From Macrostomum hystrix (taxonomy: Eukaryota; Animalia; Platyhelminthes): 64,000 nt of DNA. The notes beneath the pieces were generated by a model. That model had not been told where the DNA came from, ran no database searches, and saw nothing but the letters and a program-made list of their open reading frames with translations. The translations under genes and the position numbers were made by a program. Where the stretch lies: contig CATNEN010000039.1 of assembly GCA_950097015.1 (NCBI GenBank), positions 930,001 to 994,000 on the forward strand, in the 5' to 3' direction. This document shows positions 1 to 64,000 of this stretch, piece by piece (position 1 is the stretch's first letter; every line of letters starts with the position of its first letter).

Positions 1-303
1 AGAGCTCGGCAATCTCTTCTTGTTCGCGATCTCATCTTGCATAGTGGTGGCGGCTCGCTTTTGGGTGTTCACTCTCGGTTGTTGACCGACCATGGATGGC
101 TGCGTTCTTTGCCGTAGTGGCGCCTCGAGTCCTTCTGGTTCGTCAATTATTGCTTGGATGATATCGTCTTCGCCATTTCCGGCTCCGTTCTCTTGCTCTA
201 CTCTGTCTGGCTCAATGTTCTCATTATCCGAGAAATCCACTGTAACTGCTTCTAGCAACTTCTCAAATTCGCTTGCGCTTATGGCTTCTTGATCTTGCTC
301 CAT
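1..303 (-). CDS. Partial ORF (>=101 aa, runs off the window edge) downstream of Gypsy pol; acidic N-terminus MEQDQEAISASEFEKLLEAV..., function unknown
   Basis: Manual translation from ATG at 303 shows no stop to base 1. It is preceded by TATATAAA and CCAAT boxes. It is absent from the ORF track because it has no stop in the window. Confidence 0.6.
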   Translation of the reverse strand, partial: MEQDQEAISASEFEKLLEAVTVDFSDNENIEPDRVEQENGAGNGEDDIIQAIIDEPEGLEAPLRQRTQPSMVGQQPRVNTQKRAATTMQDEIANKKRLPSS

Positions 304-366
304 TCTTCTTTGTCAGTATGACTTCTTCTCTCTGCTTATGTTTGTTTTGTGTTCCCAGGGCTCTGG

Positions 367-450
367 TTTATATAGGCGCGAAACTGACACTCTTCATTGT
401 GTCTCAGATTTCATTGGGCTATACTGGCTTATTTCTAATCCTATTGGTTC
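367..450 (-). promoter_or_regulatory. Putative internal Pol II promoter for the downstream ORF
   Basis: Minus-strand TATATAAA at 374-367 and two CCAAT boxes at ~418-414 and ~448-444, ~65 nt upstream of ATG 303. Confidence 0.5.
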
Positions 451-566
451 CCTACTTGATTTCAATTAACCCCTACCTAATTGACTGGAAGTGGCTAACC
501 CCTGCTCCCTTTCTATCCCTTGCACGTGGTTTCCTTGTGTTACTATTGCGTCACCCCAATCTCTGC

Positions 567-3500
567 CTAGATCTGTATATTCCCAAGTATACTGAACACG
601 GTGGCAAGCCTCTGCAAATAGCCTTCAAACCTCGCGGGGGGTCTGATTTGTCTGCGCGGACGGCTTGTCACTCCTTCCCTTTCTTCATTCTGTGCAATGT
701 ACATGCCTCCTTCTGAGGTGGCTGTTGCCAGACCCTCAGCTGTCCCTTCGCTTTCGCTCTCCTCTTCACTGCTCGTAGCCTCAGGCTCGGTGTGTGATTC
801 ATCCTCCACGTCTATCTCAGCTCCTAACTCCAAATCTTCTCCATTAATTTCACTTGGATTCCTCCTAAAGTGGCATTGCCATTCTAATCTGTCTTCTTCC
901 TCTTCGGATTCAACTTCATCTGTTAGAACAGATCTTCCCTTCTCCTTCGGCTGGCTTCCCCTAACTTTGACCTCTGTCTTCTTAGCTTTCTTCTCTGGTG
1001 CGGCCTGGCTTCCCCTAATTAATTCCTCTTGGGTCGAATTAGGCACAATAGTTATGTTGTCTCTGTGGACAATCATGACATTGCCCACTAGTTGTCCTTG
1101 CTCCTCCTTTTGCACACGAAACACTACATCTGAGATTTGCTCTATTACTCTGAAGGCTGATCTCTTTTTCCTATGAAATTTGTGAGATTCCTCACTGTCC
1201 AACTGTGGATTATTAATCAACACAAGACTTCCAACTGGGACTGTCTTAGGCAATTTGCTGTTTTTCGCAGACTCTTGTCTGTTACTGACAACCTTCTCCA
1301 ATTTTCTTTTGACAATGTCTCTCGCAATCTTCAATCGTTCGGCATGTTCTGTCACATAAGATGGATAACTGGCGAATGACTTTGGTTGGCTGATTTGACT
1401 GTCCATAGGCAATACTGCTTCCCGTCCAAATAACAGGTAGTGGGGAGTAAAGCCTGTGGTTTTGTTTACACTAGTGCGGACAGCAACTAATGCAGCTGGG
1501 ATCATAAGGTCCCAATCACTGTGATCTTTCTCAATGAGACAGGTTACTATTGATTTAATTTGCTTGTTAAATCTCTCCACCAATCCATTGCTTTGGGCAT
1601 GGTAGGGTGTTGTAAACGTATGCTTCACGTTGTACATTTCGCAAAAAGCTTTGAACTGCTTGCTAGCGAATGCCTTGCCATTGTCTGTGTGTAACCACTG
1701 ACATTGCCCATACTCTGCGAAGATTCTTTCCTGTAAGATTTTGATCACAGTATCTGACTTTTGATTTCTAGTTGGGAATGCAAACGGATATCGAGTGGTG
1801 CTATCCACAATAGTTAGGACATACTTGTGCCCTCTTTTGCTCTCTTTGGATAGTGGTCCTATAAAATCGACATGCAGGCGATGGAAAGGTTCACTGATAG
1901 GGAACGATTGCACTGGCGCCTGTATCGGATTTCCTCTTTTGCTTTCCAAGCACGGAATACACTCTGCGATATGGGCTTCGACTGCTTTGACCAATCCTGG
2001 TCTCCAAAATCTCTTTCTGACACGTTGGATTGTTTTATCGCGTCCCAAATGTCCTGCTAGTGGGCTATCATGCAGATCGCTGAGAACTAGCTTATCCAAG
2101 GACTGGGGCAGTACAACTTTCCAACTGTCATCTTCGCTAATGATTAGCATCTCATTCTCTACCTTCATATCCTCAAGGAATTTCCTCATCTTCTTCAATT
2201 CTGGGCTGACAATTTCAGGTAACTGGGGATTGTTCTCTCCTGATTTCTTCCATTCAATTAGCACTTTAATTACTGGGTCATCTCTTTGTGACGCAATAAT
2301 TTGCTCTCGTTTCAATGGGCTGGGTAAGAAATCGGTCAATAACTTCTCGCACTTGCTACTTGTTGCTTGCAGCATATTCTCACTCTCACTAGGATTAAAT
2401 TCTTCAGGAACTGGACTCGGAAGCGGAATGCTGGAGTCATGTTCAAGTTCACTGGGAATTCTCACCTCTCCTTGTCCTGAGATAGTAGACTGGATCCTGC
2501 TATTGGGATCTAACGTCCTTTTCTCTCCTTCACTTAGGGCAGTCTGGGGCTGTGTCAAGCTACATGAGCTATCATTAGCCTTAACTTCCTGTCCTGACTC
2601 TTCCATTACACTGCAGCTTTGCACTATCGGCTCAACAACTTGCTCTGCTTCAGGGACATCAGCTGGTCTTCTTGACAGACTGTCAGCGTTCTGGTTCTTT
2701 GCACCGCTTCTGTGTTCTATATCGAACAAGAATTCGTTTAGGCGCTCAACCCACCGACCAAGAATTCCTTGAGCTTCTGTTTGCCTTAACAGCCAAATTA
2801 TCGCCTTATGATCCGTTCTTGCCAAAAACTTCTTACCTAACAGGTAGAAACGGAAATGCCTCATGGCATCCACTAGGGCTAAGAGTTCTTTTCTAGTGAT
2901 AGGGTAGCGTTTTTCCGACTCTTTCATAGCTCGGCTGAAATAAGCTATGGGTCTCTCTATGCCATCTGATTGGATCTGGCTAAGTACAGCGCCAATACGG
3001 CTATCACTTGCATCGGTATCCAATACCATCTTCACCTTCTCGTCATCCACAAATTCGGGATACGCTAAGACTTCAGTGGACATCATCCGGTTCTTTAGCG
3101 ACTCAAACGCTTCGTCATGCTCTTTGCTCCATCTCTCTTGAAAGTTCTTAATTCCTTTCCTTGTTAGCTGGAAAAGGGGATGGGCAGCTTCTGCATAATT
3201 TTTAATGAAGCGGCTATAGTAATTACATAGGCCAAGGAAACTGCGCAACTCTTTTACATCTTTTGGCTTCGGCCAGGTCTTAATAGCTTCAATCTTCGTC
3301 TCATCCGTACGGATACCTTCTGTACTGATCACATGTCCTAAGTACTTTAACTCTCTATGAAAAAGGTTACATTTCTTTGGCCTTAGCTTCAATCCTGCGA
3401 TTATTAATCTCTTGAACACTTCCTTTAGATGGGAAAGGTGGTCATTAAAGTTCTTCGAATAGGTAACTATATCGTCTATATACGACATAGCAAATTGATG

Positions 3501-5315
3501 TTGAATCCCTAAAAGTACAAGATTCATGAGCCTCTGGAAGGTTCCTGGGGCATTGGACAAACCTTGCGCCATAACCTCATACTCAAACTGGCCTCGGGTT
3601 AAAGTAGAGAAGGCGGTCATGAACTTGTGTTCTTCCTTTATCGGCACCTGCCAATAACCAGAATTCAAATCGAGACTACTAAAGTACTGACTACCAGATA
3701 AATAGGTGAAAGTCTGATGAATGTTAGGAAGCGGATACGGAACATAGTTCACCTTCGAGTTTAACACTCTAAAATCGCTCACAATCCGTATGGATCCGTC
3801 CTTTTTCGGCACAATGACTAATGGAGTAGAATAAGTTGAATAACTGGGCCTGATTAAATTTTTAGCCAACATGTCATCCAGCTGTGTGTCGACTTGCTTT
3901 TGGAGATGGGGTGGTATTCTCCTAGTTGGGATCCTCACGGGAGTCTCATCCTTCAGTGAGATCTCATGTGTGATCAGATGGGTTAAACCCATATCCAACT
4001 CATTCTGTGAAAAAGCTTCACGATGCTCTTTCATCAATTCAATCACTGACTTCCTTTGATCATCGGTAAGATCTTGACCAATCTTGACCTCATGGATCCA
4101 CGCATCTTCCACAGTCTGTGTCTGATTGACTCGTCCGGTAGGTTGACTGACTACTTCTTTTTCGGCTTCGAAATATTTCAACTCACTTGCCTTCACTGGT
4201 TTGGCTAGGCCTACCAATGTTGACTTCGACAGCTTCACCTCAACTGAATTGTTATTCACAATCTCCACAATGGCGGAACCTTCTCGCATTGTGACTAGAG
4301 TGGGAGCCATCTCGACTGTCAATTCTTTGGCTTTTACGCCTTCGCCAATCATACTCACTGTCATAGGTGTTCCAAAATTGCACTCGGCATCTCTCGCCAT
4401 TCTCACTGAGATTCTCAATGCACTATTTGCAGGAATCACTACTTTCTCCTGAGTATACACTCTGCATACTTTTACAGGTAGATGAGTGAACTGCATAGGA
4501 ATGCTTGCTCCTTCATTTAGAATCAACATGCCTTTAGCAAGATGAATGCTATCACAATGTCCTAGGAAAAATTCCATCCCTAAGATATTGTCGCTTTCAT
4601 GTCCACACAAAAGGAATTCTATTTCTATCTGGATGTCTCCGAATCTAACTGGAATACAACTCTCGCCTTCCAATTGTACTCTGGTTCCGTCGAAAGTAGA
4701 GACTCGCTTGTCTGTACTTCTTATCTGTTCTGGCTTAAGTAATTTTGACCAAATAGATTTGCTCAAAAAGCTGTTCCTAGCCCCTGTGTCTAGGATAAAA
4801 TTAATTTCCTGATTCTTAAATTTTCCTACAATTACTGCTTCAAATCCTTCAGGTTTAATAAGTTCTAGTTTAGAATTAGAAACAAATACTTTGCGTTTGT
4901 TCTCACGTGTCCTTGAGTACTTTCCAGATGTTGCGGCGGCTGATCTCGGTGCTGATACTTCGGAAGCTGGTTCCTCCAGGATTGACATGCAGGGGGCTGA
5001 CGCAATGGTTGCTGATACAGATGCCGCTGGGGCTAACGCAATGGGTGCTGACGCAGATGGTGCTGACGCAATGGGTGCTGACGCAGATGGTGCTAACGCA
5101 GATGGTGCTAACGCAAATGGTGCTGACGCAGATGGTGCTGACGCAATAGGTGCTGACGCAGATGGTGCTGACGCAGGGTAACTCGATTGCTTTTGTGCAT
5201 TACGCAAATTCGACGACTGGGCTTGGTATCGCCGATTCTTAGAGGCCTGAGGTTCGAATCGGGGTTTACTAGAGGGGCGCGGCCTCGACTCTCGTCCCTC
5301 GATATTCAGTTTCCC
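567..5315 (-). CDS. pol: Ty3/Gypsy Pol polyprotein (aspartic protease, RT, RNase H, integrase), probably expressed as Gag-Pol by -1 frameshift
   Basis: LDTGA protease; LDLNSGYWQ and YIDD RT; LDTDASD RNase H; H-H-C-C zinc finger; HVDFIGP, TDNG and SNGLVER integrase DDE. Domain order PR-RT-RH-IN. The frame is open from the GGGAAAC heptamer at 5315 to the stop at 567. Confidence 0.97.
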   Translation of the reverse strand, partial: GKLNIEGRESRPRPSSKPRFEPQASKNRRYQAQSSNLRNAQKQSSYPASAPSASAPIASAPSASAPFALAPSALAPSASAPIASAPSASAPIALAPAASVSATIASAPCMSILEEPASEVSAPRSAAATSGKYSRTRENKRKVFVSNSKLELIKPEGFEAVIVGKFKNQEINFILDTGARNSFLSKSIWSKLLKPEQIRSTDKRVSTFDGTRVQLEGESCIPVRFGDIQIEIEFLLCGHESDNILGMEFFLGHCDSIHLAKGMLILNEGASIPMQFTHLPVKVCRVYTQEKVVIPANSALRISVRMARDAECNFGTPMTVSMIGEGVKAKELTVEMAPTLVTMREGSAIVEIVNNNSVEVKLSKSTLVGLAKPVKASELKYFEAEKEVVSQPTGRVNQTQTVEDAWIHEVKIGQDLTDDQRKSVIELMKEHREAFSQNELDMGLTHLITHEISLKDETPVRIPTRRIPPHLQKQVDTQLDDMLAKNLIRPSYSTYSTPLVIVPKKDGSIRIVSDFRVLNSKVNYVPYPLPNIHQTFTYLSGSQYFSSLDLNSGYWQVPIKEEHKFMTAFSTLTRGQFEYEVMAQGLSNAPGTFQRLMNLVLLGIQHQFAMSYIDDIVTYSKNFNDHLSHLKEVFKRLIIAGLKLRPKKCNLFHRELKYLGHVISTEGIRTDETKIEAIKTWPKPKDVKELRSFLGLCNYYSRFIKNYAEAAHPLFQLTRKGIKNFQERWSKEHDEAFESLKNRMMSTEVLAYPEFVDDEKVKMVLDTDASDSRIGAVLSQIQSDGIERPIAYFSRAMKESEKRYPITRKELLALVDAMRHFRFYLLGKKFLARTDHKAIIWLLRQTEAQGILGRWVERLNEFLFDIEHRSGAKNQNADSLSRRPADVPEAEQVVEPIVQSCSVMEESGQEVKANDSSCSLTQPQTALSEGEKRTLDPNSRIQSTISGQGEVRIPSELEHDSSIPLPSPVPEEFNPSESENMLQATSSKCEKLLTDFLPSPLKREQIIASQRDDPVIKVLIEWKKSGENNPQLPEIVSPELKKMRKFLEDMKVENEMLIISEDDSWKVVLPQSLDKLVLSDLHDSPLAGHLGRDKTIQRVRKRFWRPGLVKAVEAHIAECIPCLESKRGNPIQAPVQSFPISEPFHRLHVDFIGPLSKESKRGHKYVLTIVDSTTRYPFAFPTRNQKSDTVIKILQERIFAEYGQCQWLHTDNGKAFASKQFKAFCEMYNVKHTFTTPYHAQSNGLVERFNKQIKSIVTCLIEKDHSDWDLMIPAALVAVRTSVNKTTGFTPHYLLFGREAVLPMDSQISQPKSFASYPSYVTEHAERLKIARDIVKRKLEKVVSNRQESAKNSKLPKTVPVGSLVLINNPQLDSEESHKFHRKKRSAFRVIEQISDVVFRVQKEEQGQLVGNVMIVHRDNITIVPNSTQEELIRGSQAAPEKKAKKTEVKVRGSQPKEKGRSVLTDEVESEEEEDRLEWQCHFRRNPSEINGEDLELGAEIDVEDESHTEPEATSSEEESESEGTAEGLATATSEGGMYIAQNEEREGVTSRPRRQIRPPARFEGYLQRLATVFSILGNIQI
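4996..5176 (-). repeat. 15-bp coding minisatellite (ASAPS/ASAPI pentapeptides) in the Gag-Pol linker
   Basis: About 11-12 units of (gg)tgctgacgcagat / tgctaacgcaatg on the plus strand, in frame with pol. Confidence 0.9.
5268..5315 (-). promoter_or_regulatory. -1 programmed ribosomal frameshift signal
   Basis: Slippery heptamer G GGA AAC (5315-5309) directly before the gag TGA. The -1 frame is open into pol. A potential stem GAGGGACG...CGCCCCTC starts ~8 nt downstream. Confidence 0.8.
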
Positions 5316-6205
5316 TGATATCGGTACTGCTGCTGCTGCTGTGAGCTCTTGCAGTACTTGGCAATATGCCCAACTTTGTTACAGTTAAAACATGTCGGCG
5401 GAGGCCTCGACTGTTGCTGCGGCTTCAGATACGTCTTCGGCTGCATGAGCGGCTGAGGTGTTACCCTCTGGCATTCAGCCTTCCTCCTTTCCTGAATCAG
5501 GTCTTCAATCAGCTTCTTCTGCTTATTGATTTCATACTTCTGCCTCTCGATGGTCTCCTCCATCTTCTTATTCCGATCCTCGTCGAATTGCTCGTCTTTA
5601 ACAACTCGAACTCCACTCTTGTGTGACATATGCCACGCTGCTTCGATGCGTCTCAACATCCTTCTAGCCTCTTGCAGGCTGGCTGGCTGTGCAAATATTA
5701 ACTTTTCCCTAGTGTCGGAAGGGATTCTCGCTCCTTTAATGAACTGCTCTACTACTTCCTCCTCCCTTTGTTCTCCATTCATATTGGGGAATGCTTGCGC
5801 GGACAACTCAATCAAGGCATCTGCGAATGAGTCAACGGGCTCATTCCTCCCTTGCATTCTACCTCTAAATTCCTCCCTAAACTCGGCTGAGCTTCCTAGT
5901 CTTCCAAACCTTTCTACAAGTCTTTCCTTCAGCTCTTCGTAGGTTAGTTCTTCTGGCAAATTCAAACGTTGAACGGCTGCAAATGCAGTCGCAAGATCTA
6001 AGTTAGCTAATAGCTCATTCTTCCTATGCTCGTCCTGTTCTAATCCTTCATTGTCGCATCTCTGATCGAATGCTGTAAGCCAAATTCTAATGTCCTGGCT
6101 AGGTGTGTACTTTTGGATCTTTACATGTCTCATAGGTCCTAACTCTAGTCTGTTTCTTAGCTCTTCGGCTAACAAGCCAATAGCATCATTAATTCCTGCG
6201 GCCAT
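5306..6205 (-). CDS. gag: Ty3/Gypsy Gag (capsid plus CCHC nucleocapsid)
   Basis: 299-aa ORF with retrotransposon capsid-like WLTAFD...QGRNEPVDSFADAL and zinc knuckle CFNCNKVGHIAKYC; immediately upstream of pol. Confidence 0.95.
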   Translation of the reverse strand: MAAGINDAIGLLAEELRNRLELGPMRHVKIQKYTPSQDIRIWLTAFDQRCDNEGLEQDEHRKNELLANLDLATAFAAVQRLNLPEELTYEELKERLVERFGRLGSSAEFREEFRGRMQGRNEPVDSFADALIELSAQAFPNMNGEQREEEVVEQFIKGARIPSDTREKLIFAQPASLQEARRMLRRIEAAWHMSHKSGVRVVKDEQFDEDRNKKMEETIERQKYEINKQKKLIEDLIQERRKAECQRVTPQPLMQPKTYLKPQQQSRPPPTCFNCNKVGHIAKYCKSSQQQQQYRYQGN

Positions 6206-6254
6206 ACCGTTATCTTACTTTTAACTGACTGTGTGCTTTTAGCTGGATTTCAAT

Positions 6255-6410
6255 CCTTTACCGCTGACACCAAGTTGTCGTAGGCCTACTTCTTAACTCC
6301 CACTGCTTTCACCAATTTGTTGTAGGGCTCCCTACTTATCTTACAGCTGCCACTAAGTTGTCGTAGGCCTACCTTCTTAACTCCCACAGCTTTCACCAAT
6401 TTGTCGTAGG
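6255..6410 (-). promoter_or_regulatory. Tandem array of four [LTR 3' terminus CCTAC(G/A)ACA + 3 nt + tRNA-Leu-type PBS] units
   Basis: The terminus motif ends at 6402, 6359, 6318 and 6276 (41-43 bp period). The following 18-mers are TGGTGAAAGCTGTGGGAG, TAGTGGCAGCTGTAAGAT, TGGTGAAAGCAGTGGGAG and TGGTGTCAGCGGTAAAGG. Confidence 0.75.
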
Positions 6411-7990
6411 CTCTCTCCTCTTTGGGTTAAATATCACCGATACTCTTTTATTAAATATTAAAAATAGCTTATTTCACACCTTGGATTACCCTTTGAAATA
6501 ACTCTTAATTTCCCTTGTCTATGACTTAGTTATTCTTCATAGGCTAGCTATGTATCCTCTTATTGCATATGCATATATTGTTTAACTTGGCCAGATAGGC
6601 TGCTTTCCTTCCAAAATTGGTAGCGTTCTCACGAGTGTCCGAGCGGCAAGACACTTCTTCCTCTCCTTACTAACTCACAACTGTCTGGCTCTCTGGTTTG
6701 TTCCCAGTCTTTCAAGGCTTCCAATGGACTGAAGTTGCCCAACTTTGCACACAGTGCTGTTCCACCAATCAGGATTTTACCCTCAGCTCTTTAGTTTTAC
6801 ACTCTACTACGGCTTTTTTATAACTATCTCCTTCTTTATTCTTTCGAATGTTCACCAACTTGTGTATTATCACAGACCTGCTTTTCTCCCTCTCTCTAAA
6901 ATAATTGAATTCAAACACTGAGATTTATTCTCCTTTGTTTTCTCAGAACTGGGCACGGGGCACCGGTTAAGGTTTCGAGGGCTAAAATGCGCTTGTATTT
7001 ATACTAAGAATTGAGGTGGGTGACAAAGCATAATAAAACAAAGACAAAAAGATCGCGGAAAACATTTGGCGGTAATTCAAGTTAGAAATATACGATAAAT
7101 TTGGGCCTGCCTCAGTTTATTAACTATTACAAATTTGTGTGTTAGAACTTTCATGTCAAAAATAAGCAAGCCCCCTTTAAAATACAAAAATATTAATATT
7201 AATATATATATTATATGTTTGTCCTTTTCAATTAACTTATCAAGGGGCCTAGCTGCAATGAAATACTTGTTAAAGAATTCAAAGGGGTAAAGTCAAATGA
7301 CTTAAATGTTTCCCGCTCAGATAGAATGAGAATGATGCTCCAGTGAAAGCCCTTAAATTTTTTATTAAATAAATTGGGGGATGACTTGGTGCAGAGAGGT
7401 AAAAGAGCACAAAATGGGGTGGGCTGCCATTTATGGTATAGGGCCAATGGAAAGGGGGGTAGAATAGCAATAAGCAAGCTGGAAAGGAAAAGAATGTCAC
7501 AAAATATCAATTAATTGATAAAGGTGAATAGGAATAGTGGGGCAAAACAATTATAGGGAGGGGAAGAATCTTTTATTAAATCAATATGCTCACTTGCTCA
7601 GTTGCTCTATGTACATGCCACACTGTACATTGCCTAAGTGTACATTTCAAATCGCATCGCGTGACAATATATAATTCTCACTTTGGCCAACTTGGGCCTT
7701 AAGAGCTTTGTCGTGCCTAATTGTCTCGCTTGTTCCAACCTAACAATATTCATATAGATTTCACATACATACATACAGATAAATATGCATAAGGCTTTGC
7801 TAAGAAGGCTTTGCTATTGCTTAGTTAAGGATAAGTCCTAGCTAAACCAGATAAGCTTTTAGTAATACTTATTGCAAATAATAATAATAATATGTTCATT
7901 TCATTTTTTAGCTAGCTAAATTTGACATTTTATAAACTCATACAAATGTTCTTGAAATAATGGGGACTATAGGCCAATTACTACGATACA
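6402..7990 (-). mobile_element. Probable 5' LTR of the Gypsy element (5' boundary uncertain)
   Basis: Ends ...CCTACGACA at 6402 next to the PBS. Minus-strand TATAAAT at ~7003-6997 and AATAAA at ~6929-6924. An imperfect inverted terminus TGTATCGTAG lies at 7990-7981. The 3' LTR is outside the window, so the boundary is not confirmed. Confidence 0.5.
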
Positions 7991-8123
7991 CAGCTTGTTT
8001 AAGTCATAGGCCTGACTTTAAACATTGAACTTTGCCTTTTTAGTATGAATTATGTAGTATGTGCTAGGTAATTTGGACATGCATTATTGTTGCTACAAAA
8101 GTTTGTTGTGCATGGTTGGTATG

Positions 8124-9020
8124 TGTAGTAGGGAATCGGGATGCTACTTATTTTATAATTATATAACTTAGCTTAGGGAGAAAGGCCTACAAGAAATAGC
8201 TAACAATAACATCAAAATTTGAATAGGCCAATAGGGCATGTTTAATAAGGCATTGTTTTTTATTAAGTTGTTGTTTAAATAAATGAAGTTTTCATTCTGA
8301 AAAAAACGATTAATTTTTTAAAATAAAAACATATATGTAACATAAATTTTGTAATTCTTGTATAATAAAAGTTGAATTCGCGCTGACGTTAAAACTCGTT
8401 AGTTTAAATTACAGTATTTAAGCAGACTAATTGCAAAGCACATTTGTTAAAATTTAAAACTATGCTTTTTAAGGGGTATAAATAGGTACGACGAGTTTTG
8501 AGGAGAAAAAAACGTTTTGATTTCGCACGTTCAATACTAGGAAAGAAGCTCAAAGTAAGAATTAGAACTATTTTCAAATTCGAGAGAGACTCGTGTGAAG
8601 TGTTGCATTTATTTTCTAAATAAAAGAGAGGTTGAATAATTTACCGTATATAATTACCGAATAATTACCGAATAACCGTAATAATTTACGGTGATATTAG
8701 GAATAAGCAGAACTAAAGTGAAATACATGATATACTAAAAAAATTGTATATCGAATAATACTGCTAGTTTCTACGTTGACCAATATGCTAAAGAGACTCG
8801 TAAACCCTCTGAATCACTGGGAAGCCTAATCTGACTGGGAGATCACACAGTGGCCTAAAACCCATGAAGAAATTTTATTGTATTACGATACAATAGCCTT
8901 GAATGTCTGCAGGCTTGTGTTAATCACTAGGCCGATGCTCGTAAAGCGTAATAATTATTAAGACTTCGTTAATAATTAATACCAGAATAATTAAAGTTTC
9001 TTCGGTAAAGACTAGCTACA
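8124..9020 (+). mobile_element. Putative second LTR in the opposite orientation, followed by PBS-like motifs
   Basis: Starts TGTAG (8124) and ends CTACA (9020). TATAAATA at 8477 and AATAAA at ~8619. Directly followed by att-TGGTGAATGCAGCG. Confidence 0.4.
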
Positions 9021-9640
9021 ATTTGGTGAATGCAGCGCAGTGTGATAGATAAAGAAAGGAGACCCTAGCTACAACAACCTGCACGTGACATAATTGGAGA
9101 AAGAAAGCACAGTATAAGTACGACGCCTGGAACAAACTTTGGTGGCATTAGCGGAATAAATATCTCACGATAAGTGGGCCCCAAGATTCTTATGAACCAA
9201 AGAAGAATGCACCAAAATTAAATAATGGAGCTCCTTATGCAATAAGTACTGAGTTTACTGAGTATCTGAAGTAAGTAAATAGGCCTATCAAAATATCTGA
9301 TTATCTTTCATTGGTATGTGTAGCTATAGGTTCCCCGACAGACATTTTTTCACCTTTTACGAAAATTAAAACAGCCATCGATCGAGCCAAGAGATGTCTG
9401 ACTTTGACGCTAAACTCAGCTTAAAATAAACTGCATGCGGATCGAATTGTTTAGCTTGTGATTTGCTACTCCAGAAAAGCTGTGAAGAACATCACTGCAT
9501 CTACATTCTAATTAAATAGCACGTGTCCCGGATCTGTTCTATGCGATCTAACAATCGACATCGTGATGGTACATGTTGCAACAGAGAAAATAGTTGAGTT
9601 TGTTGCAAAGGACTGGAAAGTGTCTACTTTAAGTGTTCTT

Positions 9641-10298
9641 CAGCCAGTCCATCATCAGCCAGCCCATCATCAGCCAGTCCATCAGCCAGTCCATCATCAG
9701 CCAGCCCATCATCAGCCAGCCCATCATCAGCCAGCCCATCATCAGCCAGTCCATCAGCAGCCAGTCCATCATCAGCCAGTCCATCAGCAGCCAGCCCATC
9801 ATCAGCCAGTCCATAATCAGCCAGCCCATCATCAGCCAGCCCATCATCAGCCAGCCCATCATCAGCCAGTCCATAATCAGCCAGCCCATCATCAGCCAGC
9901 CCATCATCAGCCAGTCCATCAGCAGCCAGTCCATCAGCCAGCCCATCATCAGCCAGCCCATCATCAGCCAGTCCATCATCAGCCAGTCCATAATCAGCCA
10001 GCCCATCATCAGCCAGCCCATCATCAGCCAGCCCATCAGCCAGCCCATCATCAGCCAGTCCATAATCAGCCAGCCCATCATCAGCCAGCCCATCATCAGC
10101 CAGCCCATCAGCCAGCCCATCATCAGCCAGCCCATCATCAGCCAGTCCATCAGCAGCCAGTCCATCAGCCAGCCCATCATCAGCCAGCCCATCATCAGCC
10201 AGTCCATAATCAGCCAGCCCATCATCAGCCAGTCCATCAGCAGCCAGTCCATCAGCCAGCCCATCATCAGCCAGCCCATCAGCCAGCCCATCAGCCAG
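9641..10298. repeat. 12/15-bp minisatellite (CAGCCAGYCCATCAT)n
   Basis: Directly visible tandem array with CAT/AAT/CAG variants. Confidence 0.97.
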
Positions 10299-10422
10299 AA
10301 TTATCGCAGAATTCGCAGAATTATCGCCGCTTACTTTTCTTGGTCTTGCGGACTTCTCATTTGAAGTCGGCCTCCATGCAGCACGGAAGACTTCCATGCC
10401 ATCTGGAATCCGGATTTCATGG

Positions 10423-10652
10423 CACGGCGATGCCGGGTTTTCGCCCTACGTCTGAGCTTCCCCAGGTCCGGGTTCCACCACGGCGATGCCGGGTTTTGGC
10501 CCCACATCTGAGCTTCCCCAGGTCCGGGTTCCACCACGGCGATGCCGGGTTTTGGCCCCACGTCTAAGCTTCCCCAGGTCCGGGTTCCACCACGGCGATG
10601 CCGGGTTTTGGCCCCACGTCTAAGCTTCCCCAGGTCCGGGTTCCACCACGGC
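10423..10652. repeat. 56-bp tandem repeat, ~4 copies
   Basis: Unit starts (cacggc) at 10423, 10479, 10535, 10591 and 10647. Confidence 0.95.
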
Positions 10653-11070
10653 AATGTGTATAGGCCTTTGTATATGTTGATATATGTTGACAATGTTGAT
10701 TCGACAAATTAAACAGAAATCCTTGTCTATATAGGTGTATAGGTTCTTTTCGATAACAATAGCTTTTTACCGTACACCAGTACATGTCCGAGTCTGAGTG
10801 GATTTCCCGGTTCGACATGGTGCTGGGCAACCAGATCGGTGAAAGCGGTACCTGATCCTTCAAAGACACTCCTTGGGTCGCCACGGGAACAAGCCGGGAC
10901 CTGCCACCAAAAGCCTCCTAGATCAGTTGGAAATGAATTCCCCAGGAGGTCCCGTCGTCAGATTCAAAGGGTGTCGGTATAGCTTGCATTGTGCTGCATC
11001 AGATCGCCAGCGATAATTGGGTGGCAGAATTGGCAAATGTTTGACAATCTAATTGATGTCACCTTTCGAC

Positions 11071-11320
11071 GTCATCAAATCTGCTAATCAAACAGTTTCC
11101 AGTCATCAAATCTGCTAATCAAACAGTTTCCAGTCATCAAATCTGCTAATCAAACAGTTTCCAGTCATCAAATCTGCTAATCAAACAGTTTCCAGTCATC
11201 AAATCTGCTAATCAAACAGTTTCCAGTCATCAAATCTGCTAATCAAACAGTTTCCAGTCATCAAATCTGCTAATCAAACAGTTTCCAGTCATCAAATCTG
11301 CTAATCAAACAATTTCCAGT
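11071..11320. repeat. 31-bp tandem repeat, 8 copies
   Basis: (gtcatcaaatctgctaatcaaacagtttcca)8, nearly perfect. Confidence 0.97.
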
Positions 11321-11873
11321 GGCAGTCAAAGTTGCTGCCAGGAGCTCACTGGTTCAAACTGAGCAATTAAAAAATGGCGGAAAAATCTTATATACTAGTT
11401 GAGTACTCAGTAAATTAGATTATTTATAAAACTATATTGTGAAAATCTATTTGCTGACGCAAGTGTTTACACAGCTCTAAACATCCAGCTATTATCGAAA
11501 AGCAAACGCACATTTATGGCAAAAACAAGCCGAGCCTTGAAAAACAGCTTGACTAGGCCAGCGACAATTATAATCACGAAAAATAAGACAGTTTGAGAAA
11601 AAATGCGCCACACACTTGTGAGCTTGTGTGGCGTTTGAAACACTTGCAGAAGCTACGAAATCACTGCTTTGATTGCTATGCGCAGACAAAAGAAATATGA
11701 GAAATTCGAGCTGCAGTCAATATTTGATATGCAAATTTAAAATTATATAAGATTATCTGATTTGCATCAGAACATATTCAAAACTGTAGTTAGAATGTGT
11801 TTCCTCACAGGCTGGTGAGCCAGTGAATGAAGCCGACATTGCTAGGCTGCACAGGCGCGTGAAAGAATTCCAT

Positions 11874-13199
11874 TCATACGAGCTCCCCCGTGCGGCGCAG
11901 CAGGGTCACCTGGTCCTGGATCTGTCCGGCCAGCACGCGGGACAGGAAGATGGCCGTCAGCTGGACGATCGACACGGCGATTGCGACGCCGGCCACCGGG
12001 ATGACATTGTTCTCGACGTACTTTCGCGTGGCCTCAACGCAGCCGACGGTCCAGATGCGCGACTCGGGCTGCTCCGTGCCGCGCGGATCGGTCACGTGAT
12101 AGCCGCACATGGTGTTGATCACGCGATCGTCGATGTCGTTCATCTTCCGGCAGCAGGAGAAGGGCACGCCGCAGCGCTCAGGGCTGGTGTTGTTGGGCGT
12201 ACAGGCAAAATACTTGTTGTCGTTCCAGTCGCGGTAGGAGGCGGCGCCGCAGCAGGCGAGGTTCTTGTGGTACCAATCGATGAAGTTCTGCGTGTCCTCA
12301 TAGCGCTCCTCCCGATACATGGTAATCATGTTGGTCTTGAGCACGCTCTCAACATACTCGATGGCCCGGTCCTTCAGCACAAACACCGCTATAGCGGCGG
12401 TGCATTCGATCAAGAAGATGACGAACAGAGACAGGGCGAAGAACTTCAACAGGCAGGCGTTGTCGCGGAGGGAGCCGAGACAGCCGGCGAAGGTCAAGAG
12501 GAAGACAAGGGCGCCGAAGGCAATGAAGACGAGGGTGGCGTCGAAGATGACGCTGAAAATGTCCTGCAGAGGTGGGTGAGTGGCAGGGGGTCAACACGTT
12601 TGCAGGGGGCCATTGAGTTCAAATCCGCAGCGAGACCGAATTTATTTGGGCTCAGCCACACAGAGAAGGCTTGTAGTGCAATTTACACCCATTGCAGGGA
12701 CCAAAGGACAAAGGTGGTGGAACTCCAGCCACCGTCCAACACGGCTGACAGTCAGCACTATTCTACCAGACTACCAGAATAATACGAGGATAAGATATTC
12801 ATATTAAACAATACAACTGTGACAAATGGACCGGGGTATTTCCAGCTTTGAATTCGCGATTTTGAATGAGCCAATAAGCACGCTGCCCACCTTGACACCC
12901 CCGGTCGCGGAACCAAACGCCTCGCGCTTCATAAAGGTGGCTGCAACGCCAATGCCCAGCATGAGACTGCCGGCCAGCCAGAAGATAAAGTTGAACAAGA
13001 ACAGCGCGTACTTGATGCACGGATTGACGAAGTTGGTTCGCCGACCGGCGCGAACGAGGCAGCGCGTGGATGGCTGATACTGGCGTCTGGGCTTGTCACT
13101 ATGGTTGCCATGGCAACTAGGCTTGCCCTGCGGCGCGCGATAGCGATGGCTGGGCTGGAGATGAATATGTCTATGTAAATTTATTTCTGACATTGTCAT
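11874..13199 (-). CDS. Tetraspanin of the TspanC8 subfamily (Tspan5/14/17/33-like); exons ~13199-12891 and 12563-11874; start uncertain
   Basis: CIKYALFLFNFIFW TM1; FAGCLGSLRDN; CCG; ERCGVPFSCC; NTMCG; GC (8 Cys in EC2). In-frame GT-AG intron 12890-12564. Confidence 0.92.
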
Positions 13200-13450
13200 A
13201 ATTTTACTGCTATCAAAAAACATTTGAAAAGGCTTTCGTTTGGCCTACTGAAGTTTATGTTACCAGTGCTGTGGACTTTGTGGATCCATGAAAACCAACT
13301 TTAAAATTATATATTTTTATATTATTTAAAGCATAAAGTATGATTGCTAAGAGCTATGAGTAAAATTTAAGAAGAAAAATGATTTTAGATTATTAGCAAG
13401 TAGTCTAAATTTTCATATGTTAACTTTAAGAATGTGATCAGAAGCTTATA

Positions 13451-13730
13451 TTAGTGCTCAGGGTATCGAACTTAAGAGTTGGAGGTCGAGGGCTCGATTC
13501 CCGACTCCACTGGAAAAATATGTGTCCATTAGCAAGACACTTCAGTCGGTATTGCTTCAGTTCACCCAGTGTTCACCCAGTGTTAAATGAGTGCCCACAT
13601 TAGCTGGGTAATTGAGGGTGGGTGCGGCATCCCCACTGCCTAAGGGCTGAACAGCCTTTAAATGTGTCATGCACAACGCAGTTGCAGCTGTGCTGCCAGA
13701 TACAGACAATAAATACTCTATAAGATAACA
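13451..13730 (+). mobile_element. Degenerate tRNA-derived SINE
   Basis: B-box-like GGCTCGATTCCC at 13491, then the CORE-like TGTGTCCATTAGCAAGACACTT and a CACCCAG..TAAATGAGT segment typical of invertebrate SINE central domains. Confidence 0.55.
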
Positions 13731-13784
13731 GCATAAACCCTGAAGTCTGAAGCTAGGCCTATAAATAAGCCCAACATAATCAAC

Positions 13785-14234
13785 TGAAATTCCAAAACTA
13801 CATAAACTGTTACTAAGCAGCTCATGGCCAAAAAGTATTGAGTAAAAAACTAGCTATTTTAAATAACTAGAGATTTTATATTATTCGGACCTCAGTAATT
13901 GTCAGTGGAAACAATTGAACAGCAACTGCTTAGCATAACCATGAGCACTTAGTAATAAAATTATTATTATTATTCTGCAAAGTTAGAACTTACTCAATGA
14001 AATATCAACTTGCCAGTTGCTAGGCCTAGGCATAATATTAATAAACAGTTAGCTTAAGAGAAATGTATATATTATACCTTTTTACGTTCTATTTAAAAAA
14101 AACTGCAACCAATTTGGCCATGGCTCAGCCTGATGCAGCCGCAGCAATTTTCCATAGACAGCCGCTGCTAGCAGCAAACAATTTAGTATAACCACGAGCT
14201 GCTTAGTAACAGTTTATGTAGTTTTGGAATTTCA
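13785..14234. mobile_element. MITE/foldback element with 43-bp terminal inverted repeats
   Basis: 13785-13827 is the reverse complement of 14192-14234 with 1 mismatch. Possible 2-bp AC duplication. Confidence 0.7.
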
Positions 14235-15491
14235 ACAACAACAATTATACAATAATTTATTATACTTATCCATCTTGTTTATAAGTATAGACATAAACAT
14301 TAATATTAACATATGAAGCTGTCATTTGCACAGGGAATACGCAAATAACAAAATGGTTATTAATATAATGATATCAATGAACAAAAATGTTTTCTACATT
14401 AGGGCCCATTGCTGGATCTTTTGTTGTCCTGCTAAGCCTAACTGTTTTTGTTGTGTGACATACATTTTTTAGTATTTGACTTCACATTTTATGCATAGGA
14501 TATTTTCCTTTGTTTGAATAATTATTGCATGCAGAATATGTCACTAAGAAAGCAAATCACTAGTCAGTCGACTTTCAAACTCTGAGCTGAGACGCGGCTG
14601 CATGGTGACATGGAAGTATGAGACTGTTGATTAATTAAACTACAATCCCCATAGCTCGAATTAAAAAAATGCAACAAGTAAATTTCAACAACAAATATGA
14701 GACATCAACATCGCTCCGCATTTTATTATGCACAGTGTATGAATAGCCATGTTATTATTTTTACGGACGTATGGTCACCATATGAATAACCATTCTGTTA
14801 TTTGTATGGTCACAAATTTGTAAGAGCTTTGCAGCACAAATGTATCTAAAAAGTATTTCAATTATAAAGAACAGAAGCTGACTATCTAGTAATTACAAGC
14901 AATAATATTTAAATTAAAAAAACAATAATACAGTATATACAATCAATTCAAAAGCCGAAAACAAATTAATAAATTAATTTTTTCTTTCTCAGAAACTTAT
15001 ATTTGTCATTCAAATAAAAAGATAACGAAAACACAAAAAAATTAAAGTATTCATCCGAATAAGCAATCATACAGAAATTATAAAAAAAACACTAGATCAA
15101 TATTATAACGGCAAAATAGTCTATTAAGCTAGCAAAATGATCAAGGTTTTGTTATTAATAAAAAAGGTAACACCGGAATAATAAGACTGCCACAAGAATT
15201 CCATCACTATTGCCAAAATTTCTATGTGGCCTGATCCTATCTTACCTCTGAGATGAAAACTACGGACGAACAGTTGCTCATTCGTGCCGTCCAAGGTTAT
15301 AAATCCAAGGATAATATAATTTTTGGCCAAATTGAATACCTAAACTCATGGATTTAGTCGAACCATTCACTTAAGTAATATCCATATTGGCTACAAACAC
15401 ACACGAAGGGCAAATGTATCATGGTCGACAGCGGGCCACGCTAATCCACTGAGTAATGGTAAAGTCACATGGGAACTCACGATATATAATA

Positions 15492-16341
15492 TAGCTTTTT
15501 GCAAATGAATTCAGCCTATCTGCAAAAGCTTTCAGCCAGCCAGTGCCAGCCCATTGAATAGAAGGTAAGGATGTTCATCCAACATCCATGTGGCATATTC
15601 GAGCCTGGCTTCCTTCGTCACAGGCTCATTCCAGTTGAAAGTTGCCTGTTGTCCAACCTTCAGTGTCAAGAGTTCGCCATCCAGAGCTCGACTTAGCGTT
15701 GACACATGGGGGACAGGGTTTGCGTCTCCGAGTTGCAACAGGTGAGTCCGCATCTGTCCCAGAGTTGCCGTGGGATTTGTCTCCAGAAGTTGCCTGACAG
15801 ACTCCATCTGATGTGGTAGCATCACCTTTGGCCGTCAACCAGCTGCAGGTAGCTTTGCCACGCGCCCTTCCCGATTGTACACGGAGATGACAGTCCTAGC
15901 CGTTTTTCGTTTCACTCCAAGGACATCAGCCAGTCCGACCCAATCGCGTCCCTCTTCGTACGCTGATACCAACCTGGTCCTGTCTTCGTTTGACACGGGA
16001 TTGTAGGCACCACGAATCATGTTATAAACTCTATTGATGAACTCTATTCATGGAGTTTGGATGAAAGTTTTTGCGGCTTTGTGGGTAGCAGAAGCAAGTT
16101 GTCTATGGCAGAAAGCACCCTACGTAACTTTTCTCACTGGAGTTCTATGGGGGGACTGCCACTGCGACAAACAACGTTAAGTTGACTGGCTGAAAGGTTT
16201 TGCGGATAGGCTGAATTGATTTGCAAAAAGTTCTGCGGGATGAGCCAGTTGTCTATGGGGAATTCTGGCTTCCACTCAATGGGCTGGCCCTGGCTGGCTG
16301 AATGGTTTTGCAGATAGGCTGAATTCATTTGCAAAAAGCTA
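15492..16341 (-). mobile_element. Non-autonomous IS630/Tc1/mariner-type DNA transposon
   Basis: ~70-bp imperfect TIRs (TAGCTTTTTGCAAATGAATTCAGCC...), TA on both flanks, and an inner direct repeat of the TIR at ~16185-16232. Confidence 0.85.
15532..16020 (-). pseudogene. Truncated transposase: N-terminal HTH domains only, in-frame TGA at 15837-15835, DDE domain deleted
   Basis: ORFs 16020-15835 and 15825-15532 are in the same frame. LADVLGVKRKTARTVI HTH and NPTATL...VSTLSRAL second HTH. Confidence 0.75.
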
Positions 16342-16592
16342 TATATCAAAACAGCATGAAAAAATAATAAAATGCTCATAAAGGCCAAAGACAAAAGGGA
16401 TGAGTAATAAATTTAATTCTTTCTTAGCTATTTTAATTTAACGTAATTTTAATTTAATTTAATTAAACTATTTCTAGTACGTTGCTTGTAATAACAGCCT
16501 GTAGCGCCAGAGCCATCTGCATGAAGTGCGGCCTGGAGAGAAAAATCCAGTGTCATGTGTGCCGCACGAACTTTACACACCTTTACACATAA

Positions 16593-19500
16593 CTTATATT
16601 TGCATGGCCTTTGGCCTGCAAATCGGTTGCCTCCGTCCGGCAGTGTAACGGCCACGGGTCAACGGGTGTCGCCGGCCTTTTGGCAAGTGCGGCAGCTAAT
16701 ATGGCGACCCACCGCGGTCGGCGCAATCCTGGAGCTTCCGAGCGTCGACGGCGCAGATACAACGCTAGGCGCAAGGAGCTTCGATTCCTCGCTCGTCGAG
16801 CTCGCCAAGACCGCAAGGCCTCGCGGCATCCCCAGCCGGAGGTCAGGGCCAGGTCAACTCGATCCTACCAGGCCCATAATCGGAATTCACGCAATCGCGA
16901 TTTAAGTGAAAGAGCACCAAGGAGTAGCACTCAATTCGCCTCTGCCACCAGGGCTCCTCAAAAAGATGGTGGCCGCATGCCTAAGCGCATGCGCCTCGGC
17001 ACCTTCAACGCCAGAACGCTGAAAGACTCCTGGAGGGTCGCCGAACTCTGCGCACTCGCGACGGCGCTCAGCATCGCAGTTCTCGCTGTGCAGGAGCACC
17101 GCCGAGTCAACATCGAGGAAACTGATGTCGGAGCAGGATGGCAGTTCAGGGCCTCTCCAGCCAACCGCCATGGAGGAGGGGGAATCGGTTTCCTCCTGTC
17201 TCCCGCTGCTGTCACCGCCCTTCTCGATATCAGCTTTATCAACGACCGCATAGGCCGCGCGACCTTTGCCTTGAAAGACCGCCGGCTGAACATTATCTGC
17301 GTTTACGCACCGACCAGTCCGCAAACGAGCGAAGACAGCGAGGCCACCGCCGAACTCTATAGAACTCTGAGACAGATCTGCAGCTCTCTACCCGCCCGCG
17401 ACGCTCTCCTTATCATGGGAGATTTCAACGCTCCCCTCGCGGTCGATGGTGAGCTGGTCAAGAACCGATGTGGAAATCCAAACGCCAATTCTCCATTTCT
17501 TACTGACTTCATCTCCTCGGAGGAGCTGATCCCTCTTAACGGTTATTTTAGGCAGCGCGCTACTAAACTGCCCACTTTTTATGGTACCAACGGGCGTGTC
17601 ACCCGCCTTGACTGGCTGCTCTGCCCGAAGAACAAGAAGCACATGGTCAGGAAGGTGATCAACTTTCGGCCCAAATGTATTCCGTCTGACCACTCTTTGG
17701 TTGCCTGCGACGTCGACATCCGTTGGTACACCTACAAAAAGCAGCCCCCCTTTCCTCTCTGGGCCGACCTCCGCAACCCCGCCACAAGGACAAATTTCAT
17801 TCAAAGCTTTATGAACTCCGACCCACGCCCTGATGAATCCGCTGACGCCTTTGCCACCGCCGTCGCTTCTGCCGCCGCGACGCTGCCGAAGCGCTCCCCT
17901 CATCGGCCAAAGGCGCTTTGGGACTCCGATCCTCACGTGGAGCTGGCGAGGAGGAGGCTGCAAAAGGACGTCGCCCGTTTCGGACAGGACAGCCCTGCTG
18001 CCGACAACGCGCGTGACAATCTCACCCGCACCTACTCGGATCGCACGAGACTTTTCGTTGAGGAGGCTGTCTCGGAAATCAGGGATGCAGTTGACAACTG
18101 CAGACACAGAGCTGCTTGGAGAGCCATAAACAACCTGACCGGCCGGAAACCAAGGCAGTGCACTGTTGTTGGCGCCGACTCGGTCGAGGACAGAAAGGCT
18201 AAGCTTGTAGAGCACTATCGGCGTGTTCTCAACGCACCTGTCCCAACTGCGGTGCTTCTCCCTGTCCCTGGCTTCACCCCTGCTCGCAGCGAGGATTTCA
18301 ATATCGGTCCTATCACGCCCTCCGAGGTTCGCAACACGCTTAAAAGCATGAAGCCTGATGCTGCGCCTGGTGTCGATGGGGTCCCTCCCAGGGTCCTCAG
18401 ACTTCCAGAGCTTACTTCGGTAATCACCACGCTCCTCAACAAATATTCCGTTCTTGGAGGCGACGCCGGCGCCAAGGCTCCCTGCATCTGGCGCACCTCT
18501 AAGATTGTCTCAATTCCAAAGAAGGGCCTGTCCACCTGCCTGGACAACCAGAGGGGCATCGCTCTGGAGTGTACCCTGCCAAAACTCCTCAATTCGATCC
18601 TGAGGAACAGACTGCTGCCGATCATCAACCCGCTTCTGCTGGGCGCTCAGAGTGGATTCCGCCCTGGCAGATCTACTGTTGAGCAAATAGCCACCGTCCG
18701 CTGCATCATCGAGTCCTGCATAACGCGGCAAAAGTCGGTGACCATCGTGTTCGTCGACTTTCGCAAAGCCTTTGACTCGGTCAGTCGAGCTGCCATCGAG
18801 TGGCTCCTCTCTTACTACGGTGTTCCACCAACTCTAGTGACGGCAATCATGGACCTCTACTCCGACACCCGCGCTTTTGTCGAGATGAGAAAGGATGTCA
18901 CCGAGACCTTCACTACCAGCTCCGGCGTTCTCCAAGGAGATACCCTAGCCCCTTTCATATTCATCATTATCATTGATTATGTCCTTCGCCGTTCCCTCTC
19001 TGAAGACGAAGCCTATGTTGTTGTCCGCCGCCGCAGCTCGCGTCACCCTGAGACCACGCTGGCTGCCCTCGCTTTTGCCGACGACATCGCCCTGGTGTGC
19101 AGAGACCCTTCGGCCGCTCAGTCAGCGCTCAACAGAATCTGCGAGGAAGGTGCCAGAGTCGGCCTCGAAGTGAACGCTCGCAAGACCGAGGTGCTCCACG
19201 TCGGCATCAGCGACCCGGCTCCTCTTACCCTTGCAAACGGTGACGAAATCTCTGTCTGCTCGGATTTTCGGTACCTCGGCTCGCTGGTGGTCTCTCCGGA
19301 GGACATCGTCGCCGATCGTCGTGCGCAAGCCTGGAGAGCTGCTCGACAGCTGAGCCCCATCTTCTGCTCGCCCGTGCCTGACCAACTCAAAATCCGGATT
19401 TTTCGTGCTGCCGTAGAGCCGATATTCCTTTATGGCTTGGAGGCTCTCCCAATCACGGAATCTCGCAAGCGGGCTCTCGACGCCACTTTCAGAGCCTTCC

Positions 19501-19863
19501 TGCGTTTCGCTCTGGACGTACGCTACCCCGAAAGGCTGTCGAACCGTGCGCTCGCTGCTCGCTCCTGCGTCCCGCCGGTGAGCTCCATACTCAGGGCGCG
19601 GAGACAGCAGCTTCTCGGCCACGTGTTACGCAGCTACGGACGCGGAGAAACCAACCCCCTTGCGATCGTTGTGCTAAATCCGCCAAGCGATCCTTTTCGA
19701 CGCGGACATGCGCGCACTGAAACTCTCTTAAAGACCTTCACTAATGACCTACAGGCCATCAACCTCACTCCGCTTGAGGCTACTTCCTGCCCCTCTGAGC
19801 TTTTTCGCGAGCGTGTGAGCGCTAAGGGTCTCTGACTCTTCAGCGTCTTAATAATAATAATAA
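16593..19863 (+). mobile_element. Full-length non-LTR retrotransposon (LINE), RTE-like
   Basis: Single EN-RT ORF, very short 3' UTR with (TAA)n tail at ~19848-19865, and a candidate TSD tacacataa at 16584-16592 and 19864-19872. Confidence 0.88.
16701..19835 (+). CDS. APE endonuclease-reverse transcriptase (1044 aa from first ATG)
   Basis: EN motifs GTFNARTL, VQEHR, YAPT, GDFNA, SDH. RT motifs QSGFRPGRS, FVDFRKAFDSV, GVLQGD, FADD, YLGS. RTE-type C-terminal LLGHVLR. Confidence 0.95.
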   Translation: MATHRGRRNPGASERRRRRYNARRKELRFLARRARQDRKASRHPQPEVRARSTRSYQAHNRNSRNRDLSERAPRSSTQFASATRAPQKDGGRMPKRMRLGTFNARTLKDSWRVAELCALATALSIAVLAVQEHRRVNIEETDVGAGWQFRASPANRHGGGGIGFLLSPAAVTALLDISFINDRIGRATFALKDRRLNIICVYAPTSPQTSEDSEATAELYRTLRQICSSLPARDALLIMGDFNAPLAVDGELVKNRCGNPNANSPFLTDFISSEELIPLNGYFRQRATKLPTFYGTNGRVTRLDWLLCPKNKKHMVRKVINFRPKCIPSDHSLVACDVDIRWYTYKKQPPFPLWADLRNPATRTNFIQSFMNSDPRPDESADAFATAVASAAATLPKRSPHRPKALWDSDPHVELARRRLQKDVARFGQDSPAADNARDNLTRTYSDRTRLFVEEAVSEIRDAVDNCRHRAAWRAINNLTGRKPRQCTVVGADSVEDRKAKLVEHYRRVLNAPVPTAVLLPVPGFTPARSEDFNIGPITPSEVRNTLKSMKPDAAPGVDGVPPRVLRLPELTSVITTLLNKYSVLGGDAGAKAPCIWRTSKIVSIPKKGLSTCLDNQRGIALECTLPKLLNSILRNRLLPIINPLLLGAQSGFRPGRSTVEQIATVRCIIESCITRQKSVTIVFVDFRKAFDSVSRAAIEWLLSYYGVPPTLVTAIMDLYSDTRAFVEMRKDVTETFTTSSGVLQGDTLAPFIFIIIIDYVLRRSLSEDEAYVVVRRRSSRHPETTLAALAFADDIALVCRDPSAAQSALNRICEEGARVGLEVNARKTEVLHVGISDPAPLTLANGDEISVCSDFRYLGSLVVSPEDIVADRRAQAWRAARQLSPIFCSPVPDQLKIRIFRAAVEPIFLYGLEALPITESRKRALDATFRAFLRFALDVRYPERLSNRALAARSCVPPVSSILRARRQQLLGHVLRSYGRGETNPLAIVVLNPPSDPFRRGHARTETLLKTFTNDLQAINLTPLEATSCPSELFRERVSAKGL

Positions 19864-20277
19864 TACACATAAAGCTGGTACTATATTCCTGATATTTATG
19901 AAGGACTCCTCACGAATTGACCGCTAAAAGTGCTGTCAAAAGCGATAAAACACCCACGAAACAAATAAAAGTTTAATTTAGCAAATAATAACTTGCATAA
20001 TGATCATAACAGTTTTTTATTGGTAACATTTGCTTTTGTATAATTCCTAATATGGTAAATAAATTGCCAGGAAAAAACGTTTAAAAAACTAATCACTACA
20101 GGAAGGAGTTTTTAATACAGAATCAGACAAAAGTAACAAATACTTCTATCACAACTATTTAGATAAAACACACAGGAATGATTGATTTTCTTCTGCATGG
20201 GGGTCTCTATGAGTAAGAATTGCGCCGCGCTAAATAGCCGCTTCTTCTGCAGAGCTCGCGCCCGTGGGACAGCTACC

Positions 20278-21407
20278 TCAATGGTAGATGGTGGTCTCCC
20301 GCTCCCTGGTGTAAACAGAGCCATCGGGGCAGCGATAGCGCTCGGTGACCGTCGAGATCTTTTTGTTGCCCTCCGTCCTGGAGTTGCTGCTGGAGTCGAT
20401 CAAAGTGTCGGCGGTGTTCTTCGGCCCAATGGTATTCTGGCTGTTAGCCGCACCTCCTCCTGCAGGCTTGTCGGCCTGGCGCTGACCGCCCGACTCTGAA
20501 GCAACGTCAGTGTGGATGTGCGGGATCAGTTTTTGATTTCTATCGAATATTTAAATGGACTCAGTGTCTCTTTTAGCAGATATTCGAGATTTCCCACCTC
20601 AAGAACACTGCACATCATTGTTTGAAAAAACTCACTGCCGCCCTGCCCCTGCATGCTCTCTGGGAGGCGAACTTTGCCATCGCGAGTTGGTCGAACGTTA
20701 GCCACGAACTGGTCGATGTAGTTGCCGCTCGGGCTGTAGCGGCCGACAACGTAGACGCGTCCAGAGCTGGAGACGGCGCGGCCGAAGCCTACCTTCTCGG
20801 AGGCCTTCCACACCACCTGGGTGAAGTGACCTGCGGTGCAAAGCCAAACAAAGAGTTGAAGGACAATGCTCATGCTGCATGCAGTGAGGCCCCATTTGGA
20901 CGAGAAAGTCACTCACCGCAGCTGACCTGATTCTCAGCGTTGAAGTCGTAGTCGGCAATCTCGGAGTACCAATAGTCGGTGAAGTCACTTCCTGGATATG
21001 AGCGTGAAAGAGTTCATTATACGCATTATTTTAAGGTTTTCAAAATAAAAGTGGGCAGGTAGCTAACGGCTGTTAACCACCTCAGAAATGTTTTCTCAAT
21101 CTTCGTATACTGATTTTCAGTTGCTCCTTTTCGATTGTGCAATTGTGCGACGAATACCGCTGAGAAATCGGCCTTTCTTACCGGGAAAGTCCGCCCTCTC
21201 TGAGTTGTACTTCATGGCCACATTCTCTCCGATGCGGTCGTCCTGGCACTTGGGGTCGTGCTCCAGCTTGTCCTTCTTAGCGATGGTCTCCGCCCACTTC
21301 TGGGCTGCCTTGCCGAGTTCTTTGTCGTAGGTCAGCGGCGGGGCCTGGTGCAGGTCCCGATAGCGGTTGTGTGACTCGAGCAGTTGCTTGTTGAAGGCGT
21401 CCGTCAT
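20278..21407 (-). CDS. GAPR-1/GLIPR2-like CAP (SCP) domain protein without signal peptide; exons 21407-21182, 20991-20917, 20830-20636, 20495-20278
   Basis: HNRYR..H, GENVA, WYSEI..YDF, GHFTQVVW, G.G.A and YVV..YSPSGN motifs. All GT-AG junctions are phase-consistent. Confidence 0.92.
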
Positions 21408-22335
21408 TTTGGACCTTGGCTTTTAATTGGACAACTGAATCTTTCAACGGAAGGCATTTCATCCGTATCAGCATTCAAGTAATTAAAATTTGGGGGAAAA
21501 GTAAAGGAAGATATTTGTACAGTTGGAAAACTTACTGACACTTGCGGCGAGAAGCGGGTCGAAAGTTTCTCACGCGAGACTGCGGAGCGCGCGCCAGGCA
21601 CAGCAGCTCAATATCGAGCCGGCGTTTGCTTTTAAATAGCCGATGGGCGTCGGAGTCAAATGGCCCAAATAAAATGCGTGCGTGCAGTGGGAGAGAGGCA
21701 ATCCTTGTTAAAAGCTCTCCCTGAAAATCGTTACAAGACTTGCATGAGAGTCACATTAATGCTCTGTTTGCGTGAATTCTATCCAACAGAATACCCTAAA
21801 AGGTCAGTTTAGATAAGGCACCGAGTGAAATGACCTGAAGGAATGCGCATGGGTGGCCACATGGCACAAAAGCGCGGAGCCTCCCTAATGCGTCTGTATC
21901 TCTGTGGAGTAAGTCAACACGAGAGTGCAGCCGCGCCCTCTTCCACAGCTTTGTGCTGGACCAGCGCTGCAATACCTGAGAGCACAAAGATAAAGCGAGT
22001 TGCACTGCTAAAAACCAATAGTCCGACTTCGAGCACCAGTGCCATAAAATGCTTATCGAAGCTTTGAGTTGCGACTCAAACGAAGCTTTTAGAGCCTCGG
22101 CCTGCAAACTGCGATTTACGTCTAGAATTGTAATTATAATAAAAGAATTGTCTTTTATAAAAATGCATTATAATATGATCTGCGCAGATACTGTTAGCGA
22201 GAACCTAATTGCTGCATTTAGCCCGAGTATGCGGTGACCATAGTTCATTGTATTCTGCCCGAGCGGTCACCAACAGATAAATTTTGTGACAGCCTCTAAC
22301 GTCTGTGGCCCAAATAAACGGGGTAACTATAGATT

Positions 22336-23395
22336 TTATTGCATTGTATTTAATAGGATAACTTTAATAAGATAGATAGCAATAATTAGAACAATAAAGT
22401 TCTTGATGATGGTTTCCATAAAGTTTAGAAACTCGAGTGTTGCACCGCAAGATCGGTACACAATCCAGCCGTTTCGGGCCAGCACAAGAAAAAGATGCGC
22501 GCCGAGCTTTGTGGGCCACTTCTGAGTCCGCCGGCTTGGGTTGTAGGGCTGCAAGGCAGAGTGCAGCCTGTCGCCACCACCCATAAACCTGTTGTATAAT
22601 ACGACTGTCTGTAGCTTCTGCTCGATGACCAGTGCATTTCCACGCACAATCCGGTGAACAGGGTGAAGTTGGGCTACGCCTTGTGTGTAGAGGAAATGAA
22701 CTTTTTTTAGGTCCGAGCTCTTCCTGTCGGTTATTTTTAACGCCAGCACATTGCCTCTGCGCATAAACTAGCTGCTCGGAGCTTGGTTTCCTTGGATACA
22801 TCAAAGACCATCTGGCACACCGCGATCGGCACGAACTGTGCAAGTCAGCAGCGTGCTCCGCTGCAGCAGATACATCGCAAGACGATACGATCCCAACCAA
22901 CTATCGCAGAAGACATGATAACCTAAATCGAATACGTACCTAACTGCTTCCACCAGGACCCTTTCACTCTGAGATGTTGTTACGTCTTTCCAAGTAGTGA
23001 ACATTTGAGGCAAGGTTCGGCATCGACGCTTGCAGCTCATCGAATTTACGCCATGCACGCGCATTGGTCCAATCGCAGAGTTGTTGCAGCAGACCAACGG
23101 TCAGAAATAGCTGGAAAGACGCAGCTGGATCGTCATCGGCGATCTCTGTCCTCAGCAAGTCAGGGTTCAGACCGGGCATTCCCAAGAACTCGGGTTCTAC
23201 ATCTGGCCGTTGATCCTGCCCAGGTTCCCGTGCCGCCCAAGCATAATTCCGAAAGCCGTCGGCAACTTCATTTGACTGGAGATGGAGGTCCTCCTCTTCT
23301 TGTCCTTCATCATCGTCCGCAGTTAGCCATTCTTCCTCCTCCTCAAGTTCGGAGTCGGTATCAAAATGTACTTGAGCCGCAGCCATGACGAACAC
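22336..23395 (-). pseudogene. Fragmented piggyBac (PGBD4-like) transposase relic
   Basis: Acidic N-terminus, FQLFLT...TNARA, and GYHVFCDSWLGS..LA..L.....LLTCTVRADRGVP, spread over several frames with deletions. Possible GGG|TTAA end at 23779. Confidence 0.8.
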
Positions 23396-24080
23396 ACGAC
23401 GGACTACTAAATTGTCGTTTATATCAACTAAGGTAGCCCGAAACTGTCAGACACTGTCCGACACTTGGAAATTACTAAGTTAAAAAGGTGCTGATCAGGA
23501 TCAAATTAACTAATTATAGCACTTGCTCTTGATTCGATTCAAACTTAATTTCAAAAGGTCAATCACATCAACTCAAATCCATTCACCCACCCACCCATCA
23601 CCCGCCCCAGTCCAATCTGTTCTTTGCTTTCGTGGTTATCCTTGCTGCTATAGATCAGATCAGCTAATCGGCAGGCTATCGCAGGCTACGGTGGTGTCAA
23701 AATTAAGCTGGAAATATTTATGGCCTGCTCTGCAGTCCATACGGCAAGCTACGCTGGTGTAGCATCAGCATTGTAGGGGTTAATTTTGAGCTGGCCCGTT
23801 AATAAAGAACGTGATTCGCTAATGTCTCTAACGCTAGCATGCAAAAAATAAGTTGCGTATAAATAAAACCAAATTTGATGTGCCCAACTGAATAAAACAA
23901 TGGAGAGATAGCGCCCGGCTTTTATCACATTGTACACTTTTGGAGGGGCTTTTTCCCAGCCACCAATGAAGCCTGATTGTTGCACGCCTTTACTGTCTAT
24001 GTCCCGAACCCCGCCAGCTGTCTCGCTGTCTTACAGCCTTCCCCAAACTGAGTTCTCTTGCTGCCCTAAGTCAGGCGGTC

Positions 24081-24500
24081 TACTTTTGGACCATAGACAT
24101 TTCGGGCGTGCACCAATCGACAAAATAATCGATTGCTGCACGCCCCGCGAGACCGCTGGCTATATCCGCTCCGTGAGACTGATTGTTGCACGCCCCAACT
24201 GTCTGTGGTCCAAAAGTATACAATGCCAGTGATAAACGGCTATTCGTACTGCAACGTTTTAAACCTCGGGCGCTACGCGCCCTCGGTTAAAAACATTGCA
24301 GCACTCATAGCCGTTTATTACTATATCATTGACGACTGGTTTGGACACTCAGCATCATCGATAATCAATGGGTGGCTTGGACCATAGACATTCAGCGTGC
24401 AAAAATACACCATTATCTGCACGCTGACGGTTGGATAATTGTACGAGAGTATTTTTGTCAACATACGCTGACTGGAGCATTATTGCACGCTGTCTATGGT
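24081..24500. repeat. Cluster of palindromic/foldback elements
   Basis: IR 24081-24099 / 24200-24218; 95-bp imperfect palindrome 24228-24322; related IR at ~24377 / ~24500. Confidence 0.75.
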
Positions 24501-24509
24501 AAATCCTGG

Positions 24510-25587
24510 CAGTGTCGGGCACAGGTCCAATACTCCGATACTCGGATAGTATCGCCGATACCATTTGAGTATCGGACCTCGATACTTTTTCTCAGTATCG
24601 GACTATGGTATCGCGCGATACATTTCTTAAGTCCGATAATCCGATACATTTAATCTAATAGTAGTACATTTTTGTTTTTTTCGGCTAAAAAGCCTAGAAA
24701 GGGTTAACAAAAGTAACACAAGTACAAAAATATGTTAATTACGTAATTTAATACATTAGCACATTTTTGAAGTTCGATTTCGATCAATTAAACATTACGT
24801 TAAGTTATTGTTAACTACATCAAGTTACTTTCATTCTTTTTTTCTTTATCTTACGTAGTATTAGAAGAACATTGTTACTTAAAATTTAACTAGTGAGTTA
24901 GCTATTGGCCTATTGTACGACTGGCAACTATCAACTATGCCAGGCCGACGCCGTGGCAATTGCCAAGCAGGCCCCAGTGCTGCTAATAACAGCCATATAG
25001 GTCTTGTTCTACTGATGATGATGTCATTTATGTTGATGATGTTGCTTCTGTACGGCACAACACGCCCGTACCGTACGGAACCTTCTGTCTGGTGCTGCTG
25101 TCGAACGTCTTTTCTCAGTTGCCAAGGACGTTCTCCGTGCTAAGCGCGCTCCACTGGCCGATTCGACCCTCATGACGCTGGTCCTTCTCCGGGCAACCAG
25201 TATATCTTACTCGAGCCACTCTGAATTGTCAATTGAATTCTGAAATGACATTAGCTATTAGGCGAGTAGTTTCCTGTTAAATTGTTCAGAAATTTAGTGA
25301 AAGGTGCAGTATAGTAATGTCTCATTTCTAATTAAAGAGTTGACTTTATGTATCATGATGCGCATATAGCGTCTAAAATGAAGTTACTGTGAGCTTTTTT
25401 TCAATTTTAGGCTTCGCAGATGCAGAAAACAAGAAAAAATGATGTATCGGACTAAGTATCGGATTAAAGTATCGGGCGATACTCAAATTTTGGTATCGGA
25501 CCAACAAATATCGCCGATACCTTTTAGAGTATCGGTATCGGAATATCGCTTTAAAGCAATACTTTAAAAGTATCGCGCCCAACACTG
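24510..25587. mobile_element. Non-autonomous hAT element
   Basis: TIRs CAGTGTCGGGC / GCCCAACACTG, exact 8-bp TSD aatcctgg (24502-24509 and 25588-25595), and many subterminal GTATCG/CGATAC motifs at both ends. Confidence 0.9.
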
Positions 25588-25908
25588 AATCCTGGCAATA
25601 TTTTGTCTCAGCTAGCATCCAAATCATTCATCATTGATCTTCAAATCTGCTAACTTCGTCGATTTTTATGGCAAGGGCCGCTCGACTTTCGCAAAGACCC
25701 AGCAGACAGCGGACACCGGCACATGTTAAACAATTGGGACGCCTGTATTTACCGGAACTACAATTAATTTGACACATGTACATAAAACGCAACAGCTAAC
25801 TGCACAATCCAAAAAATATCTGACGGGCCTAATAAAAACTCAAGTCAGGATTAGTTATCCTGGTAACTAAGTTAAAAACAAATACTTTGGAGCATACACT
25901 CAGCAACA

Positions 25909-26591
25909 TTGAAAAAGCGAACGGGCTGGTCGAGCGTTTTCACCGCTGCCCTCATGGCGCGTCTGGCGGGACCGGCCTGGCTCAGCGAGCTGCCCTGGGT
26001 GCTACTCGGCATCCGGACGGCCCCCAAGAGGATCTGCCGGCATCATCGGCTGAGCTGGTCTAAGGAGCGCCCCTCTGCGTACCCGGCGCGTGCTTACGGC
26101 CTAACCCACCTGCTGACGACCACGAATAGTTCCTCGCCCAGCTCCGCGAAGTTGTGCAAGCGTTTCGGCCGACGCCGACAGCGCATCACGGCAGCCGCCC
26201 GACTACCTGGCCCGCTGCCTTTGACTCCTGCCCATTTGTTTTTATCCGGCGGGTTGCCCACTCTGCAGAAGCCCTATTGCGGCCCGCTCAAGGTCATCGA
26301 GCGGGACGCCAAGACATTCCACCTGGGCACGCGGCGCGACCGAGTGACGGTCGACAGGCTGAAGCTGGCTGTCATTGATGCCAGCAGCCCCCACACACCG
26401 CTGCCGCGGCCTTGCGACAGAGAGGCAGCCCACGTCACGGCAGCCCACAGCCCAGCTGCTACGCCGTCCGGCCCCAGCGCCCGGCAACCGGCCAGCGAGC
26501 CGCTGCACTCCCAAACCGTCGTCGTCAACCACCTCGCTGATGCCGCTCGACGACCTTCAATGCATAACTCGTTGCTGCAGGGGGAGGCCGG
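25909..26591 (+). pseudogene. Degenerate Gypsy integrase C-terminus plus polypurine tract
   Basis: NGLVERF, WLSELPWVLLGIRTAPK, LQKPYCGPLKVI and VTVDRLK motifs with frameshifts and stops; G-rich tract before 26592. Confidence 0.8.
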
Positions 26592-26772
26592 TGTTTAGCC
26601 GGGGGGTCGGTGCACCCAGCCAGCCCGGTGGTTAAGCCGGGTGTGAACTCTCGCCACCTGAATGGCGCACCTCTCCATGCTATCTCCGTGTTCTTGTTTA
26701 AACTCGCGACTATTGAATAAAGCAAATCACCCATTCTCGCTAACTTAAGTTGTTTCTCGCAAGCCGCTAAAG
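26592..26772 (+). mobile_element. Short 3' LTR of the Gypsy relic
   Basis: Begins TGTTTAGC right after the PPT, has AATAAA at ~26716, and ends ...GCTAAA (imperfect inverted terminus). Confidence 0.55.
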
Positions 26773-26986
26773 CGTACTTTTTATGAGAGACCATGTTCTA
26801 AATTTTAGTTCTAAACTAAAATAAACTGTCGATTTATAATTTTTATTTCTTGTGATAAATTATCATCAGTTTTCTCATAGACAAGTTAAATACTTCGTTA
26901 TACATGATCAAAAAGTTCATTCTAAAATGTTACTAATTTAACAATACGTACGATTCAGTTAGTCTTTGCTTCTGCAGGCAAGACAG

Positions 26987-27154
26987 CCTTGGCGTAGTTT
27001 GGGGGGATTCGGGGATATATCCCCCCTAGCGGCAAAAAATTGTCGGATAGTTAAAAGGGGGAGTATTACCATTAAAATACAGTATATTTTTTGAATTGTT
27101 CATTCTACTTTTTTTCATTTATCCCCCTATCGAAAATTCCTAGCTACACCACTG
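26987..27154. mobile_element. Small degenerate MITE
   Basis: Imperfect TIRs (TGGCGTAG.. / ..CTACACCACTG) and an internal GGGGATATATCCCC palindrome. Confidence 0.4.
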
Positions 27155-27880
27155 AGGCCAGACGTTCGTTCTTTAGTTCTAATTTACTTGCAACCTTTGG
27201 AAATTTTTTGGAAGTAATTTTTCCTAATAAGTATGTGTACATACATAAGAAAAGCATATAACTTTTTTGCAACCTTTTGACTTGAATTATAAATTTGCAA
27301 AGCCTATAAGTATAATATAAATACATATGATATATTCCTTTCTTAATTCGTATTTGTATTCGTTTTCATGTATGTTAAAACGAAATTCATATTCACATTA
27401 AATAAATAAATCCAAATTAATTTTAACCTTCTATGACTTAAATAGTTTAAACACAAAAAATTCTTTTAAGAAAAGCATGCCAAATATAAATGTATTCCTA
27501 GGCCTAACTTTTTGTGTTTCTGTAACCATTTGAAAATGAGGTTATATTCTATTGTTTTTATTAAAAGAAAAGCTGAAAATCATTAAACTCATTTTTCAGA
27601 TTTTGATTTTGACTTTGAATTTTTAGATTCTATATTCAGATTAGAACCTGTTTCTACATATGATTCAATACAGAAATTAGCTAGTTAGTTATATTAGTTA
27701 CACTGTGCTTTTTATCAAGAAAGGACCAATTCATGAAATTTTCTGTTAGTTAAATAATTAAGCTTTTATATTGTAAGTAAAGTAGACAAAAATTTTTCTA
27801 TTTGTGTTTTTGAATTAATTAATTTGATTATTTACAGACACATAACTAGACTGCTAACTAGACCCAAGGCAGCACAATCA

Positions 27881-30800
27881 ATGGCTTCCCCAGAGGCTTT
27901 TGATCAGAAAAGCACCAGCGATTCTGTCCTTGTGAAAATTCACTTCCTGACTGACCTGGAAAAGGAGTCTGTAGTTCAGGTGCTGCAGAGGAATGAAAAG
28001 ATTCGCAAACAAGAATCTGAAAGACGAAGGTGAGTAAGCAAATGGATCTGGCCAGTCTCAGAAAAGCCATACAGTCACCAAAACGACCCCCTAACTTCCC
28101 CCAAAGGCGCCTAAGGCAGGAGCTGGATCGGCTCGAGTCCAGCTGCGCGACCTCGCAGTCCCCGCTGGCAGCCCTGACCCGGTCCTGCCCCCGTTGCGAG
28201 GTCGCTCTTGCCCTGCTGGTTCGCGGCGCTTGCGACTGCTGCCTCTGCCGCCTGACTGTCTGCCGCTCCTGCGTGCACCTCTTCCGCGACAGCCAGCTCT
28301 GCCTTTGCTCAGTTTGCTACCAGAAGCTGTGAGTCTAAAACTTTGGGTTGTCAAGATCTTTGGGTCATCGGAAAACATGGAAGCGGCCGTAGAGTCGTGG
28401 AGTGCATCATAATTGCTTAGATACGCGTTTCCAAAGCCTGTGTTTCTGAACACTGGTGCTGGCTCCGAGAAATCGATAATTTATAATAGAAATGTCCCTA
28501 TGATAATAAGCGATGCGTATATCTTGGGGAAATCAAATCTTATAATTTGATATCGCCGTCGTTCTTTCTGATTGGGTTTCGATTAATTTTTGGTTGTAAA
28601 TATTTAAAAAAAGTTTACTAATATTGAAAAACTATTAATCATAATCATAGCTTAATCAGTACCCTGATAGAATACTTGAATCGACAAATTCCCAGGATTA
28701 CTAGGCAAAATTCTTAATCCACCTCAGAGTACTTTCTCGTCTGCACTTTTCCTGACAGGCTTTATGAAAGCAAAACGGGAAACTGGATGAACCTGAAGAG
28801 CGTCATGATCGCCGCCGAGTCCTCCGCCGTCTCTGCCACTGCGCAAGCCGAGGAAGCTGGCGGCGAGCTGCTAAGCGGCCTGCTGGCCAGGCTGTCAGGT
28901 GAGCTTGTCTCGTGTCAGGTTAACACGCTGAGCACTGGAATCGCTGTTTACAATCTCGTTAAGTAGGATAAAGCAGCCAATTATCTCGCACCTCCCTTCA
29001 GCAGGAAGTCCAGTGGGCGCCAGTCGGGGCGAAGATCAGCGTTCAGCCAGCGCCGACACCAGAGTCCCAGTGCTTGTCCGCCAGTCGGACCAGCCGACGG
29101 CCACCTATCGTGTCTACCAGGTGTCCACCAAGCGCTTCATTGACAGCCCACCGCCACGCCAGATTGATAATGACGAGGCAGCCGCCGCTGCCATTGATGC
29201 TGAACCTGAGAACTTAAAGGATGGCGCAGATGTTGAAGGCTCCGAGATGACTATTGAAGAGAGAATGAGGCTGCATCTGGAGGGCTCCTCTGGTGAGGCT
29301 TGGGAACTTGCTTCTGCTATGATGCTATCGGAAATGTAGTATTTTGTATTATTTTCAGATATTGTTCGCAGGCTCTGGGAGCATCAGGCCAGGTTTGAGT
29401 CCGGCTTAACATCGGTAGCTGTATCAAAAGGTGAGAAGCCTGATTAGTTAGCCCGTTGTGCTGATAACACTTTTCAGCTAACTTTCTATTGCGCTGGTTA
29501 GCTTTAAGCACTTTATTTGGCATGTTGTCAATGAACATATTGACTAGCCAAAGTCAACTCAAACAATCGCTTTGCGCGTCGATTTTAACCAATTTTCGAG
29601 CTGCCAATCGTGCAAGATCAGCTGGACTGATCAATCCTAACCAAATCTGCGCGCTTCTGCTAACAGAGCCTTTTCGCAAGGTAATTGCCCCAGTGAGTGC
29701 TGTTCTTTTCTGACTATCCGAATCAAAACTGCGAAAACCTCCCGTAAATTTCAGACCCACCGGCCGGCAGTGAAGCTGCGCCTGGTCTGCTTGTTGATGA
29801 GGCACCCCTCGTTAGCGTCACGGTTACCAAGACTCGCTCGGAGCTGCCAGAGACAGTCGGAAGCCTGACCGATGAGAGTGGCAGCTCAGCCTTGGTACAG
29901 CCCCATGGAGCTGAAGAAGACACTCACAATCAGCAGCTCGAGGATATCGGGCCACAGCAGATCAAAGCCTCAGGCGCAGGAACTGAGATTGATTTGAGAT
30001 TGAGCACACCACAGGCAGGTTCGGCTCAAGACACAGATTCACCACCGATCGCGTCTTGGAGTCAAGAGATTGCAACATCGAACGATGAACCCGGAATCCG
30101 AACAAATTTTTCTGGACCTAGCCTTCAGCAACATTCAAACAACAGTGATGATGTGTCTTCAGTTCAAACAACTCATGTATTGTCTACATCTACTGCTCAG
30201 GAAATAATCTCTGATTCGGATACGAGTTCTATACAGCTCGACGTCGACATCGACTTAAGTCTTATCAGGGGTCAAGCTAGCGTCGAGGACTTTGATGCGC
30301 AAGACATGATCCTAGAGCAGCCTTGTGTTGCATCGGCTGCAGATGCCAGTCTGAAGACGCGAATTACCGTTAGCGAATTCCGGGAGGCCAGTGCTAACTC
30401 TGATCCCCTTTCCCATCTTCTCACTCGTTGCGATAGCGCTGAAGTTGTTCGCGGACGTGCTATTAACTTAGCGATCGCTCTCAATAAAGTAGCCGAGGAA
30501 AGGGCCATTAACGCAATTGAAAGCTCCCTGAAATCAGTCCAGGGAGACTATGAGAGACCTGTTCATTGCGATGCAACTGTGAGTCGCACTGAGGATTCTG
30601 ACAAACGGGAAGATGAACTTGACGAAATCTCGCGTCACCTGTCTCCTTCAAGTGAGATAGAGCAAGTGTCGATCTTCGAAGGTCAGTCGCAAGTCAACGA
30701 GCAGGTTGGTGATATGGGGGCGAGCCTAGACAAGTTGGCATCGGCTCTGATTGTTGAAGACTTGGCTGACACCGTGCATAGCAACTATCGTAACTCGGCG

Positions 30801-33800
30801 AGAAGTATTGATGTTCGACATGAAGGGGTTGCCGATGGCAGCCTGCATTGCTTGGACAGCCTGTTAGACAGCGGCGATCTTCAGAGACACCCCCTGACGA
30901 CAGATTTTCAAGGCGAAATTCAAGAAGGATTGGTTTGCCCGGAGTTTGCATCAGAGGTCCAACCATCAGAGTCCGTAACCGAAGCTCCTGCACCTTTAAG
31001 TGAACACGATTTTGAGTCTCGCTCTCCGGAAGCCCATGGAGCAGCTGCTCAGATCGTGCAAAATATAGAAAAAAGTGTGCGCCTCGATTTAAATAGTTCT
31101 GATCAGAAGAAGGACGATCGAATGTTTCCACTCGACGCTGATGTCGACATTGGATTCATCCAAGACCATTTGAGAGTCAGGGCTGACAATGCTGATATCG
31201 CTCACAATGAACAGCCTACTGTTGCCACAGCTGCGGATGATAACCTGAAGACTCGAATTCACGAGAGCGGATTCCAGGAGGCTACTAATAACTCTGGCCC
31301 GCTTTCTGAACTTCTAAACCAAAATGATTACGCCGAAGAGGTCATTCGAGGACCAAGCGGATGCACTTCGATCATAGCCATGCCCGAATGCCGTGAAAAA
31401 GCCATCGATGCGATTGACAGCTCACTTAGAGCAGTCCAGGGAGACTATGAGAGACCTGTTCATTGCGATGCAACTGTGAGTCGCACTGAGGATTCTGACA
31501 AACGGGAAGATGAACTTGACGAAATCTCGCGTCACCTGTCTCCTTCAAGCGAGATAGAGCAAGTGTCGATCTTCGAAGGTCAGTCGCAAGTCAACGAGCA
31601 GGTTGGTGATATGGGGGCGAGCCTAGACAAGTTGGCATCGGCTCTGATTGTTGAAGACTTGGCTGACACCGTGCATAGCAACTATCGTAACTCGGCGAGA
31701 AGTATTGATGTTCGACATGAAGGGGTTGCCGATGGCAGCCTGCATTGCTTGGACAGCCTGTTAGACGATGCTGATCTTCCGCGATATCAGACTGACTTTG
31801 AAATCAAGGCCGAGATTACAGACGATGCCATTAACCCTGAAGCTAATCCGCGGTCTGTTGAGTTTACGAGTGAGCGGCGTGGGTTGGATGTCCCAATTAA
31901 GCCTCCGGACGTCGACTCGGTGGTGCAGCTGCTGGACAGTGATGATATAATCGGTTCCAAAGGAGTCAATGATAGAATGGAAATACGTCTATATGACATT
32001 CAAGAACAGAAGATAGAGGCCACAGAATATTCAGATTTGGAAGATTCTACGTCCAACCTTTTCGTAAGAAGATCGAGAATAACTGGCAGGGAAATGCCGG
32101 GCTTGTGTGATGAGGACGCTGTCAACACTGCAGAGCACGTTGTCGCATTGCTAGAGACATCAGGTCTAACGATTAGACGCGAACCAGACTCAGATCCCGA
32201 AACTTACGTTGCCTCTTCTGATACCACTAAAATTGAGTCAGCACAGGACTTAGCTCACGCCGTTGTCAGTCTCTTGCATCACGATGACTTGACGCTGTTA
32301 CGAGATAAATCTCCAGATCATCACTCGGAAACAGAAATTACTGATGATGACTCCGTGCCGATTCCAAAAGTGGCAGAGCTTGCGGCTCCGCCCGAAGTTT
32401 CTGTGGTGTCGATTGTCGATCTTCTCGACAAAGACGATTTTGTCTTAAAACGTTTTTTTGAGGTCGATGCTGTCCCCCCTGCTAAGGTGACAGTAGATTC
32501 AGTTGTCAGTTTGCTAGATTCTGACGACCTTGTGCTAGATCAAGAGTATGAAACGATTCGTGACTTCGAGACCGACAATGAAGTTGTGCTGACAGCTTGC
32601 GAACCCACTGAGCAAAGGAAAGATTTTAGACCGGTGACTGAAGTGGACACGCTTGTTTGTCTACTCGACCACAATGACCTAAGAATTCAGGATAGTCACG
32701 TGCATTGTTTCGGGTCGAAACCTCCGGTCGCAGGAATGGAAGTGTCAATTGATTCCATGGTTAAGCTGCTTGACAGTGATGATCTGATGCTAAAAAATAG
32801 TGAGTCAGAGGACGATAAACAAGAATTGATTGAAGCTACTGAAATGGTGGAGCCGGCTTATGGGTCTAGAGAACAAAACAAAAAAACTGTTAAAGGTACC
32901 TCAGGGCAAACCTTTGATATCAAGTCCATTGAAGAAGCAGATGTACTCGCTTGCCTGCTTGATCACAACGATCTGTTACTTCCCGACGGAAATTTGCATC
33001 GCTGCGACTCGAGCGTTTCGGCTGAGGTAGACGCTTCAGCAGATTCTATCGCCAAGCTGCTGGACGGCAGTGATCTGCTGATGCAAAAGAAAGAGTCAGT
33101 GGATCAGGACCCGGTAGAAGAAGAAGCCTCAGAAATCACACATTCATCTAACGGATCAGACAGCCAGACAAGGAATCTCGATTTGTCTGCTGATGGCGTT
33201 GCAAGCTTGCTTGACAGCGGTGATTTAGCTTACAAAATGGAGGAGCGCAATGAGCATGTGTTCACAAACGACTCTCCTGATTATACACTCCAGCACCCCC
33301 CTCAACTACATGTTGAGACTCTGAAATTGCCACTGAAAGAATCCGCAACACATGCAAACGTTAGTGCGGTCGATGATATCGCGTCTGACTTTGACCTGAG
33401 CCTAATCAGATCGCGACTTGGATTTGATTATTCAGGCATCAGTGTCGATGAAGACAGAGTTGATTGTAGTCACTGTGCCGAATGCAATAAGACTAAGATT
33501 TGGGTCAAACAGGAATACGAATTCACTGGTAATCCACAACCTTTGACTGTAGTGCTACTGGATACACTTCACTGTGAGCAGGATGTGCTGCACCCGATCT
33601 CAAACAGACATTCAAAATGCGCAGATTCTAATCAAACGCAGATCTTGGGCCAATTAGCCCGATCGCTGGAAGCATCAGAGGCTGTGGATGAAACACCAGT
33701 GAAAACCGGAAACTACACGGTCATCGGGGGCAGTAAGATTTCTCCAAAACTGCCTGATCAGGCCTTACACTCCATGGAGAGGCTGCTGCCTCAGGAAGAC

Positions 33801-36800
33801 ATCGAAGAAGTGGTGGCACCAGCTGGATTCTGTCAGCTCGAAAATCCAGAGGCAAGTGACATCACAAAACGGCTTAGCAACTTGGCTGATGCCATGGAAA
33901 ACGATGCAACAGAGAAGCCAGTGCACCCAGACAGACAAAGCGCTTATCACCCAGGCATCATCATCCTGGAGGAGGCTGCTGCACAGTTGGAAATCCTGCT
34001 TGACGATAGCGACCTTGTAATGCCTTGCACGATATCTGGTGCAAAGCCAGAAATCGACATCCATGACGAAGACATGGTTCCTCTGGCTGAGTCACCTCGA
34101 CCCGAAAATAGTCAACCAGGGCCAAGTAGTACTCTGAGTATTGAGAAGTTTAAGCCGCCAAGTCTCACAACACTGCCAGACATGAACCTTGGCGATGATG
34201 AGCTAGAGATCAGCGATGGGCTGGAAGTCAGAGGCGCTACTTCGTCGCCAAAAATATCTACGGATAGGAATTCCACGGACTTAACTCTTCGGCATATCGA
34301 TGTAGCCCTCACTGGCTCTGGCGCTTCCGATAAAATGCCTCAGCTCGGGTTCGAGACTGGTACCTTGAAGAATGAAGTCACAGCTGAGTCATTGGAGGCC
34401 TTGACTCTTGAGCTTGACGAGGCTGGCTTTGAACCAGAACGGAATCTAGGGATCCTTTCACTGGGGCCTGTTGTTACAGAGGATTGGGTCGATATTTCAG
34501 CCAAAGCCACCTCACCAGCTCACTTGTTAGACAGTAGCAACCTCACAGCAACTCCCACTGGTGGTTGCTCTCCAGCACTGGCGCCGCAACAACCGCCAAG
34601 ATCTCCAACTGCAATGTCCCGATTGGAGCTCGAGCTGCTTGACAAATCGGTGTTTTTCCCGCGAGTTCGACAGAGTGGTGAAAAAAATAGCGAATCGTCA
34701 TCTGACAGCGCCAGCCAGCTGGGCAGAGACAGCGATGCGGAGGATGCAGAAAGCTGGGTGGATCCTCACGAGTACCGACCGAGCAAGCGGTCACACTACA
34801 ACCCGTTGGTGCCACGCCTAGACTTCACTGATCTCAATCGGTCTGTGTCCTCTGAAGGCGACTGCGAAAGCAACGAACCAGCAACCCCGATGGCTCCACG
34901 AGTGCCGCCAGCTGTGAAAGAGCTGGCCGCTGCCGCAGCTGCCGCTGCCGCGGTCAGGACGCCGCGTTTGCCACTTCAACGGCAATCTTCACAACCGGCG
35001 CAGCCGCAACAGAGCCAGTATGGTAGCAGCAGCAGTGAGCAGCAGAAGCCGCCGATGTCAGCACCACCAGTTTCCCGAGTAGCAGGCTCTGGTGTGCCTA
35101 TCTGGGACAGCGTAATTAAGGAGCTCAAGAACAAGACTAGAGTTGAGCCCGTGCGTACCTTTCAGCCCACCTGGTCTGTGGGTGAGCCCACGAAGCGAAC
35201 TTCCGCCTTTGCTTCGCAGGGCAGGCATCAAATTGAGACGGCGCTGACCCAGCTGCGGCCCCGCCCAACCTTCCTGCCGGCTACTCAGAGGCCCAAACAG
35301 CCTTGGCAGCAAGAGCATCAGCGACAGCAGCACCAGCGTACCCTCTCACCCGGTCCGCAATCTTCGCAGTTGCAGAAATTGATGCCTCCACCGACACTGC
35401 CCAAACCCAAGATCCCTGCCAGGCCGCATCCCATGGCTGCTGTGAAGCACAGGTAAATACACGCATTGCAAATGCTTTCATTTATCTGCTCATGCTAGTA
35501 TTATAGTACGTGCTACTTAGAAAGCCCTAATAGCGTCTGCTTTCCCCTATTTAATGGCTTTTTTGCGTGCGTGACTGCCAGCCGAGTCTCAGAATCTGCT
35601 TTTGTCCAAATTGAGAATTAATTTGGTCCCGTCTCCACCTCTTACTCCCAAGAGGAAAGTTCCGCCTGTTTTGTGCCGCATTCATGGCATTGCAATCCTA
35701 GCAGTAGGAAACTTTTATATTCTAAAAATAGCCTTGGAGTAGAGAAATGCTCTAGCACAGCTGCTCTCTCCGTGTGCTCTTTAAGATTTACAGGAATTTA
35801 ATTGAAGGCAATCTTGCAGCTTTTAGCAATGTGTTTCCTTCCCATTTTACCAGCGATAGCTGCAAGCTCTAGCGCCTTTACGGTCGGCAATTAAATACAG
35901 TAGTCAATGGCGCCTGCTTTCAGGTAGGAGGCAGGGCAACCAGCTAAGCTGTCGCTCAAGCTTTGCTAAGCTCTCCTTGCAGCTCTGCATGACTTTCTAG
36001 TTATTAAGATACTTTTTCACTGAAGAACTCGTATGTTGTCACGTTAATTAAGATGCTATTCGCACTAGGAAAGCCAATGATGCAGTACCCGGGGTGTGAG
36101 CACAGTTATGAGTAGAGAACAAAATTGTCTCGCTTTCTTGAGAACACTCGGCATTGACCTGAGTGGGAGCCAGAATATTAAGCAGCCTGACGCTTTCCTA
36201 TAATTGTCTCCAACAGGCTTGGCGTGGCTGAGATCTTGATGCCTGCTGAACTCAGATCGGCAGCGACCTCGATCATGACGAAAGCCAGCGATCTCACTGG
36301 CTTAGAAGACAGCGGAGAAAAATATAGCCAAGAAACCGAGAAGACGTGTTCCAATAACACGATCCACGAGCGACAGGAAGCTGAGATCGATGACTCTGCG
36401 ATGACTGAGCCTAAGAAAACGCAACCTCAATTTTCAGACGCACAGAAGTCTTTAACTGCTCAAGAACAGCCAGCAGTTTGTACCGAGGAGCAGTTTGATG
36501 CTCTGGATGAAATCAAAGGCGCTGCATTGACGGAAGATGAAGCTGCTCATGCTGAACTCGATGTCCGATTAAAAGCATCAGAAGAGAAGCAAGAGACAAT
36601 CACAATGACTCTGAGTACTGATGCACCGGTAAAAGTCGCCCCAAGGAGGACAGCAGAGACAATCATCGGCGCTACAGAAAACATCGAAGAACCACCTGCT
36701 ACAGAGAGCACAACGATTGAGCTTGTTGCGACTGAAACAGCTGCCGATGAGCAGCTGCCACTAAGTCAAGAAGAGGAACTGCACGCGCTGGCTGAGCTGC

Positions 36801-39800
36801 TTTCGGTCAATCCTCAAGAAGCTAAAACGATCTCAGACGCGCTGGCTGGAACACGACAACAGCCAAAATCAGAAGAGGACGAATTTTTTGAAAGACTGGA
36901 TAAGGCGGACGGCTTGACCGAAGAAGAGCTGGTAAAAGTGGCTCAGCTGATGAAAATGGACCAGGAAACTGCGAGAGCTGTGGCCAGGTTCCTTGTTACT
37001 CAACAGCCAGGAAATGAGGGAGCTAGCGAAAGCGACGAAGAGGAGACAGGGAAACACGACGAGACCGACGCCCCAGCCGATGATGCTGCGCTTTCTGACG
37101 CGGAGTGGGAGCGGCTCCAGAGTCGCTACTTTGACGGTACTGACGAGTTTCGGTTTGTGCGGCCTTTGAGGGATGCTGCCGAAGTCGGTGACGGCACCGA
37201 GTCAGCCATTAGTCGTGGATCATCAGGCGCGACGGGTAGCGACGTTCGGCGTCGGTTGCGCGACTTCAGCGATCTGCTGCTTGGCTTCGACGACGTCAAA
37301 GATGACGCCTCGGTTGGTGATGATGCCGCATCGGAACGCAGCTTTGACGTAGAGTTGATGCGCGCCCGCTTCGAGCGCCTATTAAGCTTCTCCGACCGCG
37401 CTTCCATCGTCTCCTCGGATCACACAAGTCTCGCGCCGTCCTCCATTAGCGGCACGCGCCGAAGACGTCCGGTTGGAGCCGTAAGCATCTCACGCACGTC
37501 ATCCCGAGCCGGCAGCTTTGCCGCTGCGGCAGCTGCAGATGCTTTAACTCCTGGAGATTTGTCGCCACAGCCAGTGCCACACCCGGTTGGACGGCCTGTC
37601 CGACGCGCGCAATCGGATGCACTTCGTAGCGCCACGCAACTTAAGCAGATCGTCCAAATTAAACGAATGATTGAACGTCGGCGTCAACAACAGCATCAGC
37701 TTGAGCAGGAGCGGCAGCAACACAGCGGACCATCGGCGGATCATGAAACATCTTCCGCTGCTGCCCAACATCGCATTTCAGATGACAACCTGGCGCCCGG
37801 AGGCACGCACTCCCCGTCACCACTGTCAGCCACTGCATCAATGCCGCCACCCACCGTGGTGGTTGTTGAGCCGCCACCGGAGGATCTCATAGAGGAAGCA
37901 GCGATACTAACCCAGGATGCGCAAGCAACAAAAGTGGAAGTAGCAGCAGCAGAAAATGCAACACTGGTAGATGCTCATAAACAGCTGGAGCGGCAGCAGC
38001 AGCAGAAGCAGCAGCAGCAAAAGCATCCACTATCAACTGCCGGTGAGGTTAGAATCTCGCTGTCAGATTCAGCAAGTGGCACTCTGACTGTTCGGGTGTT
38101 CGAGGCCCGCGGCCTTCCAGCTGGCGATACAAAGAGACTGAGGACAGACAGGTAAAGTGGAAAATCTATCCTATTTTTCTTATTTACTATTATGCTAAGA
38201 TTTCTCTGAGAGAAGCTCTGAGCAGTTTACCACGGGAAATTTTTAACAACCTGCATTGTGAAATTTTTGTTATACTTTTACAGCCCCACGAAAAGCCGTA
38301 TAGGTCTTCAAATTGCGGCAAATTTGTAGCTGAAAAAAATTGCACAAAATGAGTTGCAAATTTAAACATTGAAGTTTGAATATTTAGAGGGTGGCAATTA
38401 GGGAGGACCGGAATCATCTCTCGAAGCATTTAGCGACACACAGCAGAAAAGGCTTGCTCGCCAGACTACGATGCGATAATTAGAATGAGTGAGCTGCAAA
38501 CTCGAGTGCAGCCAGCCAAACTCCAGCAATGCCGACTCGAGTGCAGCCAGCCAAACTCCAGCAATGCCGACTCGAGTGCAGCCAGCCAAACTCCAGCAAT
38601 GCCGACTCGAGTGCAGCTAGTCAAACTCCAGCAATGCCGACTCGAGTGCAGCCAGCCAAACTCCAGCAATGCCGACTCGAGTGCAGCTAGTCAAACTCCA
38701 GCAATGCCGACTCGAGTGCAGCCAGCCAAACTCCAGCAATGCCGACTCGAGTGCAGCCAGCCAAACTCCAGCAATGCCGACTCGAGTGCAGCTAGTCAAA
38801 CTCCAGCAATGCCGACTCGAGTGCAGCCAGCCAAACTCCAGCAATGCCGACTCGAGTGCAGCCAGCCAAACTCCAGCAATGCCAACTCGAGTGCAGCCAG
38901 CCAAACTCCAGCAATGCCAACTCGAGTGCAGCCAGCCAAACTCCAGCAATGCCGACTCGAGTGCAGCCAGCCAAACTCCAGCAATGCCAACTCGCATGCG
39001 CCCCACATGTCTCTCATCCTCTTGTTATGGTTCTCTTGGCCAGATGAGAAGCGACGTCCGTCCAACTAATTGTCTCATCGAGCCGCAATGTTTCAACTCT
39101 TGAGGCCTGTGAAGATTTTATGCTCTGAGCTTCGCTTTGAGCCCACAGAGGACCGTCCGCCATTTGACAGGCAGCGGATATGAAAGAGCCGCTGCTGACC
39201 CGAGTGAAATCTGCCAGCATTGCCGTCATTATTGTTCCGCCAACCCCAACTATTCAGGCTTCTGATTTACGAGCCCAGAACTCGCACAGCTAGATTTGAT
39301 AGAGAAAACTGGCTTTAGATAAATCAATGTTCGAAGCAGCGCGAGTCCAAGCCCTTGGGCCATAGCAGCATTCTCATAGCTAGCTCGAAAGCAATATGTA
39401 GAAGTGCTATGCGAGTATGAGCACTATGAAGGCCAAAAAACACTCTGCATTGAATAGATAGAGAAGTCTCAGGCTCGTGCGTGTGTGTGCGTGTGCGTGT
39501 ATGTGTGTGTGTGTATGTGTGAGTTATTCTGACCCAGACAAAATTGAACTGAACCGCTCCTCCATCTGGAAACAGCCAAGTCGGGCTCTCGGGGTGATGA
39601 ATGCGCCAAGGAATGCAGGCCGCCTCATCGCATTGTCTCGAGCTTCTATTTTTAGCTCGCACAGCGCTACCCAGTAGGTCAGTGGGTGGGTGAGTTGTGC
39701 TATGCGGCCTGCTCAGAGCACAACAAGCTGCAAGCGAAGGCGAGCTCAATTTCTGATCTGCCAGACCTGTTGCAGAGGCGGCGCCAGCTTAGAAAGCGTC

Positions 39801-41262
39801 GACTAACTCGGCCCGCGTGATGCAACTCATCGGCTGAAATCCTTCTGCGGGCCGAGCCTAAATGCCCCACTGCTTTCGCTAGGGTCAGACCAGGCACATG
39901 ACTCCAGCTTGACCCACAGCTCTGATTGGCCTTGTAAACAAGCAAAGACTAAATTTACTGGCCGATGAAAACTACTCAAAGGCTTTGAATTTATGACTAA
40001 AGTTATCGAAAGTCCGCTGCGATTGTGTTGTTAATTGTTCTCTTGAAAATTCAAGCTTGCTACTCGCAGTAGCAACGTGGGTGAAGATTTAGCTTATTAT
40101 CAATGATTAATTCTATTTCAGCTACGTCAAGCTGACCTTGTTGCCCGATCGGCTGAAGAAGAAAACAAAAGTAAAGAAGAACTCTGTGAATCCCGTGTTT
40201 GACGAGTCATTCAAGGTGAGGGCCTTACTCCAAGTTCTTACTCAACAGATTTCTAGACCTTTAGCTTTACATTGCATCAAAAGCATGAACTGCTCAAAAC
40301 TGCAGCTCCCGTCAGCAGCGGCTCAGCCCCAGTCGGGTAGACGCAGCCTTCTGGTCTCCGTGTGGCACAGCGCCGACTTCCTGCAATCGAACCAGCTTCT
40401 CGGCGACTGCGTTATCGACATCGACGCCTGCTTGGCGGATTCAAAGCAGCAGCAGCAGCAACAGGAGGAGGAGGGCCAGTGGCACAAGCTGACGGGCCAC
40501 AGCAGGCGGCCGTCTCAGCAGGAGTTGCCGTTGTGCAGCGGGGAGCTCGTCGTGGCTGTCCGGCTGGCCGGCCAGGAGCTGCAGGTGCGGGTGAAGGAGG
40601 CGGCCGGACTGGCCGGAGCTCGGCCCAGCGGACACTCGGCGGAGTGGTTTGTCAAACTGTAAGTCCCAGTTTCATTAGCACAAATCTTGCCTTAGGTAAG
40701 TATGTATCCGTTACAGAACGTCTTTCGGTCCTGTCTTCTTGCTCTTTCTCTCGCTCAAATCTCATTTTGGATCGGAAAATGTCAATGAAATACAAAAGTG
40801 GCCACATATTTGCTTGTAAATCTTCTGTCGCAATAGCAGAACACTTAGCGAATTCAAAAGCAGTCATCTTGCCGAGTAACTGAGCAAGTGAAACACCCGT
40901 TACCCGAACGCAGCTACCTGCTGCCCGACCGCAGCAAGCGCGGCAAACGCAAGACAGCCGCTGCCGCCGCCACTGCCTCTGCGGTTATGTGGCACAACAC
41001 CGTGCTGAAATTTGATGGCATCAGCGCGGACAGCCTGCCAAGCCGGAGCCTGGAGTTCAGCGTCTGGGAGGCGTCCGGCCTGGGCGCCGTTCACCGGCAG
41101 TACCTGGGCGGAGCCCTTCTGCCGGACCCCGCTTCAGCCACCGATTCCGAAGCTGTGGTCTGGCGCGCAGTGCTGACGGACGCAGCTGCTGCAGGCGGAG
41201 GCTGGACGGAGGCCCGCCTGCAATTGCGCGATATGCGGGAGCCGCGGCCCCCCGGCGAGTAG
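27881..41262 (+). CDS. Synaptotagmin-like protein (Slp4/5/bitesize-type Rab27 effector), ~3076 aa; exons 27881-28029, 28107-28328, 28759-28898, 29002(or 29005)-29292, 29755-35452, 36217-38151, 40122-40215, 40306-40658, 40914-41262
   Basis: N-terminal SHD (FLTDLEKESVVQVLQRNEKIRKQE), a Cys-rich FYVE-related finger, the TGNW motif, and tandem C-terminal C2 domains (DSYVKLTLLPD..KKKTKVKKNSVNPVFDE; YLLPDRSKRGKRKT). All 8 introns are GT-AG and phase-consistent, giving 9231 nt. Confidence 0.88.
30535..31766 (+). repeat. Near-identical 335-bp exonic duplication (30535-30869 vs 31432-31766)
   Basis: Offset 897 bp (299 codons); one synonymous difference seen (AGT/AGC). Confidence 0.93.
38501..38994. 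repeat. 35-bp intronic minisatellite, ~14 copies
   Basis: (ctcgagtgcagccagccaaactccagcaatgccga)n. Confidence 0.97.
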
Positions 41263-42872
41263 AGCTCTCGGCTGACGCTTTCTTGACAACTCCATGGCTT
41301 CTGTTTGCTCACCGGCCACGCTAGAAAACAAGTATTGCTAATATTTTATGACAAATATTTCAGTTGACTCTTCTGTGAAGATTCTGTAGAAGTTTATCCT
41401 CGAGTGAAACTATTTTTATATTCACCGTCTCCCATTTCTGCCTCGGCTCCTGGTTGATAAGCCCACGAACTCATAGTTCAGCTCTGGCAATGATATTTTG
41501 CTGTCTACGGGATCTGCCACTGCTAAGCTGTGCTCATCTTCTTCCCTGCTTTGTACTCATGCTGCCGCCCCCAAACCGACTTGAACAATATCCTAAACCG
41601 TTGCTCATCATGTATTTTAGTGCTATTTGTCAGCACCCGTGACCCCTCTTGCTTTGAGATCTCTATTGTCTACTCATAATTAGTTCGGAGTCGATACAAT
41701 CTCCACATTGGTTTTCTATTTGTGCTCACATTTTTGTTTCAAATAACTTCACCTACTATTTAATTTAAGTAAACTGTCTTCTCAAGAAAATAACGTTAGT
41801 GAGCATCTAGTGCCTGTGTGTCTCAGGTCGACTGCTCGCCAAGGCCATTGTTGGTTGGCTCGGCTTTGGCCTCGCCCTTTCTTACCCTCCTGCCCCGTCC
41901 CTGCTCAGAGTGCCCTGTGCCGCCACCTGATTGGCCGGGTGCGGGCATTGTCTGTCAATCCTTACCCCAGGCCTGCGTGGCTTTGCCCCTCCCGCCAATC
42001 AGCTCTGCGTAGCTTTGCCCGTCCACCCGGCCAGCGCGTACAACCCTCCCCCTCCCTGCGCACTGCTTGTGCACCGCCTTCGCTGTCTGCCCTCCTCCCT
42101 CATGTAGCTGCCCTATTTGTTTACTATTATCCTCCCGTGCCGGCGCAACCTCTCTCACTCCGGCGAACTTTAAGATTCGAGCCGTAAAGACGGTCTCTTA
42201 CTGCGAAGTTTCAAGTTATTGCATACAAATAAACCGAAATCGGGTCATCCTGTCTGCGTTCCGACCTGACCTGTAAGCGCTGCATTCGTGTCTTTCCTTT
42301 CGGAGTGCCAGGCGTGTACAGAGTACTGTATCTTTCTAAGAAAAACTGAGTGAGCGTCCTAACGGTGGTGGCTGAAGCAGAGCGTCCTGGTGATGATGAC
42401 GCCTGGTTCATTGATTATTCATATTATACTTAGTAGCACTGTATAGACCGGGGATCCCAAACCGACCGGTCACTACAAGCAGAAGGGATTCGTTAGATTG
42501 CTGATATCTATTTTAATATTTGATAATGCTCCTGTCTCTCTCTTTATTTGAATTTCTGCAATTTGAGATATGCCAACAGTTAAAAGTACAAGCAGCGCAT
42601 CACACTCAGGCGCAATATCATGTATTTCAAGCAGTGTCTGGCATAGTTTCGCATCCTGAGTCTCCGCCACGAAGAGAAGCGGGCGGCTTCCTGTGTCGAG
42701 CTTTGGCTCCCAGCGCGGAAGTCCACTCGAGCGGATGCCAGGGCTCATTCCAAGTGCTGCGGTGTCGGACAGGGCCAAACTGATATAAAGGGATCTCAGT
42801 CCCTTCTGAACCGCTGCCCGGACTTCATTCCTCTGTGTCCGCCCGGTCTTGGAGTCCTTTCCACCTTTAGCC

Positions 42873-44709
42873 ATGGGCAAGTGGTTCGGCAAGTCCAAGA
42901 AGTCCAAGGCGGCGGCAAACAAGAGCCGAATCTCCCAGCCGAAGCCCTACGCAGCAGTCGGCAACGCCTTCGAGGACTCGCTGCTCTACAACCGACCAGC
43001 TGGCGCTACGAGCTCAACCACCTCCTTCTTACCTCACGTGGCGCAACCGCCACCACCGCTGCCGCCGCCCCGGCGATGGTCGCAAAGCGAATCAAGCGCG
43101 TCAACATCGGAGCGGCTGCGGGAAGCAATGCATGCGAAGCTCGCCACGATTCCGTCTGAGTCTGCAACGGCTGATCAGTCGGCCTCATCTTCCTCCTCAT
43201 CCTCTTCTTCTTCATCATCATCATCTTCTTCTTCATCCTCTTCATCATCATCTTCTTCGTCTTCCTCCTCTTCCTCTTCATCGTCAGAATCGTCGACGCT
43301 CTCAAAGTCGAAGTCAACGGCAGACTGTCTCGGCCGCCGAAGTCGCAGCCTCGGCACAATTGGGGAGGACAGCCTGTGTGCTTACGTGGCCAACAACTGG
43401 CGCACAGCGCAAGCCAGGTCGAAGGCCTGCAGGTCTTGGGAATTCAGCCACTCGTTCAGCTCCAGCTCTGGCAGCATCTCGGATACCACTTCTGCCTACT
43501 GCACACCTACTCAGACCAGACACCGCGACGAGCCCAGTAAGGCCTACCACCAAGGCAAGAGTGCAGAACGAGTAAACAAAGTGAACAACACCTCTCCTAA
43601 TGGAAGTCCTGAGAAGTGCTATTATCGATCGACAATGAAAAAGGGTGCCATGGGCTATCTTGAGAAGTCTTCTCCTGATTGTGGACCGGGGAGGCACAAT
43701 AGTCACTCAGAGATCCATCATGACAAAACCGCTCCTGAGTTTTCTCTAGCTCACTGGATGGTCAAGAAGGCCGCAATCAGTCATGCTGACAAGGCTTGTC
43801 CTGTTCCTAGCTCTGAAGCTTGCCTTCGTAAGATTACCAGGTCCTGTGATAAGCTAGACATGGCGGCCAGCAGAGCAGCAGAAAATGTCTGCGACAACTC
43901 AAACAGAACCAGTTCGAAAGCACCCTGCGACGCTCAAGCTACAACCTGCAACACAATTCCTGGGAATCACGCCCAATGCTCAGATTCATCAATGCGCTGT
44001 AAGTAGAACTCAACTTGCATGCATTTTGTTTTTTGCACCTTTTGAACGAGTCATTATTAACAGACCGATTAAACTGGCTGCGTTTCAGCCAAGATTTCGC
44101 AGAACCCGATGAATTTGCACGAATGCAAGAAGCCAACCTGCCGAGAACAGTCTTCAGAGCGGTATGAGACTGCTCGCTCCAAGGGAACCAGCTGTTCGAA
44201 GCCAAGAGCACACGAGATGCATTGTGAGTTTGAACCAATAGTAATATTCACTTACGCTAGCAAGGGAGCTTACGATCGGGCCACTGTGACCTATACTAGA
44301 AGTATAGGCACTTGATTTGGAGTAAATGGCACTGAATAGCCAGCTCACACAGTAAGGAAAAGTTAATCCAACTTTAATACAACTTTCAGCCTCTGATGAC
44401 AGTGACTACACTGAACTGCCGTGTCAGCCCAGCCATTGCCATTTGCCGAGCAAATGTCCCACTGGTAAAGGCGAGACGCACAAAGAAGCGTTTCATTTTT
44501 CAAGTGCTACATCGTCTTCGAAAAGCAGCAGTAGCGGCGCCTCCCGGAGCATCTGCAACCCGGCTTGCAGCAACAAAAGTGCCAGTAAAAACAACAGAAT
44601 TAGCGACAACGAATGCAGCAAAACAAGTTATAAAAGTATAAACAGTAACCACGAGAATAATAAAACAATCTGCAACAACAAGGGCAAAGCTTATGCCAAC
44701 AAAAATACT

Positions 44710-44745
<36 letters not shown>

Positions 44746-45120
44746 GACTACATTGTTGCTGGCAATCAAAACGCGCCTCCCTCTTTGCCAGCGCCAGCAA
44801 AGGTGACTTTGAAGCGCCGTGATTCGTCCAGAGTCGGAGTAGTACACAAGTGTCGACAACGGAGCATCGTGTGTCACCGAGGCCGTCACCCGCACCTGCC
44901 CGAACTGCAGACGACTCGTAAAGGAGTCAGCCACCGACGATGTCAGCACCAGCCCAGCATGTCCTGGAAGCTCAGCCGGGACAAGCGCGGCTGTCCGGTT
45001 TTCTTCAGCTGGCACCAGATGCCGGCTGGCTGCGACCTGAGCCGCTACGACCCCATCGCCCTGCACCAATGCCTCATGCGGCACGAGCTGCAGAGAAACA
45101 ACTTTAATCGCTGCTGTTGA
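42873..45120 (+). CDS. Orphan Ser-rich protein (~663 aa); exons 42873-43998, 44089-44223, 44390-45120
   Basis: TATAAA at ~42784, GCCATGG start, and three long ORF segments joined by phase-1 GT-AG introns. Poly-Ser tracts; no recognised domain. Confidence 0.7.
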
Positions 45121-46930
45121 GCTTCTGTAAAAAACTGCTAGAAAATTCTAATTCTCATTTATTTTCGGATCAACCGCTTACATTAGCTCAAGCTGGGCCA
45201 GTGCCAATAGTAGTGCAACTTTATTCGAAATTCGATTGCAGTGTCACTGGAAATCGTAGATAGTTGTCCTTCAGTGCTTCAACTCACTTGACTTATCCGC
45301 AGGGCGGTCCGAAGACGCGGCGAGTGTTGTGCATTCCGCTAATTCCTGAATCACCCGCTTCTGCACAGGGCGCGGGGGCAATCAGGGAGGTCCGTCAGTC
45401 CTTCCTATGGCGTGGTCCTCCTTGGGGAAAAAAGAGGCCTGTCTGTTAGCCCTGAGGAACCGGACGAGCCGTGGGATGTTCTCGGATCTGCAAATGTCGT
45501 CCATTGATGGATTTGGTCCGAGTCGGTTTAGCCTCTCCCTATTAAAGAAATAGCATTGGCAAACGAAGTGCAGGTATCTTCGTTTTCGAGGTTACAGAAA
45601 GGGCACGTTACGTTCCGGAGGTCTCCCCGGAGGAAGCAGTGCCTAGCGTAGCAGCCATGGCCTGTGGGGGTCACGTGAGGCCAGGGAGTCAGCGCAAAGC
45701 CTTTCAGATTTCAACTCATAACAATGGACCGCTGCTTATTCCAGTTGGACTCTGGTTATTTTTCTTATTAAAACTGGCCCTCCGAACTGCAGCTGACAAA
45801 GTTGACTTTAAGTGCAGTGAGGAACTCGTGCGCTCGACCGCAATCTCTTCAGTTCACTGGCCTCTTCCAGTGGAGCTCTGGTCGTCTGCGGTGACAATCG
45901 AATGTCTATGGCCGAACCCTTCGGCGCTCGATTTTGTGAAGCCTTGAGCCGCAAGCCTCAAGCAAAGCATGCTAATCGGAATTCATCTTAGGTGGTTTCA
46001 CACGTAGAGTATTTACATATCGTTTTTTAACGCAAAGTATTCACCCCTGCTTTACAGCTGCTTAAAATGACAGTGAACTTATATGAGAAAGCCATAATTA
46101 TGTGCCCTTTTTCGAGTTAAATAAATTAAATATTATTTTCAGAACTAATAAAAGCAACTAAAACTTCCCTGGCTGATTAATAAGTACTCAATTGCTTTCT
46201 TTCGAAGTTAAACCTGAGAAGTATATGACATAATTACATGTGCAGTAACTGCGGTCGGTTACGTTTACTTCGAGTAACCGCTAAAACAGGCGTTAAGACG
46301 CTCTGCTTCGGCCTGGCACTGGGTGGCGTTAGGACGCTCACACAGTACTTGCAGTAGTAACGTGTTATAATAGGAGAGCTACTAACACAGGCGAGAGGTC
46401 GCTCTAGCAGGGACAAATATAAATAAGATTGTAAAATTAATGCAGACAAGGCACTCCGAAAGGAAATACGCGAATGCGGTGTAGACGCAGGTGAAGACGC
46501 AGACGCTCTGATGAATTCGATACATTTGGTTTGGTTTCGCTGGTTTGTATGGTATGCAATCTATTGAGACGTGCCAGTAAGAGGCCGTCTTTACGGCTCA
46601 AATTCTAAATATTAGACACGAGCGAAACGGCACGGGCAGGCAATGCTACTAAAATTAGGGCTGCTACCTATAGAGTGCGGCAGTCAGCAGGCGCGAAGCC
46701 ACCAGCGCGCAGGTAGGGGAAGGGTTGCACGCCCGGCCAGGTTGACGGGCATGGTCACCCAGAACTGATTGACAGGAGCGGCAAAGCCACGTAGGGCTGG
46801 GGGTAGAGCAATAGACTACGCCCGCGCCCAGCCAATCAGGAGGTGGCGCGGGGCACGCAGAGCTGGGAACAGGAGGGAATGGCGAGACAAAGGCCTAGCA
46901 ACCTCAACCAAAACTGCCCAACAGCCTCAA

Positions 46931-47258
46931 TTCCATTCCATTCTATTCCATTCCAGTCCATGCGACCCCATTCGATTCCATTCTATTCCATTTCATTCGA
47001 TTCCATTCTATTCCATTTCATTCGATTCCATTCTATTCCATTTCATTCGATTCCATTCTATTCCATTTCATTCGATTCCATTCTATTCCATTTCATTCGA
47101 TTCCATTCTATTCCATTTCATTCGATTCCATTCTATTCCATTTCATTCGATTCCATTCTATTCCATTTCATTGCATTCTATTCTATTCCATTCCATTATA
47201 TTCCATTCGATTCCGTTTCATTCCATTCTATTCCATTCCATTCTATGCAATTCCATTC
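46931..47258. repeat. (ATTCC)n-derived satellite with a 25-bp higher-order unit
   Basis: (ttcgattccattctattccatttca)n core flanked by simpler ATTCC repeats. Confidence 0.95.
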
Positions 47259-47681
47259 TGACCTCAGCTGTGCCGGTAGATTTCACTATAGTTTTGGTTT
47301 CGGTTGATTGAGTTAGGGGCGAGTTTGAGCACAGTGAGCGCGCAATTCTGCATTCAGCAGCGGAATCATCGACTTTGCGTATTTGCGTGTTAATCGAGTT
47401 ATGTAAACAAAAAAACCTTTGCGCGGAAAGCTGGACTGCTAGGTCATTGTGCGTGAGAACTGAAGGCTTAAATAATCAGAATGGTATAAATCGAAGTATA
47501 GCCTGACAAAAGCTATAATGTTGTAGTGAGTAGCACAGCATGAGTTGTGCTAGCAGTCTCATTAAACAAGTCAGTTTATTACGACTTGAGGGGAAACACA
47601 TGAGCTTCTAACAAAATATTGACACGTTCTCTGCGAGCTCAAATATCTCTTAGGTTGCGTATTCGGTGTGAGGTGACTAAA

Positions 47682-48138
47682 GTGATGAGAGGGAGTGGGG
47701 TGGCTGAAGTGATGAAAGGGAGTGGGGTGGTTGAAGTGATGAAAGGGAGTGGGGTGGCTGAAATGATGAAAGGGAGTGGGGTGGCTGAAATGATGAAAGG
47801 GAGTGGGGTGGCTGAAGTGATGAGAGGGAGTGGGGTGGCTGAAGTGATGAGAGGAAGTGGCGTGGCTGAAGTGATGAGAGGGAGTGGGGTGGTTGAAGTG
47901 ATGAGAGGGAGTGGGGTGGCTGAAGTGATGAGAGGGAGTGGGGTGGCTGAAGTGATGAGAGGGAGTGGGGTGGCTGAAGTGATGAAAGGGAGTGGGGTGG
48001 CTGAAGTGATGAGAGGGAGTGGGGTGGCTGAAGTGATGAAAGGGAGTGGGGTGGCTGAAGTGATGAGAGGGAGTGGGGTGGCTGAAGTGATGAAAGGGAG
48101 TGGGGTGGCTGAAGTGATGAGAGAGCGGAGTGGCTGAA
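47682..48138. repeat. 27-bp G-rich minisatellite, ~17 copies
   Basis: (gtgatgaragggagtggggtggctgaa)n. Confidence 0.97.
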
Positions 48139-48679
48139 CTGACCCGGGAGTGACGCGGGAGTTAAACAGCAATGGTTGTTAAACAGATACAGTTACTATG
48201 GTTAATTAGCGAAATTAAAAATGGCGCAATACAAAATGATGCATTCAAAACAGCTTTAAAAAATCTGTTTGCCAGGCAGAATGGCTTAATTGCTATCTCA
48301 AATAATCAAGTAAAGCTGCAGATCGGCATCCCACACGCTTGGCCTTGCAAAACTCACTACAATTAATTGCCTTCTGTGAATATGGTTGTCTGGAACAGCC
48401 TGTCTGGCAGCCGCAAGAGTTTTGTGAATTCCGGCCGTCAGTTAAATTTACTGACAGCATTTTGGCAGTCCTCGTGATTTCTGTTGCTGACAGTCGGTTC
48501 GAATTCCCAGAGCTTAATAAATTATCATGCATGCGCTAGAGAGAAAAAGACGAGCATAAAAAATATAAAATATCCAGGAGCAGAAATGAACCTAACAAGG
48601 CTCGAAAATGTCCTAAAACTAGCGAAATGGTCAAGCAAGCGAGTTTCAAAGAAACGCAACCCGCTGGCTGCTAGGGGCG

Positions 48680-51600
48680 CTAACTGGCTGGAACCTGGCT
48701 GTAGATGCCGGTCATGACACCGACGCTGACGGACAAGAAGATCCAGAACAGCAAGCGGTCGACCAGCCGGGCCAGGGTCACCCAGGCCTCAGGACCGCTG
48801 CACACGCAGGTCAGCTGACTGAAGCCGTCAGGGGCTGCCGCACCTACATCGTCGGCATACCGCAGTCGCCGACTGCCAGCTAGTGTTGGCTGCTGACAGC
48901 GCCGGACGCGCTGTGGCGAAGCGTCGTAATCCAATAGCGACAGGTGGCTCGGCAGGCGAGTCAGCGGTTGCTGCTGCCGCGGGTCTCGACGGCCGTTGCA
49001 TTGCGCCGCATCGCCGACGCCGTTGTCGCCGGCCGGTGCTTCCTCGGACCCTCCGTGCTGGGGCAAGCCGAGACCCAGCAGTCGCCTGACGTTACCACCG
49101 CCGGGAGCTCCAAGCTGACGCCGCTCACGTCGCCGACGGAGCTGCCGGCAGGCCTCGCAGTGCCAGCGTCGCAGGAAGGCACGGATCAGCCGTGGTGGCA
49201 ACTGGCTTGGCGAGCAGGTGAACTTGCGCACGTGAATGTTGGTTACGATCACGCCCATTACCAGGGCCAACGACACCATCACCATGGTGACGCCGAACAG
49301 GACCCCTTTGGGGTAAGAAAGTCAGCAGAGGCAGGTAAAGTAGTTAAATCAGTTTAAGAGGTCGTCAAGATAAGAGCGCAAATTATAGAGACGACTCGAG
49401 CTACATCGAATAATAGTTGGGGGCCGTCGGCGCGAAATCACTATGCGAGGATTTTTGCATTTTCATATCACTGACCTCTCAGCACACGTTGCGCAGGCAC
49501 AAACTCACACAAATTTCTGCTATTAATATCACGGCCGTTGCTTTCTACATCGTCAGGCAGTGTACACCTCGGATATTGGTGAAGATTACCTAGCCTTCTA
49601 TCCACTACTGCGCCACCGATTTATGCACACCTCTGTGCTGATTAGGAGCTCAGGAACTCGCCGCTCCGCGACTCACACCTCGATGGTACGTTAAAAAATA
49701 TCATGATTTCTTTGAATTCCTTCGTTTCCAGTAATCCTGAGTAGGGGTCCCTTGGTTCAGAAATCAGCCTTTGAAAGAGCATAACTAAAAGTGCGCGCCT
49801 TCTGTCGCTTCAAAACTAATCCCCCGCCCACGAAGCGATGCTAGGCTGTGTCCGCAGAGTTGTCCCCTCTACGAAGTCCAACTAAAAGTGATTTTCCCGA
49901 GAGCCGCTTGTGGCCTGACAGCTGTCACATCGGGTGGCGCTGCTGCGCTGGGTGACTCGTCTTCCCACGGGAGAAATCTTGACTCTGGATTTGCGTTGCA
50001 GGGAAAGACCAAGATTTCAGTTGCGAATTTCTCGTCATTAACGCGGCACCATTTGACCCAGGGCTTCAGCTTGACAACTTTGCTGCGGTCCGTGCGCGTC
50101 AGCTGAAGGGTTGCGCACTCGGCACCGCAGTTAATGAGATTGTTTTGAGTTTAGGCATTGGGCAACTATGCGAACTGCTGTTGAAGGATTTCATCAGGGA
50201 GAGGCTGGGGTTGCTGTCCACACTTTGCCAGCGCTTCGCTCGCTCGTGTTTAGCGACAGCTCGCGGCTCAGCTGGGCTGCTGAAGAGCTCCTCCTAGAGG
50301 AAGACGGCTCGGAATCTTGACCGGCGCACTTGAGCGGATTGGGATGAGCCGATCGGTGCGGCCCGTCTTCCGCCCCCACTTAGCTGGGCGGTCTGCGCGC
50401 CTGAGCGGGCCGCCGAGAGCCGGGGGCCAGTGAGGGACTGGTTTGCGGTTAATCGCTAATAAAAGCTGAGCGAATTCTTTAGCAAACAGAAACTGGCCCG
50501 CCGTCTGTCGGATTAAGCGGGCGAGTCAGACGAGGCAGCTAATGCTTTGAGTCTCTGCGCCTGGCTTCCTGCATTACTAATACCCACGTACTCGAGCCGT
50601 TCGCTAGCAAACAAAAGTGGAAACTTCTAAAACTGCAGCTCAGATTAGAGTCCGGTTGTAGACTTTGCTTGAGCACTGTGGATTAGCGAAAGCCACTTTG
50701 AAACATCCCCAGACTCGGCAGAGTGGCCCCAGACTCGCAGCGGGTGTACATTTTTTGCTCAGATGTCCCCGAGGTGCAGCTTAACCGAAGATTATTGTAC
50801 AAATTTGCATCCTTCAGCAGAATCGCTTTATCCGCCGGCATCCGCCCTCGAGGGCCAATCAGATAACTTTCTGCTTCCAACGCTAATTATGCGGCCACAA
50901 CTCACCAACAAGCGGAATCGCATCCGGAGTTGGGGGCAGAGTGTCGCCCACGATGAGCAGAAACACCACCAGAGCGAGGAGGATTGTCAGCTCCAGGTTG
51001 ACCTTCTCGCCGCTCTCGATCGGCAGGAAGAACCCCAAGAAGCTGGCCAAGTACATCAGCAGGCAGGGAAAGATCAGATTGAACACGTAGAACAGGGAGC
51101 GTCTCGTCATGTCCACGATGATGGTGACATCGGGCCAGGGCTCCGGGCAGCAGGCGTAGTAGCCAACGGCCCTCTTGAACGAGATGCCGGAGACGTTCCA
51201 CTCCTGGTTGTCCTCCACGTAGTAATTCTTGTTGGCATCCACAGAGTCGTCATGCCACACGTCCACCTCGTGCAGGTGGTAAGTCCAGCTGATGAAGGTG
51301 GTCATGCAGGTCTGACGGTCGAATGGAAAGTAGCGCACGTTGAGGGTGCAGGTGACTTTGATGACGGCGGGGAACATCCACAGCACGGAGCCATTGCTCC
51401 ACACAATCACGTTGGTTGTCATGAACTTCTTGCTGCTCTCGTCTGCGCTGTGATTATGGGGGATTGCTCATCAGCTGTGATAATGGGGGATTGCTCATCA
51501 GCTGTGATAATGGGGGATTGCTCATCAGCTGTGATAATAGGGGATTGCTCATCAGCTGTGATAATAGGGGATTGCTCATCAGCTGTGATAATGGGGGATT

Positions 51601-54600
51601 GCTCATCAGCTGTGATAATAGGGGATTGCTCATCAGCTGTGATAATAGGGGATTGCTCATCAGCTGTGATAATAGGGGATTGCTCATCAGCTGTGATAAT
51701 AGGGGATTGCTCATCAGCTGTGATAATAGGGGATTGCTCATTAGCTGTGATAATGGGGGATTGCTCATCAGCTGTGATAATGGGGGATTGCTCATCAGCT
51801 GTGATAATGGGGGATTGCTCATCAGCTGTGATAATGGGGGATTGCTCATCAGCTGTGATAATGGGGGATTACTCATCAGCTGTGATTATAGGGGATTGCT
51901 CATCAGCTGTGATAATGGGGGATTACTCATCAGCTGTGATTATAGGGGATTGCTCATCAGCTGTGATAATGGGGGATTACTCATCAGCTGTGATAATGGG
52001 GGATTGCTCATCAGCTGTGATAATAGGGGATTGCTCATCAGCTGTGATAATAGGGGATTGCTCATCAGCTGTGATTATGGGGGATTGCTCATCAGCTGTG
52101 ATTATAGGGGATTACTCATCAGCTGTGATAATGGGGGATTACTCATCAGCTGTGATTATGGGGGATTGCTCATCAGCTGTGATAATGGGGGATTACTCAT
52201 CAGCTGTGATAATGGGGGATTGCTCATCAGCTGTGATTATGGGGGATTGCTCATCAGCTGTGATTATGGGGGATTGCTCATCAGCTATGATAATGGGGGA
52301 TTACTCATCAGCTGTGATTATGGGGGATTGCTCATCAGCTGTGATAATGTGGGATTGCTCATCAGCTGTGATAATGGGGGATTACTCATCAGCTGTGATT
52401 ATAGGGGATTGCTCATCAGCTGTGATTATGGGGGATTGCTCATCAGCTGTGATTATGGGGGATTGCTCATCAGCTGTGATTATGGGGGATTGCTCATCAG
52501 CTGTGATTATGGGGGATTGCTCATCAGCTGTGATTATGGGGGATTGCTCATCAGCTATGATTTAACCGATATTTGATGTCAATGTACTGTAACGTAGGCC
52601 GTGAAAGACATCTCTATTAAATAGTGTTTGGAAGCAGCCAAGGCATTGCACCTAACCAATCAATCAATGCCTAAAACAATAGCAAGATCAGCAGATAAAA
52701 ATAAAGCCAGAAATATCCTAGTGAAGATGTGTATGCAAGGTCAGCAGAAGCGCTGGAAAGTCGGACCAACTGCGCAAATTTAGCAGGGCTTCCCTGCAGC
52801 ACTGCACTGAGCTCAGGCAAATCAACTCTAATGCGGCAAGGCGGGGGCGGATGCGGTTCTGTACTAGTGTCCGGATGGGATGGCCAGCCACGCAGTCCGC
52901 TAGCACCATGATGGGGCGCATTCCATTCCAGCTGCCTCAGTTAGGCCTCTCTAACTTACTGCGGGCACTGAGCAGCAGGTGAACAAGCATTGAGGGATCA
53001 CTGTCCCGCATGGCTACAAACAGGCCATAAAGCTAAGGGACCGACTTCCCAACCACCTGAGGAGCAAAGATGCATGATGCTGCTGACGGAGGCTTATAAT
53101 CAATCTGCAGGTGGGCTATGAATTGTATGTTGAGGAGCAAAATTCCGACTGTGTCGCCCGCCTCTCCGTTGCCGCAGTTCCGGTGCCGTATGGAGCTGCC
53201 GCGGTTCAGCCCGCTGCAATCCATCACCGGCCCGGCCTGTTCTCCCTTTCCCCTCGCCCGTGCTGGGTTTCGGCGGAAGGGCTGATTTAATTGTATGCCG
53301 TGCAGGCAGCGGTTCTGCCCCCGCTCCGTGCCCCCCCCCGAACTGAACGCCAAATATGAGGTTATAGGAACTATTTTCTCTTATTTGATGCGATGACTCT
53401 GTTTGCGCATGTATTGAAGAGCTGTTGGTGTGCCTTGACAGGTTCGATGAAAAACCCTAGGACTCAGCGAAATTTGAAACTTAGCTGAAGCTTCTGAACA
53501 CTGCCCTGAGCTGAGCTTCTTCGCACAAGGGAGGCTGTTTTTCTACCGTTATTACTTTCTCGGCCTCTAAAGCTAAAGCACTTCTAAAGTTTCCAAGTCT
53601 CTTGAAACAAACAAATGCGGCTTATTTGCAAGGAAAAGCTGGGCAACCTTTTAAGACAGCGGGACGGGGAAGGTCAAGCATCCGGTGTGTACTCTGAGCT
53701 CTTGCTTTGAGGTCCTTGTAAGATCTAGCTACTCCGTGTTGAGCTCAGTTACTCAGGCAATGCTGGATCTGTAGCTAGATTTCTGAGCTCAGTTACTCAG
53801 GCAATGCTGGATCTGTAGCTAGATTTCTGAGTTCAGTTACTCAGGCAATGCTAAATCTGTAGCTAGATTTCTGAGCTCAGTTACTCAAGCGATGCTGGAT
53901 CTGTAGCTAGATTTCTGAAGTCAGTTACTCAGGCGATGCTGGATCTGTAGCTAGATTTCTGAGCTCAGTTACTCAGGCGATGCTGGATCTGTAGCTAGAT
54001 TTCTGAGCTCAGTTACTCAGGCAATGCTGGATCTGTAGCTAGATTTCTGAGCTCAGTTACTCAGGCGATGCTGGATCTGTAGCTAGATTTCTGAGCTCAG
54101 TTACTCAGGCAATGCTGGAGCTGTAGCTAGATTTCTGAGCTCAGTTACTCAGGCGATGCTTGATCTGTAGCTAGATTTCTGAAGTCAGTTACTCAGGCGA
54201 TGCTGGAGCTTTAGCTAGATTTCTGAGCTCAGTTACTCAGGCGATGCTGGATCTGTAGCTAGATTTCTGAGCTCAGTTACTCAAGCGATGCTGGATCTGT
54301 AGCTAGATTTCTGAGCTCAGTTACTCAGGCGATGCTGGATCTGTAGCTAGATTTCTGAGCTCAGTTACTCAAGCGATGCTGGATCTGTAGCTAGATTTCT
54401 GAGCTCAGTTACTCAGGCAATGCTGGAGCTGTAGCTAGATTTCTGAGCTCAGTTACTCAGGCGATGCTGGATCTGTAGCTAGATTTCTGAGTTCAGTTAC
54501 TCAGGCAATGCTGGAGCTGTAGCTAGATTTCTGAGCTCAGTTACTCAGGCGATGCTGGAGCTATAGCTAGATTTCTGAGCTCAGTTACTCAGGCAATGCT

Positions 54601-57600
54601 GGATCTGTAGCTAGATTTCTGAGTTCAGTTACTCAAGCGATGCTGGATCTGTAGCTAGATTTCTGAGCTCAGTTACTCAAGCGATGCTGGATCTGTAGCT
54701 AGATTTCTGAGCTCAGTTACTCAGGCGATGCTGGAGCTGTAGCTAGATTTCTGAGCTCAGTTACTCAGGCTTTGCTGGATCTGTAGCTAGATTTCTGAGC
54801 TCAGTTACTCAGGCTTTGCTGGATCTGTAGCTAGATTTCTGAACTCAGTTACTCAGGCGATGCTGGAGCTGTAGCTAGATTTCTGAGCTCAGTTACTCAG
54901 GCGATGCTGGATCTGTAGCTAGATTTCTGAGCTCAGTTACTCAGGCGATGCTGGAGCTGTAGCTAGATTTCTGAGCTCAGTTACTCAGGCGATGCTGGAG
55001 CTGTAGCTAGATTTCTGAGCTCAAAGTTTTTGAGCTTCTACCTAGATATTTTGCTATTCTATTCTCTCAAGATAGTTGTTAGAAACGGCAGTTTAGGGGA
55101 AGATGACAGGTAAGCTCTCAGGGAAGCCATGCACTCACACCTGGCATGCAGTTACTCGAACAATAGTCTAAGCAAGCGCAGTTGCATTGATCGTGTGACA
55201 ATCGGCTCACCTGTTTGAGTGAGAGTGGCTGAAATATCGGATGGGGAAAGTCCTGCATTCGCAAGCTTATTTAGTCTGCTGCTCCATAAGTTGCTGATTG
55301 ATCACAGATCACTGAGCACAGAACTGCCTCAACTTGAGCACCCAGGTGCAAATCAGCACTGACCTTCTTCTTCAAGACAAAACTTATGCTTGCTGCTCAG
55401 TCTCGACGCAGGATTGGACCTTGTTACCAGCACTTTCACCAGGGGTCGGCAAACTTATTAGCGTGCGGGACTAAAAGACTACAGCGGGCCGCATTGACGG
55501 AAGAAATATGAGAATAAGAGAGATAAGGAGAGAGATAAGACAGGGGAAGATGAGACTCGGGAGAGATAAGGCTCTTCATCTCCAGATGACAGAAACATGA
55601 GACAGGGGAAAGATGAGACAGGATACTGTAGGTGTTGGAAGGGGCAACGGGCCGGATTTGGAAGCTCTGAGGGCCGCATCTGGCCCGCGGGCCGGAGCTT
55701 GCCGACCCCTGACTTTCACTGTCACTCAGCCAAAGCTTAGCATGCATTGGCATGAGCAGCTGCTCAGACACCACTTTGAGATCCGGCCCTGCTTACCTGT
55801 TAGATATGACAATATCCGGAGTCCAGATAGCACTCGAGGGAATATGCAAATTTGACGTGCCATTGTAGTCACTGGGATCCCAGACTAAGTATTCGTCAGT
55901 CCAGCGCTGTAATGCAAAGTTATGTGAAATTTTCTGACTGCAACCACAAACTCCTGATAAACTACCCATACCCATCATCTTGAGATGAGGCGAATGACTC
56001 ATAACTGCTCATAACTGATTTGCGCTGCAGGCGACCGCAGTAGTGAGCAAGAACTCATTGCGATCATTGAAGCTTAATTCTGCCTCCTGAGCAGCCCACT
56101 CCCACCTGAGCAGCCACTCCCCACCTGAGCAGCCCACTCCCCGCCTGAGCAGCCCACTCCCCGCCTGAGCAGCCACTCCCCGCCTGAGCAGCCACTCCCC
56201 GCCTGAGCAGCCCACTCCCGCCTGAGCAGCCACTCCCCGCCTGAGCAGCCACTGCCCGCCTGAGCAGCCACTCCCCACCTGAGCAGCCACTCCCCACCTG
56301 AGCAGCCACTCCCCGCCTGAGCAGCCACTGCCCGCCTGAGCAGCCACTCCCCGCCTGAGCAGCCACTCCCCGCCTGAGCAGCCACTGCCCGCCTGAGCAG
56401 CCACTCCCCCCCTGAGCAGCCACTCCCCACCTGAGCAGCCACTGCCCGCCTGAGCAGCCACTCCCCACCTGAGCAGCCACTCCCCACCTGAGCAGCCACT
56501 GCCCGCCTGAGCAGCCACTCCCCGCCTGAGCAGCCACTCCCCGCCTGAGCAGCCACTGCCCGCCTGAGCAGCCACTCCCCGCCTGAGCAGCCCACCCCCA
56601 CTTTCTTGAACCGAGTATTTAAATGTGGAATTCAAAAGCTACTGAAGGGAAGCCCAGCTTATTTCAAAGATCATTTGTCGAACTGCTTCTGACGAGCTAT
56701 CTTACTTTTTTGCCTTGGTCAACATTATCAGTGGCTTGGGCTTTTGAAATGGCCGTATTTTCGATTGACTAACAAGTACAGGCGACACATTGACAACATT
56801 GTCATTACCTGATTTGCAGCCCTATTTCTTTTATTTCTTTATAAAAATTCCACTTTTCCCTTTCCCGTACTTCATAATGTACTTTTAACATTTTATTTCT
56901 AGGATTTAGATTCGCTTCAGTCCTCACAAAGTGTCTCACAAACTTCATTTCGCTCGAGCTTATTGTGCAATAGGCCACTGCTCATGCTCACTCACCAATC
57001 GGATTGACATCAGTGCCGAGAAGGTCTGGTGCTTCTCATCCTGGCGGTTAGTGGGGCGGAAATTCATTATAGCTGAGCTGCTGGCCGGTTGAAATCGGGA
57101 AATTTACGAGAAATCCGCAATGGCCTGCTTGCAAGGAAAATTGTTCTGATTGCTATGAAAACTCAAGACGAAATCGCGACCAGCTAACTACATGGCTTAA
57201 AGTACTGCTTGCGGATTCCATGCTTTATGCTTCCTGGAAGCACACCTCAAAGGCGCCAAGAGGGTCAGTTTTCTTACTTTCAGTGAAAATTTCCTGGAAG
57301 CTGAGTAGCAGAATTCTCACCGTGTCGAGGATGTGAAACAGAGCCACAGCTATGTGAACCCGGATCTGCGTGGAGTCTTCCAGCACCGGCCTGGACGTCC
57401 TGTCATAGCCGCAAAGCAGGGCCTCCTTAATGCGCTGCTCATTTGAGCAGGTGCGGCGGAGGCAGTGGTCCAGGCACTGGTTGGACATACCCTTGCCAGG
57501 GTCAGTCCGGCCCCCAATGTTGTAGCTGCTGTCCGAACCGCGGCCGGATGCTGCCGTGCCCAGGTTGTTCACCTTGGAGGACGCAGCGACGCTCGTGTCG

Positions 57601-57659
57601 CGTGTCGCCACAGAGAGCAGCAGCAGCAGCAGCAGCAGTTTCGGCCGCAAAGCCGTCAT
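48680..57659 (-). CDS. Nicotinic acetylcholine receptor alpha-type subunit (alpha9/10-like, divergent), ~553 aa; exons 57659-57321, 57040-56996, 55906-55797, 51447-50906, 49305-48680
   Basis: Signal peptide, YD...RPV, WTDEYLVWDP, WTPDI, Cys-loop CTLNVRYFPFDRQTC, loop C YYACCPEP, M1-M4 with ESGEKV, and LARLVDRLLFWIF. Splice phases are consistent (1662 nt). Confidence 0.93.
51448..52554. repeat. 27-bp minisatellite, 41 copies, overlapping the nAChR exon-4 splice acceptor
   Basis: (ctgtgatwatrggggattrctcatcag)41; the last unit supplies the acceptor CACAG. Confidence 0.97.
53741..55023. repeat. 44-bp intronic minisatellite, ~29 copies
   Basis: (gagctcagttactcaggcgatgctggatctgtagctagatttct)n. 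Confidence 0.97.
55440..55711. mobile_element. hAT (Charlie-like) MITE in the nAChR intron
   Basis: TIRs CAGGGGTCGGCAA / TTGCCGACCCCTG and exact 8-bp TSD actttcac (55432-55439 and 55712-55719). Confidence 0.93.
56086..56600. repeat. 18-20-bp C-rich minisatellite
   Basis: (cctgagcagccactccccg)n with variants. Confidence 0.96.
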
Positions 57660-59316
57660 GGATGTGTAAATCGTCCAGCGAACTTGTCAGTCTCTGCAAC
57701 CTCGCCAGGTTAGCCCAAAACGATAGCTGCGGCTGCTGCATTCTCAGCCAGGCCTCAGCGACTGAAATGCCAGTCTTCAGTCCCCAATTAGAGCTGCTCC
57801 CGGCCGTGCATGCGGCCAGCCAATGGGATCGCGGCTGCCCGTGGCGTCAGGGCGGCCAGTCCGCTGTCTGCATTCGCAGCGGAAGAGCTTCGCGGTTAAC
57901 CGCCAGCCAAGTTTTATTGCTCGCTGGCGATTAAATTACCTAGAAACTTTTTACCCCACTGGCAATGCCATTGCAGAGTTGGATGCTGTAAAGTGCACTT
58001 CAAAGTATTATCACCCGTGTTTTATTGAATCGCTCCAATCAAATAAAAAACAGTCCTTGCAGTGTACTTTAAATATTCTCGCGAATTTCCAAGGAATTCA
58101 TTCAGTGTAAGGTATTGCGCAATGTTGGACAACGAAAGCGATTGCCCCGCAATCTGCGAGCTGTAGAATAAGCGAGAAAAGAATTTGTGAAGGCGTTTTT
58201 ACTGCGAGCATTTTCCTTGCTAATAACTCGTTATCAGACCGTAACACAAACTAATCTTAAGACTGCGCGACTAATAAAAGTAGCTCGACTATACTACTGA
58301 TGGAACAGTAGAATGTACGCTGGCCATCTTTAATGCGAATATTCACTCGCTGCAATGCGATTTTAGGTGGCTCATTGTACGGCTTTCAGAGAGGGATCGC
58401 AGATATTAATAGATCATCGTTTGGCGACCATGCCCAGGTTCTTCATTACATGCTAGACTTGCTCCCAAGGTCGACGCATGATCGTGAGTTGAAGTTTCAA
58501 ATCGGAGAGTTTCTGATAGCTGTAACAGCTGCATGCTATCAGTGCACAGAAATATATACTAACATTTCTGTCGCTTCTCAGAAGCTAGCTGGAGACTTAC
58601 TCAAGAAGACATCACTCAACGACAATGGCGATGCTCTATGACCCGATGTACTCGTCTAGATTTGCTCAAACTCTGCCGCTCTCAAACTCTCAAACTCTCA
58701 AACTCAAACCATGCTCTTTTTTAAACATTTTTAAACATTTTACTCCTCGTAAAAGGACAATTGCAAGCGCGTATTTTCAAACTATTATTTAATAAAGAGG
58801 CTTCTGGGTAATGCAGAAAACAGCTAGGAGGCCTGCGGGACAAGGCCGGTAAGTTAGCGTGGAGCACACGGTACAGCAGTTTGCTCAGCTTTGAACGAAT
58901 CGCAGTCAAGCGGAACAAAAAGCATTCAACTCGAATTAATCTCCTTTCAAAGCAGGGCAGTCTGACATTAAAGCAGATGAAGGAGTGCTCGGTGTGATAG
59001 CTTTGGAGGAAGAATAGTAATATTGTACAGGAAAGTATTCGCGACATAATTTTAGTAGCAAATATTGCACATGATAATCTTCAGCATTGTGAGTAGCGAA
59101 ACGTCTTGTCAGTGAAGTCCGATACTATCAGTAGAATACAAGTAACGTAATCGTAAGATAACATGTACGGTCTAACAAAACTGTCAGACCACAAAGACAC
59201 CCTAAATAGCAAAAGCTCCCTTTACGCTATTGACCACACTGACAACATTGATTACTTTTTCACCAAATGAAGTCCAGTCACAAGAACTACATTGCAACAG
59301 CGAGGAACTTCGCTTC

Positions 59317-61158
59317 TCAGACCACAATGTAGTTCGCATCATAGGCGCCCCGGGTTGGCTTCGGGGTCTTCACGGGCTGCAGCTCTAGTGATTCAGCCGG
59401 CGTGGATGCGCTCGAGGCCGCTGCTGAATGACTCGCAGGTTGGCTTCGGTTCGGCGGCGGAAGCACCAGCTGTGCATAGACCACGCCGTTACCAGCTTCG
59501 GCTGTCGAGTTTCCACTAGGAACGGTATCCCTGCAGGTCGTCAGCCCCGTTGATGAAGATCCCGGTGACGGTTTGAGCAGCTCCTTGATCGTGTCGGGCG
59601 ATGGCTGGCTCAGCAGCCGAGTGTAGCTGTCGCGCTGTGGCGAGTCACTCGACGCAGCCTTCGTGTACTCACCGCTAGTAACCCGAGCAGCTTCTAGGAT
59701 CGGCGGCATAAGAGGATGTTGACGAAGGTACTCAACATTGACAAACTCCTCCTCCTCATCGTCCTCCGCTCCCTCCGCAGCCCTCCTCTTCGGCCCATCG
59801 CCATCATCTCCTTCTTCGTCATCGTCCTCCAGCGAAACCTCAGTAAGCCGGTGCAGCACTCGGTTGTTCGAGCCAGCCGACTCAGCCAGCAGCTGATGTT
59901 GGCTCTGTTGACTCTGTGAAAGCCTCGGTGGCGGTGGCGGCGGAGACGACTCTTCACTGTCATTTCCCGCTTCTTTGTGCTCGGAATCAGCAGACTTTGA
60001 TGCTTCCGGAGTCGGTGTGATCACTACTGTGGTGGGGTACGAGTAGTAGGCCGCGGCTGCATCGCCGTCACCGCCATCTGATTCTCGAGCTCGTGCTTGC
60101 GAGCTGTTTTCGCAGCCGCTCGATGCTGACGACTCTTCGTCATCATCGTCGACATTGTCTTCTTCTTCGTTTACCCCCTCTCCATGGCTGGACCTGCAAT
60201 GCCCTGCATTCCCATTGCGACAGACGTCTGCGTCGTGGTGATCGGAACAGCTCAGCTTATACTCATAGTCGTCATCGATGTCTAGGTCTCGTTTCTGAGA
60301 GCATATCTTTGCAAGAGCCACAATGAGAACAAGCGGCACCGCGCCCAGTGCGAACCAGTGCATGTTGCGCAAGATCCAGCCTGTGGCTCTCAGCGAGCTA
60401 CCCGAAATTGTCAGATTCCCGTTGATCCACAGAAAGTCCGAACAACGGCTCGGCTCATGGAACTGATCAAAGCAGTCGTCCTGCATAGAGCAGCTGTTCG
60501 GCCCCATGCATATTGTGGCCTGCCGACGGTCACACCAAGTGTTGCCATAGCGATCGCACAGTTCCTTCTGCATAGTGGCGTTCACTGAGTCGTTGAACTT
60601 CGCGTATGTTGATACCGTAATGTTCAGGTAGTTCTCTTGACCGCTGGATCGCTCATCTTTCCAGTGAAAGCTCACGTAGCGGTATTTCATATAGATTATT
60701 GTCGGATAGCTGTGCGAAGTGGCTGTGAGGTCGAATCTCTGGTCCTTTTCAACCTCATTCGGGACCATGCTGCTGTCTGTGTTAAATATGTGCAGCGTCT
60801 GGCCCGCGAGTAGTTGAGTTACTTTGAGTCGCAGGTACCAAAAGTTAATGCCGCGCCGGTCCTGCGTGAGCTTGCCGAACGGCACCAGAGGCGTCTTGCA
60901 GATCGTTAGCTTCCGAGCCGCTGCGGGAGCCGGAGCTGTCGTCACCTTGACGTTGCCTTCGATGGTTACAAAATCCTGCATCACGAAAGAGTGCTCGCAG
61001 TCGTGCGTCACGCGGTTACTCAGGTAGATCATCGATCGGTGCTGAGTATCGGTTGCTTCAAAGAACTGGCAGCTGACTGGTATCAGCGCTGAAGCTATCG
61101 CCAGAAAGGCCACAGCCAGGTCGAGTGGCACACTGCGGCAACTCTTGCAAAATTGCAT
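59317..61158 (-). CDS. Single-exon type-I membrane receptor-like protein: signal peptide, degenerate CUB-like plus LDLa-like Cys-rich ectodomain, TM, long acidic tail with Tyr motifs
   Basis: 613-aa ORF with a hydrophobic N-terminus, 6-Cys module C..C..C..C..CFDQFHEPSRC, TM WFALGAVPLVLIVALA, VVYAQL and C-terminal NYIVV. Confidence 0.8.
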   Translation of the reverse strand: MQFCKSCRSVPLDLAVAFLAIASALIPVSCQFFEATDTQHRSMIYLSNRVTHDCEHSFVMQDFVTIEGNVKVTTAPAPAAARKLTICKTPLVPFGKLTQDRRGINFWYLRLKVTQLLAGQTLHIFNTDSSMVPNEVEKDQRFDLTATSHSYPTIIYMKYRYVSFHWKDERSSGQENYLNITVSTYAKFNDSVNATMQKELCDRYGNTWCDRRQATICMGPNSCSMQDDCFDQFHEPSRCSDFLWINGNLTISGSSLRATGWILRNMHWFALGAVPLVLIVALAKICSQKRDLDIDDDYEYKLSCSDHHDADVCRNGNAGHCRSSHGEGVNEEEDNVDDDDEESSASSGCENSSQARARESDGGDGDAAAAYYSYPTTVVITPTPEASKSADSEHKEAGNDSEESSPPPPPPRLSQSQQSQHQLLAESAGSNNRVLHRLTEVSLEDDDEEGDDGDGPKRRAAEGAEDDEEEEFVNVEYLRQHPLMPPILEAARVTSGEYTKAASSDSPQRDSYTRLLSQPSPDTIKELLKPSPGSSSTGLTTCRDTVPSGNSTAEAGNGVVYAQLVLPPPNRSQPASHSAAASSASTPAESLELQPVKTPKPTRGAYDANYIVV

Positions 61159-62599
61159 TTTTTAACTGAGAAAGAGTTAATGAGACCTTCTTCACTGAGC
61201 CACGAGAACAAAGCGCATCTGAGGATGGAAAGGTTTATATTTGAAACTGAGATTTGTACGTACGTTGATCTCTTTCCTGCAAATTTTCCGACTGAATTGA
61301 TGAAAAACTGCCTCATATAGTACCTATCTTTAATATGTTAGAACTTGTTTTAAAACGGTTTTAGTTCGTAGGCTAAGGGGTGATTAGAGAGGCTTAGGCG
61401 TGTCGCCCTCTTACCGTTCCGTGTCCCGGACTTGCTGGCTTGCTGGCCCTTGGTCGCGTGAATCGGATTTCGCCGGCCGCAGGGTTCAGCCCCACTTTTG
61501 AACAGTGGCAGTTGGGCCGCCCTGGAATTCTGGCGCACTGAAATCTGTCCCGGTTCAGGAGGAGCCGTTGAGTGTAGCTCTGCTTCTCCTTGCCAGGCGG
61601 TGAGGTGGTGCAAAGAAGGCCGAGTGTCGGGGAGAGATGTGGCCGGGCGATGGCGGAAGGAAAGCGAGGGGCTGAAATGACCGGGAAATGAGTGGCGGGG
61701 AGGATTTCGGGAGCTTGCCGGGGCAGAACAGGGGAAGTGTACACAGCGCTGCGCCCCACAGACTATGCGCTTATAGGCTTGTCGCAGCCAGCCCCGTTCC
61801 CTATCCCTGTCCGCTCCTTTCTTTCTCCCATTCTGTTCCCAAAATTGAGGATGCGGCTTTTGGGAGGGGGCGGTCTCTACGAACACGACGCGTGGCTGGT
61901 CTGCCCGGGCAGTCAGGGCTACGACTGCGCGGTTGCTAAGGGTTGGGGAGGAGACTCCCTAGCCCAGCCACTGGAGCAAAAACTGTTCCGTTTGCCGGAC
62001 TCAGGGCTGACTCTAAGCGCACGATTGTGTATGAAGGCCTGCGCGCAGGCGAATTTGGCATGGCGTGCTGTGACAGCAAGAGAAGTTGCTGAGCAGTGAG
62101 CACCCTCTGAGAGCTACTCTCTGAGCTGCAAGCGGTCGAAGCGAGCCGACCTCCAATCCAGCGTCACTGGGGAAGCGCTCGCGTCCAATCCTATTGAGCC
62201 GCGACTTGAAGCTGTGGCATAGCTGCTGCAGCTCTACTGGATTATATGAAGCTAGCTAGCATATCATAGGCAAGTAGCGCATTAGTATGAGCAGCCAGCT
62301 TAGATGAAAGTAAAGCAATCCAGTATATCATTTTACTCGTTTCGCCTCGCAATACTAATTCAGCACATAGCACTGCTTATAAACTGCTCGTATCTACGAG
62401 TAAATAAATTAACTGAAACACTAATGCAAGCCTTTGAGCAAGAAGCCCACGTGATTACCGAACATCTCAAGATTTTTTGTTTCCACTAATTACAGTTCGT
62501 CGATTAATCGATGCATTCTTAGAACTTTTGATCATCATCGTTTCAACGAGTATTTCTGTTCCCTTATAAAAACAGTTATGCATAGTTTGATGCATGGAT

Positions 62600-62604
62600 T
62601 GATG

Positions 62605-62642
<38 letters not shown>

Positions 62643-62643
62643 G

Positions 62644-62720
<77 letters not shown>

Positions 62721-62810
62721 GATAAATAGATAAATATATAGATATTTATAGATAGATAGATAGATAGATAGATAAATAAATAGATAGATAGATAGATAGA
62801 TAGATAGATG

Positions 62811-62841
<31 letters not shown>

Positions 62842-62863
62842 GATAGATGGATAGATAGATAGA
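62600..62863. repeat. (GATA)n microsatellite
   Basis: Directly visible. Confidence 0.99.
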
Positions 62864-62887
62864 TTTCCGCTTTCAAGAGTCCCGCTG

Positions 62888-63511
62888 TCATTTGGTTTCC
62901 AGTCGAATCAGCGGGACTCCGTTTGCCAAGTTACAAGCAGCGGCCGCTGAAGCGCAGGGGCAGCTGAGGCTTTTCCTCAGTTGTCTCATCCTGTTCGGCA
63001 GCTGCGGAAGCTGCGAAGGGACTCGGTGAGTCACCAGTGCCGGCTGAAGTCGTGCGTTGAATTCATTGCAAACTATGTCATCAGGTTGCTCTTGTGGTTG
63101 AGTCGCCACTGCACTGACCTGCGCTTGAGTCAGCTGCCGATGTTGCTCTTGGGATTGCACCGAGGTTTCAATTGCAATAGTTTCATTGTTCTCAACGGCG
63201 ACAGTAACTGAATCTGTAGCGGCAGCTTCGGAACTGCACATACGGCAGTATCCCGTGTGGCCATCAAGCAGAATGACCAAAACAACAATCACGATGGCTG
63301 ATAGGATGCCGATTTCCACTAGAGCCAGGGGCTTGTCCGCAAATGACTCTGTTGTGGGAGCTGCAGCTGTGACGGCCGTATGCAGGGGGGTTACGCACGG
63401 AGGCCGAGCGTCAGAATCAGTTGACACATTTTCTGGGATTGCTTCGGTATTGCAGTACTGCAAAGAATACTCAGCTAAGAAGATGGCGATGCTCAGGCTC
63501 CAAGGTGGCAT
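62888..63511 (-). CDS. Small orphan single-pass membrane protein (207 aa)
   Basis: Possible signal peptide, short Thr/Pro-rich ectodomain, and TM IGILSAIVIVVLVILL followed by a Cys pair. Confidence 0.55.
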   Translation of the reverse strand: MPPWSLSIAIFLAEYSLQYCNTEAIPENVSTDSDARPPCVTPLHTAVTAAAPTTESFADKPLALVEIGILSAIVIVVLVILLDGHTGYCRMCSSEAAATDSVTVAVENNETIAIETSVQSQEQHRQLTQAQVSAVATQPQEQPDDIVCNEFNARLQPALVTHRVPSQLPQLPNRMRQLRKSLSCPCASAAAACNLANGVPLIRLETK

Positions 63512-63846
63512 GCCGACTGCAGCACTGTAGTTGGCAGATGTGGCAGACGTTCAAACAGTTTCGTATTCCTAAATACTAGCTGCGTTCGGCTCTTTAACGA
63601 GTGTTTTTATAAGCAATTAGAGAAGAAAAATTATACATGCAGTTATAATTGGATTTGCATGCAGCATTTGCTAAAAACAGATTCTGCACAAGCTTCTATT
63701 TGTTTTATATACGATATAAATTGTATGAAAAATATAATATAAATAAGACTTCAAATAGGCAACCGAGCAATCCTAATCGGGCTGAGCACCTATCCAGGAC
63801 GCCTTTACTCCTGAACTAGTTAATTGATCGATGCTTGCTTCTTCAG

Positions 63847-63979
63847 GCAGGGGTGCGTCGACTGAAATTCCAGTAGCACGAGGGCACTCCAAATTTAGCA
63901 AAGTGTTGATTTAGCAAAGCTGCCTTGGAGGACCGCCTGTGCTTCGAGGTGGCAGACACCAGCGGTATTATTATTATTA
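63847..63979 (+). mobile_element. Possible short 3' end of a LINE/SINE
   Basis: Ends in a (TAT)n tail; flanked by cttcag at 63841 and 63980 (possible TSD). Confidence 0.3.
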
Positions 63980-64000
63980 CTTCAGATGTCAATGATACGC

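Follow-up and report, generated by a model that had tools for sequence, protein, structure and literature searches.

The 64-kb stretch of flatworm DNA analysed here (the window) contains, with a probability that we put at roughly 0.7, a young and intact Ty3/gypsy LTR retrotransposon that has one working primer-binding site (PBS), uses tRNA-Leu(AAG/TAG) as its primer and carries, as units 1–3, diverged copies of the junction between LTR and PBS. With its stacked junctions, the element is otherwise an ordinary LTR retrotransposon, but its structure is of a new kind.

Results

Repeat units at the end of the LTR

The minus strand of the window holds four head-to-tail units of 41–43 nt (6410..6242), which Tandem Repeats Finder detects as a period of 41 nt present in 3.5 copies (score 179, positions 6263-6411). 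The motif CCTACRACA occurs four times within 135 nt, against 0.46 occurrences expected in the whole window. As proposed in the initial annotation of this DNA, each unit consists of an LTR-end motif, a 3-nt spacer and an 18-mer starting with TGG or TAG, the units follow one another in the order A-B-A'-B' on the minus strand, and their anatomy is that of copies of an LTR terminus and a tRNA-Leu-type PBS. The same annotation placed all four units in the leader, which did not hold, since units 1–3 lie in the LTR (Table 1).

The limits of the LTR were set by its partner. No second LTR was found within the 64-kb window; the 3' LTR is located 1,020 bp before the window start (G000:C39:928142-928981) and shows 100% identity to window positions 7114..6276 (839 bp), the target-site duplication (TSD) AAAC flanking the two LTRs. 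The identical 3' LTR and the TSD show that the LTR contains units 1–3. Only unit 4 provides the LTR terminus and the PBS, its 18-mer being the one 18-mer outside the LTR. Because the AATAAA signal ends 37 nt upstream of the first LTR-end motif, the internal units would be situated in U5, with AATAAA as the sole marker of the R/U5 border.

The gag ORF, together with a pol ORF encoding protease, RT, RNase H and integrase in that order, identifies the element as Ty3/gypsy. The closest protein to the pol product is from Macrostomum lignano (70% identity), and a purine-rich tract containing GGGGAAG directly precedes every 3' LTR start, as a polypurine tract should. A third ORF of 397 aa (L002:2469-3662, minus strand), Q/P-rich and without a Pfam match, lies just outside the window between the pol stop and the 3' LTR and fills most of the 1.6 kb that separate them. 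The pol ORF itself has, at its start, about ten copies of a 15-nt repeat (window 5028-5176), which would encode a repeated pentapeptide between gag and protease. Long minisatellite arrays are also unusually abundant in the window, with periods of 10–44 nt and 15–40 copies each.

Table 1. Features of the element and minisatellite arrays, in window coordinates; (-) denotes the minus strand
Feature	Position	Description
TSD, 5' copy	7115..7118 (-)	AAAC, 4 bp; 3' copy outside the window, past the 3' LTR
5' LTR	6276..7114 (-)	839 bp, TG...CA; units 1–3 at its 3' (putative U5) end
LTR hairpin	6635..6654 (-)	Conserved; 5-bp stem, 10-nt loop
AATAAA	6447..6452 (-)	Likely polyadenylation signal, from sequence only; ends 37 nt upstream of the first LTR-end motif
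Unit 1 (type A)	6368..6410 (-)	LTR-end motif, AAT, 18-mer starting TGGTGAAAGC, tail; LTR-internal
Unit 2 (type B)	6327..6367 (-)	LTR-end motif, ACT, 18-mer starting TAGTGGCAGC, tail; LTR-internal
Unit 3 (type A')	6285..6326 (-)	Variant LTR-end motif CCTACAACA, AAT, A-type 18-mer, tail; LTR-internal
Functional LTR terminus	6276..6284 (-)	CCTACGACA; start of unit 4; the 3' LTR ends here, followed by the TSD
Spacer	6273..6275 (-)	ACT, from LTR end to PBS
Real PBS core	6261..6272 (-)	TGGTGTCAGCGG; the next base pairs too; 18-mer of the initial annotation extends to 6255
Post-PBS segment	6242..6260 (-)	Conserved, small hairpin; weak likeness to the complement of the tRNA-Leu T arm
Remaining leader	6206..6241 (-)	Up to the gag ATG at 6205
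gag ORF	5306..6205 (-)	299 aa, CCHC zinc knuckle
pol ORF	567..5207 (-)	1546 aa; protease, RT, RNase H, integrase, the Ty3/gypsy order (Pfam matches)
Minisatellite array	9594-10200	
Minisatellite array	11009-11380	
Minisatellite array	38355-39089	
Minisatellite array	46877-48204	
Minisatellite array	51312-52700	
Minisatellite array	53608-55139	
Minisatellite array	56059-56694	

Given the repetitive nature of the region, the array might be suspected of being an assembly artefact or a one-off local duplication in the window copy, as the initial annotation had allowed. Contigs from public runs (one study) span the array of units 1–3 (arrangement ABA) unchanged, and one such contig represents a form with zero units; the array is thus not an artefact of assembly. 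Of the public runs that contain this sequence, none is recorded as RNA. Moreover, more than 25 LTRs, spread over many contigs, contain these units, which are found in both LTRs of each copy as well as in the public-run contigs. With nothing but repetitiveness in its favour, we give this explanation practically no weight. Less remained of the secondary structure that had been suggested for the array. The palindromic junctions are present in the window copy, but CCTAC/GTAGG is kept in only about 8 of 13 A units and in 1 of 16 B units across the family. Stems of CCTAC/GTAGG closing each PBS are at odds with this loss of the palindrome and with the array RNA, which is predicted to be no more stable than shuffled sequences (z = -0.17).

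The working PBS and its probable tRNA primer

In the host genome, the tRNA-Leu(AAG) and tRNA-Leu(TAG) genes have the 3' end CCCACCGCTGCCA, tRNA-Leu(CAG) ends in CCCACTTCTGACA and the intron-containing tRNA-Leu(CAA) in CCCACCTCTGACA; no tRNA genes were found within the 64-kb window itself. The window PBS is complementary to Leu(AAG/TAG) at 12 of 13 nt and diverges beyond, and the same is true of Leu(CAA). Position 6 of the PBS varies among copies, being T, G or A. Two copies (L008 and L056) carry as their PBS an exact 19-nt complement of tRNA-Leu(AAG/TAG), and the replaced stretch ends at the 18-nt stop of primer copying, where the common leader sequence resumes. Reverse transcriptase stops copying a tRNA primer after 18 nt, and the 19-nt match looks like the footprint of tRNA-Leu(AAG/TAG) copied as the primer. 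Two sequences quoted in the initial annotation as tRNA-Leu PBSs do match the host Leu(AAG/TAG) and Leu(CAG) ends, but they are not the 18-mers of the units.

The LTR also contains a hairpin (GTGTC, 10-nt loop, GACAC) that is present in all related families, including L060-L071, with a paired change of the stem to GTGCC/GGCAC in L066-70. Its loop and 3' stem are complementary to nt 3–15 of the PBS, with a 2-nt bulge, and it is the best partner of the PBS in the LTR (predicted -20.1 kcal/mol, compared with -14.9 ± 2.1 for shuffles). Possible roles would be masking of the PBS, cyclisation of the RNA or self-priming.

Priming sites recorded in the LTR pairs

We took a census of 18 elements from the same genome with at least 90% identity in leader and gag, plus solo LTRs. 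The elements have between zero and three internal units in seven arrangements: ABA in one (the window copy), AB in four, BA in six, B in four, and A, BBB and none in one each. This comparison bears out the expectation that the number and order of units differ between family copies. The sole zero-unit copy with a gag start (L054, G000:C38:6339500-6349400) is defective: its 5' LTR measures about 117 bp, its 3' LTR 715 bp, and its interior is short. Two LTRs that are 100% identical and share the TSD CTAC lie 36 kb apart (L012 and L013, G000:C1:24680101-24680878 and 24643885-24644642); large insertions nested within this element, or a rearrangement of its interior, may account for the distance.

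During reverse transcription, U5 of the 3' LTR is copied from the 5' end of the RNA to the primer actually used, and the 5' side retains all units whichever primer site serves. The end of the 3' LTR is therefore a record of the priming site in the last cycle, since copying of U5 stops at the primer. Sixteen elements offer both internal units and two readable LTRs. In each of these informative pairs, the same array is present in both LTRs, and the LTR ends at the last CA, which is followed by ACT and TGGTG.CAGCGG. No internal unit primed the last cycle of any of these copies. A 4-bp TSD could be read in 15 pairs (the window element and 14 further ones), and full-length comparison of 12 pairs gave 100% identical LTRs in every case, showing that the family is active.

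These counts bear directly on the model of the initial annotation, a functional multi-PBS cassette in which each unit would anneal a tRNA-Leu isoacceptor, prime and yield an integrable, CA-ended cDNA. In its support, an LTR-end motif and a PBS-like 18-mer are retained in every unit, the A type retains TGGTG and forms a predicted duplex of -22.9 kcal/mol with tRNA-Leu, and a single mismatch separates the real PBS from the Leu(AAG/TAG) complement and likewise from that of Leu(CAA). The model had called for 3' LTRs that end at an internal CA, and none was seen among the 16 informative pairs; with 0 of 28 internal units used, the 0 of 16 pairs give a 95% upper bound of about 17% for internal priming per cycle. 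Units 1–3 lie inside both LTRs rather than in the leader, and conversion to tRNA sequence, seen for the real PBS in two copies, was found for none of the internal 18-mers. Furthermore, type B is mismatched opposite the penultimate base of the primer, reading TAG for TGG, and the internal 18-mers have no match among canonical host tRNA genes, as described below. Taken with these results, priming from several units appears very improbable.

tRNA matches and conservation of the internal 18-mers

The claim that each 18-mer is complementary to the 3' end of a host tRNA was not upheld, as no canonical host tRNA gene matches the internal ones. Searches for host tRNA genes whose acceptor end would match A, B or the T-variant PBS, by patterns that assume a TTCRA T-loop at the standard spacing, returned matches at background level only, or repeats that were rejected by ARAGORN. 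Likewise, a listing of all host genes with a Leu-type T arm contained no acceptor end matching A or B. The A and B 18-mers each match the complement of Leu(AAG/TAG) at 14 of 18 positions and differ from it at 4. Duplexes with the tRNA-Leu 3' end are predicted at -22.9 kcal/mol (A), -18.6 (B) and -20.5 (18-mer of the real PBS). Since A and B are predicted to match the real PBS in duplex strength, lost binding would not explain why A and B are not used. The best predicted duplexes of A and B both involve the same 3' end of tRNA-Leu(AAG/TAG), and a bipartite PBS of the Ty3/Gypsy type was rejected on this ground. Elsewhere in the genome, a 48-nt unit is repeated 14 times in tandem (L074:4223-4888, G000:C8:2846722-2847387) and has in each copy an intact 16-nt match to the complement of tRNA-Leu(AAG/TAG), with no adjoining gag or pol.

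Nucleotide diversity across elements is 0.014 for the B 18-mer and 0.040 for the A 18-mer, compared with 0.19 for the unit tails, 0.10 for the leader, 0.13 for third codon positions of gag and 0.017 for first and second positions. Variable sites number 4 of 36 in the two 18-mers versus 33 of 100 at gag third positions (p about 0.015-0.02), a difference that is only suggestive given the small sample and the common descent of the copies. At that strength, the sequences suggest that the internal 18-mers are not decaying freely; neutral decay of the additional 18-mers, which the initial annotation had named as evidence against its model, is not what we observed, given their conservation relative to gag third positions. 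A pure relic model fails to predict the low diversity of the 18-mers. The five bases that follow the B 18-mer (for example window 6341-6345) vary at every position, with 8 variants in 16 units, and the B 18-mer is almost invariant beside this variable flank. The flank could be either a mutational hot spot or the sharp edge of a constraint.

Overall, the internal units probably hold some secondary cis role in U5. Because the internal 18-mers are conserved, a role other than priming is possible, which might be the binding of tRNA or tRNA fragments or the spacing of U5 for polyadenylation. With regard to the first, the units could be selected sites that bind tRNA-Leu or its 3' fragments without priming, either docking the primer for packaging or acting as a sponge for PBS-targeting tRNA fragments. 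The 18-mers are conserved next to tails that vary freely, 14 of 18 positions are still complementary to the tRNA-Leu 3' end, and the replacement of TGG by TAG in the active lineages abolishes extendability at little cost in predicted binding energy. Against this stand the small size of the conservation test and the relatedness of the copies in it, the sister families that do without units, and the existence of copies with only A, only B or no units, so that we consider such sites unlikely. We are doubtful, too, about a fuller version, according to which the units would be selected, priming-disabled PBS copies, kept in U5 by predicted binding of tRNA-Leu or its 3' fragments as docking sites or anti-silencing decoys, and repeatedly gained through moves of the LTR boundary.

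Alternatively, the units may be modules that lengthen a native U5 that is very short, their GU-rich sequence giving spacing and a downstream polyadenylation element within the 3' LTR, independent of flanking host DNA. AATAAA ends just 37 nt before the first CA in the window copy, and only about 15 nt before it in the subfamily L055-57, which always has two units. At least one unit is present in all currently active copies, the zero-unit LTRs being old solo LTRs or belonging to the defective copy. However, related families with a single junction also exist as full copies, and lengthening of U5 leaves the specific conservation of the 18-mer unexplained; we regard it as a rather improbable explanation.

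Origin of the units

The A and B units align along their entire length with ACT, the PBS and the 19-nt post-PBS segment, covering all 31 nt of PBS and post-PBS segment, and share the end point of that segment. We propose a tandem duplication that spanned the LTR/PBS boundary, for which a misaligned template switch in the course of reverse transcription is the most likely cause. The duplicated block of 43 nt would begin with the final 9 nt of the LTR and run through the post-PBS hairpin, hence comprising the LTR-end motif, spacer, PBS and post-PBS segment (6242..6260). The gag-proximal copy would have kept priming, so that minus-strand strong-stop DNA copied the upstream units; both LTRs would thereby have gained them within U5, and their boundary would have shifted downstream. 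Template switching and recombination between co-packaged RNAs may later have shuffled, deleted and re-duplicated the units, giving the seven arrangements. The internal units would not act as primer sites; their 18-mers have nevertheless stayed near constant in the active lineages. A plain tandem duplication of 43 nt agrees with the lengths of the units. Plus-strand read-through of the tRNA T arm with re-alignment on CCTAC was rejected as a source, the predicted unit being about 8 nt too short.

The sequences of the units hint at their history. Type A keeps a tRNA-like GTGGGA and type B keeps GTAA..GAT of the common PBS, and the two types look like copies of two states of the PBS. Zero-unit solo LTRs (L029, L077-79) are old, with 82-88% identity to the LTR of the window copy, and older LTRs with one B unit (L080-82) still start it with TGG; all B units in full-length copies start with TAG. 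As read from these sequences, the order of events would run from zero-unit LTRs to a single B unit starting with TGG, followed by the change to TAG and the A units. Of the two A variants joined in the window array, one occurs in AB copies and the other in BA copies, as would be expected from recombination between co-packaged RNAs. In related families (70–78% gag identity) the junction occurs only once and shows the same PBS core and hairpin; in one such family, L065/L075, both LTRs contain a B-like unit.

Discussion

The fourth unit is exactly like a canonical Ty3/gypsy junction, which consists of CA, a spacer of 0–5 nt and a tRNA PBS. The window element resembles the canonical type in its TG...CA LTR, 4-bp TSD, 3-nt spacer, tRNA-Leu PBS, purine-rich tract and protease–RT–RNase H–integrase order, and departs from it in having up to three extra, diverged copies of the junction upstream, in U5 of both LTRs. 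In our literature searches we found no published description of repeated LTR/PBS junctions inside U5, and a recent paper on LTR elements of M. lignano does not mention primer sites.

Several known systems share part of this organization. In dual-initiation studies with engineered MLV and HIV-1 vectors bearing two PBSs, both sites are reportedly often used. As in those vectors, at least two PBS-like sites are arranged in series at the 5' end of the genomic RNA, and the site used sets the end of the progeny U5; in contrast to them, the copies are natural and diverged, and only the gag-proximal site has left a trace in the family. In the Drosophila element Gypsy there are two binding sites for tRNA-Lys2, of which cDNA synthesis needs only the 5' PBS (PMC1635307). 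The present family is similar to Ty3 and Gypsy in that the RNA of one element has several segments complementary to tRNA. In Gypsy and Ty3, however, the second site pairs with another region of the tRNA and is located at the RNA's 3' end, whereas the extra sites described here are paralogues of the PBS that adjoin it, each with an LTR-end motif.

In self-priming of the Tf1 type, the first ~11 nt of the transcript pair with the PBS, which matches no tRNA. Our element is comparable in that an LTR segment (6635-6654) is complementary to the PBS, but this segment lies about 380 nt upstream, the PBS starts with TGG and matches tRNA-Leu, and two copies bear tRNA sequence. Finally, direct repeats are gained and lost through template switching by RT in retroviruses and LTR elements. 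The units fit this pattern, being arranged head to tail with shared boundaries, varying in number and order between sister copies and forming arrangements that look recombinant (ABA from AB and BA). They differ from the known cases in that the repeated block straddles the LTR/PBS boundary, such that its duplication would shift the end of the LTR.

The proposed history suggests a simple route by which LTRs may grow and their boundaries move: the junction is duplicated, the downstream copy primes and the upstream copy is absorbed into U5. Annotation tools that look for a PBS directly after the first LTR-end motif will misplace the LTR boundary in such families. The tRNA sequence that forms the PBS of L008 and L056 would be a direct genomic footprint of primer copying, and if the conserved internal 18-mers do bind tRNA or tRNA fragments, they would represent a new kind of retroelement cis element. 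Seven natural variants of the array exist in an active family of a flatworm related to the laboratory model Macrostomum, and they thus provide a natural experiment in which a reverse transcription complex chooses one primer site among look-alikes.
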